From NCBI GenBank assembly GCA_946965045.2, contig OX337230.1, forward strand, positions 2,294,001-2,358,000: a stretch of DNA of 64,000 bases, written 5' to 3'. The DNA comes from Epithemia pelagica (Eukaryota > Protista > Bacillariophyta). The notes under the pieces were generated by a model. That model made no database searches and was not told the DNA's origin. It was given only the letters and a program-made list of their open reading frames with translations. A program made the position numbers and the translations under genes. Shown piece by piece: positions 1-64,000 of this stretch (positions are counted from its first letter, which is position 1; each line of letters begins with the position of its first letter).

Positions 1-956
<956 letters not shown>

Positions 957-1214
957 GATCCATTGTATTGAATGGTTTGGGCGTCGGAGACTATTTCATG
1001 GGTTCTTTCTGATCAATACACACGCGCTGCGTCTGTTACCGTTTTCTCAGAGGTCCCGAGGAGGACTCCAATCACGTCGCCTCCTCCATTCGCGCGACTC
1101 ACAAAGTTGTGCATCTTACCGCTTTACTAAAGCAACTTGCCCGTCCGCAGTCTCCCCCACAACCGTTGTGTGCATTGCCGTTGTTTCTCCAACTTAACCA
1201 GAAATACATTAACA

Positions 1215-1853
1215 ATGGTGTCCAAGAAGCAGGTATGTCGATGACACCGGAGGTTGGAGCACGAACATGCTGCATACCTGAGATGGCAGTCATTGGCCTT
1301 TCCTACAAGCCAAACGTTGAACCACGAATCACGAACATGCAACACGTTGTTGGAACTTTGCCTTGATCATGGGCGTTTCGAACTCTGTTGAAGCAATGTC
1401 CGTGGAACCCCAACGATTTGGTCTGTCAGTGAAGAGAGGTTGGTGAACTGTTCATGTCGGGTTGGAAGGATGTCGTTGCGCCCCATTTCATGTGCAAACT
1501 CAGCTTTACTAATTTATTGTTTTCGTTTCACTTTACAGCAAAGACAACAAGATTCTATGAACAGTCGTATCAAGCTGGTCATGAAGTCCGGAAAGGCCAT
1601 TTTGGGATATAAGCAATGCCTCAAATCGTTGCGAAAAGGCAAGGCCAAGATGATTCTTATTGCATCCAATGCCCCACCTCTTCGTAAATCTGAATTGGAA
1701 TACATGGCAATGCTTGGACGAACAAATGTCCATCATTACTCTGGAGACAACACCGCACTCGGAACTGCTTGTGGAAAATTGTTCAACTGCTCCGTCTTGA
1801 CCATTATGGACGCCGGTGATTCAGATATTCTGACTGCCACCACTAAGGATTAA
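1215..1853 (+). CDS. RPL30: 60S ribosomal protein L30 (eL30), 2 exons
   Basis: Exon 1 1215-1232 (MVSKKQ), intron 1233-1538 (GTATGT..branch CTAAT..TACAG), exon 2 1539-1853 [37 protein letters not shown]...[29 protein letters not shown]. Confidence 0.95.
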
Positions 1854-2131
1854 ACGTACCTACCTAGACGACATTGGAATTTGGAATAATACTTCTCTGC
1901 TGAACTAAGTCATGACGCAAGATACTACGAAGAACTTAGACGCCATGGCTCGAATTTGGCTGTTTTATGACTTAGGAGCAACTTATCCACTTCGCTATCC
2001 CCCCAGTTGTTGAGCTAACCTAAAATTGTGTACAACACATATATAAACATACGGTACACGGTAGCCTCTGGTCGCATATCGTGGGTTTGTATCTTTTAAA
2101 ATCTTCTCTGGTGGACAGAAAACTTTGGAAC

Positions 2132-3235
2132 ATGACCATGAAAGAGTCATCTTGTGTTCGGTTTATTGCCACGACGATACTGATCGCTGGAGTCCTGTTC
2201 GCAGCAAATTTGACAAGTACCTCCCATCACTGGGAAAGTCGAATTTCTGTCGATATCCCGCAGAAGAAAGACAAACACTGGACTCCAAATCGGCATGATC
2301 AAGAGGACTCGCCGATCCCTTCTATTTCCATTGGATACGACATTCAAGGCAAAGAAGTAAACATGCCCGTTCTTGGAGCTGGGACTGGACATTACAATGA
2401 TTCGGTAGCCTATGACTCTGTGTGCAAGTCCTTCCAAGCCGGGTATACCATGGTGGATACAGCCCATGTCTACGGTAACCAGAAGGGCGTGGGGCAAGCT
2501 ATTCGTGACTGTTGGAAGGGTCCGCGATCGGAATTGTTTGTTTTGACCAAGATCCCTGGTGGATTAACGAGGGACGAGGTTTGGGCCACACACAAAGAAA
2601 ATATGAAAGAGCTGCAACTAGATTATGTGGACCATTTGTTGACACACTTTCCGGCCGATTGGCAAGTTTCCCCTGAACGGGCCTCACGGGAACGCCGTCA
2701 AGAGGAATGGATTGCTATGCAAGAAATTTACCTTACAGGTCAGGTTCGCTCGATTGGAGTCAGCCATTATTGTCCTAGACACTTGGATGATGTCCTCGAG
2801 GTATCGTCCATCGTGACGCCTTCCATCAATCAGGTTGAATATCATGTGGGATCGGGTGATGTCGACCATGTCATCGGACATTGCCATAAGCACAACATCA
2901 CTTTTATGAGTTTTTCGCCTCTTTGTGGTCCCTGCACCTATGACCCGAAAGATTCGTTGGTTTCGGGCAATCTGGTAACGGACATTGCATCCCGATATGA
3001 GAATGTTACAGGATCACAAGTTGCGCTCCGATTCATTGTGCAACAAGCGTTGGATTATAAAAAGGCCCCGAACGTACATCCAAAGATGGGAGGTGTGATA
3101 CCCAAGAGCAGCAAACTAGATCATATTGAATCAAACCGAGACATTTTTCACTTCTCGTTGTCGCCTGAAGACATGGCCCGATTGCGCTTGGCAACGAAAC
3201 CTGAGGCTAGAAACCAGGATTGCTCCGTACCTTAA
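2132..3235 (+). CDS. Aldo-keto reductase with N-terminal hydrophobic anchor/signal (copy 1)
   Basis: MPVLGAGT, DTAHVYGNQ (D,Y), LTKIP (K), DHLLTHFP (H), VRSIGVSHY, PSINQVEYH, VIPKS. N-terminal segment FIATTILIAGVLFAA is hydrophobic. No introns. Confidence 0.9.
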   Translation: MTMKESSCVRFIATTILIAGVLFAANLTSTSHHWESRISVDIPQKKDKHWTPNRHDQEDSPIPSISIGYDIQGKEVNMPVLGAGTGHYNDSVAYDSVCKSFQAGYTMVDTAHVYGNQKGVGQAIRDCWKGPRSELFVLTKIPGGLTRDEVWATHKENMKELQLDYVDHLLTHFPADWQVSPERASRERRQEEWIAMQEIYLTGQVRSIGVSHYCPRHLDDVLEVSSIVTPSINQVEYHVGSGDVDHVIGHCHKHNITFMSFSPLCGPCTYDPKDSLVSGNLVTDIASRYENVTGSQVALRFIVQQALDYKKAPNVHPKMGGVIPKSSKLDHIESNRDIFHFSLSPEDMARLRLATKPEARNQDCSVP

Positions 3236-3511
3236 GCCCACTTGTTAACGAAAGGTGTTCATGTGTCGTTTACACGAGTGGTGCGGATACTCCAACTGTC
3301 GTGTTACTCCTACTCATACCCATTTTATCATGTGCATAGCTTAGAATAGGAGATTAGGAAGGGTAGCTTGAGTAGCGCTCGCGGTTTTTTAAACCGTTGA
3401 GACAGAAATTTCCTGTTTCTTCCAGCAATTTTTTGGATGGAGTATCTTTTTCTCAACGAGAAACAAAGATCCTTTTCGAAAGGTCACTCTTTCCCTCTTC
3501 AGATAGTTAAG

Positions 3512-4617
3512 ATGATGATGAAGTCTTTCCTTTGTTCTTTGATCGCTCTGCTTTCATTCTCTGCGTGCTTCGCAGAAAGGTGAGGATTTGGTTCCACGAT
3601 AGGTTTATGCTCGATCACGTTCTGATTTCTCACGCCGAGTGGATGACCATGACCCCCGCACCTACCGCTCCCTATGACGTGTACCACCTTATTGTCCCTC
3701 TACATGGCCAGTGATCTCGAAAAGATCACTGCCAAGGTTTACTTTGATGTCGAAATTGCCGGAACCAATGACGGAGGACGAATTGTTCTCGGCTTGTTTG
3801 GTGACGCTGTACCCAAAACCGCCGAAAACTTTCGTGCGCTTTGCACAGGAGAAAAGGGCATGGGTCAAAAAGGCAAAGCTCTCCACTTCAAGGTGAGATA
3901 TCTTCTGTTGGAAAGTATATTGGATGGTTTTTGATATCATCTGACGATTGTTTTCTCCCTTTTCGGCATCAGGGCTCGATCTTCCATCGCATTATTCCAA
4001 ATTTTATGATTCAAGGTACGATGAATCTTTCCAAAGTGTGTCATTTACTGACTCCTTATGTCGATACTTTGTTTTTGTTTGCTTTGTGGCTTACCAAATA
4101 CATATGTCGTGCTTTGTCGTTCCATTCTAGGTGGTGATTTCACTGACTTCAATGGACGTGGTGGCGAGTCGATTTATGGTGATCGTTTTGAAGACGAGAA
4201 CTTTAAGCTCAAGCATGAAGGACCCTTTTATCTGAGCATGGCCAATGCTGGAGTAAGTTCATATTGGATTCCTCCTCGCGTTACACAAAGAATCTGTGAT
4301 GTTTGATCTAACAAAACATCTTCCTTTGTCGTTCATAGCCCAACACGAATGGTTCTCAATTCTTCATTACGACGATCAAGACAAGCTGGCTGTACGTTCT
4401 CTTCGCTCCTTGTGCCCTTTGCTGTTTTATCTCTGCTTTGAGTGGATCTCACAACTCTGTTTTTCATCTTGCCTCTGACAGTGATGGCAAACATGTGGTT
4501 TTCGGAAAAGTTTTGGAAGGTACTGACATCGTCAAGAATGTGGAAGCCGTGGGGTCGTCCTCAGGTTCTCCTAAAACGAAAGTCACTGTTGTCGACTCGG
4601 GTGAACTCGACCTCTAG
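3512..4617 (+). CDS. Cyclophilin-type peptidyl-prolyl isomerase with signal peptide (cyclophilin B-like), 6 exons
   Basis: Spliced product [36 protein letters not shown]...[17 protein letters not shown]...[21 protein letters not shown]...[34 protein letters not shown]...SGELDL*. Five GT-AG introns; stop at 4615-4617. Confidence 0.93.
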
Positions 4618-4763
4618 AAAGACATCGTTAGTTTCGAAATGGGTTCGACCAGTTGCATGACAAAAATCAATCAGCCTTGTCTACATTAGGTACTCCCTTA
4701 ATCGCGAGTAAAAAATCCATTATTCTCGGAACCACTTCCATAAGAGAACGGTAGCTGAAGAGG

Positions 4764-7310
4764 TCAGACCTGCCCTGATGGCTTTTTCTCTGTAACTGAA
4801 TCGCCGCCGTCGCCCGTGGCGTCAATATCTCCCACAATGTCCATAGGCCCATCGGTCGATTCCATCGAAGATGATAGTCTTGCAGCTGGCTTTGAGCTTT
4901 TCCGTTTTGACTGAGGCTTCTTAAGTTTTCGGCTGTTCGTTTTGCCTATGTTGCCGTCAAGGGAATGGCTTGCCGGCAGATCCATCCAGGGTACAGCCTT
5001 GGCTGCTTTCAAAACAAAGTCATTGTTCACGGAGAAGTTATAACCGTAATTGAACGTTAGTTCGGTTTGCGCCTCAATATCCTGTAGAGCAAAGAAACCG
5101 ATTCGATTATCACCGTTGACCGTGATAGTTCTTGGTGTTGTATTGGGTGTCGATGAATGATTTATATACCTCATCACGTTCCCTTTTCGATCAGCATCCA
5201 ACGCCACATCTGCCGTCAACATGAAGAGAGAGGAATGGTTCCGAATATCATACAGCTGCCCACGACGATCCGCTTCTTCTTGAGATATCATTTCACCCAC
5301 ATATTCTCCCAAGAATTCCCCCTTGACCAAGTCTCGTTTGGCAAAGCATCCCCACCCCGCATTGGGAATCTCCGAATGACCAATGACAACTTCTGTGCCT
5401 CGATGCATCGTAAGATTATCGTTGCGGCAACGTTGTTGCGTCGCAGGTCGTCCTGGAGGGTCGGTGCATGCGTCGCACCCACAAATATCGGGACTGCATT
5501 CCCGAGAATTCGCAAAACAAGAGCAAGAAGACGTGGTGCAACTCCCCCGACAATCACAACCCCGAAAAAAGTTCTTGCTTCTCGTACCCCAAGCACATGC
5601 ATCAGTACAAAATACACCACGGTCCACACAGTAACAAATACCTTCTCGACATGGTTCATCGTGAACACAGGGTTCAAATGAAGGCCGTAAACCGCTCTTA
5701 ACAATGCGGCTGTACCAATGTTGATTGTAGTTTCGCAAGGAATGGTAAGGATTCACCTCTGGTTTGATTGGAGGCACCAGTCGGAGTTCTGGTTCCGTCC
5801 ATTCTTGTTCGTCGACAAACTGCTTGACTGCCTTTGGGTTTGCCCTCATTGCAGTTGCCATTTCACCAATATTTCCTTCAAAAATTAAAAAGAATCGCCT
5901 GCATATTCTCTTCTGAAAATCCGTCAGTGTTTCTTTGTTGTCGCCTGGTGTGACCTCCTGATCGGGTTCTTGCTGCTCACTAGAATGATTGCTATCATCA
6001 GGCGACGACTCCTCCGAGGTGACGCTTGTTCTCTGTCGCATTTTTCGGTCCCTCTCTGCCGTGATTCCAAGCTCATACGAAAGCTGGAGGCTGGGTTTCT
6101 CATAGAGTCCATGGACATTGCAATCGTATATTTTGCATCTGTTGCAGTAAAGCTTTCGATATGAATCAACGAGCTGTAGATATTCTGGGTCATCTTCTGC
6201 CAAAATATTCAGGGGCTTTGGCAATTGGTCCGGAGCCTCGATAACAGGCTGGCAAAACACACCCTTGTAAGGCGGAGGGGAAACTGCTGTTCCACTCTTT
6301 CGTGACTGTGAGTTTATGCTGTTCTTTCGGCGGGGAGATGGGGAGTTCAAGTTATCACCTGATTGAATATTCCCTTCGTTCTTTCGACGCGAAGGACTCT
6401 GAGGTGATGAATTTGTGTTGGCATGTTGCCCTTCCGAGGCCATCGTTTTCCCTTCGCTGTCCCCTGATCTAGAGACATCTCGAGGCATGTCTTTATGAGT
6501 GTCCTCCTTTACTTCCTCATATATTTCCTTGATACGATCTTCGACAACAAGTGCCAACTTTGCCAATTCTGTAACTAAGCAGTCAGCTACAAGTTCTTGG
6601 TTTATTGTTCCCTGAAGCACTTCTTCTTGATACACCTTGTTGTTTAGGCAGCGTCTTATAGTCTCGGCAATGTCGTCATTGGTTTCTTTGACATGGTACG
6701 GTGGACCGTCGGCGATTGCCTTTTCTCTTGCTCCAACATCAAACATAGCAAAGTACTCTTCCATTGGCGTTGTCGAAGAGTCCCCCTTTGGCTTCATAGA
6801 TTCCTCAGAGTCCGCAAACGCGGAGGGTACAAATGCTAATTCTCGACTGTCACTCACAGGATAAGATTCTTTCAAAAGCAAACGTCCGGTATGTGGAGGC
6901 ACAGGTTCAGGAGCCCCCACCAATTGAACTCGTTGTACTTTGGGAGGTTTCTTGGAATAATCTTGTGATGTTGAGCGAGCAGTGTTGCTTACGGCTGGGA
7001 TCGTGGGCAGTAACGTTTGTCTCTGAAAATAGTTGCTCTTGCCAAGGTTCGGCATCGATCCGTTTATGGCTGAGTCCACTCGACGCTCAAGGTTTTGCGC
7101 TATATAGTCGAATTCATCATCCTCTCGCTTTCGTCGCACTTTTCTCCACAGAGAATGAACAATCTTGGAGAATCTTACGATTTGATCTCCATGAAATGGG
7201 TTTTCAGCCGAAGACATGATAACAAGCCCTGAAACGTTGCGAAAAAGTTGATAATCGAACGTGTGATTTGAAATGGGAAGTGGCCTTTCCCCCACTGATT
7301 CATGCAACAA
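4764..7310 (-). CDS. EZH: Enhancer of zeste (EZH/E(z)) H3K27 methyltransferase, PRC2 catalytic subunit
   Basis: YCNRCKIYDCNVH motif and Cys-rich CXC domain (CVHDEPC..CYC..FCTDACAW..FFRGCDCRGSCTTSSCSCFANSRECSPDIC). SET domain GWGCF..EFLGEYVGEMISQEEADRRG..DADRKGNVMRYINHS..ELTFNYGY. Alternative start ATG at 7217. Confidence 0.92.
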   Translation of the reverse strand: MLHESVGERPLPISNHTFDYQLFRNVSGLVIMSSAENPFHGDQIVRFSKIVHSLWRKVRRKREDDEFDYIAQNLERRVDSAINGSMPNLGKSNYFQRQTLLPTIPAVSNTARSTSQDYSKKPPKVQRVQLVGAPEPVPPHTGRLLLKESYPVSDSRELAFVPSAFADSEESMKPKGDSSTTPMEEYFAMFDVGAREKAIADGPPYHVKETNDDIAETIRRCLNNKVYQEEVLQGTINQELVADCLVTELAKLALVVEDRIKEIYEEVKEDTHKDMPRDVSRSGDSEGKTMASEGQHANTNSSPQSPSRRKNEGNIQSGDNLNSPSPRRKNSINSQSRKSGTAVSPPPYKGVFCQPVIEAPDQLPKPLNILAEDDPEYLQLVDSYRKLYCNRCKIYDCNVHGLYEKPSLQLSYELGITAERDRKMRQRTSVTSEESSPDDSNHSSEQQEPDQEVTPGDNKETLTDFQKRICRRFFLIFEGNIGEMATAMRANPKAVKQFVDEQEWTEPELRLVPPIKPEVNPYHSLRNYNQHWYSRIVKSGLRPSFEPCVHDEPCREGICYCVDRGVFCTDACAWGTRSKNFFRGCDCRGSCTTSSCSCFANSRECSPDICGCDACTDPPGRPATQQRCRNDNLTMHRGTEVVIGHSEIPNAGWGCFAKRDLVKGEFLGEYVGEMISQEEADRRGQLYDIRNHSSLFMLTADVALDADRKGNVMRYINHSSTPNTTPRTITVNGDNRIGFFALQDIEAQTELTFNYGYNFSVNNDFVLKAAKAVPWMDLPASHSLDGNIGKTNSRKLKKPQSKRKSSKPAARLSSSMESTDGPMDIVGDIDATGDGGDSVTEKKPSGQV

Positions 7311-8448
7311 CGACGAATGATGATTGATCCTGTAATTAACGCTACAGGATCATCCCTTGGGAAGGCTGCTCGTTCGTTGTTACACCTGATTTTTGTTGGC
7401 CGTCCTAGACCTGTCCATGGTCGTCGTGTGTGGGATGGAAGTTTTAGGCCTTGGTTTTTTGCGGACGCTTCTCGGTCGCTTTACAACCCGTCGGGAAAAG
7501 CGGATTCGAAATCATTGGAATGAACCAACGGTACTCAAAAATGTCGCACTATGACTGGGTTCTCTCAAAATATCCCAGATGTCTGTTCGAAAGAAATGGA
7601 ATTCGGGGCGCACCCCACATTCTATTACAACCCAGTGGTAAAAGGTAGCGATAGAGAGCATCAATCAATAATAAATAATAGCAATGAATTTGTCATTGAA
7701 ACTAGAACATCTCGGGAGTTGAAAAGAGGTGAGTCAACCCAGACAACGGGTCAACAAGCTGCGTTCTTTCATCCCCTCCCCTCGTTCTACAATAACATAT
7801 CCCCAATTGTATTATTGCGATCCGCAAACAACACTTGGGGAAAATCCATCAATACGGTTCCATTCGACGCTGCTCTCAAGTGAAGAAGCATTGGCTACAG
7901 GTGCGTAGGTCTCTCTATGGTGACCATGATGAACTGGAGTGGAGCCTCGGTTGGTGTTTATGCAGTGCAGGAGAACGTTTTGACTTGACATATCCAGAGA
8001 GGGGGTATCACCGTTGCGAAGTAGGAGAAAAGAGGGAGGGAGCAACCGAAATTCCTTTTTGGGGGTTTTACTGTTGTCAAAACAGTACGGAGTGGAATTT
8101 GGCAGCTTGTTCTCATGTCCCAAACAATGGATGGAACTTCCATCTGCACTTTAGGCAGAGGTTGTTACGGATTGTTGAACTCGTTCTGGCTCTCGATCCT
8201 TGTCCTTTCCTCGTCTTACACAAGATTTCTTGGCTTTGCTGTTGTGTTTCGGTTCATACGCTGTCGCTTGACTTGCAACAGAAGCTTTCTTCCTCGTGCG
8301 CGGTTTGATTTCATTCAAGGGATATCGCCACCAAAGATACGAAAGCATTGGCCACTCGATCCAATTCGAACACCAGTCACAGACGACAACGACAACAACA
8401 ATCTGCTAACAACAATCGATTTCATTATTTATAGACAATATAGAAAAA

Positions 8449-11400
8449 ATGTCGAACTCTTCCTTGAGACCGGCGTGGCGCAATCAAAGTGGAGGGAGAG
8501 GCTTTCAACCTCCTCCATCAGTTGCATCGGAACAACAACCCCAGCGAGGAGGACGATCACAATCCATTGGTTCAGCTGGGGAAGCAGCTGAAACCAACAA
8601 TAACAATAGCAGATCCAGCTTTAACAAATTTTCAGCCTTGGATGATGACGAGGACGGAATCGAAGCGGGGGATTCACGACCACAACAACCATCTGGCCAT
8701 CACCATAACCATCATCACCACCCGTCATCCAACCGAGGAGGAGGAGGAGGAGGAAACTCGCGGAGTGAAGCTCTACGACATGGCCTAGGGTCACGTGGAG
8801 GAGGTGGCGGTGGTGGGGGATCGAAACCAGGAGGAAGATCCTTGGCAGATCTAGCGGCGCAGACACCCGGTCGATATGCACCAGGTTCCTCGCGGCACGG
8901 CTCTGGGGAAGAAAGCAAAACCATTCGATTCACGAGAGAAAAACTGCTTTCCATGCGACCTGCACCTAGTGCTGAACTCCCAGAAGTTTTGCGACCACTG
9001 GAAGGCAATGCTATTTTGTCGGAAGAGGCTCAAGATCCAGTTTGCTGGGACAATTTTAATGCGGAAGAAATTTGGGCCGCGGTCCCCGCCAGAAGACCCA
9101 GTAAAGCGGTTCCAGGTGGCCGGAGTCTATCGGAAATGGCAGAAAGTACTGTCGCAGTTAGTGGTCCTCCTCGTGGGAGGAGAGAAGGGGCTTCTGGTTC
9201 GGGGCGGTGGCAACGCGGCGTGGCGCTCCCCCCACCCTCTGCGGTGGGCAACGATGGTGGCAAAAGTCGTCGAGACCGAGATATCAACACGGAAAATCCG
9301 AACGATTTGTGGGATGACCCTGTTTCAGGGGGTGCCGCCGGAGACTTCTCCGCATTTGGAGATACCAAAGACGACGGTGAGGATAACTTGGTGGCCTTTG
9401 ACTTTGAGAAAATGACGCAAGCCTCTCAAATATTGGAAGAAGAACTTCATGGTACATCCAATCGATCTCGAGCTTCGTCCGAAGGTGCGTCTGTGGGCTC
9501 GCACGGCAGTGGTGGTAACAACAACGGTGGAACTACCATTCCTGCCGTTTCGGCAGTGGTCAACCGATCGGTGGATTCGCATCGCCCCTTGGCATCGTCG
9601 GGCACCACAATTCGGTCTGGTTCAGGCGATCATGTAAATGTGTTTGAAGACTTTGATGAGCCAATGTCCTCCGATAGCACTCCAACGGCGGTGGATCCTT
9701 TGGCGAACGACGGAAACAGCGATGGCAAGGATCAACCCTCTGAATTGAAAACCGAAGGTTCATCTTCTGTCATCAATAAGAACCACACCATCCCAGCTGT
9801 ATCAGAAGATGTCGATGCTACTTCGCGTCTTATGGCCATGATTGGAGTTTCGAATCCCCCGTCTGCACCACCAGAACAGTCCCAATCGGTTGCTTCGACC
9901 GAACCAGAGGCTGCAACCAGTGTAGACCAACTCGGTGGTGGTGAACCGCAGTCGTCTCAACCAGTGTCTACGCCGTGGGGATTGATGCCCGGATCGCATC
10001 AGACCGGTGACAAGCCTCTCGACGGCCTTTCGATACCATTGAATCCATGGGGTGGAGGAGCGCTTCTTCAACCGTCCACTGGAACGGATTTGATGCGTCA
10101 TCACCAAGGAGGTCCTTCGTTGCTTCAACCGGAACCGTCTGCGCCCAACGAGCTCAAAGGCTTGGACCTACAGGCGCGTCTACGAGAAGCAGACCTCGAA
10201 CAGAAAGCACGAGAACAACGAGAAGAACTTGCTCGGCAACAAGAGCGACGGAGACAGGAAGAGTTGGAGGCCCAGAAACGGGCAGCGGAAATGCAACAGC
10301 AACAAGCTGTGGCGGCACGTCAGCAGCAGCAACAACAACAACAGGCAGGAGTTCAATCGCAAGTAGAACTTGTGCTCATGGAACGCATTTCGATCATTTT
10401 GGAGAACTCATGGGGCCGTTCGGACCTCATGTCCATTCTCGCAACCCTGCATGCTGAAGACTCTCGAGTGATTCCTCTCCTCAACTCGATTGAAGCTCTC
10501 CGTGCGTTGATTGCCCGAAATTCCTCTCGTGTGGCGTTGCGCCATGACCCAGCGTTTGGAGCCGAGATGGCTGTGTTGCTGGTCACCAATTCTCAATGGC
10601 AACAGCAGCAACAAGAAGCGGTTGACCGAGCACGGCGTCAAGAAGAAGAAATGCGTAGACGAGAACATGAACAACGACAGATGGAAGAAGAACAGAAACA
10701 ACAGACGGCTTCTGAAGCACTGCGACAAAAACAGACTCAAGAAACCTTACCTGTTATTGTTCCTGGAGCTCCTTGGTACTATTCAGATCCTCAACAAAAC
10801 ATTCAAGGGCCTTTTCGGGGTGAAGAAATGCGGCAGTGGTACGATGCAGGCTATTTTAAAGGTGACCTACCAGTTAGCCAAGATGCAGGGGGACCATTCA
10901 GACTGTTGTCGGAACTTTACCCCAATCTTGATCTTGCATTTATAGCACCAGGGAATCAAGAGCAATCGAACAAAGAGACCCAGCAGCAGCAAGAGGAAGA
11001 GGCAGCTGCGGCGGCCGCAGAAGAAGAGGCACGTCGTAAGGCCAAGCAAAAGGAGATTGAAGAAGAGGCAGAGGCCACGCGAGCTCGTGAAGCCGTAGAA
11101 GCTCAAGAACGCGAACGAGTAGCTCAGGAAGAGGCCGCTGCCAAGGAAAAGAAAGCACGGGAAGCGGCAGAGTCTGCGGAACGAGAGAGAAGGGCCGCAT
11201 CGGAGGCTCAGCGCCAAAAGCAAAGTTCGAACCAGGCCCACACCACAGATGACGCCCGTGATCCAGCGGACGGAGGAAACGAATCTTCTGCCCAATTGAA
11301 AATGATGCTAGGCTTACCCGCCCAAAAACAGCAGCAGCTACAACAAGAAGGAAATGATTCAAGACACCGCGAACAGCAACAAGCGGCCGCGCCCAAGCGA

Positions 11401-12243
11401 GTTCAAACCAAGGCTAATAACAAGAAAACGACTTCCCCGCCTGTCAAAGCTACCCAGCAAACACCATCGACGGCGCCAGTACCTGTGCAGCAAACGAATG
11501 TCCAACCGAGCACTGCTCCAAGTGCACCAAAACCAGCTACATCCGCATGGGGTGTTTCCTCAAACCCGAAACAGGTTTCACGAAAGAGCATGTCGGAAAT
11601 TCAACAAGAAGAAGCTCGACTGGCGGCCCTTCAAGCAATGCAACGTGAACGTTCTGGGTTTTCAGGTGCCGGCAGTGGCTGGGCCAATGTGGCTTCCAAA
11701 GCTACGACGGGTGGGCCAACTGGCGGGTGGTCTGGTTCAGCTGCTGCTAAGTTGTCGCCTGCTGTAGTTGTCGCAAACAAAGAGTCAATGATGGCTAACA
11801 ACAACATGCCCAAACCCACTCAGGTTCTTCGAAAGCAAGCGGCACCTGTCTCGACGTCCAGAGCACAGATTGCTAATGTTGCTGCCATTAATGCTGCATC
11901 CGCGAAACAAAACCATCACACGACTACTGCCCCATCCACCAGCACAGATGATTTTGGGGCAAAAATGTCACCCGCGCTAGAGAAATGGTGCAAAGAGCAG
12001 ATGATGAAGTTGAATGGCACGGACGATCTGACCCTTGTTTCCTTTTGTATGACCTTGAATGACCCCAATGAAATCCGGCAATATCTTATCACCTACTTGG
12101 GATCATCCCCTCAAGTGAACAATTTTGCAAATGAATTTATTCATCGCAAAGTGGGTGGCAAACCGGCAAAAGCCGAAGAATGGGAAACCACAGTGAGCAA
12201 CAAGAAAAAAGGAAAGAAAAAAACCACCACCGGAGGTCGCTAA
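8449..12243 (+). CDS. GYF-domain protein, GIGYF/PERQ-like
   Basis: GYF domain WYYSDPQQNIQGPFRGEEMRQWYDAGYFKGDLPV. N-terminal IRFTREKLLSMR resembles the 4EHP-binding motif. Q/E-rich coiled coils; C-terminal CKEQMMKL...EIRQYLITYLG..FANEFI segment typical of the family. Confidence 0.85.
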   Translation: MSNSSLRPAWRNQSGGRGFQPPPSVASEQQPQRGGRSQSIGSAGEAAETNNNNSRSSFNKFSALDDDEDGIEAGDSRPQQPSGHHHNHHHHPSSNRGGGGGGNSRSEALRHGLGSRGGGGGGGGSKPGGRSLADLAAQTPGRYAPGSSRHGSGEESKTIRFTREKLLSMRPAPSAELPEVLRPLEGNAILSEEAQDPVCWDNFNAEEIWAAVPARRPSKAVPGGRSLSEMAESTVAVSGPPRGRREGASGSGRWQRGVALPPPSAVGNDGGKSRRDRDINTENPNDLWDDPVSGGAAGDFSAFGDTKDDGEDNLVAFDFEKMTQASQILEEELHGTSNRSRASSEGASVGSHGSGGNNNGGTTIPAVSAVVNRSVDSHRPLASSGTTIRSGSGDHVNVFEDFDEPMSSDSTPTAVDPLANDGNSDGKDQPSELKTEGSSSVINKNHTIPAVSEDVDATSRLMAMIGVSNPPSAPPEQSQSVASTEPEAATSVDQLGGGEPQSSQPVSTPWGLMPGSHQTGDKPLDGLSIPLNPWGGGALLQPSTGTDLMRHHQGGPSLLQPEPSAPNELKGLDLQARLREADLEQKAREQREELARQQERRRQEELEAQKRAAEMQQQQAVAARQQQQQQQQAGVQSQVELVLMERISIILENSWGRSDLMSILATLHAEDSRVIPLLNSIEALRALIARNSSRVALRHDPAFGAEMAVLLVTNSQWQQQQQEAVDRARRQEEEMRRREHEQRQMEEEQKQQTASEALRQKQTQETLPVIVPGAPWYYSDPQQNIQGPFRGEEMRQWYDAGYFKGDLPVSQDAGGPFRLLSELYPNLDLAFIAPGNQEQSNKETQQQQEEEAAAAAAEEEARRKAKQKEIEEEAEATRAREAVEAQERERVAQEEAAAKEKKAREAAESAERERRAASEAQRQKQSSNQAHTTDDARDPADGGNESSAQLKMMLGLPAQKQQQLQQEGNDSRHREQQQAAAPKRVQTKANNKKTTSPPVKATQQTPSTAPVPVQQTNVQPSTAPSAPKPATSAWGVSSNPKQVSRKSMSEIQQEEARLAALQAMQRERSGFSGAGSGWANVASKATTGGPTGGWSGSAAAKLSPAVVVANKESMMANNNMPKPTQVLRKQAAPVSTSRAQIANVAAINAASAKQNHHTTTAPSTSTDDFGAKMSPALEKWCKEQMMKLNGTDDLTLVSFCMTLNDPNEIRQYLITYLGSSPQVNNFANEFIHRKVGGKPAKAEEWETTVSNKKKGKKKTTTGGR

Positions 12244-12336
12244 CGGAGACCATGAAAAGTCAAATGAGATAACATGAGTGCAGTCACCATTGCTAATTTA
12301 GCTGGTTTGTCTTAAGTCCATTTAACTCAACTACGA

Positions 12337-13443
12337 CTAAGGCACTTCACAATCTCCTCCTTCGGCCTCAGGTTTATTCGCCAGACGTAGACGAGCCATA
12401 TCCTCTTCCGTCAAAGAGAAACGGAAAATGTCGCGATTCATGAGAATATGATCCACATTGTTGCTTTTCGGAATCACACCACCCATTCTCGTAGGGTTTC
12501 CATCCTCTTTGATGTCCAACGCTTGCTGGACGATGAATCTCAAGGCAACCTGCGATCCTGTTACATTTTCGTATTTGGATGCAATGCCATTCACCAAGTC
12601 ACCGGATACCAGTGAATCTTTGGGCTCGTACGAGCATGGGCCGCAAAGAGGCGAAAAGCTCATGAACGTTATGTTATTCTTTTGACAATGTGCAATGACA
12701 TGGTCCACGTCGCCCGATCCCACATGATACTCTACCTGATTGATGGATGGTGTTACGATATTGGATACCTTCAGCACATCGTCAATGTGCTGGGTACAAT
12801 AGTGACTGATCCCAATGCTCCTTGCCGCACCTGAGACGTAAATCTCTTGAAGGGTACGCCATTCTAGTTGCCGTCGTTCGGGAGTGGCCCGTTCAGGGGA
12901 AACTTGCCAATCGGCCGGAAAGTGTGTCATTAAGTGGTCCACATAGTCCAGTTGAAGTTCCAACATATTTTTCCTGTGAGCGGCCCATACTTCAGCCCTC
13001 GTTAGACCACCTGGAATCTTGGTCAAGACAAACAGTTCCGACCGGGGACGTTTCCAGCAATCTTGAATTGCTTTCCCAACGCCTTGTTGATTGTGATAGC
13101 CAAATGCCGTATCTATCATGGTATAGCCCGCCTGGAAGGCTTTGCATACGGATTCATAGGCTATGGAATCATTGTACTGCCAAGTTCCAGCTCCAACCAG
13201 CGGCATGTACACTTTTTGGTCATTAATGTCCGTGCCAATGAGAATGGACGGAATCGGATTGTCTCGTTGCGATAACGTCGATCCTTGAATGGCTGTTGTT
13301 GTACGGACAGCAGTTTCCACTGGGGCTCTGTCCACCCAATGCAAACAATCACGACAAACGAAAATCGCAGAGAGAATCGTTGCTACCAAAGCAAGTAACT
13401 GAAATAAAAACCTTGCCAGCTGTGCCATGCTTCCGAGCTTCAT
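12337..13443 (-). CDS. Aldo-keto reductase with N-terminal hydrophobic anchor (copy 2, paralog of 2132-3235)
   Basis: DTAFGYHNQ, LTKIPGG, DHLMTHFPADW, ARSIGISHY, PSINQVEYH; long stretches identical to copy 1. N-terminal FLFQLLALVATILSAIFVC is hydrophobic. Confidence 0.9.
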   Translation of the reverse strand: MKLGSMAQLARFLFQLLALVATILSAIFVCRDCLHWVDRAPVETAVRTTTAIQGSTLSQRDNPIPSILIGTDINDQKVYMPLVGAGTWQYNDSIAYESVCKAFQAGYTMIDTAFGYHNQQGVGKAIQDCWKRPRSELFVLTKIPGGLTRAEVWAAHRKNMLELQLDYVDHLMTHFPADWQVSPERATPERRQLEWRTLQEIYVSGAARSIGISHYCTQHIDDVLKVSNIVTPSINQVEYHVGSGDVDHVIAHCQKNNITFMSFSPLCGPCSYEPKDSLVSGDLVNGIASKYENVTGSQVALRFIVQQALDIKEDGNPTRMGGVIPKSNNVDHILMNRDIFRFSLTEEDMARLRLANKPEAEGGDCEVP

Positions 13444-13789
13444 CGTCCTGTCACTTCCCAAAGATCTTCACTTCTTCACGAGAATGAGAACAAGATTTTT
13501 CCCTCGAGAGATCGCGGCCATTCCCGGACAATCCCAAGATCGAATCTATGGTTTCCATCGTCGAGCTACCCCACGTATGTCGTCGTCGGAAGTCGTGGGT
13601 AGGCACGAAAATCATAGTTGTAATAAAATCATTTTAGAATCGAAGATTATCCCAAAGCGTCCTTCGCCATCCTGAAGCCCACAACAACTTATTGTCTTGG
13701 CGCTTTTGATCACCTCAGCAAAACCTGCAATAGCAAAGGCAAAACTAAACTTTGCGACACTGGATTGACTTCCTTCTGTTTCAGAGGTT

Positions 13790-13935
13790 ATTATTTCGTC
13801 AACCGCGCCAACATGAATACCAAAAGCTTTTCCACAGTCTTGTTCCTACACAAGCCCATCATGGTTTACGTCTTCGGTAAAAGAAACACAACGGCGCCGG
13901 AGCAACCTGTGAAGGTGTCACTGTCATGACGGAAA
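13790..13935 (-). pseudogene. Possible relic of a trypsin-like serine peptidase domain
   Basis: Minus strand reads HDSDTFTGCSGAVVFLL and, after a frameshift and stop, DCGKAFGIHVG. This resembles the GxSG...xxIHxG catalytic-serine region. Short and disrupted. Confidence 0.3.
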
Positions 13936-14079
13936 CTTTAGCACTTCTCTATAACTCAAGAAGATCAAAGACAAGTTTCTCCTCCGTCTCCTATGTCCGG
14001 ATGATATGAAGGAGCATTCTGTTGAGAACCCAACGTAGCCAATTGGGGGCTTTTGAAATTCACCTAATGGACTTTGTAC

Positions 14080-16431
14080 TCATGCATTTGCTGTCACATG
14101 ATTTAGTTTCATAATGGCCTCGGAACACAAGCGCATGGCTTCCTCCAGGATGGTGGACCACTCTATTCTGGAATCTCCCAACATTGTCATGTGATGATAC
14201 AGCTTTTGTTGCAAGGTCCGGAGTAAATCGTTCTTTGGCACTGCGCGCCGTCGCAAGGACAAATCCTTTTCCATATCCACCACAATACGACATTGGCGGT
14301 CAATGTTTTCTTCATTATCATCATCACGTACGTCCAGTCGTTGAATCAGCCATGTCGACACGTCCACATCAATTCCCATCTTGGACCGGACATGATATTG
14401 AACCAAAAACAACGACACGATCAGAGCTGGAAACACTGACTCCCACCAGCTAGTATCCTTCTCATTCAACACAACACTCGGTCTGACCTCGAATAGATTA
14501 TCTGCAGAGACGATATGAAGCATCAAGCGAGATGCATCTGCGTCATTTTTGCGGTGACGACGGAAACGGCCGAACATGGCATTTCCTTTTGTGGTTGATG
14601 CTTGTTTGAAAGAGGACAAGACGTATAACCGAGGGCATGGGGGAGTCACCTCTCGGACTTTCCATGGAATGTGAATTTGTAGCTGTAATGGTTCGTGAGG
14701 GCTCAAAGTATTTCCACAAAAATGATAATGGTAGTTTTCCTTGTTTTGATTGTTGCGTCGTCGTTCACGCCAGTGTACCTCCAGGAGGTTGGCCACCGGA
14801 TTGTCTTCACCCTTTCCACGATCGGATTTTCGCTTGGTCAAGTACCCAAACAAGATGGATCTCCACATTCGTTGCAATCGCATCAATTCTTGACGGTCCT
14901 TTTCATAGGGTATCTTGTACATGGCATGAAGTACATTCGGATGATACTCCTCACTGAATTCCGCAAACACCATGCGGAGAACGAGGGCTTGCTGGGACTT
15001 CAATAGTCTCTGTATTTGTCGCGCCATTCGTTCCAGACAGGATTGTGGTGTGGAGAGGATGTTGAGTGACAACGATTCGACTGCTGACAGTCCTTCTCCC
15101 GATTCACTGCATCCACCAAGCACAAGCAACCTGTCTTGGTGGTTCCAAGAGCGCAGATAAGAGGAGTACGATGATGAAAATGACGACGACAGCCAAAGGG
15201 TGGAGGGAAGGTATACCATGGAACACCATTGTCGTGTGACTGTCAAATCGGGGAGACTCCATACTACCCCACGATGAGGATCCAAAACTTGCACCGATTT
15301 GAATGCATCATTGTCATTGTTTCCTCCAGCTATAACAAGACATTTGCCAACGCGAGATACGGCCGATCCCCATCGATGAGTGTCCAGTTGCAGATCGTCC
15401 CGAATGGTCCAGGATGACGATAATGAGAATACGCCTGTCGATGAACCGCCGGAGACCGAGTCGGAATGATCATAGTTGTCGAGGCGACATTCTGTATTAT
15501 GAAGTGCTCTGTGTGCCTCAAATGAGATACACTCCACCATGCCTGTTAATGATTCTCCATTCTCACTGCCCCCTCCGCCACCACCCACAACAAAAATCAA
15601 GTCGTCCACGACCGCGGCTCCCAAACGACATCGTCCATAATTCATCACAGGTCCACTATCTATGACCAAGGCCAAGGAAGTTTTGTTCTCATTTCTTTCA
15701 CCTCCACTATCAGCGTAAGATGTGCCTTTCGTATCAATGATATCTGTTGTGGCCAATGGTTGCATGTCCTCGTTACACCCGCCCATGACGACAATGTAGC
15801 GATTGTGTACAGCCACCGCCGCGCATCCCACACGGGGAGATGACAGGCGGCCATGTACGGTCTTCCACGTCTTGTTTCTCTCATTGTAGCTTTCTTGTCT
15901 AGACTCTTGGCATAGACTCGAATTTTCAGCACTCAAGGAAGCTGTGGTAGTCGTTTTCCAGTCAGAACCAAAGGCCGACAGAGGGATTCGTTCCATGGTA
16001 TCTAAAAATGTCAGACAATCCCTCCCTCCAATGGCAAAGAGGGAGCCATTGCAAACCACAGCACACAAATCAGACCGTTGCTCATGATCTTCGAGACTTG
16101 GTCCTCTCCGCCACTGGTGTAACAGGCTATCCCAGACAATCACCGAAGAATTGCTATCGTCGTTGGCATGATTATCGGCAGCGGGGCGACGACAAAATCC
16201 TCCCACCACGACTATCACAGGATAACAAGTCAAACCACAAGAGGCATCTTCTTGAGGCGTTTTTGCCACGGATACCACCACTACCGACGCATGAGCAAAT
16301 CGTGCCCGACCACCCCACAATGGAGGGAATTCCGATACGTTCCATTGCGATGATGTCTTCAAGTCGAATCCAGACAAGAATGCTTGTTCATTGAATCCTT
16401 CAGTGCATGCCTGTCCTATGGCATCGTTCAT
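14080..16431 (-). CDS. Kelch-repeat beta-propeller protein with uncharacterised C-terminal half
   Basis: Repeated hydrophobic-GG Kelch motifs: VIVVVGG, SLFAIGGRD, YIVVMGG, LIFVVGG, CLVIAGG, LLVLGG. Single 783-codon ORF. Confidence 0.8.
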   Translation of the reverse strand: MNDAIGQACTEGFNEQAFLSGFDLKTSSQWNVSEFPPLWGGRARFAHASVVVVSVAKTPQEDASCGLTCYPVIVVVGGFCRRPAADNHANDDSNSSVIVWDSLLHQWRRGPSLEDHEQRSDLCAVVCNGSLFAIGGRDCLTFLDTMERIPLSAFGSDWKTTTTASLSAENSSLCQESRQESYNERNKTWKTVHGRLSSPRVGCAAVAVHNRYIVVMGGCNEDMQPLATTDIIDTKGTSYADSGGERNENKTSLALVIDSGPVMNYGRCRLGAAVVDDLIFVVGGGGGGSENGESLTGMVECISFEAHRALHNTECRLDNYDHSDSVSGGSSTGVFSLSSSWTIRDDLQLDTHRWGSAVSRVGKCLVIAGGNNDNDAFKSVQVLDPHRGVVWSLPDLTVTRQWCSMVYLPSTLWLSSSFSSSYSSYLRSWNHQDRLLVLGGCSESGEGLSAVESLSLNILSTPQSCLERMARQIQRLLKSQQALVLRMVFAEFSEEYHPNVLHAMYKIPYEKDRQELMRLQRMWRSILFGYLTKRKSDRGKGEDNPVANLLEVHWRERRRNNQNKENYHYHFCGNTLSPHEPLQLQIHIPWKVREVTPPCPRLYVLSSFKQASTTKGNAMFGRFRRHRKNDADASRLMLHIVSADNLFEVRPSVVLNEKDTSWWESVFPALIVSLFLVQYHVRSKMGIDVDVSTWLIQRLDVRDDDNEENIDRQCRIVVDMEKDLSLRRRAVPKNDLLRTLQQKLYHHMTMLGDSRIEWSTILEEAMRLCSEAIMKLNHVTANA

Positions 16432-16976
16432 CTCCGAACGACCTCGAGATGAGGAGACTATTGCTTGTTATTGTCGTTCATTCATCGCGTCACCAGTGTT
16501 ATGGATATGGGTTATTACTCCCAAGCTACAGTGATTATTAGTCGCACCTGAGTCGAAATCATGTTTCTATTATATGCTAATAAAAACCTGACACTTATTC
16601 ACGATCCACATGGACTTACCTTCCGCTGGAGAGTAGGGTTTTTTGTTCTTCGTTGACTAGGTCGTCTATGTGCCTTCACACTATCTTTTTTCACTCTCTC
16701 TAACCCAAAAGTATGTCAGATTTATCAGGACGATCATACGATACGGCTATAGATGATGCATCATGTTGGACATCAAGCTATTTCTAGAGAAGGGAGTGGG
16801 AAAATCTTTGCAGCTGGACTGCAATGGAAACAACCCAACTGTGGTGGGATGGATATATGAATCATTTCATTTGTTATACAGTAGCCTTCCAACAATTGAC
16901 AAAAGTGAGGAATGTAGTAGCGACCCTCCTTATTTTCTCTTCTCTAGACAAGCACGTCGAATTCACATCACTGACA

Positions 16977-19900
16977 TCAAACGTTGGTAATCTTTTTGCT
17001 GCCACTACTTCGCCGAGAAGACTTTTTGGAACGTTTACTGCTCTTGTTCTTCTTTTTCGATTTCTCGGATTTATTGCGTGATCCACTGGGAGACTCGTTC
17101 CCACTGTCCATTTCTTCGTCCTCCTCTCGTGGAGATGGCATGAGACTAAGACGAATCTGAAATAAAAAGCAAGGCGTGTTGTTGAGATTTGTGTTTCGCC
17201 CATTTCCTTGTCAACACAACATATGAAAGCAACACTAGAACTTACTTTTGGCAATGGCTTGACTTCAATCAATACGGGCTCTTTGGCCTCTTCCTGCGGA
17301 GATGATTGAGAAGATTTTTTCGGCGGCAAATCGAATTCATCGGAGCGTGGAACAACTGTCTTGGCGACAAGGCGCTTGGCGGGATCGGCTTCAGGAACTT
17401 GACTAATGAGACTGGGCGTGGAAGGACGGACGTGGTCGGTGGTTTCAGGACTATCACGACCCGAGTTACCCAACATGTGGTCAAATGACACCAGACCACC
17501 AGCCGCTGATCCACCGCCTGTTCCCTTTCGATCATTACCAGCTTTTGGTGTGGGAGAAGTATGAGACGTCTTTGAAGATGGTTTTGGTCTGGCCGGGGAA
17601 ATGGAGGGGGGCGGTAAAGTTACCTTCCCTTCAGCAGAGACTCTCGTTGACGCAGCCGTGGGCGGTACGTATTGTTGTGACGACCCGGTGGATCTTCCAG
17701 GGGACAAGGCAGAACCGATTGATCGTCGCCCGACCGAGCTATTGTCGTGTTGTGGTCTCGTAGCGGCTTTGCCGTTAGCTGACGCATCCGCCATGCCATC
17801 GACAACACTAAGAAATCCAGCAAGTAACCCCTTGCCTCGTACCCCGTATCGATCCTTTATCTCTTCCACCACCAGCTGGAATGCCTTGTGGACAGCTGCT
17901 TGATTCGACATGTCTTTGCCAATCGGTCGAATACTCGCAATCACAGTTGCCTCGCAAGATTTACTATCGTGAGCAGGCTGTGACGATGGCCGCAACAGAA
18001 TCCGGACCTTGATCGAGAATCCTCGTCTGGGATTACGCTCGCTAATGACCAGCACCAGTTCGTTGGAGTCGTCCGCTTCCACAGTATGCACTTCCGTCAA
18101 TCGTACCAACGCTCCATATCGAGGTCTTTGAAAGCTAACCGTACGATGGGCATCGCACATGCTACCAGAGGCAATCAATTGGTGTTCCGAGGCATGACGT
18201 TCCAGTTCTCGGGGTGCCGATCGCGGAAACGTCCAATCCGTCTTTTCGAATTGAGCATCCCCACGATCATTCTCCCAGGTTGTTATGACAGGCGAGGTGG
18301 AATCCAGGAGCAGCACACGACACAGAGGCAATGGCAAGGGTAGCCGCACCTGTTCGGTGACACGACGATCCAACGAAAGGCCGTGGGTATAGTGAGGAAT
18401 TCCTTGCTCCCGTGAAGATGCGGCCTGTCGCATAAAGTGACGACCAGGGACATTACCCCAAGTTCGATTGCTCTCATTGGCATCTTCTGCTGCCAAAGAA
18501 ACTGATTCTGTATCGGACGTGTTGTTGCCAGTACCACTTTGGTTGTAATAGTTGGAAGAAGAGTTTTGTCTTTGTGACTGACGTCTAGACCGCATTGTGC
18601 CGTTTGTCGAGGTTGTAAGAGACCCTCGTTGTTGATGTTGGGGTTGCTGCGGAGTACTATTGGTGTTGTTGTTGTTGGAAAAGAAGGACGTGCGTGGGAT
18701 ACCGCCACGCATATTTAGTCGAGTTGTTTCACGTTCCAACAAGAGCTTGAGACCACACACTAGCAACTCGGCCTCTCGAAAATTGTTGGCCAAAAACAAG
18801 AGTTGTGTACCGCTCACATCTTGAATGGAAATTATTCGTAAATGTTCCATCTTGTCGTACGAGGTTTGGGATTCTTGTTTGAAACGAAGATTTCCCACCA
18901 TCTGTTTGGGTGGATCTTGAGTCAATAAAGTGACATCTGTGAGTCCAACCGAATGCTTGCGAGACAATTGGACATTGTTGGTTCGAACATTGTGCGGCAA
19001 CGATGAGACCGTATGAGTACCATCGCCTCCTTGCGTCCTCAAGGCGGAATCCAGTGTGACTTCTTCGGATCCGACGGTATCGTGATCGGTTCGTCCCACA
19101 CCACTTCCACCGAGATGAGAGGCAGTCATGTCATTCCGTTGCGCTCGCTGGGTCGATGACTTGTTACTAATGACACCTTCTCCATCCGACAACTTGGAAA
19201 CAAATCCCAATCGAAGGGATCCCACTTCTGGCAACATGAGCCAAAGTGTACGTCGCTCCTTGGCGGTCCGCGACAATCTAGAGGAGGACGACGATCCATG
19301 GCCTTCCGGAATCACCCGTTGGACCGAGACACCACCGTACATAAAGGCCTTGAATTGAGTTTCAAAGGTTTCCAATTCTTCCAGTTCCTCTTGAGAAAGC
19401 GACATGGTTTTACTGCCACTCGAGAGGAAACAAAAGGGTGTATGATTGTGTGACAGGGTGCAGGTTTGAAAGGACCACGGATGGGACGAGTTGTTGCGCA
19501 AAATTTCGGGTGGTCGGGGCAAACAGGACATTTCATGGGTAAATTCCACAGAATGAAGGGCCGCATACAACTCTTCCGCTTCTGGAGGAGTCGCAACCTT
19601 GCCCGTCAAAATGTCATGCGAGGTAACATCTTTGCCAGCGACAAACTTGTAGGCCCGACGATTAATGTCATCGCGGGTGAAGATGCGTGAGCCTTCCAGG
19701 CTGACACCAATGTACAATCCCTGGCTCTTGGCATAGGCGACAATGGGTGCAATGGCCAAGGCAGCCGGTTGCAGCAAACCATTGTCGTCTCCTTCATCAT
19801 GAGCGTGATTGTATTCATCGTCCTTCATCATGACGGTATTGGTATTGCCACACACAGTCCCTCCGACCGAGGCGGCTCCATAGGCTTCCCGACCGACACC

Positions 19901-21718
19901 GGCCACGGCGGCTCCGACATTGCCCCCCACGGTGAAACTCCCTCCCCGTCGAAAATGTTCCAAGGCTTCGTTGGTTTGCAAAATGAAAATGTATTCGGCT
20001 ACTTCCAATCCAAATTGCAATCCCAATCCAATGCCCCAGGTACCAATGGCCGAGGGTGCGGACCAGGTTCCATCCGACAATCTTGCCACGACAATGCCGG
20101 ATCCGGCATGGACCGAAACGCCCAAGACGACCTTGGAGGATCGTACAAAGGCCAAACCAACCGCCTTTTGAATCATGCCTCGAATGGTGACAGCTTCCAC
20201 GTCTTCAGTTCGGTCTCCCGATCCTCCATTGGAACTAGTCCCCATACGGGAATGTTGTTGCTTCAACATGGCTTCGGCGGCCATACGCGAGCGCAATTGG
20301 GCCAATTTGCGAGCCCGTTCTCGTTCCATGGGATCGAGGGGAATGGACAAGCCTTCTTCATCGGCTTGTTCTTCTTCCAAGGTCACGACGACACCGCCGT
20401 CTTGATTGGTAGTCGTGTTGACATTGGCATTCGTGGCGCCACCGCCACCTCCTCCTTCGGGGACACCGGTGCGGGGCGGCAAAATGGATCCATTCCCCAA
20501 CAACCAATCCGTCCCATCGTGGACCAATTCTTGCCAGGTATCCGGATTGGGCAAATCCATGTCTTGTGTGGGCGCCAACCGTTGCACCAATTGTGTGGCA
20601 AAATCGCATTCGTCATCCAGTCGAAAGGACCAGGATGAGACATGACTGGGAACGCCCACCTTGCGTTGTCGCGTTCTTCGAAAACACAAGATCAACCGAG
20701 GAGCCGTTTCTTGCGACTGAGCTTGTTCCTGAATGGATTCTACCGTGGGTGTAAAGTGTTGGACGGAATTGTGATTGTGGTGTTGTCGATGACGACTGCT
20801 GGGGACACAGACATTGGCCGGAATATCGGGAACTTGAGCCTCGCCGCCTTGTGCGGAGGATGGTGTGGTGGTTTTGTTGTTGTGGGGAGATCCCCAAAAG
20901 GACGATCCCAAGGCGGCCGTGGGCGGTGACAAAAAGGCGGACTGACTCGGATCGTCCACAGAGGCCACCAGTGCTCGCAAATCATCGTAGGTGAGACGCA
21001 ATCCCTTGTCTTCGGCATCCAAAACTTGTTGACATAATTGATCATTGTCCAAGGTCGATCGGTCTTCTCCCGAAGGACTCTGGGGATTGGAGACTCGTTT
21101 CTTGACGCTCGGATTGTTTGTTTTGGGTTCCGCCACAATGGCAAATTGGACGGCATCTTGTGGCAAGATGCCAGCCTTGGCGGCATCGGATCCTGGCGTG
21201 ACCGAATGCACATAGGCTCGTCCATTGATTTCCAAAAAGGACAATCGTCGACCCAGGGGAATGGTGGACTGCAAACAAACGGGAAATCTCAAGGATTTGC
21301 CGGCATCGTCTCCCAAAAACCAATGGCTGTACACATCGGCCATGGCATGGGACGCATCGGTCGACAAACGCCGCAAAAAACTCATATCTGCCGTGGCAGT
21401 CGCCGCCGTCGTGGTGGAATGTGTCACCGACACATTCGCAGGTGTGGTGGCCGCCGCCGCCGGAGAGGGGGGAGCGGCCGGATCGTTCCATGGACTTGTC
21501 ATGGGAGGGTTTCCTTGTCCGTCCATGGACATGATGGAGTGTTGTTTGTTGTGAGGGCTCGAAGGAGAAGACTGTGGTAGATTGGAATTGGGATTGATAT
21601 TTTGTTGTTGTTGTTGCTGCTGTTGTTTCAACAGTTTTTGTTGTTGTTGTCGCGAGGCCAGCAATCTCTTTTTGTTTGCCAAGGATGGCGAAGGAATCGA
21701 ATTGGTGCTTCGTGCCAT
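16977..21718 (-). CDS. Large Ysc84/SYLF-domain protein (PDZ-like N-terminus, PH-like and possible VASt-like C-terminal regions), 2 exons
   Basis: SYLF motifs GSGIVVARLSDGTWSAPSAI, GLQFGLEVAEYIFIL, YAKSQGLYIGVSLEG. PDZ-like YVHSVTPGSDAAKAGILPQD; PH-like FLANNFREAELLVCGLKLL. An 89-nt intron at 17157-17245 (GTAAGT..TTCAG) gives last exon IRLSLMPSP...KKITNV* with stop at 16977-16979. Confidence 0.8.
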
Positions 21719-22666
21719 GGTGTGAAACGAGTTCTTCTATTACCTAGGCAGTGGTCCAATCAAGTTATTCCTCCTTCCGCTATTCTTGGACTCCCGACAG
21801 GAAAGCCTTGTCCAAGGTGTTTGAATCGGTGGATGCTCTGCCTCTAGATAGACTGCCGCTTGACTGGAACCGTTGTTGCTATGGTTGCTGTGCCCTTTGA
21901 TTCCACTTTCCGTCGTTTTGTTAATTGCAAAGTCTCGTCGTCCACAACGATTCTGGCAATTTTCGTCCTTGGTCCCCAAAATCTGCGAAAAGCGCTTCTC
22001 GGTGCACTGCAGTTATTGTTTTGTCTGGCGACAAACCCACTCACACACGAAACAGAGTGCGCAACAGACGTATCGTAGTGCCAGATGCAACACACACACA
22101 AGAGATGACGAGACCCTCTTGCTCGTGCTCTCTTTCAAAACAAAGAGATGTGTCTTTCTCTCGTCTTGTCGCAATTCGCAATGTGATTCTTGTCTTGGTT
22201 GAGTTGTTGTTGTCGTCCCTCGATTGGGTCGTCCGTCGTGTTGGGTCTGTGGTCGGATGGAGGCTCGGCGGGCGTACCCACACGAGTCGTGCACGATCTC
22301 GGTCCACACACGAGCGTGGTCGCCAAAGGACTGCGCGAGACTCGAGATAACAACGGATCTCTCCCTGAATGGCCCGAAAAATTTCGATGGACTGGCAGGC
22401 GCGAAGAGACACTGACTGCGTAGAAAGAACTGTCCTAGGAGTATTGTATGAACTGTACCAATTTGAATCTGTAGTACTCCGTACTCCCACTTTATTCGGG
22501 ACATTGGATCCGAACGGTACCGCTACTATGACAAGTCGTGTATCCGTGATTCACCGCTGGAGAGTAGCGTGCATTGTTTACACGACACAATGCCTTACGG
22601 GTCGCGTTACGGTCGTGGATTTCCCGGTCGCAACGTTTGGCGAGAATCAGGTCGAGCACACTGACG

Positions 22667-23647
22667 ATGACCATGACAGTCCATGGGAGTATAATAGGGT
22701 GGCTGCTACTGCTCCTCATTCCTTTTATCGTCCAGCCATATTGGTCGGTGGCACTGGATCCTCACTGCGCCGCTTCCGACGATGCAACGACCTGTCACGA
22801 GCCACGTCCAAGGACGACAACGACACGGTTGGGATCCTACGAGTTGTTGGCGGAGGTACCCCACGATGCCACCTCCTTTACCCAAGGACTCGAACTCTAC
22901 AATGAGACACATGTGTACGAAAGTGCGGGTCTGTATGGAGAATCCAAAATTCGATTGGTGGAACTTCAAACGGGCCAGGTCGTCCACGAAACCAAATTGG
23001 ACCAGGCCTACTTTGCCGAAGGCTTGACGCGTTGTCAACGTCAAACCATCCCCAAGAAGAAACTGGACCAACAAGATGGTGATGACGACTTTTTGATTGT
23101 CTTGACCTGGAAGGAACGAATTGCCTTTCGATTGCATCCTCATACCTTGAAAATTCTCTCGAATTTCTCCTATTCCAATCCACAAGGATGGGGCATTGCC
23201 TGTCATTTGGACGACGATCGATTGTACATGACGGATGGAACGACCGAGCTGTATACCTGGAATGCCACTACCATGCAACCCTTGAAGAAGAACCAACAAA
23301 CGATAACCTACCAACTGGCTCATCATACCGAACCCAAACCCTTGCCCCATGTCAATGAACTGGAATTGGATACCAACAACAACTACAACCACCACAAGCC
23401 GACCCTCTTGGGCAATGTATGGTACCAAGACGTGTTGGTTCGTATCGAGCCCGAAACAGCCTTTGTCAATACCATCTATGATTTGACGACTCTTCGTCCT
23501 CCGGACATGCGAGGAACCAAAGAAGATTGTTTAAACGGCATTGCGTACGTTTCGGATCAAGTCGTGTGGGTCTCGGGCAAACTCTGGCCCACCATGTACA
23601 AAATCCGATTGATCGAACCTGATGATACCGAGGAAACAAAGGAATAG
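22667..23647 (+). CDS. Glutaminyl-peptide cyclotransferase, plant/bacterial beta-propeller type
   Basis: PHDATSFTQGL, YESAGLYGES, FAEGLT, QGWGIA, NELE, LNGIAY, VSGKLWP motifs. N-terminal hydrophobic segment IIGWLLLLLIPFIV. Confidence 0.9.
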   Translation: MTMTVHGSIIGWLLLLLIPFIVQPYWSVALDPHCAASDDATTCHEPRPRTTTTRLGSYELLAEVPHDATSFTQGLELYNETHVYESAGLYGESKIRLVELQTGQVVHETKLDQAYFAEGLTRCQRQTIPKKKLDQQDGDDDFLIVLTWKERIAFRLHPHTLKILSNFSYSNPQGWGIACHLDDDRLYMTDGTTELYTWNATTMQPLKKNQQTITYQLAHHTEPKPLPHVNELELDTNNNYNHHKPTLLGNVWYQDVLVRIEPETAFVNTIYDLTTLRPPDMRGTKEDCLNGIAYVSDQVVWVSGKLWPTMYKIRLIEPDDTEETKE

Positions 23648-24057
23648 GATCTTTTGTGTGTGTTGGATTCTGGGATCAGGGGAATGACGAAACGACTGAT
23701 CCAGACGAACGGCACGCGAGCGCTGTCAAGCAAGATCGCCCCAAGAGATGAACTTACATGGCAAAGTCCAAGAAATACCTTGTTTTCGGCGAGTCGACCA
23801 TGTCATGATGACCGTTGGAAGGAACATTCCTTGGAAACCAATAGAGTTGTGACTCCCAGTCGGAACAAGGCTGTGTGTATTGCAAACAGCAATTAGACAT
23901 GCAGCTGCATACGTAGCACCCTCTCGCAATTCGTTTTTCATAGCCGGCTCGAGATGCTTTTGTCGTGGCGACAGTTTATCGAATTGCACACAAGCTGGGA
24001 ACTAGTGTTGTGTGTGGTTTTGCTGGAAACCTCCTTCCAATCTCATCCTGTTATTTG

Positions 24058-25011
24058 TCAGTTGTTTTGGGTCTTCTTGCGTGGTTCTTTGTAGGGTTTG
24101 CCTTCGTAGCGACGAGTGAGATCCACTTTGTTTCGTATCGCCTCTTCGAAAAAGGGATCGTGTTTCATTCCAAACGTATCTTCCAACGCCAGCAACACTG
24201 CCCGAGCCGTACAAACGGTGGAAGCATCACGCCCACGACACCGCCTCCTCAAGGGTTCAATCCAGGAATAAGAAGACGACTCGGAGGAGGCTCCTCTACT
24301 TCTTGTGGGTGATACTGCCAAGCGAGGATAGGGAAGTTTGCGGACCATACGACGGGCTTGATCCCATGTCCCCTCTACCGCAATGAGCACAATCTTGTCT
24401 TTGGACTGAGACCCATCACAAAACGCTGTAGAATCCCATCGCTTGATTTCCTTTTGGGGTGGTGTAGAGTTCTTGTCCTTGTTGTTTTTGCCTTTGTCGC
24501 TCGGATTGCCCGGAAGTTCAGGCCACAGTACAATGGGTTGAACCACTGTACCGTCGTCGGGATGGAGCAATTTTTGTAGATTTTCTTCATGAAGCCCTTT
24601 CATGAAAATGTGTGTGTCTTGCAGTAATAAGGGAAGAAGCGAGCCCGTATTACTGGGTGATGCCCATTCGTCGTGATGGGTCCAAACAACCACATTTCGA
24701 ACCGGTAGAGCAGTCTTTGTCCGTTTCGCAAGGTCTGCACAACAGCAAATGGGTAAAAACGAGAAGCATTTGCGGCAGACAAAGGGATCTTTGCCGCGAT
24801 CCCAACGATGTTGACAAATAAGACGATGTCGCATGGAACCGTCGGTAGTGGATGCCATCTTCTCTTGCAAGCGTTCCACAGCTGCCTCATGAGACGCACG
24901 ACGCTCCTCCACTTGTTCCATTGTCAAGCCCAGAAGCTTTGCGAAGCGATCTGGAGAAGATACCAGGTGTGAAAGACTGTCGTTTGGGTCACCGGCCGCC
25001 GTTGCCGACAT
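24058..25011 (-). CDS. DTW-domain protein (tRNA aminocarboxypropyltransferase, DTWD2/TapT-like)
   Basis: Zn motif CRKCFSFLPICCC, then VWTHHDEWASPSNTG, LIAVEGTWDQARRM (DTW motif as EGTW) and STVCTARAV. The ORF extends upstream to 25209. Confidence 0.8.
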   Translation of the reverse strand: MSATAAGDPNDSLSHLVSSPDRFAKLLGLTMEQVEERRASHEAAVERLQEKMASTTDGSMRHRLICQHRWDRGKDPFVCRKCFSFLPICCCADLAKRTKTALPVRNVVVWTHHDEWASPSNTGSLLPLLLQDTHIFMKGLHEENLQKLLHPDDGTVVQPIVLWPELPGNPSDKGKNNKDKNSTPPQKEIKRWDSTAFCDGSQSKDKIVLIAVEGTWDQARRMVRKLPYPRLAVSPTRSRGASSESSSYSWIEPLRRRCRGRDASTVCTARAVLLALEDTFGMKHDPFFEEAIRNKVDLTRRYEGKPYKEPRKKTQNN

Positions 25012-25627
25012 GTCAGTAGTGGCGCCATCCGGATGGGAACAAACGCGTGAAACACCGCGCCGTGGATCGGATGGAATCGGCAATTCATTTCCTGACGATA
25101 TCAAGGAACGGCTCGAATTCTGCGTCCTATCAGAACAAACACATGTGCGGACAAACGCTTCTCGCCACTGCGCCGAAAAGCCTGCAAGTTTGAGCGGCCA
25201 TCGTTTCATGGTCTCACAGGGAATGATCCTCTCTTTCGCGACTTCCGACGTGAATTATGAGTCAGTCGCACAAAATCTGTGTGCCATAATCATTTCTATG
25301 CCACTGATGGCTGCTACCACCTACCACAGCTTTTTTGCTCGGGACTACAGAAATATTCACTTTGGCGGGACTACGCCTGACCCGAGATATGATCCGATCT
25401 TCGATTCCTGCTTTATGTCATGTCAATACTCCTTGTCAACTGTCAACTTGTCTCAACATACTTAATCAACTACTGGATGTGGTGTACTTTCCCAACGATA
25501 CGTGCATAGAGAACATAATTTATCCCAAAACTACACGCAAATTTATCACTAACTGATACGTTGTTCAACGATATCAAGCTGTTCGATCGAGAGAAACAAA
25601 TATGTAATGAAGCTCATTAAGGGGACA

Positions 25628-28600
25628 CTAGGACTGTCTCTTCTTTCGTCGACGGTTCTGTTCATTCCCACGGTCTTCCTCTTCTCTCGGATCCATTGAC
25701 ATGCCAGATTCCACATGATCCATCTTAAGCCACTCTGTGGGCGACTCAAAATTGTATTGACCTGCAGACATGAAGAGAGAAAAGGGAGGCGTTGAGAAAC
25801 ATGGATTAAAGCGTACAAAAGAAAAGAGGAAAAAGACGAGTGGGCAATGAAAAACGCTGATTTCACTAAGAAAGACTCGTTCAAAACTTCCAATGTCCGT
25901 ACCATTGAAAACAAAGAGAACTGTGACTGCCTCTTCCTCCATATCATACAAGTTCGGTAGCAGCTTTGGCGTAATCAAAAAGTATTGTCCTGTATGCGAT
26001 CTCAGGTCTCCAGGTTTTGGTGCTTTTGTGGAGTTCTCAACAATTCGTTTGAACACCAATCGCTCGTTTCGATCATCCAAACCTTGATTGATTTCGTCGA
26101 CACAACGAAATGGCGCTACCATCATATCTTGAAGGGCCATTAGGTACATGATTGTGGAAACAGATCTCTCTCCACCCGACTGAACCTTTGCGGATAACAC
26201 TTGTGCCTTGGTGCCTTCTCGAAAGCTCACCATGATTTCAATGCCCCAATCTTGAAAATTCGCGGGTCGACCTTGAGCATCCGGTTCTCCCTGTTTGAGC
26301 CGGACTTCGCCGGTACATCCCATTTCTGCCATGTACGTCTCAAAGAGAGCGTTGATTTTGTTGATATTAGTCTGCAGCTGAGCTTGCCATGGTTCCCGTT
26401 TCTGTTCCATATCTCGTTCCTTGATTGCACGTGACTCCCTGGCATCGTCAAGTTTTTCCTGAAGTTCTTTCTGTTCTTCAACCTTCTTCAAATATTGTTG
26501 AATCACTTGTGGATTTGCATGGATCTCGTTAGCCTGTTGCTCACACTCTTCAATTGCAGCATCCAAGTCCTCCAAAGTATCTAGATTCTCCATCGCCTCA
26601 AGTCTTTCTCTGAGCGGCGTGGGATTCCCATTTTCGTCTTCAAGGGGTGCTACATGAAGTGCTTTTTCACGCGTTTCTTTAAGCTCTGCTCTTTTCCGGT
26701 TGTACTCATCGTTTACACGAATGGCATCATTCTTCACTTGTTCAAAGGTTTGGTTCATCTCCTCCAGCTGCGCCCGCACCTTGCGTTCTTCTACAATGGT
26801 TTTGGTTTTCTGGAGTTGAACAATCGCATGTTCTCGAGTGTGTCTCAAGAACAATCGTGATGCCTTGTCAAGTGCATATGTCACAGCAACGCTGGCGGAC
26901 GACCGCTGTTTCAGTTTTTGGGCAAGTTGAGCCTTTTCTTCGACAATTGTATGTGATAACTTGTCTAGCTCTTGTTGGCACTTGTCACGCTTTTGTTGAG
27001 CTTGATTGTGCTTTGCAACAAGCTTGGAGAAGTTGCTCTTCTGATCCACCCAAGCGCGGTATTGTTGATTCAGCTCTTGCACGTTGCCTTCAAATGAGTC
27101 CTTCTCGGTTCGTGCGGTTGCAAGTTGTGGTCGCAAAGGTTGGAGTTGGTCATGAACTTTATCCAGTTCCTGCTTCAGTTCCAGGGCTATTTGATTGGAT
27201 TCGGCATTGTCCGATTGAAGAAAAGAGGCTTGTTTCACTTGATCGATACGAGTACTGGGCTTACCACTGTATTCCGAAATGCGGCTGGTATACTTGAACA
27301 GTTGATTAGATGAATTGGAGCAGCAAACAGTACAGCTTTGTAGTCCTGATGCGGTGGAAATTTCTGGGTCGCGGTTGGAAAGTGTCGTCAAAAGTCCTTG
27401 AGAATCGATGCAGTCTTGCGTTTTGTTGGATCCACTTAAGACGCTGTGAATACCCGACTGAGTGCGCAAACATTGAAGAATGGGCGCGGGCGCGGTAAAG
27501 AGTTCATCCAAGAAACCAGCAATTCCATAATTCCTCTTGAAGCTTTCCATGAGATGACGCCCATACGGTCTCTTGATTTCAGCATCGACTCGATCAACCA
27601 TGAAAATGTTAATAGGGATATTACGCTCTTGTCGGACGAGACGGTAAAGTAAATCTTGATCTTGTTTCGTTTCTACAACAAACCCTTTCCATATACCATT
27701 GGAAACATGTTGCTCCAGGAAAGCCGCATGATGCTTTTCAGTGCCTGGTTTTGGTGCAATTAGGCACGCCACAGGTCCGTGTACAGGTTTGCGGAATTCG
27801 GAGGCATGTTGATGTACCAACTCGGTGATTTGTTTCAGCTGAGGAAACTGGGCGTACACAGCTCGTTCTTGTTGCAATTTTGCGTTTTCTTGTTTCGCCA
27901 ATTTGCTTTGCAAATGCTGAGCATTGTTCTCCAAATCCTGAAGTTGCTGCTCCAGTTCTCTCAAATGCCGAGCCGCCTGTTGTGCCGCTTTCCGAGCTTC
28001 GGAGAAGGCATTCTTGCTTTCCATCACTTTTTCGTCTAGATCTTGAGGATCCAAATTGGCCTTCTCCATCAAATCTTTGTACTTCTGGACATTCTCAACT
28101 TCCGTTTGTAGGCGCAACTTTAAATCTTGACGACGATTGTCCAGGTCAGCCACGTCGGAAAAGGTAGTTTCGATCTCATCGTCGTGTGCCGCAAATTTCT
28201 TTTCTTGCTTTTCGATTTCCTTCATCTGAACGCTCTGTTCATGGCTGGACTTCTTCTCAGCATTTTCGAGGTTTTGACGCTCGCGAGTCAATGTTTCTTC
28301 TTTCTCCTTGAACGGTTCCAGAGAAGCCTGCACTTCTTTAATGCGTTCGCGGTGTTGTTTCCGCTCTTCTTTGAGTTCAACCGCTTTTGCTTTAATTAGA
28401 TCTACTTCCGTCCAGATCCGTTTCTGCTTCAGTAGTTCCATTTGCTGCAAGGCGCGTTCTCGTTCTTCTAGTTTTTCCTTGGCACGTTCCAGGGACGTAA
28501 GGTCGCGCGTGATAGCCTCGAGCTTCTTTTCCAAAAGCTCAACTTCTCCAGCACTCCCTCCACCATTTCTTGCATCATTCAGTTCCGCTTCAGCTTCAAT

Positions 28601-29390
28601 GAGTGACATGTGAGTTTCATACAAATGCTGACTACTGGTGAGTGTCTTTTCTGTCTCCATGAGCAGTTCTTGTTGTGTCAAGCCACTGAAACTTCCAACT
28701 TTATCTTGGGGCAAAAAGGTACACAAATTTCCCAAGGTGATATGAAATTCCTTTTGCACCTTCTCAACCAATTGTTCTCTAGACACTTGTTCCCCATTGA
28801 TAAAAAACGATGAAGCTCCTCGTCCACGTCCTCGTTCGGTGCCTTTGTTGCGATCAATGGCACGCCCAAACACAGTTGTGGAATCGTTTGGGCCATCGTC
28901 GTTGTCGGGGTTCTGTAGTTCGATTTCGATCGTGGCCAAGTCCTCGCCATGTTTGATGAAGGACCGAGCATCGTCAGCGCGACCCAAGAGCTTTGGTTCG
29001 CCACCCAATCCAAGACATATCGCATTCAGCACGGTGGATTTGCCTGTTCCATTGGCCCCTACGACCATATTCAGACTGAAGCAAAAAGTGAGAAAAACAA
29101 GCATTCAAAGCATCAGGAAGCACCAAACGTAACCCAATAAGGTCGACCTTCATGCCTGATCATTCGACGATTTGAACACTCTGACACAACAACTTTGAAA
29201 CCTACCGTGGACCAGGGCAAAAGTCCACCGCTTCATACGTGAGAAAGTTGGTCAACTTGATGCGCCGAATAGAGCCTGGACGATAGTCACCAACCAAGGC
29301 CAAATGTTCATCCTCCGTTTCTGGAACACCTGAAGTTCGTCTCTTTTTCGCGGAACTCGTAGAGTCCTTGTCCTCATCGTGATCACTCAT
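25628..29390 (-). CDS. SMC5: Structural maintenance of chromosomes protein 5, 3 exons
   Basis: GSIRRIKLTNFLTY, Walker A VGANGTGKS, LGNLCTFLPQDKV, signature QSGGERSVST, FRCVDEINQGLD, QYFLITPKLL. Introns 29076-29205 and 25762-25902 (the latter in-frame, 141 nt). Confidence 0.95.
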
Positions 29391-30409
29391 TCTACGCGTT
29401 CAGCATTCTCACTCTCGACTTTTCTCGTTCCAACAACAATCATTGCTCGATGGCGATGGATCTTCCACCGAAGGCCGTCCGCGCCGGTCTCTCCCTATCT
29501 GATTTTTGCCGCGTAAACTCTATCGGCTACGAGTCGAAGATTCATATATATTGGTTAATATGTTAGGAGAAACTATATCGGTAGTAGTTAGAAATGGCGC
29601 GCACCAACGACCAGCGCGCCAGAGCAGCACCGCGAGCCCATCTCACAATCAACGGAGAACGGAAAAAAGGGAGGAGAAAAAAAGACAAGAAGAAAAAGGA
29701 AAAACGAAAAAAGAGGAAGAATTGCCTCCCAACTCTTTCATCTGCATCTTGCGGTTTTTTTTCTTTTTCCTCTTCTTCTCTTCTTCTTCTCCATCGTCTG
29801 GAGGTGAGTCTTCAACTGTATCGAATGGTTTTCTCACTCCACACCGAACTGGCAGTTTGATGATGAAGGTGAGCTCTTAATGATTGAAATGACTGATGAC
29901 ATTTTCCCATGCCACAGGCATTTTTTGTTGTTGTTCTGCTCTCTTGCCAAGAAATGAGAGTTTGTGCCGAATGGCACGATTATATTGTGCTGTTCCGCAC
30001 ATGCCACCATTCGCAAAATTTGCTAGATTGTTGTGCCAAGACTCTAGCTGACTCTCACATTGGTAAGGGATATATTCAGAGAGCCCATGTTTGATATATA
30101 GTAAATTCTAAATTGATAGACTATCCTAGGCCCGTGACATACACAGGTTGGACTCGTCTAACGCGGCCTGGGCGACGGATTTATTGAAAGAGTGAGCAAA
30201 TAGTAGGTGGTGACAATGGGAGTACGGACATTGGAGCAGGAGAGAGCCCATGTTTGAGTTTGGATGTGGCTTGATCTCGTGGTACATTTTTTTCAGTGGG
30301 AGTGGGTCGGAAGTTGGGGAAATCGGCCCTACTATGCACAATCAGGGTTTTGTGGCAAAAAACTAGGTCTCTAGGGTATATTGTACTCCTAAGGAACTTT
30401 TCCCAAGTT

Positions 30410-30439
30410 TCCAAGGGGTACCCCCTAGCGGGGGTGAGT
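30410..30439 (+). repeat. Left TSD (TCCAAGGGG) plus left TIR of the AcademH-like element
   Basis: Read directly: tccaagggg|TACCCCCTAGCGGGGGTGAGT. Confidence 0.92.
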
Positions 30440-30777
30440 CATGAGGATTAGTGAACCAGATCTGGTGAGCATTCTCTATCTCACCCCCAAGGCGCGACCT
30501 TCAAAAATTGGCGATTTCCCAGTCCTGACACAAACACCAAACAACCACCACACACACACTACGGAGCAAATCTGGTTGTCGTCATATCGTCACCAAAGCA
30601 CCTTTGCACCTCCTTCCAAGACGTCAGCACCATTCCTCTTCCCTCTCAAGAACCTACGACGACGGCAGTTGCACCGGGAAACCCTCAAAGCGTCCGCAGT
30701 AACACGCCAAGTACCACCCCACTTCCCATCTACCATACCAACACGGAAAGCAATTGTTTCATTCTTCCAACAAAGCT

Positions 30778-32799
30778 ATGGCGTCGTACCAAAGGTCCCC
30801 AAGTTTTGCTGGCTATGCCTCCGAGCCACCCGAAGCCATTGAGTTGCTGGAAACTGCTATCAACAAGGGCTTTTTGCATTGGCACGGCAAAACTGCCCAC
30901 CAATGGCAAGTCGATACATGTAAAGCCCTTCTACACCGCCACACTGCCCCTGCCCCCATTCGTTCGCCTACTTTGCGTCCTCTCCTCCTTGTACGTTCTA
31001 CCGGAGGTGGGAAATCCTCCGTCCGCGACGTATGTGGTTTCCTTTGTGGCGGCATTACCGTGACAATTGTCCCATTACTAAGCTTGTCGGCCGATCAAAC
31101 CGCCAAGCTTATTGAAGTATGCACCAAGCAATATCTGCACAGCCGCGTCCATGTGTTTAATCTTGACGTGCTGCGTTCCCCTGACGTCAATATAACACTA
31201 CAGTCTGCACTCGAGCGACTTTCCAACAATCAATCAAACAAAAAAAGAGTCCTACTATTTTCTTCCCCACAGAAAATAGCCAACGACCGGTCTTGGCAAC
31301 GAACTCTTACCAAGTGTGCATCCAAGGGCGCTCTCCGCTTTGTTGCAATCGACGAGTGCCACTTGTACGCTGGCCACGGTGTCGAATTTAGGCAAGAGTT
31401 TGGCGAACTGAAAGCGGCTTTCCTTGACAAACTGGAAACGCATTCTCCAATTCCCATTCCCATTCTCTTTATGACGGCTACTGCCTCCCTGTCTATGGTC
31501 AAGGATCTTGAGTTTCTCACTGACCTCTCCTTTGATCGAACAAAGGACTTTGTCTGGCCCCACCAGCATTCCGGAGTCCATCGCCGGAACATCATGATTG
31601 ACTTGACTTTCAGAGACTCTCCTCTTCGTCGAGTTAAGTCGGACCTGGTACGCATCTCTCGGGTCCCCGGAAACCGTAAAATGATCGTTTATTCGAATTC
31701 AAGAAAGGCCATAATGCATTTGTATGAGCAAAGTCGGCAGGAGCTAAACCGTCGTGGAATCCACAAAGACATTGTTGTGGTCCACGGCAACATGTATAAA
31801 GAGCAGAAGTTTCACAACACCGAACTTTTTGCTGGACCGCCGTTGGTAGATGAGTGTCCTACTACAAGAAGGCTCCTACGCTTCGACCCAGTAGCCTACT
31901 ACGCCACTGCCGCAACAACAAGTGCGGGGCTGGATTGCCACGAAGTGGACCGGGTTCTATTCCATGGATTCCCTCCTACAATTGAAGACCTCCTACAATG
32001 CTCCGGTCGATGTGGACGAGCTCCTACTGCTACACCTTCAAACTCGTCATTTTGTATGGCCGTCTCGCTTAACAGTCTTGTGTCCTTGCTCAACAGGATT
32101 TTTATTCTACCCAAGTATGAAGCCGCTCGACAATCGAAACAAAACGACAAAGCCGACGATACTTTCCTCCAGCCCGTACGGTCTACCACCACCTCCCAAT
32201 TGCAGTCGTCGTCCTCTCCTTCTCTACTTGATCACGAGGCACTTGCGACACGACAATGGAACAATGTGTTGTCGGTCCTTGCTATTGTTTGCTTGGATGA
32301 TGGTTCATGCATTCATTGGGCCCTTGAGCGGACCATGTTGCACCCACTTCATCAGAAGACCTGTGACCTTGACTCGACTTGTGGGGGTGCCTGCTGGCGA
32401 TGTCGCATCCCGCGAATTTCGACTCCACTTGATGCACCGATTCATAAGGAACATTTTCGTGCACACCTCATTCAAATGTTTATCACTAGCAAAGTTTCTT
32501 CCGACAAACTCAACCTTCACAAAGATGTTTTCCTTAATACCATGATTGGGTTCGAGAGTCTTACATTGGATGGGAAACTGGAGCAACGCTTTGCCCAAGA
32601 TGTTCTGGGCCTAAACAACAACCGCACTGTCCGTCAACGAGCGAAGGCCCTTATCCTAAAATGCTTTGCAGCTCGTATACTCGAGCCAGATGTTGACGGA
32701 TTGCAACTACGAGTGAAATTGGGCTACTCATCCAACGGCAATCCACGTGTGAATGACGACCAATGTTGGAAGGGGTTTCAATTTCTACAGAACATGTAA
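30778..32799 (+). CDS. Transposon-encoded RecQ-like superfamily 2 helicase
   Basis: Q-motif HQWQ, motif I VRSTGGGKS, Ia VTIVPLLSLSADQ, II VAIDECH, III MTATAS, V TSAGLD, VI QCSGRCGR. RecQ-type Zn cluster C..CGGACWRC follows. Uninterrupted ORF inside the TIRs. Confidence 0.9.
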   Translation: MASYQRSPSFAGYASEPPEAIELLETAINKGFLHWHGKTAHQWQVDTCKALLHRHTAPAPIRSPTLRPLLLVRSTGGGKSSVRDVCGFLCGGITVTIVPLLSLSADQTAKLIEVCTKQYLHSRVHVFNLDVLRSPDVNITLQSALERLSNNQSNKKRVLLFSSPQKIANDRSWQRTLTKCASKGALRFVAIDECHLYAGHGVEFRQEFGELKAAFLDKLETHSPIPIPILFMTATASLSMVKDLEFLTDLSFDRTKDFVWPHQHSGVHRRNIMIDLTFRDSPLRRVKSDLVRISRVPGNRKMIVYSNSRKAIMHLYEQSRQELNRRGIHKDIVVVHGNMYKEQKFHNTELFAGPPLVDECPTTRRLLRFDPVAYYATAATTSAGLDCHEVDRVLFHGFPPTIEDLLQCSGRCGRAPTATPSNSSFCMAVSLNSLVSLLNRIFILPKYEAARQSKQNDKADDTFLQPVRSTTTSQLQSSSSPSLLDHEALATRQWNNVLSVLAIVCLDDGSCIHWALERTMLHPLHQKTCDLDSTCGGACWRCRIPRISTPLDAPIHKEHFRAHLIQMFITSKVSSDKLNLHKDVFLNTMIGFESLTLDGKLEQRFAQDVLGLNNNRTVRQRAKALILKCFAARILEPDVDGLQLRVKLGYSSNGNPRVNDDQCWKGFQFLQNM

Positions 32800-32834
32800 A
32801 CAATTGTCTTATTCCATATATAACTATATCTTGT

Positions 32835-35800
32835 TCAATTGTTCTGAACTGTCTTCTTATACAACTCAAATGCATCTAAAGCTTCGTCCAGTAGGTCGCC
32901 CTGCAACGTACCACTGTCATCTCTTTCCATCCAGCCAGAGTCCGGTCCATCGCTCTCCATTTTCTCCAGTCTAAGAAATAATCGGTGTCGTAGAAAATGG
33001 TGCTCTCTTTCTTTTCGTTGTGAGTCCCATTGCCTTGAAGTTATCACATTCTTTTCCGCCATTTCCTCTAAGGCCACACTGATTACATCTCTTGTAGCGA
33101 TCGAATTCATTTCTATCACTTTCATTCCTTTCACTCGGCCTTTTTCTTTCAACTCTTCACCTTTGCTTCCTGTCTTGTCTTGGATGTCGTCCCCCTCATC
33201 ATCGTCACTTCCTTCATCGTCTTCCTCTACAACATCCTCCATTGCTATATCCTCAGCTTGTGTTTCAAGAAATGGCTCTTCAGCCTCATGTGCACGTTGC
33301 CTATCACCTTCACCTGCTTCCTCATCATCATCCATTTCATCATCGTTAACTTGCTCCATATCGACCGGTATTGAATCCTGTTGTGCTCCACCCATCCCAT
33401 TATCGTACTCGTGCTCAATTTCAACTAAACAAGTGTCCTCATTTGAAAAATACGATGCCTCCTCGTCCTGTTTACTCTCTTCATCTGCCATGACTTGTGC
33501 AAGGTCTATTACAGACGTTTCCTCGTCGTCATTCTGGACTTTGTTCGAAGAGGCCTCAGTCGCCTTGTTGTCAATGGCCGTCTCCTTGTGACGACCCAAC
33601 ATGTCATGTACCTGTACCATCACATTTTTGTCTGTAGCATCGTCCTGTACTTTACCATTACCAACGCGGCGTATTTTTTTTTGGATTTGTAACGAGGTTG
33701 CATCCATTGCTTTCCAGAAGTGATTCTTATCCACTGCCATGTCTTCATGGCAACCAACATCGTGACACTTGGCTAAGGTCAACAGTTCCGTAACCAGGAC
33801 CCGGTTTAGTCGACTCATGGGGTTAGTGGTTTTCTTCTTCTGCTGTCCAGGGTCTGTCGTTTGTAATACTTGCTTCTCGTCTGTCTCGTTTCTCTGCTCC
33901 TTCAAGCGCTCGGCTAACTCGTACTCCCCATCCATTCTGTTCCGTGTATAAAATTCTACGAAATGCTTTGCTCGTTGGCACGAAGTGAACATTCGGGAAA
34001 CCTTAACGAAGGATGCCTCCGTACCATTGTGGTTCATTGCCTTGAAAAATGGCATGATGCGTTCCATGATTTGGTCCAACGCGCTTTCTTTCGTATTCCA
34101 TGATGGTGTGGAACCACGTTTTTGTCGCTTAGTTCGATTGACTCTAATTTGATGCAGCACGTAGTTGGGGAGTCTCTGATAATAGAGCTCGATGATGCGC
34201 AATTGTGTATTGAAAGAGTTTGATTTCTTTGCAATGTAGAAAACAGGGAGAAACTCAATGACCATACTCTCCATTGTTATGGAATCGCCCTGTTGCTCAG
34301 CTTCGTGGAACATAAGGTACTTCCTCATTATCAACAGGAAGTTACATGAAAAGACTGTAAGCCAGTCCTTGCTCTCACGGACTTGGCGACTCAAAAATTG
34401 TATGTACTCTTTTGCTATAGTTGTGGCCAGAGCTTCTTCCCTCCCACGATCGATGAACGAGTCCACTCTGTCTTGAGTGAAGCAACGAATCATAAAAGCG
34501 TCTATCATAAGACGGTCAAGTTCCTCAAAAACAATGACTGCAAGACGGTGGGCCTGACGGTAAGTTTGCGCAACATCATTGCCATCGATGCGTTTCCACT
34601 TCAGTCGGTGTTGAACACACTGAAGGAAACCCCCGTAAAAAAGACGAAATATGGAGTCTAACATGTGAAACCGTACATGTAGGTCCCCATTGATTGGGAC
34701 AACGCGATGTAGGACATGTGTAATTGCCATGGCCTGTTTATATGCCGCTCGAAAGGTCGAAGTTTTTGCGTCGCTAATGGCCATGAGGTCATCAAAAAAT
34801 TGGAACAGACGATCTATCGATAAACCGTCTCCAACAACGAAGAGCCACTTCTCTTCCCAATCCAAACCAGGCTCGTAGATACCACGATCCTCGTCCCAGG
34901 TTAGTAATCCGTGCAAGACCATAAAATCCAACAAAATTCCAGAAGCGCCAACCTTTGTAGTTTCATCTAGAATGGAGACTGGGAGCAGTAGCAATTCTGC
35001 CACTGGAGGTTCTCCTCGCCATTCACGCACAACACGACTTGGGAACTGACCAGCCAAATGGAAAAGACTCGCATCCCGTTCCTTCCTCCTCAATGTATTC
35101 ATGGCGCCAGCAATGGACGAGCGGACGTTGCTATACGCAAACTCATATGGTTGCAATGCGTAATCCATATCTTGTCGAATGGACCGACGTTTTGTGGATA
35201 GGAACCTTTTTATTGTCCCAAGTTCTCGACAGCACATGTAAATTTGCAAGTAGAACCGAACACGAGTGCCAGTACAGTCGAAAGGAGGCGCTGGTCCATC
35301 AGTTGGATTGAGGTTGCCAGTGGCAAAAGACCTGACCAATTGCGGTAAGCTGGACTGCTGAAAAACTTCGAAGGGAGGCATTTGGTATGGGGATGGAATA
35401 TCTTGTTCGATGTATGCCAGCTTTGGGCGATCAGATAGAAAGCATTACTTTGGGGAAACTTCGCCAAGTACATTTGCATAATGAACCTTGCTGTTACCCT
35501 AGTGTAGATTGCGCTTTGGCCTTGCTGAAATTGGAGGAGTCTCCCATCCTGTAAGTTGTCGAAGACGGCCATTAGAAAGGTAACCTTGCGCAATGACCGT
35601 CGAACTCTGGCATCGTAGGAATCTACCCATGTCTCTACCCTCCGTTCCATAGTTTGTTTGGAGACGGAGATACCAAACCAAACCGGAATCTGTGTGGCCA
35701 TTAATGAATGGCCACAAGCATACTGCGCAAAAGCAAAGACCGTTGCGAATGGTACCAAAAGATGATTGTTATGATTTCTGGCTCGGACAACAAATTGGAA

Positions 35801-37840
35801 GAAGGTATCCAGTGAATAACGAAGGCTGAGAAATTCTCTGTCCTCAGCTGCGGCACTCTCCAGTTTCTTGGTATACCCACTGTAGCCCATGATTGCTTCA
35901 AATTGGTTGGGAAGCGACTTCTCAAATTGCGACACAATTTGTCTCAATTTGTACTCGGACAGGAACATTTCAAAAATATTGTTGAATCGTCCGAAACAGT
36001 CTTCTATACGCTGTAGCAATGTAGTGTCCACCCACTTACAGAATGGCTCGACAACGTCCTTCACTATGATGGGAGAATAGAGCTTCGATGCGCGCAATGT
36101 TGCTTCCTCGACCTTTTCATTTAGTTCTTGGGCCATGGCATCCCTTGCATTCTTCAGAACAGTCTTTGTGTCAAACGGTTCCCAAACGCTACGCAGTTCA
36201 GCGAGCATGAAACGGTCCCCTGGTGTCTCTTGAACCAATCTGTGTAACAGAGTAAGTCTGTCATCCGAGTCATCTTTCACGGATTTGAAGGTTGCGTTCC
36301 ATGGGCGCTCTGGGTGGTAGTCTGCTTGTAAAAACACTGACTGTGGGAAGTGGAAGGCTTCGAACCAAGACAGCTTTTCTTCAAGGCAATCAGTAGTAGG
36401 TGGGGCTACGAAATTGCTCGAAGAAGGTGACATGATAGGGAATTTCAACCGGATGGTGTTTTGTGTTGCTTCACCCATTGCTGCGAAAATGGTCTTGTAT
36501 GGCACGGTAAGATTGGCGTCAGTAAGGCGGTTGATATCGCCGTTGGCATGAACCCATCCGGTGAGTTGTTTATACCGGCGACCCTGGCAAACAACGGTGG
36601 GTACGAAGTCTGATTGTAATGTGGCACGCCATATGGAAAGCCATTTCTTTGAATACCGCGGAGGAAGACTTTCTTCATGGAAAAACAAAAGAACAGGGAG
36701 TCCCTCCTTGAGGAACCAAATGTCCTCCAATAGTAACGTCCGCAGGGCAAAGGAGGTGACTAGTTGAATCGGAGTTGTGGACGCATTGTTAGACTCGGGA
36801 GTCTGTTGGGTTGTATCTGACGATTCCGCATGTTTCCGTTTGTTCGTTGTTTTGTTCGTGAAGCGTCGTTGTTTGGAGGTGCCGGTGGGCGACCGAGATA
36901 CACCAGCGGTGTAATTTTTTGCCCGTCGCATCATTCCGGAACAATAGTTGGCCACCAGCGTCAGCGAAGACTTTTTGGATGCCTCAAGGGTCGGGGTAAT
37001 CAAAACCAGGGGTGTGTTTGCTGACGCAGCAGGTCCTGGGTTTTTGCATGGCAATGGAGGGACCCGACGGAGAGGGACTAGATACGAACCTTCACGAACT
37101 TTGGTTACTTTCCCTTTGAAGAGGTTAGGGTATTGTTGGTCCTGGTTGGTGGAAGATGCTGCAGGAGGAGGATCTTTCGGTGGACCTTTCTTTGGTGGAG
37201 CTTTCTTTGGTGGAGCTGTTGTCGTAGGGACTTTTGTCAGACGGAGGGTCGGTGCCGCAGCTGTTGTGGTATCCGGAGGGGAAGGTGAAGGGTCCTCACC
37301 ATTGGATGCCTCAGCAGGGACTGTTCGCTCCATAGCAGCAAGCAATTTCAGAGCCTTTTGAGGGGACGATTGGGTCCCAAACTGGATTTGCCCAACTGAA
37401 TCCCGATTGTGCCAAAGGTCAATGAACAGTGGTTGGGCTCTGTTGTTGGTAGAAGGATTGGATTCGTTGGATTGATTGTATGGATGCGGGGTTGGTTCGG
37501 GGCGTGGCCGAGGAGGAGGAGCAGAGGCATTACTTGTGGTTGTGGATAAGTCACTTGTACCTGCAGTTGGAACCATCGTACTAACCATCGTACTGTGTGA
37601 ATCCACGGTTGCTTTCGCATGAGGTGTGATGAAGGGAGGGACTGGAGTAGGCTGAACGGCATCAGATTGGCCATCAGAGACATTCGTTCTCGATGAAGCG
37701 AGAGATTCCATTCCGGCGATATGGACGCTTGATTCTTGTTTTGCTTCGGAGGCATGGCGATCCACTGTGCCCCGAGAAGCATAGGCCTTCCTAATGTCTT
37801 GCTGGGAACTGCGATGGCGTTTGTGCGAAGAAGAAGACAT
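32835..37840 (-). pseudogene. Academ-type DDE transposase (~1670 codons) with a single frameshift near 35400-35447
   Basis: Two overlapping long ORFs (35210-37858 and 32835-35381) in different frames. Motifs MAVFDNLQD, WLFVVGDGLS, PINGDLHVRFH and SALDQIMERIM match the DN / GD / GxxH / DxxxE pattern I associate with Academ (DUF6589-like) transposases. Acidic C-terminal tail. Confidence 0.75.
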
Positions 37841-37995
37841 TGTAGGGACAGTAAGCACGGCTCCGTACCTCCATTGCCGCGATGAATGCAGTTGGTGGTT
37901 TGGAGGTTTGTGTCAGTACTGGGAGCGCAGAGGTCGCGCCTTGGGGGTGAGTAAGAGTTTGCACACCAAAAGCACGACACATATGCGACCCGACT

Positions 37996-38025
37996 ACTCA
38001 CCCCCGCTGGGGGGTATCCAAGGGG
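37996..38025 (-). repeat. Right TIR plus right TSD of the AcademH-like element
   Basis: Read directly: ACTCACCCCCGCTGGGGGGTA|tccaagggg. Confidence 0.92.
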
Positions 38026-38324
38026 GGATGCACGAGGATACACGACCACTAATGGAATGTGGACATAACACACTAATTATTGGATGATAGACTTGAGTCA
38101 TGTTATCTCTCTTATCTCTTTGTAGAGAGATCCACAGCTGCCATATCTCTGGCTAGTCAATCCTTTCAAGTGCACTGGAACCTGGTGTCTTATTGTTTGT
38201 ATCATCGGAGACAAATTGTGACGTGGGAATTGTGCGTCACATATGGGGCAGGTATAAATTTTAACGCGAGCGCGCTCTTATCGCGACGGCCCGCTCGATT
38301 CGGGTTGGCCTGCTCGATTCTTCC

Positions 38325-38471
38325 CATATCGAGCTGGAGTGCACATATCGGGCAAACATCGAGTAAAATCACGTAATAAAATGCACAGATCGGGCTGGCC
38401 CGATCGTATCGGGCTAGCCCGATCATATCGGGCTGGAGTACACATATCGGGCTAGCCCGATCATATCGGGC
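38325..38471. repeat. Cluster of ATCGGGC/GCCCGAT heptamers forming interleaved palindromes
   Basis: Six ATCGGGC and three GCCCGAT copies in ~125 bp, e.g. GCCCGATCATATCGGGC. A ~29-bp direct repeat catatcgRgctggagtRcacatatcgggc occurs at 38325 and 38424. Confidence 0.85.
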
Positions 38472-39035
38472 AAGTAAATACAATAGCCTTTTAAATATCC
38501 CCTCGCAGAAATACGAACACAATACACATATTATATCATATTAATGATGGATATATCATATTGCAATGTCCAACATATGGAATAAGGGCATAGAGTGTCA
38601 TATTCATATTAAAAAGTGCAGCTGTTGTCATATCGGCACTCAAATATGACAAACGACTTTGGTGGAATGTGGAAGATATGGATCTTGTTGGGATTTTGTA
38701 TTGGGTATGCCTTTAGGTTTTTGCTTGAATCTGCGTGGAGACCAACGACCAACCCTCAATCAACCTCAACCCTGTCCCTGTGGAACACAACATATCAAGG
38801 CATCCCCGTTGTCGTAGCTACGTAGACCCTATTCTATGCATACTTCGGGTGGGCGGGCTGATTTCCCCAACTTCCGTCGGACAGGTACTGTTCCTTTATG
38901 CTGCTGAATTCAAGGCAAAACTCAAGATTTGAGTTTGGAGGCGGGGTATTATTTTATCCATCTCAAATTTCTAACCTAGGATTGCTGAATTCTGGTAATA
39001 GATAAAGTTCGAGTTTAGGTTTTGTGGTTTCGCCT

Positions 39036-39146
39036 TTCACCTGTTTCCTGTGCTCGCGGTGTCATGCGGCTCTGTGCTGCTCGGTAGAATGTCGAGAACA
39101 AGATTGGAAACGACACAAACCACTGTGCACGCACTACTCTCTGTGA
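39036..39146 (+). pseudogene. zf-MYND finger fragment
   Basis: Translates to FTCFLCSRCHAALCCSVECREQDWKRHKPLC, matching CxxC..CSxxCQxxDWxxHKxxC. Stops on both sides and no surrounding ORF. Confidence 0.5.
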
Positions 39147-40513
39147 CAAGAGCACCATCTATGCGACAAGAGCAACAAGAAGAGGCTTGGACAATGGCAC
39201 AGAAATGTCCATGGTGTTGTAGCAATTACTACAATAAAGTGATGAAATGATAAAGGGGAGAGTCAACAACAACTGGAGTGAGGCTTCATACATACCCTTT
39301 TTACAAGTTTGTCTGTCTTTGTCACACAGCCAAACAAGTGTGTCTGGTGCTGTCGACAAAACAAGAAAAAACATTCACCACAGTTTGAAAGCAGCGACAA
39401 GTCGACAGGTTGAAATAGTAGAACAAGTCACATGTCTGTCCACTCAAAAGGACGACTTGTAACTGTAGACAGCTCATATACTTTTCAGCAACCATAGATT
39501 TAATACGCCATCTTGATTTCTACAAAGACAACAACAAGAAGAGATGGGAATGATGTTTGGATTTTGAGAAAATGTAGGATGAGAAGAGGACCCATGAAGC
39601 CTGGTACAAGAGGGCCCGTAGCACCCCGAATTTGCCCCCCAACATTTCACAAACCCATCCCCGTCCCATGCCCGGAAACAACTAGTCCATCTCCCAGGTT
39701 CACAAACCAGTGCTAGCCTCCCTCTTTGTAAAAATTAACATGAACCCACCATCCTGAAACCAATTCATTCCATTCCCAGCCCCCTCGTTCCCGGGTACAT
39801 TGCCACTATGTGTGCAAATAAGCTTTGGTTGACCAAACAGTGACCATGACCAATCGATCAATCCTCTAGCTGTAGAGATTACTACCAGCCATAGCTAGCT
39901 GTAAGCTATACTCCAAGTTGCCCCTTTCCAGATAAAGTGCCAGCCCTGTTTCTACTGTACTTCTTGATACACTACTATTAAAAACCTATGTTCCGGTATG
40001 GTGTCAATCCAAGGCTAGGGCGTTTTCTTTCAGGGTACACATAAACATAACCTATTCGTAACCTTGTATTAGACCAACCTTGGGACTTGAATCTTGAGTT
40101 TTGCCTCATATTTTTTACCAGCATGATGCGCCTTACCCAACAATCCACCCCAGAACTGTACAATGATGAGGCCAAGTGTCAGAACTGACACGTGGCCAAT
40201 AGCCAAAAGCCTTTGTGACGACAGAGCTGCTGGGCTGCATGGGCTATATGGTCTTGTGCAAAACTTGTCTCACACTTGACTGCTGGAGTCTGTCTTGTAT
40301 GCCTGTCTTTATCACTTATCCTCCAGGGATTCCAAATGGAATTGGCAGCTTCAAGGTAGGTCTTCCTGATTGTTTCACCCAAAGGTGGGTACCTAGTCAA
40401 CCACTCACCATCCTTCTCTGGGTAGTCTTGGGCCTTCTGGCTTGTTGAGTTGCAAAAAGACAAGTAGCACATTGTCCTCCTCCTGTAGTCACTGTTGATT
40501 GCCTCATATAGTA

Positions 40514-42056
40514 GTAAATCTACTTTAATAGCCAGGGTGGGACGAGGAGGAGCTAGGGTGTGAGGAGTGGCATAACTCCGAGAAGGGCAATAGCGACGAG
40601 GAGTGGACTGCCCCTGTGAGATCCGCGTAAGCGGATCGAGGGGGCAATCCACGACAAGAAGCTATTGCCCGACAAGGAGTTAAGCCACGAGGAGCGCCCT
40701 GCGACGAGGAGTCCCCCGGGGCTATTAAAGTATGTTAGCTTCCTTTGTCACGAGGAGTCGTGCCAGCGCGCTCTAGGTATTTTTCGGTCTTCCTAAGTGA
40801 TCGGTACTCTTAAAATATACTTAGTACTCGTGAGCCTAATTAGTCTTTAAGACTTACGCTGGCCATACTCATGATGGCGCACTAGGTAATCTTTAATCCT
40901 TTGTAAATAACCCGGTCACTTAAGGGATCACATACAACTATATCGGATGACTTATAACGCTCAATGTGTAAGTATCATTCGTCCCACATTTATTGCATGC
41001 CAATCAAACTCCGAGGCGTGCTTGTTCTTTAAATACTCAAACAGAATACTTATAGTCAATGTTCCCCATTTCCCACTCCGACTGATACAACAACACAACA
41101 CACAACACAGCACCAACAACCAACACCTACTTTTTCGTTTCCCGGGCTAGTCTAGATTACTACACTAAGAGAAAATATCCATTTACAGTAAGTTTTGGGG
41201 CTTAGGTAGTGTGAGTGTGGGGAGTGACCCACTCCTCAGTGAGTGGGGAAGGGCACGACGACGGTAGAACGACGAGTGATAAAGGTAGCTTACTACCTTT
41301 ACCACTCGTCGTCCTACCCTTCCCCACTCACTGAGCACTCACTGAGGAGTAAGTCACTCCCCACACTCCCACTACCTAAGCCCCAAAAATTACTGTACTT
41401 AGATTTTTTATTCTAGTGTAGTGTAGGAGTTCCCATTGTGTTGGTGCATGCTGCTGTGTTCTGTGTTGTCTTGTGTCGTTCGTGGTCGGGTCGCGAGAGG
41501 AGTGGGGGATGGAAGATCTAAGTATTCTGTCACACTATTTATACAGCAAGCACGCCTCGGAGTTTGATTGGCATGCAATAATTGTGAGAAATTTGATACT
41601 TAGACATAAAGCGTTATAAATCATCCGATATAATCGGATGAGGTCACTTAAGTAACGCGGTTATTTAGAAACAATTAAGATTTCCTAGTGCCATATCGAA
41701 AGTAGGGCATGCTTAATTGTATAAAACTAATTAGGCTCACGACTACTAAGTATCCATTCAGAGAACCGATCACTTAGGAAGACCGAAAATTACCTAGGGT
41801 GCGCTGGCACGACTCCTCGTGACAAAGGAAGCTAACATACTTTAATAGCCCCGGAGGACTCCTCGTCGCAGGGCGCTCCTCGTGGCTTAACTCCTCGTCG
41901 GGCAATAGCTTCTCGTCGTGGAATGCCCCCACGATCCGCTTAAGCGGATCTCACAGGGGCAGTCCACTCCTCGTCGCTATTGCCCTTCTCGGAGTTTAGC
42001 CACTCCTCACACCCTAGCTCCTCCTCGTCCACCCTCAGCTATTAAAGTAGACTTAC
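40514..42056. mobile_element. 1.54-kb palindromic foldback element (two ~670-bp inverted arms around a central MITE)
   Basis: 40514-41185 is the reverse complement of 41396-42056. The outer ~300 bp are near-identical and identity decays inward. CGACGAGGAG-like motifs recur along each arm. Confidence 0.85.
41186..41395. mobile_element. 210-bp Tc1/mariner-type MITE
   Basis: TA|CAGTAAGTTTTGGGGCTTAGGTAGTG ... CACTACCTAAGCCCCAAAAATTACTG|TA. CAGT..ACTG ends, TA flanks, almost fully palindromic. Confidence 0.8.
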
Positions 42057-42617
42057 GACATTTGTCCCCATTAGAATGGGTGATGAGCAAGTCTTCAAGT
42101 TGTTGCACAGAGATGTATGTGCTGGGAACCTCTTGCCCACTTGGCCTCGACTGGATGCCATTTCTGAAAATGTGAGCACAGCATGTTGATCAGAGCCCCA
42201 TCATTACTGGATGCATGGCCTTGCAAGACTGGCAGTAGTATGAAGTGACAAGGACGTAGTCGGGCACGCCATGCAGACCAAAGATAGGAAATACGCTGTT
42301 GGTCTGGGAGTCTGGGAGAGGTTGGTTCCCCCAATCCACAATGTATAACTTCTGTCTTACAATTCAGTCCCAGAGGGCATCGTTGTTGTCGCGCACCTTG
42401 GGAACTCGGAACTCCATATCGTGCATGTAAGCCTTCTGTTCGGCTCAAAGGGAAGGATTTACACCTGCACCACACAAACCCCATTAGGGTTTTCAATACT
42501 AGATTTCGTTGCGCAAACTTTAACCAAATATTCAAAAATGTATAGCTTTATTTCAGAAGACATATAGACACTTATCTGAAAGAGCATCAAAAGATGATTC
42601 GATCTATATGCTTATCT

Positions 42618-44209
42618 TACCCCCCAGTGGGGGTGAGTGAGTCCCGCAGGCCTCATTTGGAAAAAGGGAACGATTCAAGAGGTGTATATTTTCTGTCCTT
42701 CGTGCGTTGTACAACTTTGGCCTCTTGTTTTTTTCCAAAGCACCTGCCATGTCAAATCGTCAGCCTGCCTTCGATCGTTGAAATCTGAACGCCGCCGGCC
42801 TCGCCTCGTATTTTGTGCCATGCAATCGTCTCACTTCTCACTTTTCAACAAACCACAAGAAATGACAATGGGGCTGCAACAAAATTGAACAATCCAGCAA
42901 AATGAATGACCATAGCATGAATACTACTGTCAAGATCTATCCCCTGGATCATCAGTAAACGCGGCAATCAACCGAATGAGAAGAAGGATGAAAAATGACA
43001 AGATGACAATCAACCAGTGTGTGGACGACATCAGAGTCTAAGGAAGGACACAATACAATGGATAGGGCCAGGAAGCCTAAACAAATAAGAGGAGTACCTA
43101 GATACATACTCCCTCCGGCCTTTTTTTATCGCACGAAGTTGAGAAAAATGACATAACGTCTCGAGCGTCAGCCCGTTCGCGCTAAAAATTATATAGATCG
43201 AAAGCTTATTACTAGACTCAAATTTCCATGTATAATTTATATGTTCCATCTCACAATCCTGGAGAGCTACATGGAACTAAAAGAGGCTAAAAACGCAATC
43301 CAAACTTTGGCGTACCGGTTCTGGCCCCCCAGGCGCACCCAAGGGATGGCACCCTCCAGACAGGCCCGCGAGGGGGTAAAGTACATAGACTTGCCGGCTA
43401 ATGACTGTGGACGTTCTATAGACATTCATCTATCCTTCCCCATCTGAATGGCACCTTGCCAGAGGTGTTTTGTCTTTCGTCGCCAAAATTTTTGGAGTTC
43501 ATCGATCCATCATAAGTAGGCTATGAGAGTGCGCAGAGCAACTCGCACGCGGTGGACTTAATTAACTCCCCCGAAATTTCATCCAACGCACGCGCGCGTG
43601 GTCGATTCCTATGTGTTCTTCGACTGCTGTTACAGAAGCGGTTAAAAGTGTCACGCGATAGAAGGATAATTAAGTTGTGGCGCGTGTCACATTGAATGTT
43701 CATCTCTAAAATTCGACTCCGAATGAGCCGGCCATCCTCCTGTAGAAATGTACCAGGTCCTACGAGTGGTGTTTATGCGACTGATTTTTCGAAAAATAGA
43801 TCGTGCGATAAAAAAGGCCGGAGGGAGTATAGAGTTGACTATGCTTGTATTTTAGTTGCAGTCAATGTACTACTCCTAAGAGCTTTCCTTGTTGTGGGCC
43901 ATTGCCACTTGTCTTGTGTTTGTGCATGTTTTTTTCTGTTTCACGTGTGTGTTCACTGTTCATCCTTGTGTGGGATTTCTTCGCGTCGTGCTCCTTATCA
44001 AGCCAAAGCCAGGGCGAAGCGCGCGAAGCCAGTTATGACAGTTGGTATGGACGTTATAATTACTGCTTTTAGAGTAAAAAACTGAGTTATAATTTCAAGT
44101 GAAAACTAAAATGAAAAAAGAAAAATGTCGGATGGATGACAGAAGTTATACACCCGCCGGATCGGACAGGTTATAATGAGACTGACCAGGACGCCCCTGC
44201 TTGGGGGTA
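42618..44209. mobile_element. Non-autonomous AcademH-like element, 1592 bp
   Basis: Left end TACCCCCCAGTGGGGGTGAGT matches the right TIR of the autonomous element 20/21. Right end ..CCCCTGCTTGGGGGTA. Perfect 10-bp TSD ATGCTTATCT at 42608-42617 and 44210-44219. No transposase or helicase ORF. Confidence 0.85.
43109..43827. mobile_element. Stowaway-like (mariner-family) MITE, 719 bp, nested in the non-autonomous Academ element
   Basis: TA|CTCCCTCCGGCCTTTTTTTATCGCACGA ... TCGTGCGATAAAAAAGGCCGGAGGGAG|TA. Classic CTCCCTCC terminus and TA TSD. Confidence 0.88.
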
Positions 44210-44782
44210 ATGCTTATCTCCGATCCGACCCTTACATTTTAAGCCTTCCCTTTGAGCCGAACAGTCTTAAGTCTTAAGTGATAAAAGATCACGTTTTCTC
44301 TCTAAACACACTAAACACTGTTCACATGGCTTTTGGTAAGAGAAGACATGTCTTGTCTGATTTTTTGTTAAGTATTTTCTGTCTTGTCTATGTCATGTGA
44401 AATTTCTAAACCAATCATATTTCTGCCATGTTTTTCTTGCTTGTTGGGGCTAGATCTTATCTAGAGGTTGTGTCGTCCGTGGATCCGATGATGCAAGACC
44501 GCTGTTCTTCGATGGTTCTGCGCTGAGACATAGCCTATTTTCCGACTAACTTACCTAGTCACGCCGGCTACCCTGCAGGTCCAGAGTGTCAATGCGGATC
44601 CTGAATCCTGAGACTAGCTAATCGGAGATGCTGCTCCCAGGCGCGGGACACCCAACACCCAACCCTTCTGCTTGCATATGTTTTGTGCTACTCCAGTAAA
44701 ACTATACTACTAGAGGTACAAGTCGTAGTATTGGTCTCGCAAATTCCAAATCCATTTGCTAACATGGTGTAATAGAGGGTAG

Positions 44783-44986
44783 TGCGGTACCCCTATATGG
44801 ATCCCGCCATACGTGTCACCACGTTCCATTCCCGGTTCGCGTTTTGACACTGCGACATGAATCTTCCGCCATCTGGCTGTTCCTCCTCCAGTCATTTCTC
44901 GTCGCACGTGGCACTGTGGATTCCTCATTCCCCCTAATTCCTCCTACTTCCTAAAGATCACAATTTTTATACCGTGCTATTTTACA
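44783..44986 (+). repeat. 5' LTR of gypsy (139 bp confirmed by identity; end at CA 44985-44986 before TGG is a candidate)
   Basis: TG start and 139-bp identity with the 3' copy. The TTTACA|TGGGTATGG junction could be the LTR end plus PBS. Confidence 0.6.
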
Positions 44987-45125
44987 TGGGTATGGCACTC
45001 TGATCAGAAGCTCGAAAACTTCCCCCAGCACTCTTTCACCATAACCACCTGCCGTTCTTTGGCCGATCCTCGTTGATCTCATCATCCTTTGATTCCTTTT
45101 CTTCCCTTTCTTTTGCAGTCTCATC

Positions 45126-46271
45126 ATGAGCACAGGATCTTCCCTTGTCTCCCTTGCGGATGTTCAACGCTTCCAAAAGCGCTTCGATCAAGCCGCGGCT
45201 TCAGATTCTTCCTCTGCTCTTTCCACCCTCAAGATGAAAGACGACAATGATGACAAGTACTACGTCCGTCTCTTGCCATTCCAAGATGGCGTGGATGAAG
45301 AGCCCTCGAATCTCTTCCTTTGGGTGCTCCATTTTGTTGACAAGGTCAAGATCTCCGGTCACCCAGAGCCCTTTGCTGCCTGTTGCACCTACTTTCCTCG
45401 TGTTACCACAAGTCTCGTTGCGGACAAGTTCCATGTTGCATTCCAGGCCCTGCCTGATGGCGCTGACCTCAATGAAGTGTGTTTTAAACGGTTGATTGCT
45501 ACAATCTTCGAACCCAAGTTGACTGTTTCCGAAGTCAATGCCTTCCGGGCACACCTTCTTAGCGGGCCTCGCAAGCCACCTGACATGACTATTGATATTC
45601 ATTATCACACCCTCCAAAAGATTTCGAACAGTCTCCGTTATTTGTCCAACGACAACGCTGTCCAAGCTCTCATCGACGATGAGTTGAAGCAAGCCTTCTA
45701 TCTTGGCTCCCCGGTTGCCTGGCGCAACGAGTTCAAGACGGCCAATCCTTTGGTTGCAGATTTGGTGAACCATGTCAATGTCACCGACTTTCTTCAAGCA
45801 ATGCGTGGCTATCAACGGGGGGCCTCTCAAGAAAAGATGGCTGCCAATGCACAGTCCCAGGCCAAGTCCCGCAATCCTCGAGATGATTCCACTTCACGTG
45901 GTTCTTCCTCCAAGCGTTTTCGCTCCTCTAATGGTGGTCGTGGCGGTCTCTGCGGCAGCAATCGCCAGTCCAATGGTGGACGCCAAGCGTCCGGTGATCG
46001 TCCCGTCAATGACGGCGATGCCTGTCCTTACAAGGACACGATTCCTTCGCACGCCAATTATACTTGGGCCAACTGCATCTACAACCCGCAGTCCTCCAAT
46101 TTCAGCCAAGAGCGTTTCAACGCCTTTCTTGCCCGTACTGGGTCCGGTCTCCGCACTCCTACTGGGTCCCATCCCAACAATGGTTCTCAGAACCAAGGCC
46201 ATAATGGCCAAGGCTCTCGTAGCCAGGGAACTCCCTCATCTGGAGGATCTTGCCCTACTGGTTCCAGTTAA
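45126..46271 (+). CDS. Gypsy Gag-like protein
   Basis: 381-codon ORF after the 5' LTR. Basic R/G/S-rich region followed by a degenerate knuckle-like CPY..SH..YTWANCIYNP. Confidence 0.6.
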   Translation: MSTGSSLVSLADVQRFQKRFDQAAASDSSSALSTLKMKDDNDDKYYVRLLPFQDGVDEEPSNLFLWVLHFVDKVKISGHPEPFAACCTYFPRVTTSLVADKFHVAFQALPDGADLNEVCFKRLIATIFEPKLTVSEVNAFRAHLLSGPRKPPDMTIDIHYHTLQKISNSLRYLSNDNAVQALIDDELKQAFYLGSPVAWRNEFKTANPLVADLVNHVNVTDFLQAMRGYQRGASQEKMAANAQSQAKSRNPRDDSTSRGSSSKRFRSSNGGRGGLCGSNRQSNGGRQASGDRPVNDGDACPYKDTIPSHANYTWANCIYNPQSSNFSQERFNAFLARTGSGLRTPTGSHPNNGSQNQGHNGQGSRSQGTPSSGGSCPTGSS

Positions 46272-46879
46272 GGCGCTGTTCCCCGTCGTTCTGGATCTGG
46301 CTCCGACCAGCATGCCTCTGAAGGCACCAACACAGACGACAATCCACCGGTTGATCCGTCGTTGGCTGAGCCGTTGCCTTCTGTGCAAGGTCGTGCTCGT
46401 CAACGTCCTCTAGCCAATTCTCGTGATTGGTCCAGTCTCCGCAATGCCGATCTAACGGTCCCCGGTATGTGTTCCTCTTCCTTTTTTGCTTCATCCTCTC
46501 CGGATGTCTCTCATCATCTTGATGTTCTTTTTGCTCAGCAATGTCACATCCAGACTGGTCTTCCACCGGCTTTGCCGGCGCCGAATGCCATCCTCAGGCC
46601 CCAATCCTGCAAGTCCGTGAACAATAGTTCAAGATCTACGGGCGTAACATGGATATCGCCCATATCTACGACTTGTCCTCTCCTGGAGGCAACGCCGAAT
46701 ACCAACGCTTCCCCATATCTTAAGGAATGCCCAAATCCTACAGATGCTGTCATCGCTGACATCGTTGATCCCAAAAATGGTTTTTATCTAACCTAGATCA
46801 CTATGAAGATGTCTACTCATCTAGTTCTGTCTCTGACTCTCCTAGTTTATCTAGTCCCCTTTCGGTCGCTCCCTCTGAG

Positions 46880-49212
46880 CCTCCGTCTGTTCCCCTCACC
46901 ATTTTGATGGCTCGGTCCATTGGTGGAGTCGAGAACACCGTCCCGTTGCGTGCCCTGCTCGACATCTCCATGTGCTTTTACACATTCGGCCTCGATGAGG
47001 AATCAAGCAATCTTTGCGTCATTACTACGCCTTTTGGCAAATTCCGTTACCATCGTCTGCCGATGGGTGTCAAACAATCTCCTGACTTTTGTCAAGAGAT
47101 CATGGAAGAAGTCCTCAAGGACTTCAGTGAACATGTCGAAGTCTATATCAACGACATTGGCATCTTCTCCACACTGGGATCAAGCCCTGGAAAAAGAAGA
47201 TCTCTGCCATTCTGGCATTGGCTCGGCCAAAGACCATGAAAGAGCTTCGTTCCTTCATTGGCATGATCAATTTCTATCGCCATATGTATCCACAACGCTC
47301 CCATATTCTTGCTCCCCTAACATCCATTACGGGCAACAAGACCCTCGTTTGGTCCCCGCAATGTCAACGTGCTTTCGAACAAGCCAAGTCCATGCTCGCA
47401 CATGATGCCTTTCTTTGGTATCCCGACCATAACCTTCCCTTCCGTGTCTACGTGGACCCCTCTGATTACCAGCTTGGTGCTGTCATCATGCAACAAGACG
47501 TTCCCGTCGTATATTACTCTCGCAACTTAAACCCTGCTCAACGCAACTACACTACTATGGAGAAGGAGTTACTCTCCATTGTCGAAACCCTTAAGGAGTT
47601 CCGCTCCATGCTTCTCGGCTGTGCCGAACTGCACGTCCATACGGACCATAAGAATCTTACCTACGCTACCCTCAACTCGCAACGGGTCCTCCGTTGGCGG
47701 TTGTTCCTCGAGGAGTACAATCCGATTTTTCATTACGTCCCTGGCCAGGACAATGTCATCGCCGACGCCTTGTCGCGTCTCCCTCTCTCTGAAGAGGAGG
47801 AGAAGAGTGTCTCTCCGTCATCGACCTCCTCTACGGTTGCCTCGCCGCATCCACGATCGCTCTATGATCATAGCGGACAACACTCAGTGTTGCAAGTGCC
47901 TCATGGCCCTAATGATGACCCCTGCTCTCATCACTCGCGTGACCCAGACGCTTTCAAATCTCCCATCTTCATGGATGAGGATTTGATCGATGTCTACCTC
48001 AATCATCCTCCCATCACGGCAAATCAACCCTTGCCTGTCGACTATGCGACGATTCATCAACATCAACAGAACGATGCCATTCTTGTGGCCAAGTTGACCG
48101 AACAACCACAGAGATTCCATCTCCAGCCCTTTCCTACGGAAAATCCACAATACAACTTGATTTGTTATCGTCAGAATCCTAATGCCGCGTGGCGTATTCG
48201 TATCCCAGACAGCCTCTTGGCCCATACCGTCAATTGGTATCACCTGTCCCTCAATCACTTGGGGTCTGCGCGTCTTCGTGAGACGATTTCTATGCACATG
48301 AGTCATCCTGACTTGGGCCTGTATTGTGAACAAGCCGTGTCTAGTTGTGCTACCTGCCAACGCTCTACAGTCATACATCGTCATTACGGTGAGCTCCCTC
48401 CTCGAGAGGTCCGAGGCAATCCATGGGCTGACATCTCTGTCGACCTCATTGGACCGTGGAATGTCACCGTTCATGGGCAAAAATTAACATTTCAAGCCTT
48501 GACTATTATTGACAATGTCACTAACTTCTGCGAACTCATTCGCATCCATGATAAGACGGCACGTCACGTGGGTCTTCAATTGGAAAACGCGTGGCTCTCA
48601 CGCTATCCTCGTCCCGTTCGTTGCCTTTTTGATCAAGGCGGTGAATTTATCGGACATGCGTTCACGCAAGTTCTTCGTAACCATGGCATCAAGCCAGTGC
48701 CGTTGACGGCCAAGAATCCTCAATCAAATGCTCTTTGCGAGCGGTTACATTTGACTGTTGGCAACACTCTTTGTGTGATCACCAACTATGAACCACCACA
48801 AGATGTTCAAAATGCTGCCCTTGCCATGGATACTGCTCTGCAGACCGCTGCGTACTCCACTCGCACTGCCATTCATGGCGCTTTGAAATATTCTCCCGGC
48901 AGCCTTGCGTTCCATCGCGACATGCTGTTCGACATCCCTATTATCGCGGACATGGAAACAGTCCGTCTGAAACGACAACAAATTGTCGATGAATGCGCTC
49001 GTCTCGCAAATCGTTCTCGTGTCTTCCATGACTACGCTATCAACGATCTTGTGCTCCTTCGCGCCACAAATCCGGACAAACTTGAGCTCCGCACAAGTCC
49101 CAATCCCTTTCGGATTACACAAGTCCATTCAAATGACACTGTGACTATCCAACGTGGTCCCCACGTCACTGAATGAATCAACATTCGTCGCCTTGTTCCA
49201 TTTCGTGAATAA
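46880..49212 (+). pseudogene. Gypsy pol remnant: PR stub fused to partial RT, then RNase H and integrase
   Basis: PLRALLD|[28 protein letters not shown]. RNase H YVDPSDYQLGAV..EKELLSIV..VHTDHKNL. Integrase H..LNH..C..C, VDLIGP, FDQGGEF, SNALCERLH. Premature TGA at 49174-49176. Confidence 0.88.
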
Positions 49213-49431
49213 ATGGGTTTTAATGCTGGCCTCCAAGCTTTCCCATTCTTGTCCCGCTCGAACTCCCTAGGTCCGACCAGGGAGAGGTAGAGTGCGGTAC
49301 CCCTATATGGATCCCGCCATACGTGTCACCACGTTCCATTCCCGGTTCGCGTTTTGACACTGCGACATGAATCTTCCGCCATCTGGCTGTTCCTCCTCCA
49401 GTCATTTCTCGTCGCACGTGGCACTGTGGAT

Positions 49432-52400
49432 CAGGGCTGTGTAGTACGATAGTCCAATTTTCAACGAAGTCCCTTACTTTGTACTGTACTTCACCGACTT
49501 TACGCATTCCCTTAGTATAGTCCCCCCCTCTCTCTCAAGGGACTGCCAGTCCCTCAGTCCATTCCCTATGGTCATTCACAACCGACTATAGTCTCTACCG
49601 TCATCCCCCCCCCAGCCTTCAATCGTACTATATTCCCTCTCTCGAGTCCCACCAGTCTCTCATATCGTACTTTAAGTCCTAAAGTCAAGTACCTCCAGCC
49701 AAATATATAGACTGTATAGTACAAAATCACTCCTCATCTCCATATGAAACGACTACAACCATGATATCATGCGTTTATCATTCCAAATCAACACAAGAAA
49801 ACAGATGAGGATAATCACAACACAGAGGTACGTTACCCATATCTTGGTTGCTTCGCCTCTCTTCAACAATCAAACCATTGTCCTCTCTTATCTTGTCTCA
49901 TACAACGAGACGAGGTCGAATCAAATGGAAGGAGTCCAAGATACCGTTTCGACATTGGAAGATCCTTCCAGGAGGGATCCCCCTTCCTCCAACAAGAACA
50001 AATCTTCTTCCAACAAGAACAAGCCACGGCCCTCATCCAGTAAGAAGAAGACTTCCAGTTCAAAGAAGAAAAAGAAGAAGAAGCCTCCTCCTGCAGGTTC
50101 CAACGAATTGAAACGAAAACCCTCTGCACTCGAAGCCGAGAAGAAAATTGTTGAGGAAGAGCTTGCACCAGTTGTGGAAGCCAAAGATGATTTCTTGGCG
50201 AATGAGAAATCTCTTGTTCCTCTTCTTGATTCTCCAAATCCATTATTCTTCGGCCATCCTAGTTGTTCACCGTACTGGCGTTGGATCCTTCATGTTGACT
50301 GGCCGGTGTTTGAACAATATCTGATCGATAACTCGGATGATATTCCCCAAACCCCCGGCATTCTCAAGCTGATAAACAACATGAAGACCAAAACCAAAAT
50401 AGGAGACATGAAGAATCTCAAGTCGGCATTGACTCCCCAAGCCAAGAATAAAGCCATGAAAGAGAAATACTCGAATCTTGTCCGTTATGTTGTCATCTGC
50501 CCACGCTGTTTTGCGAACAAAGACAAACCACTGGACGAATGTATCCTACTTTGTGGGCTTAACAAAACATCCAACATAGCAACTCATATCGGCAAGTACC
50601 ACAAAGATGTTCAAATTCAAGACGACGCCAATGAACCCTCTCCGATGAAAAGCCAAGGCACGCTAAGCTCCATGATCATAAAGGATGCATCCAAATCTAC
50701 TGCTTCTGCGGAACTAAGGCAGCTCATGTATCGGTTCATCAATGACTGCGCACTACCGGCAATTACGGCCGAGAAAAAAGAATTCCGAGATCTCATCCGG
50801 TATGCAATCAACAACAGTGCTGCTCTCCGCGACACACCGGCAGAGATCATGAGCCGGCGGGAAATTTCCAAACTTCGTATCTCTTCCTACGACTAACCTT
50901 ATCAATGCCTGTCGCTCTGAATACGAACGATTGTGCTACCAGAAGGTTCCTTTTATCTCCGTGTGCCATGATATTTGGCAAGCGAGGGACCATGACGTCC
51001 TTGGGGTTACAATAATGTTCATAGACCCTCGCAACTGCGAGGTCTATCGCATCCCCATTGGTCTTGCAGAATGCAAAGGACACGCAGCAACGGACGTGGC
51101 AAACCTAACTGATGTTCTCCTTCTTGGTGTTGGCATCACTACAGGAGATCTGTCGGCCTCTGTGAATGACAACACGACAGCCGCTGTGTTGGCGGGCAAG
51201 TACATAGTGGGCCAAAAGGATAAGACTGGAAAGTGTGATATGCACAAGGCTGAACTTGTGCTAAAGCACGCCACGGGGTTAGTTCAACGCTACCACAATC
51301 GCCAGCTCATGGATTCTTACACAGAGTTTCTTGAGCTATGGCAAATCTTCAAACAATTTGCGTCGTGGTTGACCAGCAAAAAATCTCCAAAGCGAATGAG
51401 AAAGTTTCGAGAGGCCTGTATTACGATGGGAATGAAGATTGTTTCTATTCCACTCCCAAATGACACTCGAGTTGCAGGACTTATCCTAACAATTCAAGCC
51501 TTGCTACGATGCAAATTTGTCATGGATAACAAGTCTACTCTGACTGGTTTCCGGAGCGACCCAAAGTTCAAAAAGCTATATCCAGAGGAAAAGGAATGGA
51601 AATTACTTGCTCAGTACGAGGGAATCCTCGCTCCCTTGAAACAAGTTTCCATGTCTTTACAATCTGATGAACCAGGAGCAAGTTCCGCGGCCCTGCTTGA
51701 AATCTATTGCGCTTATTTTCAAGCAACAACTATGCGCAGTGACAGTAAAGAGTATGGTGGTGTCTCCTGCTTGAATGTGTCTAGTGGAGCCGAGACTCAA
51801 TGGGACGCTCGTGATACCATGGACGATCTAGACAGACTGCGCGATCCGATTTCTCTACAAGGATTTAGAGGCTGGACCACGCCGCCTAATTCGCCGGATT
51901 ATCGCAGAGTACAAGCATTACTTATTCCATCGTGACGAAGATGGAATAAAAGCTGTTTGTGCCAATCCTCTATTGGGAAATGTATACGAGAATATGTTCG
52001 TGAATTTTGGCGTTTTTGATCAAGACACAGTCAAAGAGTGTCGTAGGATCATCATCAAAGACATGGTCGCCAAATTCAGCAACAAGAGTGTCTCTCAGAT
52101 TGGACTTGCGCTCTCTAAACAAGGGGCCACGGGGAGAGAAGGTGATGACGATGAGAATGTTGAAGAACAGGCGATGTCCCCTTCCAGAAAAACTATTGGG
52201 CACAAAACCCGTGATGTATTTGCGAACATGAGGCGCTCGCATGACCTACAACAACAAGCGTTACTGCATCTTAGTGGCAAGGCATCCAACGCTTCCTCTT
52301 AAAACGAAATGGTGATGGCCTTACAGAAAGCTTGTACATCATGCTACGACGAATTTTGCGAACATTGCAAGGGTCACATAGACAACCGTTGGGATCAAAT

Positions 52401-53124
52401 GATGGAAGACTATGGAACTCCAGCCTTCTATAAGGCTCGCGACCGCTGGAACGATAATCAGAAGAGAGAGTTTGCCATGAATTGCAAGAATCGAAATTAC
52501 TTAGAGGTTGGCAAGTACTTTGACTTGATGAAATGGTGGCGTCTCCATTCCTCAAAATTCTCCTACCTATACCCAAGTGCTATCATTTGGTTGGCGAAGC
52601 CGTCGACAAACGCCTTCCAAGAGCGGATTTTCTCCATGGGATCATGGATGACTCAAAATAAACTAATGGGGAGCATGTCAAAGAAAACCAACGAAATGAG
52701 AACAATGGACATGTTAAGTCGGGACCAAGTCACGACTATTTTGAAGAACGAAAAGAAAATAGAGAAAGGAGAAGGTATTAGTGTGTCGTACGTACCTGTC
52801 GTGTCCAAAACAAGAAAGAGTACCGCCGACAATAAACAAGATAAGAATTTACGAAGGACGGCTCTCAAGGAAGCCGCTAATGGATTCGCAACCTACAGAA
52901 AGTCGTCCAAGTTCAACAACAATGTTATGACAGATCCAAGTGTGACCATGACATTTTTCCAAAATACGGAGGAAGGGGATGGAGCATCGACATTGTCCGG
53001 CTATGACCCAGACAAAGACATTGATGCGTCTGGTGAGGACAAGGTTGGGAAAGAGACCGAGATTGGAACAATCTGCAAGCGTGAGTGTTGGACTTGCTCG
53101 TGTTTTCTTCTTTGCAAGAAATAG
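49432..53124 (+). mobile_element. hAT DNA transposon with disrupted transposase; right end not found
   Basis: Begins CAGGGCTG exactly where LTR identity stops. BED finger CPRC..HIGKYH; ISVCHDIWQ; NDNTT; CDMH; C-terminal dimerisation KWW..PSTNAFQERIFS. ORF broken by frameshifts near 50893 and ~51870 and a stop at 52300-52302. Confidence 0.85.
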
Positions 53125-53314
53125 ACCCAGAATTCTGAATTAACCATGCAACAGTAAATCGTTTCACCCATAGATGAAGTTGGCGCCGAAGAAGGTCTTT
53201 GGGAGATTGCTCTTGGATATATTTTTTCGTGTCTTCGAAGTAAGCAAAATTCGACTCCAGAATGAACTTCAGATTACATCGTGAAGAGAAATGAAGGTAT
53301 TTGCGAGAAGTTGA

Positions 53315-54496
53315 CCCTTTTTCTTGTAGTCGTTTGATTAGATCGTCTATTAGTTCCATTTTAGGAGCACAGACACCACAGTTGTCTACCCACAGAAAAA
53401 TGATGATGTTGTCTTTGTAAAGCAAACACTCGTCATGAGCACTAAGGGTGAATCCGTCTTCCTTTAAAGCCTCTAGTAGGTGGGTATACCATAACCTTGG
53501 AGCTGAAGACAGGCCATATAGACTCTTGATGAGTCGCAGGCAGGTCTCTCCAGGTTTGCCAGACCTAAATCCTCTAGGTAAATGAATCCATACAGGTTCA
53601 TCCAACGTAGCTTGTACAAATGCATTGTTAAAATCAATGCAGGCAAGCTCCCATCCTAGGATTAAGCTGACAGTGAGGACAATACGGATTGAGCTCCAGT
53701 GAACAACTGGGCTGTAGTTTTCTTGTTCCGTTTCCTGTAAGTCTCCTCTCACACAATATCTAGCTTTGTGTTTGAGGATCTCACCATCGGGAGTTCTCTT
53801 TCGTTTAAATACCCAAGTTCCTGGTAGAATCCGCGTTTTTGCCTGAGATTTTGGGACCTCTTCCCATGTTCCTTTACCTTCGAGTTCCATAATTTCTTTG
53901 TGTGCGGCAACTTTCCATTTTTCAATGTCAGCATCTCGCATGGCTTCGTCATAGGAAAGCGTATCTGGATCAGAGAGAGATGCTTTCATGACGGTCAGGA
54001 GGTCGCTATGATCTACAGATGGAGGAGCAGTAGGATGAACGGTAGCCACATTTATTTCTTCTACAAGACGAGTGGGCCGTTTAACAGTCCGACCGGAGCG
54101 ACGAGTGGTGATGGGTGGTGCGAGAGAGGGAGTGGAACTGGAAGTGGGTTGAGTGGATTTGCGAGGACGGGACTCCCTCTGAGGCCGAATCTCCCTCTGA
54201 GGAGATGGACCAGGGGAAGGAGTAGTGTTGAGAGAAGGAGAAGGCAAAAGAGGGGTCGTCGAAGGCGAGGTTTCAGCGACCTGGTCAGTTTTCTCCCTCT
54301 GAGGAAGGGGTGTATTGGAAAAGGACATCCGCTTAGGGGATGGTTGATACACCGGTTCCTCATTGGGAGCTGAAATCGATACGGGTCTGTTGCTTGGTGT
54401 CGAACTGGGTGCTGGTGCGCCACTGGGAGTAGCACGGGGATTAGTTAAAGGAAACGTGCCAGGAGTGGAACTGGGTTTGGAAGGCGATGGAAGCAC
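53315..54496 (-). pseudogene. Copia reverse transcriptase, catalytic motif mutated and truncated
   Basis: GTWVFKRKR, KHKARYCVRGDLQ, IDFNNAF, SLYGLSSAPRLW. The YVDD motif reads WVDN (53381-53392). Confidence 0.85.
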
Positions 54497-54499
54497 GGC

Positions 54500-57400
54500 A
54501 AAAGGACAATGAATCCCAATTGCATGTGCGACATCGGATTCCCTTTGTGTATAGGACTGTTGTGGGCCTCATCTGTAGTAGTAGGCGCTTCAATATTTGG
54601 AGCATCGTCGTTGTCGAGATCTATATATTGATAGGAGGAGTCTCCGAACAGTTTATACCACGTGTCAGTGAAGAAGTCGGGCAATTGTTCATAAGTCATA
54701 GCAATTGTACTGAACCAATCGTCAAAAACTACATGGAATTGTGGGGTTATGTAGCCGGTGTCAGGGTTAAGTACCAGAGGGACCGAACTAGCATGGCGGT
54801 TACTTAACCCCATGAGTTGGCAACGTGTAGACCTAGGCTTCCAACGAGGTAGTTTCTTCCCGTCGGCAATGGATTTCTGTAGGACATAGACTGGGCAGCC
54901 CCACACGTGTAGGTCGTGGAACTTTCGTTGTTCCCAACGGACACGTGTAAATAAGTCGTGGGGGCTAATCCCTGTGTCAGTACGGGGCACATGATTATGT
55001 AGGTACACTGCATTTGATACTGCCATGGGCCATAGCATAGGGTCAGCTAATTCTGGCCAGTGTATTGCAGCATGGAGCATCATTGTACGAGCAATAGACA
55101 TAATAGTTTGTATTGCCCGTTCGGCGATGCCAGCATGATGATGTGCCCCAACTCCGGCAAATCTGGAAATTTGAGCGAATGTTCGGAGTGATTGGGTGTA
55201 ATCCTTAGAGGTAAAGGCTGCTCCATTGTCCGTTAGGTATTGAAGCGGTACTACCCCTATTTCTCTACAGAAAAGCTCGAAGGATTCTTTAACACTCAGC
55301 GTTTCATGTGTATTTAGGTGGGATTGAAATCCTATCCACGTGTATCCCGAAGCGTGGTCTACAAAGATTGCTCCACCTGTATAAAGATCGTTGATTTTTG
55401 ATTTCCCCTTTGAGTCAAAGCGTCTCCCCTTTGTAGAACACACAAAATGATCTACTGAGATGCATTGACCTGGATGCAGGTTACCGTCTTTGGTAACCCC
55501 TTGTTTGTCTTTGACGATGATTGTTTTCCTCCCTGGTTCGGTTCGTCTGCGCTGTTTCCCGAATTGACATGCTGCGCACAAGGGTAAGTCGGTGAGTGTG
55601 GATGCGAGAGTGTGTAAACGACGCGTTTTCTCTGTTGTTGCCAAAACGCCTGTTTGCATGAGAAACTGTACCTTGAGAAGATTCATGTGTCCGAGTCGGT
55701 AATGCCATTTGAGAAGTTCCTTCTGTCCTGGTGAGAGGTTTGCGTTTTGGTGTGCGACTTCATTCACAGTACTGTTGAAAGCGAGTGATGTTGTTTGTAA
55801 GTGGTCTGAATTGTATCCGTAGGACATTGGAAGATTGTTCTTCGGATTTACCATCACATTAACCTCTCGGCGATCAGGGTCGCCTGGAATTCCAGTCAAG
55901 GTAAGTGTATAACCGTCCTGAATGATTTTCTCTCCATGGTACTGCTGAAGAAGATTTTGCGTTGACAACAATCTCACAGAAATTTTTGGTACATGGAATG
56001 CAGGAAGTTTCAACGTTCGTGGAGCGCCATTCGTGTCCAAAACGGTCCAAAGGACAGTTCCTCGTCCAACAGCCTTCATTTTATTGGCAATACCTTTTAC
56101 TTTCAGATCAGGGAAGGGCTTGATCTTTCCAATGAAGTCCTTGGCGTCGTTGGTAATGGAGATGCTTGCTCCGGAGTCCCAGATGATTGGATACGAGGCT
56201 CCATTTGGCATGGATTCACAAAGAGCCTTTGGATCTTGGAGTGTTGCTCGAAGAGCCTGTAGGGTGATGTTCTCCCACGGGTGGTGTGTGATGGAGTCAA
56301 GGTCAAGATTGTCGATGGAGGCCATCATTGCCATCATGTTGTTTGGATTGAGGGAGGCTCGGTGATGATGAAATCGTGGTACAGGCCGTGTGGAGCATGG
56401 TACGTTTTGGCAATAATAGGGAGTGTTGCTCCTGTTTTCGGTGTTCGATCTCTGACGGTTGTATCCCGCCAGATGTTGATGGGGATTTCCAGCAGAGATG
56501 GGGTGCTGGAAGCGACGAGCGCGAGAACGCAACAAACTTGTCTTTGTGGGCATTCGTCGGCTGGTCGGTAGTGTGGAGTCATTATGCTCGGAAGGTGTGT
56601 TAGCGAATGGCCCGCGGCTTCGCTTGTGCCTTCGAGGTGGACTCGAGTTGACCTTGAATGAAGTGTTCCGCCGTTTTCTCCCTCGCTTCGCGGGTATAAT
56701 GGCTCGTAAGCTCGTAAGGCCAGCCTGACATAACGATGCCGACCATTCCAACAATCTACAACCAAACACAACAATCAACCAGAACAAGGAGAAGAAGAAG
56801 GACCTTGTAGGGGAGTTGTGGTTGGTGGCAAAGTGGGTTCGGCGGTTGTTTAGCTGGGCACGAAAGGCATTGACCGAGACGGCGGTCCTTTGGGTGTTAT
56901 TGGGGCGATTTGGTCCCTTGGCTTTGTTAGAGTTCTTGGAATTGGGACTGGATGAGAGGCTGAAACTGAGAAAGATGGCCACCCAACAAGAAATCCATGT
57001 AACGATACCAGGCATGCAGCCAGGATGCAGCAAGAAGAAAACAGAAATTTCCTTGAATCCGCAGTAAGCTTCATAGACACCATAGTAGAGATGTACCGCG
57101 GCACTGTACAGGTGTCCTAGCCCATTTGTAAAGGCGTCCTTAGATTCCTCGGTAGTGGTTGGAGCTGGGATCAGCCAGAGGATGATCGGTAACAAGACAA
57201 CAAAATGTAGAAGGGCGACCAAGAAAAGATGCTGAAGAGAGAAAGTTTCGTCTGAAAGCTCCTCGACTGGCGTGCGCGCCGGTCGTCGTGGGGTACGCAC
57301 GTGTCCAAAGGTGAAAGGTGCATAGTAGACTTCTACGCATTTTCCTACCATTGAGCCTCCTACTGTCTCGTCCACAGTACAGTTGGATCCGTCCGAATTG

Positions 57401-58146
57401 TCTTGGGGGTCAGTGTCTCCTTCATTTTGTTGAGAAGTGGCAGGTTGTGAAGCCTCATCTTCATCATCGTCAAAATCGACACAAACGAGATGGGCAAAAT
57501 ACTTGGTGAGTGCCACTGTCTTGTTCGAGTCGTCATCATCATCCGTCTTGTTTTCGGGTTCCGAGGGAACATATCGTTCGCCTAGCGTGTTGGTTGGAAC
57601 GAAAGAGGAGGATGAGTTGCTTGTTGAGTCATCTGTCATTGTGCTCTTGTTCTCACGGAATGTTGTGAGTTTTGTTGCAGGAGTGAACTGCATCGCTGAT
57701 CCAGAGCTGGAGGTGTCCATCGGTTGAAAGCAAGGAACCATCGGGCCTGGTGGAATGGGCGACATTCCAGGAAAGCAAGATGCTGGTCGAGGGTGATTCG
57801 GAATGGGCATTCCATCAACGAAGTATCCCATTGCCCATTCCTCTTCTTTGACACGTTGGTATGCCTCAGCCACGGTAAGTCTCGGCTCTCGCCAAGCGTT
57901 TGCGAACACGGTTTTGGCTGCTCTCTCGTATCTCATCCCATCTCTTTTTGCTTGCTCTGCTTCGAGAATGATATGCTGCATTGCATATTTCGTCGATGCA
58001 GAGATGCTCAGGCGTCGTCTTGGAGGAGGAGGCGGCGGAGTCGGATCGTCCGGAGAAAAGGGCAAGGGAGCATTTGGCCGTGGTGGCAGAGGTCGTGCCT
58101 GATGGATTGGAGAGATGGCTGGTAGTTTCTTTTCCAGACTCGCCAA
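54500..58146 (-). CDS. Copia Pol part 1: long non-canonical spacer, protease, GAG-pre-integrase, integrase
   Basis: IIWDSGASISIT; WHYRLGH..CAACQFGK; ISVDHF, LTDNGAAF, GIAERAI; WGCPVYVL. Confidence 0.85.
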
Positions 58147-58149
58147 TTT

Positions 58150-60458
58150 CCAGCTTGGAGATGCTTGATTGCATCGGTCGATGTGTCCGTGCTTGTTTCA
58201 GGAGTTTTGTAAGTGAGATCTGTCTCTTCACTTTCCATTTCGTCGTAGTTCTCATTGATTGCTGCTGCTGCTGCTGCTGTGATTTCTTTGTCGTACATGT
58301 CCTCGAGAAATCGTTGGGTTGCAGCGTCATTCAATGGATCGAGCGGATCGTCATCATGGTTGTTTGTCATCATGAGATCCATGTCATCCCATTGATCGAA
58401 GTATGTTGGTCCGTTGTTCTTGGATGGCTCGACGACTGGAAAGGTAGGCTCAAACGTTCCAATGGTACTGGTCCCTGATGAGTCTTCCATATCATTCTCA
58501 CTGAACTGTTCTTCTTTAATGTTGGCTGAAGTGACACAATCCGGTGTAACAGCTTGGTGAGTGGTGTTGGAGAAGAGCGAGCTTGAATCTTCATTGGACT
58601 TGGTTTCTTCATACCTTTCTTCTTTGCTTTCTTCGTCTTCTTCAAAGGAGGCCATGAAGGCGCAAAGTTCGTATTCCTCATCAGGTGAGTCGTTACAGTG
58701 GTCGTAATCGTCGTCCTTTGAGTTGTCTTCACAGAACTCATATTCTTCCTTGTCCATTTCTCTGACAATGTCCTTGTCCCAGTAGCGAGAATGGAGGTCG
58801 AGTTCTGCTTTCCAGGCCGTTGCGTCAAACTCAAGAACATGAGCGGATGCTTTATGTTTCTGTTGGTTCTTGTTGTGCTTGGCCATGGATTTGAATCCGA
58901 CAATATGCTCGCTAGTACGATGCGTGGTGTTCCAGATCTTGCAAGTGCCGCACCAGAAATATGTTTGGCCGTCTTTGGTACGTTCATCCGGCTGGCCATC
59001 TGCAGGGGGAACACTTTTCCATTGGTGAGTAGAATCGTTTTTGGGTGTGGAAGAAGGCTTGTCCGTTTTGCCTTTGAACTTGTTGTTGCTCTTGCTCTTT
59101 CCCTTCTCACGAAAACTGTTCTTGCTCTTACCATACGTTTGCATCTGAGGGATGAGGGCATTGGCTTGGTAGCCGATACGGGTCTTGCCACGGCGATTGT
59201 TTGTCACTGTCAGGTTCCCGCCATAAGAAACAGGTAAGGCCTTGCTGTCCTTGTGGGAGCTTTTGGCACTCCATTCGCCTTGCTTGACACTAACAAGGTA
59301 CCGATTGTTGGCGATCTCGGAGACGTGCGTGTACAGGAGCTTGTTGGTGCTCATGTAGGAGTCAGCGACGGAACGATCGAGAAAACGGATGTGTTCTACG
59401 GCGTCTTTGACTTTCTTGTTGAGAATCAAGAGGTCAAATTTTGGAGTTTCCGGCCATTCAGTGGTGAGGATGTTCTTGAGGAGATTCGCGGTGAGGGTGT
59501 GGTCATAAAGACCAGCAGCCGAAAGAGGACGTGCCTTGTTTGCAAAATCAGTGGTAAGTGCGGTAATGTCGTGTCCTGAGTACTGTTGTGGTACCAGACT
59601 GCGCATCTCACCCTTTACCAACTCCCAATGTTCGATGGAGTCGTCCGTAATGATGCGGACGATTACCATAAAGAGGACGGGAAACGAGTTCGCAGAGCGG
59701 GATTGGTCCTCTACTTCGCGACGAAAGGTTTTCTCGAGAGAATCGAGTAAGTAGTCCTGAGCCGCTGCGTCATTGTTCTGATCGTACTTATCATATTTTT
59801 GGATCTGCACTGCCATCAGGTCCTGGACGCGCTCGTTGGTGAAACGAGGATGCTCCGTGATGATGTTGATCATCGATGTGGAGTTCTTGATGTCAGGTAA
59901 GTACACAATCGTGTCCATCCCATGTTTGACAAAGTGCCGATTGAGCTCATCCTGCAATCGCGAGAAATCGCCTTTCTTCTTGTCAAACTTGTCAATAGGT
60001 CCACTTACGCGGTCGATGTACCGCTTGTCTGTTAAGGTACGTAACTGGAGACTCCTGAGAGGTTCCGTCTTGGCTGAGTCATCTAACTTGGACCAGTCAT
60101 GTTTCGGTTTTCCTCCAGTCCAAACGACGTACTCGTCACGTCGGGACTGCACCAGTCCGCCCATGATGGGCTTGTCTGGCATGAAAACGTCCGTGTTTTC
60201 TTGTGGATCGTCGTTTGCTGCCATGATTCGTTGATGTCTCCTCCTGGATCTCGATACACCAATCAACGGTCTTGTCCGATGTGGCAGTTCGCGTTGGGTC
60301 GGTCTCAGGTGGAACAATTTGCAATGGTCGAGCGGTCTCTTGCTGGGATTCGGATGGGCGTTTGGATCGGCAGTTGGATCACTGTTCGGTGCTTCTAGAG
60401 GGTCGACGGTCTCTTGCTGGGGATCTGGATTGGAGTTGGTATCACTGTCCGAATTCAA
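58150..60458 (-). CDS. Copia Gag (diatom CoDi-type) plus acidic linker
   Basis: VWTGGKPKHDWS, HFVKHGMDTIVYLPD, knuckle YFWCGTCKIWNTTHRTSEH. The reading frame shifts near 58150-58200. Confidence 0.75.
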
Positions 60459-60700
60459 CCAGTCGAAGCTTCCAAGTCCACTTGAGGTCGGGGAGATGTC
60501 GTCCGCCGTTGTGGATTCTTGGTTGGGGCCTTGATTGGCTCCAGTAGTATTTGCGCGCTTTGGATACTTGGTAGGGACGACTCAGTGGTAGTCCTCCAAG
60601 GTAGTTAACTTCTTGATAAATCGATCGATAGAGAGAATAGCGTATGGTTTATCAGCCTTGATTTGGGCTCAGCAACCACTTAGGATATCTGCTAGCTAGG

Positions 60701-61360
60701 TGTGATAAGGACTTGATAATCGGGGTTAGTTCAGTTGGGTAGCAATGTTAGTCAACCTATCACGTTGGATCGACGATGGGGCCCTCACCTTCGGTCTACG
60801 ATATAGGTTGACTCCTTTTGTAGACAACAGTTGCTTGCAACTTTTGTGTTTTAGAAAAGAGTGAGATTAATCTACATGAAAGTGATTTTCAGGTCTGATC
60901 GATCTTTGATCTCAAGGAGAACTTAGCCGCTCCATTTCTCTCTTGGAGAATAGTTCTTCCTTGTTCTTTTTGTTCTTCATGATTAGATGAGAGTATTCAC
61001 CTCTCCTGATTGTTTGGGCCTTATGAATGTTCTTTCTAGAAGGTACTTACCTTTGGAACAGGCCTGCTAGATCATCTGGAGATCGATCGGTATCTTTGTG
61101 TAATTCTCAATTTGAGAGAGAGCATATTACGACTAGAGGTATCGTCCAACTTGCGTTCGTATGAACGGATGTGTAGGCTCGCGACTTGCATTGTGCATGT
61201 ATATGAATAATTAGTACATGAATCTTCCTGGACTGCTGGGCGTAGTTACTATTCAGCTAAATCCATCTGTTGTTCTTCCGTTCAACTGCAACACGAGCGT
61301 CTGTCTTACTTCAGGACAGCTGCTTTCCTCTATGTCGTAGCTACGTCATACTATGTCACA
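60701..61360 (-). repeat. Candidate 5' LTR of the copia element
   Basis: TGTGA...TCACA termini upstream of gag. It cannot be confirmed because the 3' LTR is missing and no canonical PBS was seen. Confidence 0.35.
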
Positions 61361-61422
61361 CCTAGATCTAATGGTGCTAGATGTGCTATGTTGTAACTAA
61401 GCCCACTCTTACATACGCTCCA

Positions 61423-62368
61423 ATGGAGGTTGGAGCGCAGCAACAGTATCTCCAAGGCAATCTTAGCGGACTCCAGCAAGCGAAAGTTTCAGGCTCGCAG
61501 AATATCGGTCCCTCATTCCAGCACCAAGCCCACGTTATCCCCTCAGTCTCGAGCTTTGGAGCACCTGGAGCTCTCTTAGCTCCTGGTTCAGCGTTGACAG
61601 CGCTTCCGGCTTCCGTACAACCAAGCCACGGCCATAACTGCTTCCGGGCAGAATCTTTCTCGCTCTCATTTTCTTCCGGCTACGATGCAACAGCCTGCAG
61701 TAGCTCCTCAAACTTACCCAGTAATTGCCGGACCGATGTTCAATAACCAGTCATTGATGGCGGCTTCTCATCAAGGACTAGTTGCGCCACATGTCGGTCT
61801 TCTAAACCTTAACCAGCAAGGACTCTCTGTAAGCCAGATGCTGGGATATTCCTCCGTGGACGGATTCCCCGTGTGTTTGCCACAAGTGCTTGGCCGTCCC
61901 GATGATGCTCCTAATTTGACGAACCATTAAATGCTTTCGCGTCTTCAAATCGAAGTATTTGAAGCCACAGAAGATGATTCGAATACTCATACACGTGGAA
62001 GGAACAAACCTGTCATGACCGGACAGGTGGGTGTCCGCTGCAAGCATTGTAAACATCTTCCAGTGCTCCAACGTCAGAAAGGGTCAACCTATTTCCCGAA
62101 TTCCTTAATGGGAATCTATCAGGCTGCACAGAACATGAACACGGTGCACATGCAGTGTGGACTGTGTACGGAAATGCCGGATGAAGTGAAGTGTCAGCTC
62201 ATCTATAGCATGTGCAACACCAAGGTTCACCAGTCTGGAGCTGGCCGTCATTATTGGGCGCGTTCTGCCAAGAAATAAGGTTTGGTCGATACGGATAAGG
62301 ATGGTATACGCTTCATTCGCAATTTGCCACAAACAGCAAAGGTGGTGGAGACTCCCCCGCCGTCCTAA
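61423..62368 (+). pseudogene. Pseudogene of a diatom-type lineage-specific Cys/His domain protein
   Basis: LSRLQIEVFEAT..GRNKPV..GQVGVRCKHC..YFPNSLMGIYQAAQNM..H..C..GAGRHYW..GLVDT..GIRF. In-frame TAA at 61928-61930 and 62276-62278, plus an upstream frameshift. Confidence 0.7.
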
Positions 62369-64000
62369 CAACGTCAGGAAGATTTTCTTTTCATTCCTTT
62401 GGGTTTTTCGCTGCTTCCAGGTTGTTTTGACAAATACAGGTGTCATCGTAGTCATCTATATTCACTCTTCTATCTATGACTACTCCTCTATAGTCCACCT
62501 AACATTTGGAGTTGGACAGGGTCGTTTCTATTTTGGTTCATGGTAGACTGGAACCATCATGGTTTTGGTCGATGCATACCAGGAACCAGGACAGACGACC
62601 GTCCCAGTCCCTTCGCTACGAGTAGGGTACTCGTAGTCCAGCTAGGCTCCAGACTCCAGACTCCAGACCCCCACGAACAGCTGAAACGGTTTGTTCTGTG
62701 TCGAGTTCTCGCCACCACATACCACATCCCACAAACCGCCTCTCAATCTCACGCACTGTTCCCTCGGTATCAGTGTCCACTGCTTAGCTGTTTTTTGTCT
62801 GTGCCACCTTCATAGGTTCCCAGGTGGACACAGACAGAAAATTTCCTTTTTGACGCAAATGGAAATGACTAAATTGCAAATTGGCACGCATACCCAGCTG
62901 GAGTTTTCGCAGTTCATGAAGCTGACGCATGCCCAGCAAGCGGCCCTGCGTGTATGACGGTTACAGAATGCGCCATCCAAATTCCAAATCCCCCATAAAA
63001 TCACACAAAGGCCATCACCCACAATGGCATGGCATGAGTTGTCGCCTTTCATGCAGTTGAGGTAAGTTTGAACGTACAAAAATGTCTCCATGACAACATC
63101 AGCTTTTGAACTGTCATTCTAACTTCTCCCTCACACTTGTATTCGTTTTTCTCTTCTGATATTCAACATTCGACAACTGTCTCTCTCTCTGTCCACTTCA
63201 TTGAGAGTGAATGTTTGTGCCTATGGAATGTCAATTCTCCATTCGAGCCTCGGCTTAAAATTGGAGACCACATAGAGCTTCTTTCTTTGTATACTACTCC
63301 TAGGAGTTTCTATCAGAAGTTTATTTCCTATCTTATTGATTTTGTAAGATCGTGCGTGTTATTGCCGTGCTTTCAACCACCATGACACTCTGGTGAAGGT
63401 TTGGGGCCATCTTGAAGCAACTGATCGACTCTGTGATCTACGAAGACTAGTTTGAGTAGGCCTAGTGGCAACAAGCTGCCTTAGTTTGTTGTCATCTCTA
63501 GGTCTATGTACTTGAGTATCCGACACACAAAGAAAGGTTCTTGATCTGTGATTGACATGGTGATGGACTAAGCGAAGCACAATGATGAGAGTAAAAATCC
63601 ATGCTACAACGATAAGAACACAACCAACATTCAAGGAGCACTACGATTAGAGCAAGGAAAAGTTGTGGCAAACGGCCTACAATGACTTGTCCTCCGTTTG
63701 ATTGCGACAAAATCAAAGGAGCACCAACCATCAGCATTAACAGGGACAAAGATTAATGAGATAACGTGTGAGAAAACTACGCAGGACATGAAAGAAGCTA
63801 AGAGACAAACAACAAGCAACAAGAGAGAAAAACCAACCAAAATACTGCTTCAGGTCGCAAGGCTTCATAAAGAGCTCGCTTCATGGTCAATGTCAAATGT
63901 CGATGCTTTTGACACCGCGTGAGATTTTTGTGACGAGACGAGAGTCGTGTGAAAGGATTCCAAATTTGAATCGTGGTCACGGTCACAGGAAGATGCTAAC

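Follow-up and report, generated by a model that had tools for sequence, protein, structure and literature searches.

A probable AcademH-type, helicase-bearing DNA transposon in the genome of the diatom Epithemia pelagica, with a proposed mechanism

The stretch of DNA analyzed here, termed the window, comprises 64,000 nucleotides of the genome of the diatom Epithemia pelagica (contig OX337230.1, positions 2,294,001 to 2,358,000). At window positions 30419-38016 it contains an element of 7,598 bp (∼7.6 kb), which is very probably an Academ-superfamily DNA transposon of the AcademH type, with a helicase gene of its own, and for which a mechanism is proposed below. The kind of element is already known; what is new is the host record, in diatoms. 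A diatom host is also indicated by the nearest atlas cluster of a host gene and by homologs in named diatoms. Academ is among the least studied superfamilies of eukaryotic DNA transposons, and the definition of the AcademH lineage reportedly goes back to Kojima 2020 (Mob DNA 11:15). In published accounts, AcademH is presented as the helicase-encoding Academ lineage (PMC10045372, PMC10799480), with target-site duplications (TSDs) of 9 or 10 bp (PMC10045372); it is not known to have been described outside animals and fungi. An AcademH identity had already been proposed in the first-pass annotation of this DNA, and is now supported by the terminal inverted repeats (TIRs), the TSDs of 9-10 bp, the RecQ-related SF2 helicase and a DDE transposase of the DUF6589 type, the last serving as a proxy for Academ. 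The features of the element are collected in Table 1.

Table 1. Features of the element and of a neighboring non-autonomous element, in window coordinates.
Feature	Position	Strand	Basis or remark
Left TSD, TCCAAGGGG	30410..30418	.	9-mer present once in empty-site contig
Left TIR, 21 bp, TACCCCCTAGCGGGGGTGAGT	30419..30439	+	alignment of other copies ends here
Left subterminal repeats	30463..30535	.	include inner terminal-motif copy and second inverted repeat
Inner copy of terminal motif, CTCACCCCCAAGGCGCGACC	30480-30499		left subterminal region
Second inverted repeat, left	30517-30535		pairs with 37906-37924
Helicase gene, SF2 DExH, RecQ-like	30778..32799	+	Pfam DEAD and Helicase_C, motifs
Transposase downstream of frameshift	32835..35435	-	listed ORF 32835-35381; holds Pfam DUF6589 match
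Apparent 1-nt deletion (frameshift)	35436	-	an additional A is present in both sisters (L001, L003) and in the run contigs
Transposase N-terminal part	35437..37840	-	listed ORF 35210-37858, likely ATG 37840
Right subterminal repeats	37906..37968	.	mirror the left set
Right TIR, 21 bp	37996..38016	-	other-locus contigs diverge exactly after 38016
Right TSD, TCCAAGGGG	38017..38025	.	sequence match and contig comparison
Separate non-autonomous element, 1.6 kb, related termini	42608..44219	+	perfect 10-bp TSD, ATGCTTATCT

The two TIRs, as first described, begin with TA and are identical at 20 of their 21 positions, and no such match was found in shuffled versions of the window. The flanking 9-bp TSD is likewise perfect: TCCAAGGGG occurs just twice in the window, at both edges of the element, and only once at the empty site. 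An internal palindrome (ACCCCC/GGGGGT) is contained in the left TIR. The termini of the element (TACCCCC..GGGGGTGAGT) are accompanied by a second, inner copy of the terminal motif, and the subterminal regions carry two pairs of inverted repeats (30463-30500 with 37931-37968, and 30517-30535 with 37906-37924), in a layout shared by L005 and L002, which are sister families. Single-stranded DNA hairpins at the element termini gave z-scores of only -1 to -2.1 and are not counted as a feature.

The empty site that had been suggested as a check on mobility was found in contigs of two independent samples, which consist of the left flank, one TCCAAGGGG and the right flank. Two further copies (L001 and L003) reside at other loci and, in all, at least three near-identical copies occur in unrelated contexts, each with a TSD of its own (9 bp in L003, 9/10 bp in L001). 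Sister-family elements have TSDs of 9 bp (L005) and 10 bp (L002), and the length was 9-10 bp in all six of the elements examined in this genome, the non-autonomous one at 42608 included, with no common TSD sequence. The insertion is recent, as had been surmised, since an empty-site allele exists and the further copies are just 0.7-1.4% diverged. When an allelic contig was sought through the neighboring DTW gene, the exact protein was present in the assembly on the window's own contig only. Annotation pipelines call the genes of these elements ordinary proteins, which would suit a non-mobile locus in which a RecQ gene of the host and a pair of hypothetical genes are flanked by inverted and direct repeats by chance. 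This explanation, to which we attach virtually no credence, is already refuted by the exact empty-site allele and the multiple copies; moreover, chance would never be expected to yield the TIR.

The first of the genes of the transposon is a helicase, whose ORF is open on the plus strand from 30754 to 32799, with a likely ATG at 30778 and a product of about 673 amino acids. It matches Pfam DEAD and Helicase_C, its best PDB matches are RECQ1, BLM and RECQ5, and the GGGKS, DECH, TAT and QxxGRxGR motifs are all intact. The original designation as a RecQ-like helicase is thereby upheld and, as judged from its sequence, the gene is apparently intact. Comparison with solved structures and with NCBIfam models places the helicase core nearest to the cellular RecQ proteins (RECQ1, BLM, RECQ5 and bacterial RecQ). 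Unlike them, however, it scores only 70.1 bits with the recQ_fam model (TIGR00614, NCBIfam) versus a family cut-off of 219.8, carries none of the RecQ C-terminal modules (no RecQ_Zn_bind, RQC or HRDC domain was detected with Pfam), and is multi-copy and invariably linked to a transposase. Its nearest atlas cluster is of haptophyte origin.

The transposase gene, on the minus strand, converges on the helicase gene, the two stop codons being separated by 35 bp, which bears out the tail-to-tail arrangement initially reported. It had been taken for a single ORF of ∼1670 codons, but is in fact split between two listed ORFs that overlap and lie in different frames (882 codons at 35210-37858 and 848 codons at 32835-35381); read across a single break, at 35436, it extends for about 1668 codons from an ATG at 37840. 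The N-terminus is Pro/Ser-rich and basic, and is followed by the conserved core, in which the first catalytic Asp lies in DNLQDG (D at 35558-35560), the second in GDGLS (D at 34827-34829) and the catalytic Glu in LDQIME (E at 34062-34064). A GDLH motif is located at 34686 and below, and the C-terminal tail is acidic. The break, an apparent 1-nt deletion, is private to the window copy; run contigs show the majority state (extra A) only, and seven paralogous proteins are uninterrupted across this point. An intron at the junction was rejected, as the sole GT..AG candidate in the right phase measures 41 nt and the sister copies have an extra base. Similarly, a programmed frameshift was rejected, given the additional base at 35436 in both sisters and the continuity of the seven paralogs. 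The description of the transposon as complete was thus an overstatement for the window copy, which probably cannot make its own transposase because the deletion falls after the first catalytic Asp and before the second.

That the transposase is of the DDE type, previously a guess, is now supported by its AlphaFold model (pLDDT 88.6), in which the DDE core has an RNase H fold and harbors a large helical insertion, and by the conservation of the D, D and DxxxE residues. The top VIA matches of the model are DDE transposases and integrases, and the nearest structures to the core are those of Hermes and the P element. The proposed Pfam comparison gave a match to DUF6589 above the gathering score, and no other transposase family was matched either by the window ORFs (E 0.1) or by 39 relatives (E 0.001). 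Moreover, DUF6589 proteins from Cnidaria, Mucoromycota and Basidiomycota share the fold, matching at a probability of 1.0 over more than 600 residues.

Transposase and helicase remain paired in L005, L006/L007, L008 and L009, and the helicase is present in every complete element. The two proteins diverge in concert (57%/50%, then about 27%/27%). Relatives with both genes were found in Skeletonema and in environmental contigs; in Cylindrotheca and Pedinella, only homologs of the transposase were detected. Within one assembly, the helicases form no fewer than 17 clusters and the transposases no fewer than 12.

TSDs of 8-10 bp are also made by the Mutator/MULE and hAT superfamilies, and the element could conceivably be a MULE-like or hAT-like transposon carrying a captured host RecQ gene. 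We consider this very unlikely: DUF6589 is the sole transposase family matched, and hAT and MULE models align with the transposase at TM 0.3-0.35 only (0.30 for MULE as a structural neighbor). Similarly, no MULE/Transposase_mut domain was matched in Pfam (window ORFs, E 0.1; 39 relatives, E 0.001). The recQ_fam score far under the family cut-off also speaks against capture and, owing to the co-divergence and the presence in every complete element, the helicase was not recently captured. The hAT (Hermes) and P element superfamilies generate 8-bp TSDs and, to our knowledge, have no helicase; the present transposase shows no detectable sequence similarity to theirs and is without the hAT dimerization domain.

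The AcademH assignment was further weighed against other known systems. Kolobok (KolobokH), which is described as having a TTAA-specific 4-bp TSD and 5'-RR..YY-3' termini (PMC9587614), was rejected, the TSDs here being 9-10 bp without a common sequence and the termini TA..TA. AcademX presumably belongs to the same transposase superfamily, but is characterized by 3-4-bp TSDs and an XPG nuclease (PMC10045372), in contrast to the 9-10-bp TSDs and helicase partner gene found here; no XPG domain was detected with Pfam in the three large ORFs. With AcademH, the diatom elements share a TIR-bounded structure, a DDE-type transposase together with a RecQ-related SF2 helicase, TSDs of 9-10 bp and a low copy number spread over many families. 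Moreover, DUF6589 is commonest in the groups reported as hosts of Academ and AcademH (Basidiomycota, Mucoromycota, molluscs and cnidarians). Literature text and supplements yielded no link between DUF6589 and Academ, and no relevant literature was found for Academ in diatoms, stramenopiles or Phaeodactylum.

The differences from AcademH begin with the host, which is a stramenopile, namely a diatom, as opposed to animals and fungi; relatives also occur in other ochrophytes. The termini and their inner motif copy also differ. TSDs of 8 bp are made by a related lineage from environmental sequences, and across the clade the termini fall into two types, with TSDs of both 8 bp and 9-10 bp. At 10-15% identity when aligned by structure, the transposase is very distant from the DUF6589 members of fungi and animals. 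Its best 150 profile matches were all from marine protists or metagenomes, with none from fungi or animals, and a word-indexed search with a deep alignment for named fungal and animal proteins returned only diatom and metagenome proteins. The best profile matches, the two terminal types and TSD lengths, the weak or absent DUF6589 matches of many clade members and the haptophyte cluster nearest to the helicase would favor a stramenopile-specific lineage that is related to Academ/DUF6589, stands outside the AcademH of animals and fungi and perhaps acquired its RecQ-like helicase independently. This appears improbable, as the features that define AcademH (helicase, 9-10-bp TSD) are all found in this genome and the fold match to the fungal and animal proteins covers more than 600 residues at a probability of 1.0. 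Somewhat less doubtful, and offered tentatively, is the view that the stramenopile transposase-helicase elements did not arise from within the AcademH of animals and fungi but form an old, separate branch of Academ, with a terminal architecture of their own and a TSD length that differs among sublineages (8 bp versus 9-10 bp).

In the proposed mechanism of the AcademH-type element, the observed part is the insertion into a TCCAAGGGG target with duplication of those 9 bp. The putative transposase would bind the ACCCCCWAG motifs, two per end, excise the element and integrate it, the cuts being made with a stagger of 9-10 bp. Helicase and transposase have stayed together while their protein sequences diverged by about 75%, and the helicase may assist by unwinding the donor ends or the target DNA, or by handling repair intermediates. 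The window copy itself would rely on intact relatives with identical termini.

The known mechanism is unchanged by these findings. The diversified population in this diatom widens the host range of helicase-bearing Academ elements to stramenopiles and, the insertion being polymorphic, has been recently active. As had been predicted, annotation misses such elements: their genes at present carry the labels RecQ helicase or hypothetical protein, so that host DNA-repair genes are overcounted, and the GenBank homologs in Skeletonema and Cylindrotheca are entered, unrecognized, as hypothetical proteins. The intact sister element L005 is a concrete candidate for probing the role of the helicase. Should the separate-branch reading be true, the diatom might provide the first experimentally tractable system for the function of a transposon-borne RecQ-like helicase, owing to intact, recently mobile copies in a culturable organism, and it could be asked whether the helicase determines how far apart the target cuts lie.

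The non-autonomous element that lies further along the window (Table 1) has a left end, at 42618-42638, with one mismatch, and a right end that matches at 15 of 21 positions.

The 7,598-bp element at 30419-38016 is a genuine AcademH-type transposon in a diatom, matched to Academ by its defining features rather than through curated Academ proteins. As set out in one study, AcademH elements encode a helicase and carry target-site duplications (TSDs) of 9-10 bp, and AcademX elements encode a nuclease and carry TSDs of 3-4 bp (PMC10045372). All of the testable defining features of AcademH were present in the window element, in keeping with the first-pass annotation. For each of MULE, hAT, Kolobok and cellular RecQ, a defining feature is missing.

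The element is bounded by a 9-bp TSD, TCCAAGGGG, which occurs exactly twice in the window. The 21-bp terminal inverted repeats (TIRs) immediately inside the duplications start with TA and match at 20 of 21 positions, exactly as first described, and 0 shuffles of the window reproduced such a match. The 9-mer GGGGGTGAG was detected five times in the window, four times at the two ends of the element and once at one terminus of a short element nearby. From the placement of this 9-mer and of the subterminal repeats, an ACCCCCWAG-type motif is present twice at each end of the element, in an outer and an inner position ∼58 nt apart; the doubled layout is also kept in two sister families.

Coordinates of the features of the element in the window
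Feature	Position	Strand	Remarks
TSD	30410-30418 / 38017-38025		
TIR	30419-30439 / 37996-38016		
Subterminal inverted repeat 1	30463-30500 / 37931-37968		
Subterminal inverted repeat 2	30517-30535 / 37906-37924		
Helicase ORF	30754-32799	+	likely ATG 30778; Pfam DEAD and Helicase_C matches
Transposase ORFs	35210-37858 and 32835-35381	-	different frames

The mobility of the element was evident from an empty site, from other loci ending at 38016 and from further copies. Logan contigs from three sequencing runs (two samples, one organism) were aligned to 32300-38290. In two of the runs, X2 and X3, the contig covering 38017 onward was preceded by 30 letters identical to window 30380-30409, and thus represents the site without the element (left flank, a single TCCAAGGGG and right flank) that the first-pass annotation had proposed to seek. 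This contig differed from the window at 5 of 102 flank positions and therefore derives from a different haplotype or strain. Several different sequences followed 38016 in all three runs, which implies that other copies terminate at exactly this position. In ENA assembly ERZ21939226, in which the window is part of contig ctg1247l, two more copies of the family were found: L003 (0.67% diverged; 9-bp TSD, AATTTACAT) and L001 (1.39% diverged; TSD 9/10 bp), the latter inserted at the terminus of a divergent relative. Sister families, at ∼65% nucleotide identity, have TSDs of 10 bp (L002) and 9 bp (L005). The window element is a recent insertion.

L001 (7896-7908 and 15395 onward) interrupts the terminal repeat (TACCCCCAAGCG..) of another, divergent Academ element, the helicase and transposase of which lie further on at 15.4-20 kb, a nested Academ-in-Academ arrangement. 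Summed contig depth in the terminal 100-200 bp (window 37900-38099, runs X1-X3) was ∼3100, as compared with 157-260 over the body of the element and 75-106 over the flank; these summed depths, which are not copy numbers, suggest that the termini are common to many more elements.

The helicase retains intact motifs (GGGKS, DECH, TAT and QxxGRxGR), and its closest solved structures are all RecQ-family enzymes (E ∼1e-9). It scores 70 bits against the RecQ family model (cut-off 219.8) and no RecQ C-terminal domain was detected in it, so that, as judged from sequence, it appears RecQ-like rather than an ortholog of cellular RecQ. The same assembly contains at least 17 clusters of helicase paralogs (53-67% identity), several of which share contigs with transposase paralogs.

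The downstream transposase ORF matched Pfam DUF6589, the family originally put forward for checking, at 37.8 bits (gathering score 27). An exhaustive profile search yielded 688 relatives; among the 39 aligned, the motifs DNxQxG, GDGLS, GDLH and DxxxE were conserved, and 19 matched DUF6589 and no other family. The AlphaFold2 model of the core of P0043, an intact paralogous transposase, was of high confidence (pLDDT 88.6, pTM 0.88), with the conserved Asp residues placed on strand 1 and immediately beyond strand 4, and the conserved Glu on a helix after a ∼200-residue helical insertion. Foldseek comparison of this model with the PDB gave nothing significant. AlphaFold DB clusters gave 30 matches (E 1e-12 to 1e-7), most of them named "DUF6589 domain-containing protein". 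In the ESM Atlas, structural comparison retrieved DUF6589 clusters from Cnidaria (TM 0.63/0.73) and from Mucoromycota, and comparison by sequence features retrieved those from Basidiomycota, Mucoromycota and Mollusca.

The tail-to-tail layout of the two genes (35 bp between stops) stood as first reported, but the single DDE-type ORF of ∼1670 codons did not, the transposase of the window copy being divided between two frames. In the three-copy alignment one base is missing at 35436 in this copy alone, and seven paralogous proteins, including the 1673-aa P0043, align without a break across the point. The frameshift separates the first Asp (35558-35560), on its upstream side, from the second Asp (34827-34829) and the Glu (34062-34064), on its downstream side; in the window copy as assembled, no single frame encodes the whole catalytic domain. 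The run contigs have an extra A at 35436. With their 18 listed substitutions applied to the window, the frame stays open between 36809 and the normal stop. There is thus probably a copy in which the core is uninterrupted, although contigs of this kind may combine sequence from several copies. Private lesions are present in each of the three copies: L003 has lost 1 nt at 33674 and harbours a nested element of 924 bp, and L001 has lost 120 bp in frame within the helicase and shows two 1-nt indels and an insertion of 7 bp. These lesions look like independent decay after insertion. The 924-bp insertion (equivalent of window 30461; absent from the window) has its own inverted termini (GAACACCACCGATAT..) and is an unrelated small nested TIR element.

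The 9-bp duplication on insertion, the presence of multiple copies, the empty allele, the DDE-fold transposase and the intact helicase are all demonstrated. Beyond these, a mechanism may be envisaged in which the transposase would bind the doubled terminal motifs and move the element by cut-and-paste, making cuts with a 9-10-bp stagger, and in which the helicase would help in unwinding or in repair. The window copy would by now have lost its autonomy but might be moved in trans, because a terminus of the intact sister element L005 is identical to that of the family to which the window copy belongs.

Animals and fungi are named in the title of the primary AcademH paper. In the papers searched, Academ was not reported from diatoms or stramenopiles, and the element adds a new host for a known kind of element rather than being a new kind. 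A further study reports AcademH in Basidiomycota, Ascomycota and Mucoromycota (PMC10799480). The nearest cluster of the neighbouring DTW gene is commonest in Bacillariophyta, consistent with a diatom host. The transposase relatives from named organisms comprise proteins annotated as "hypothetical" or "unnamed" in two diatoms, Skeletonema marinoi and Cylindrotheca closterium, together with a transcript of the dictyochophyte Pedinella. The convergent transposase-helicase pairing persists at ∼27% identity on environmental contigs (L006/L007 and L008). Helicase and transposase identities were 57% and 50% versus L005, and ∼27% and 27% versus L006 and L008; such in-step divergence of the sequences argues for a long-standing partnership and against recent capture. 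The termini of L006 differ from those of the window element and its TSD is of 8 bp, such that TSD length varies among sublineages of the clade.

In the L006 element (9636-16998; JGI metagenome 3300021915; also L007), the 25-bp TIRs are perfect and begin with CACACTGTAG, and the TSD is ACTTACTC. A similar TIR was observed on the S. marinoi contig L009 (JATAAI010000048.1), where an unannotated helicase remnant (11966-12580; 33% identical to window helicase residues 77-284) lies tail-to-tail, directly after the annotated hypothetical protein KAK1733536.1. In the ESM Atlas, the helicase (30754-32796) lies nearest to the cluster of an unnamed DEAD/Helicase_C family found most often in Haptophyta, which hints at similar elements in haptophytes.

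The neighbourhood of the element is rich in mobile elements. Retrotransposon remnants lie downstream at 47218-49173 and 54448-58146 (a Ty3/gypsy-type RNase H-integrase ORF and a copia-type gag/pre-integrase ORF). A non-coding 1.6-kb element (42618-44209; 42608-44219 including TSDs) has termini related to the TIRs (left 20/21, right ∼15/21) and a perfect 10-bp TSD, ATGCTTATCT; it is probably a non-autonomous derivative that relies on the same transposases for its movement.
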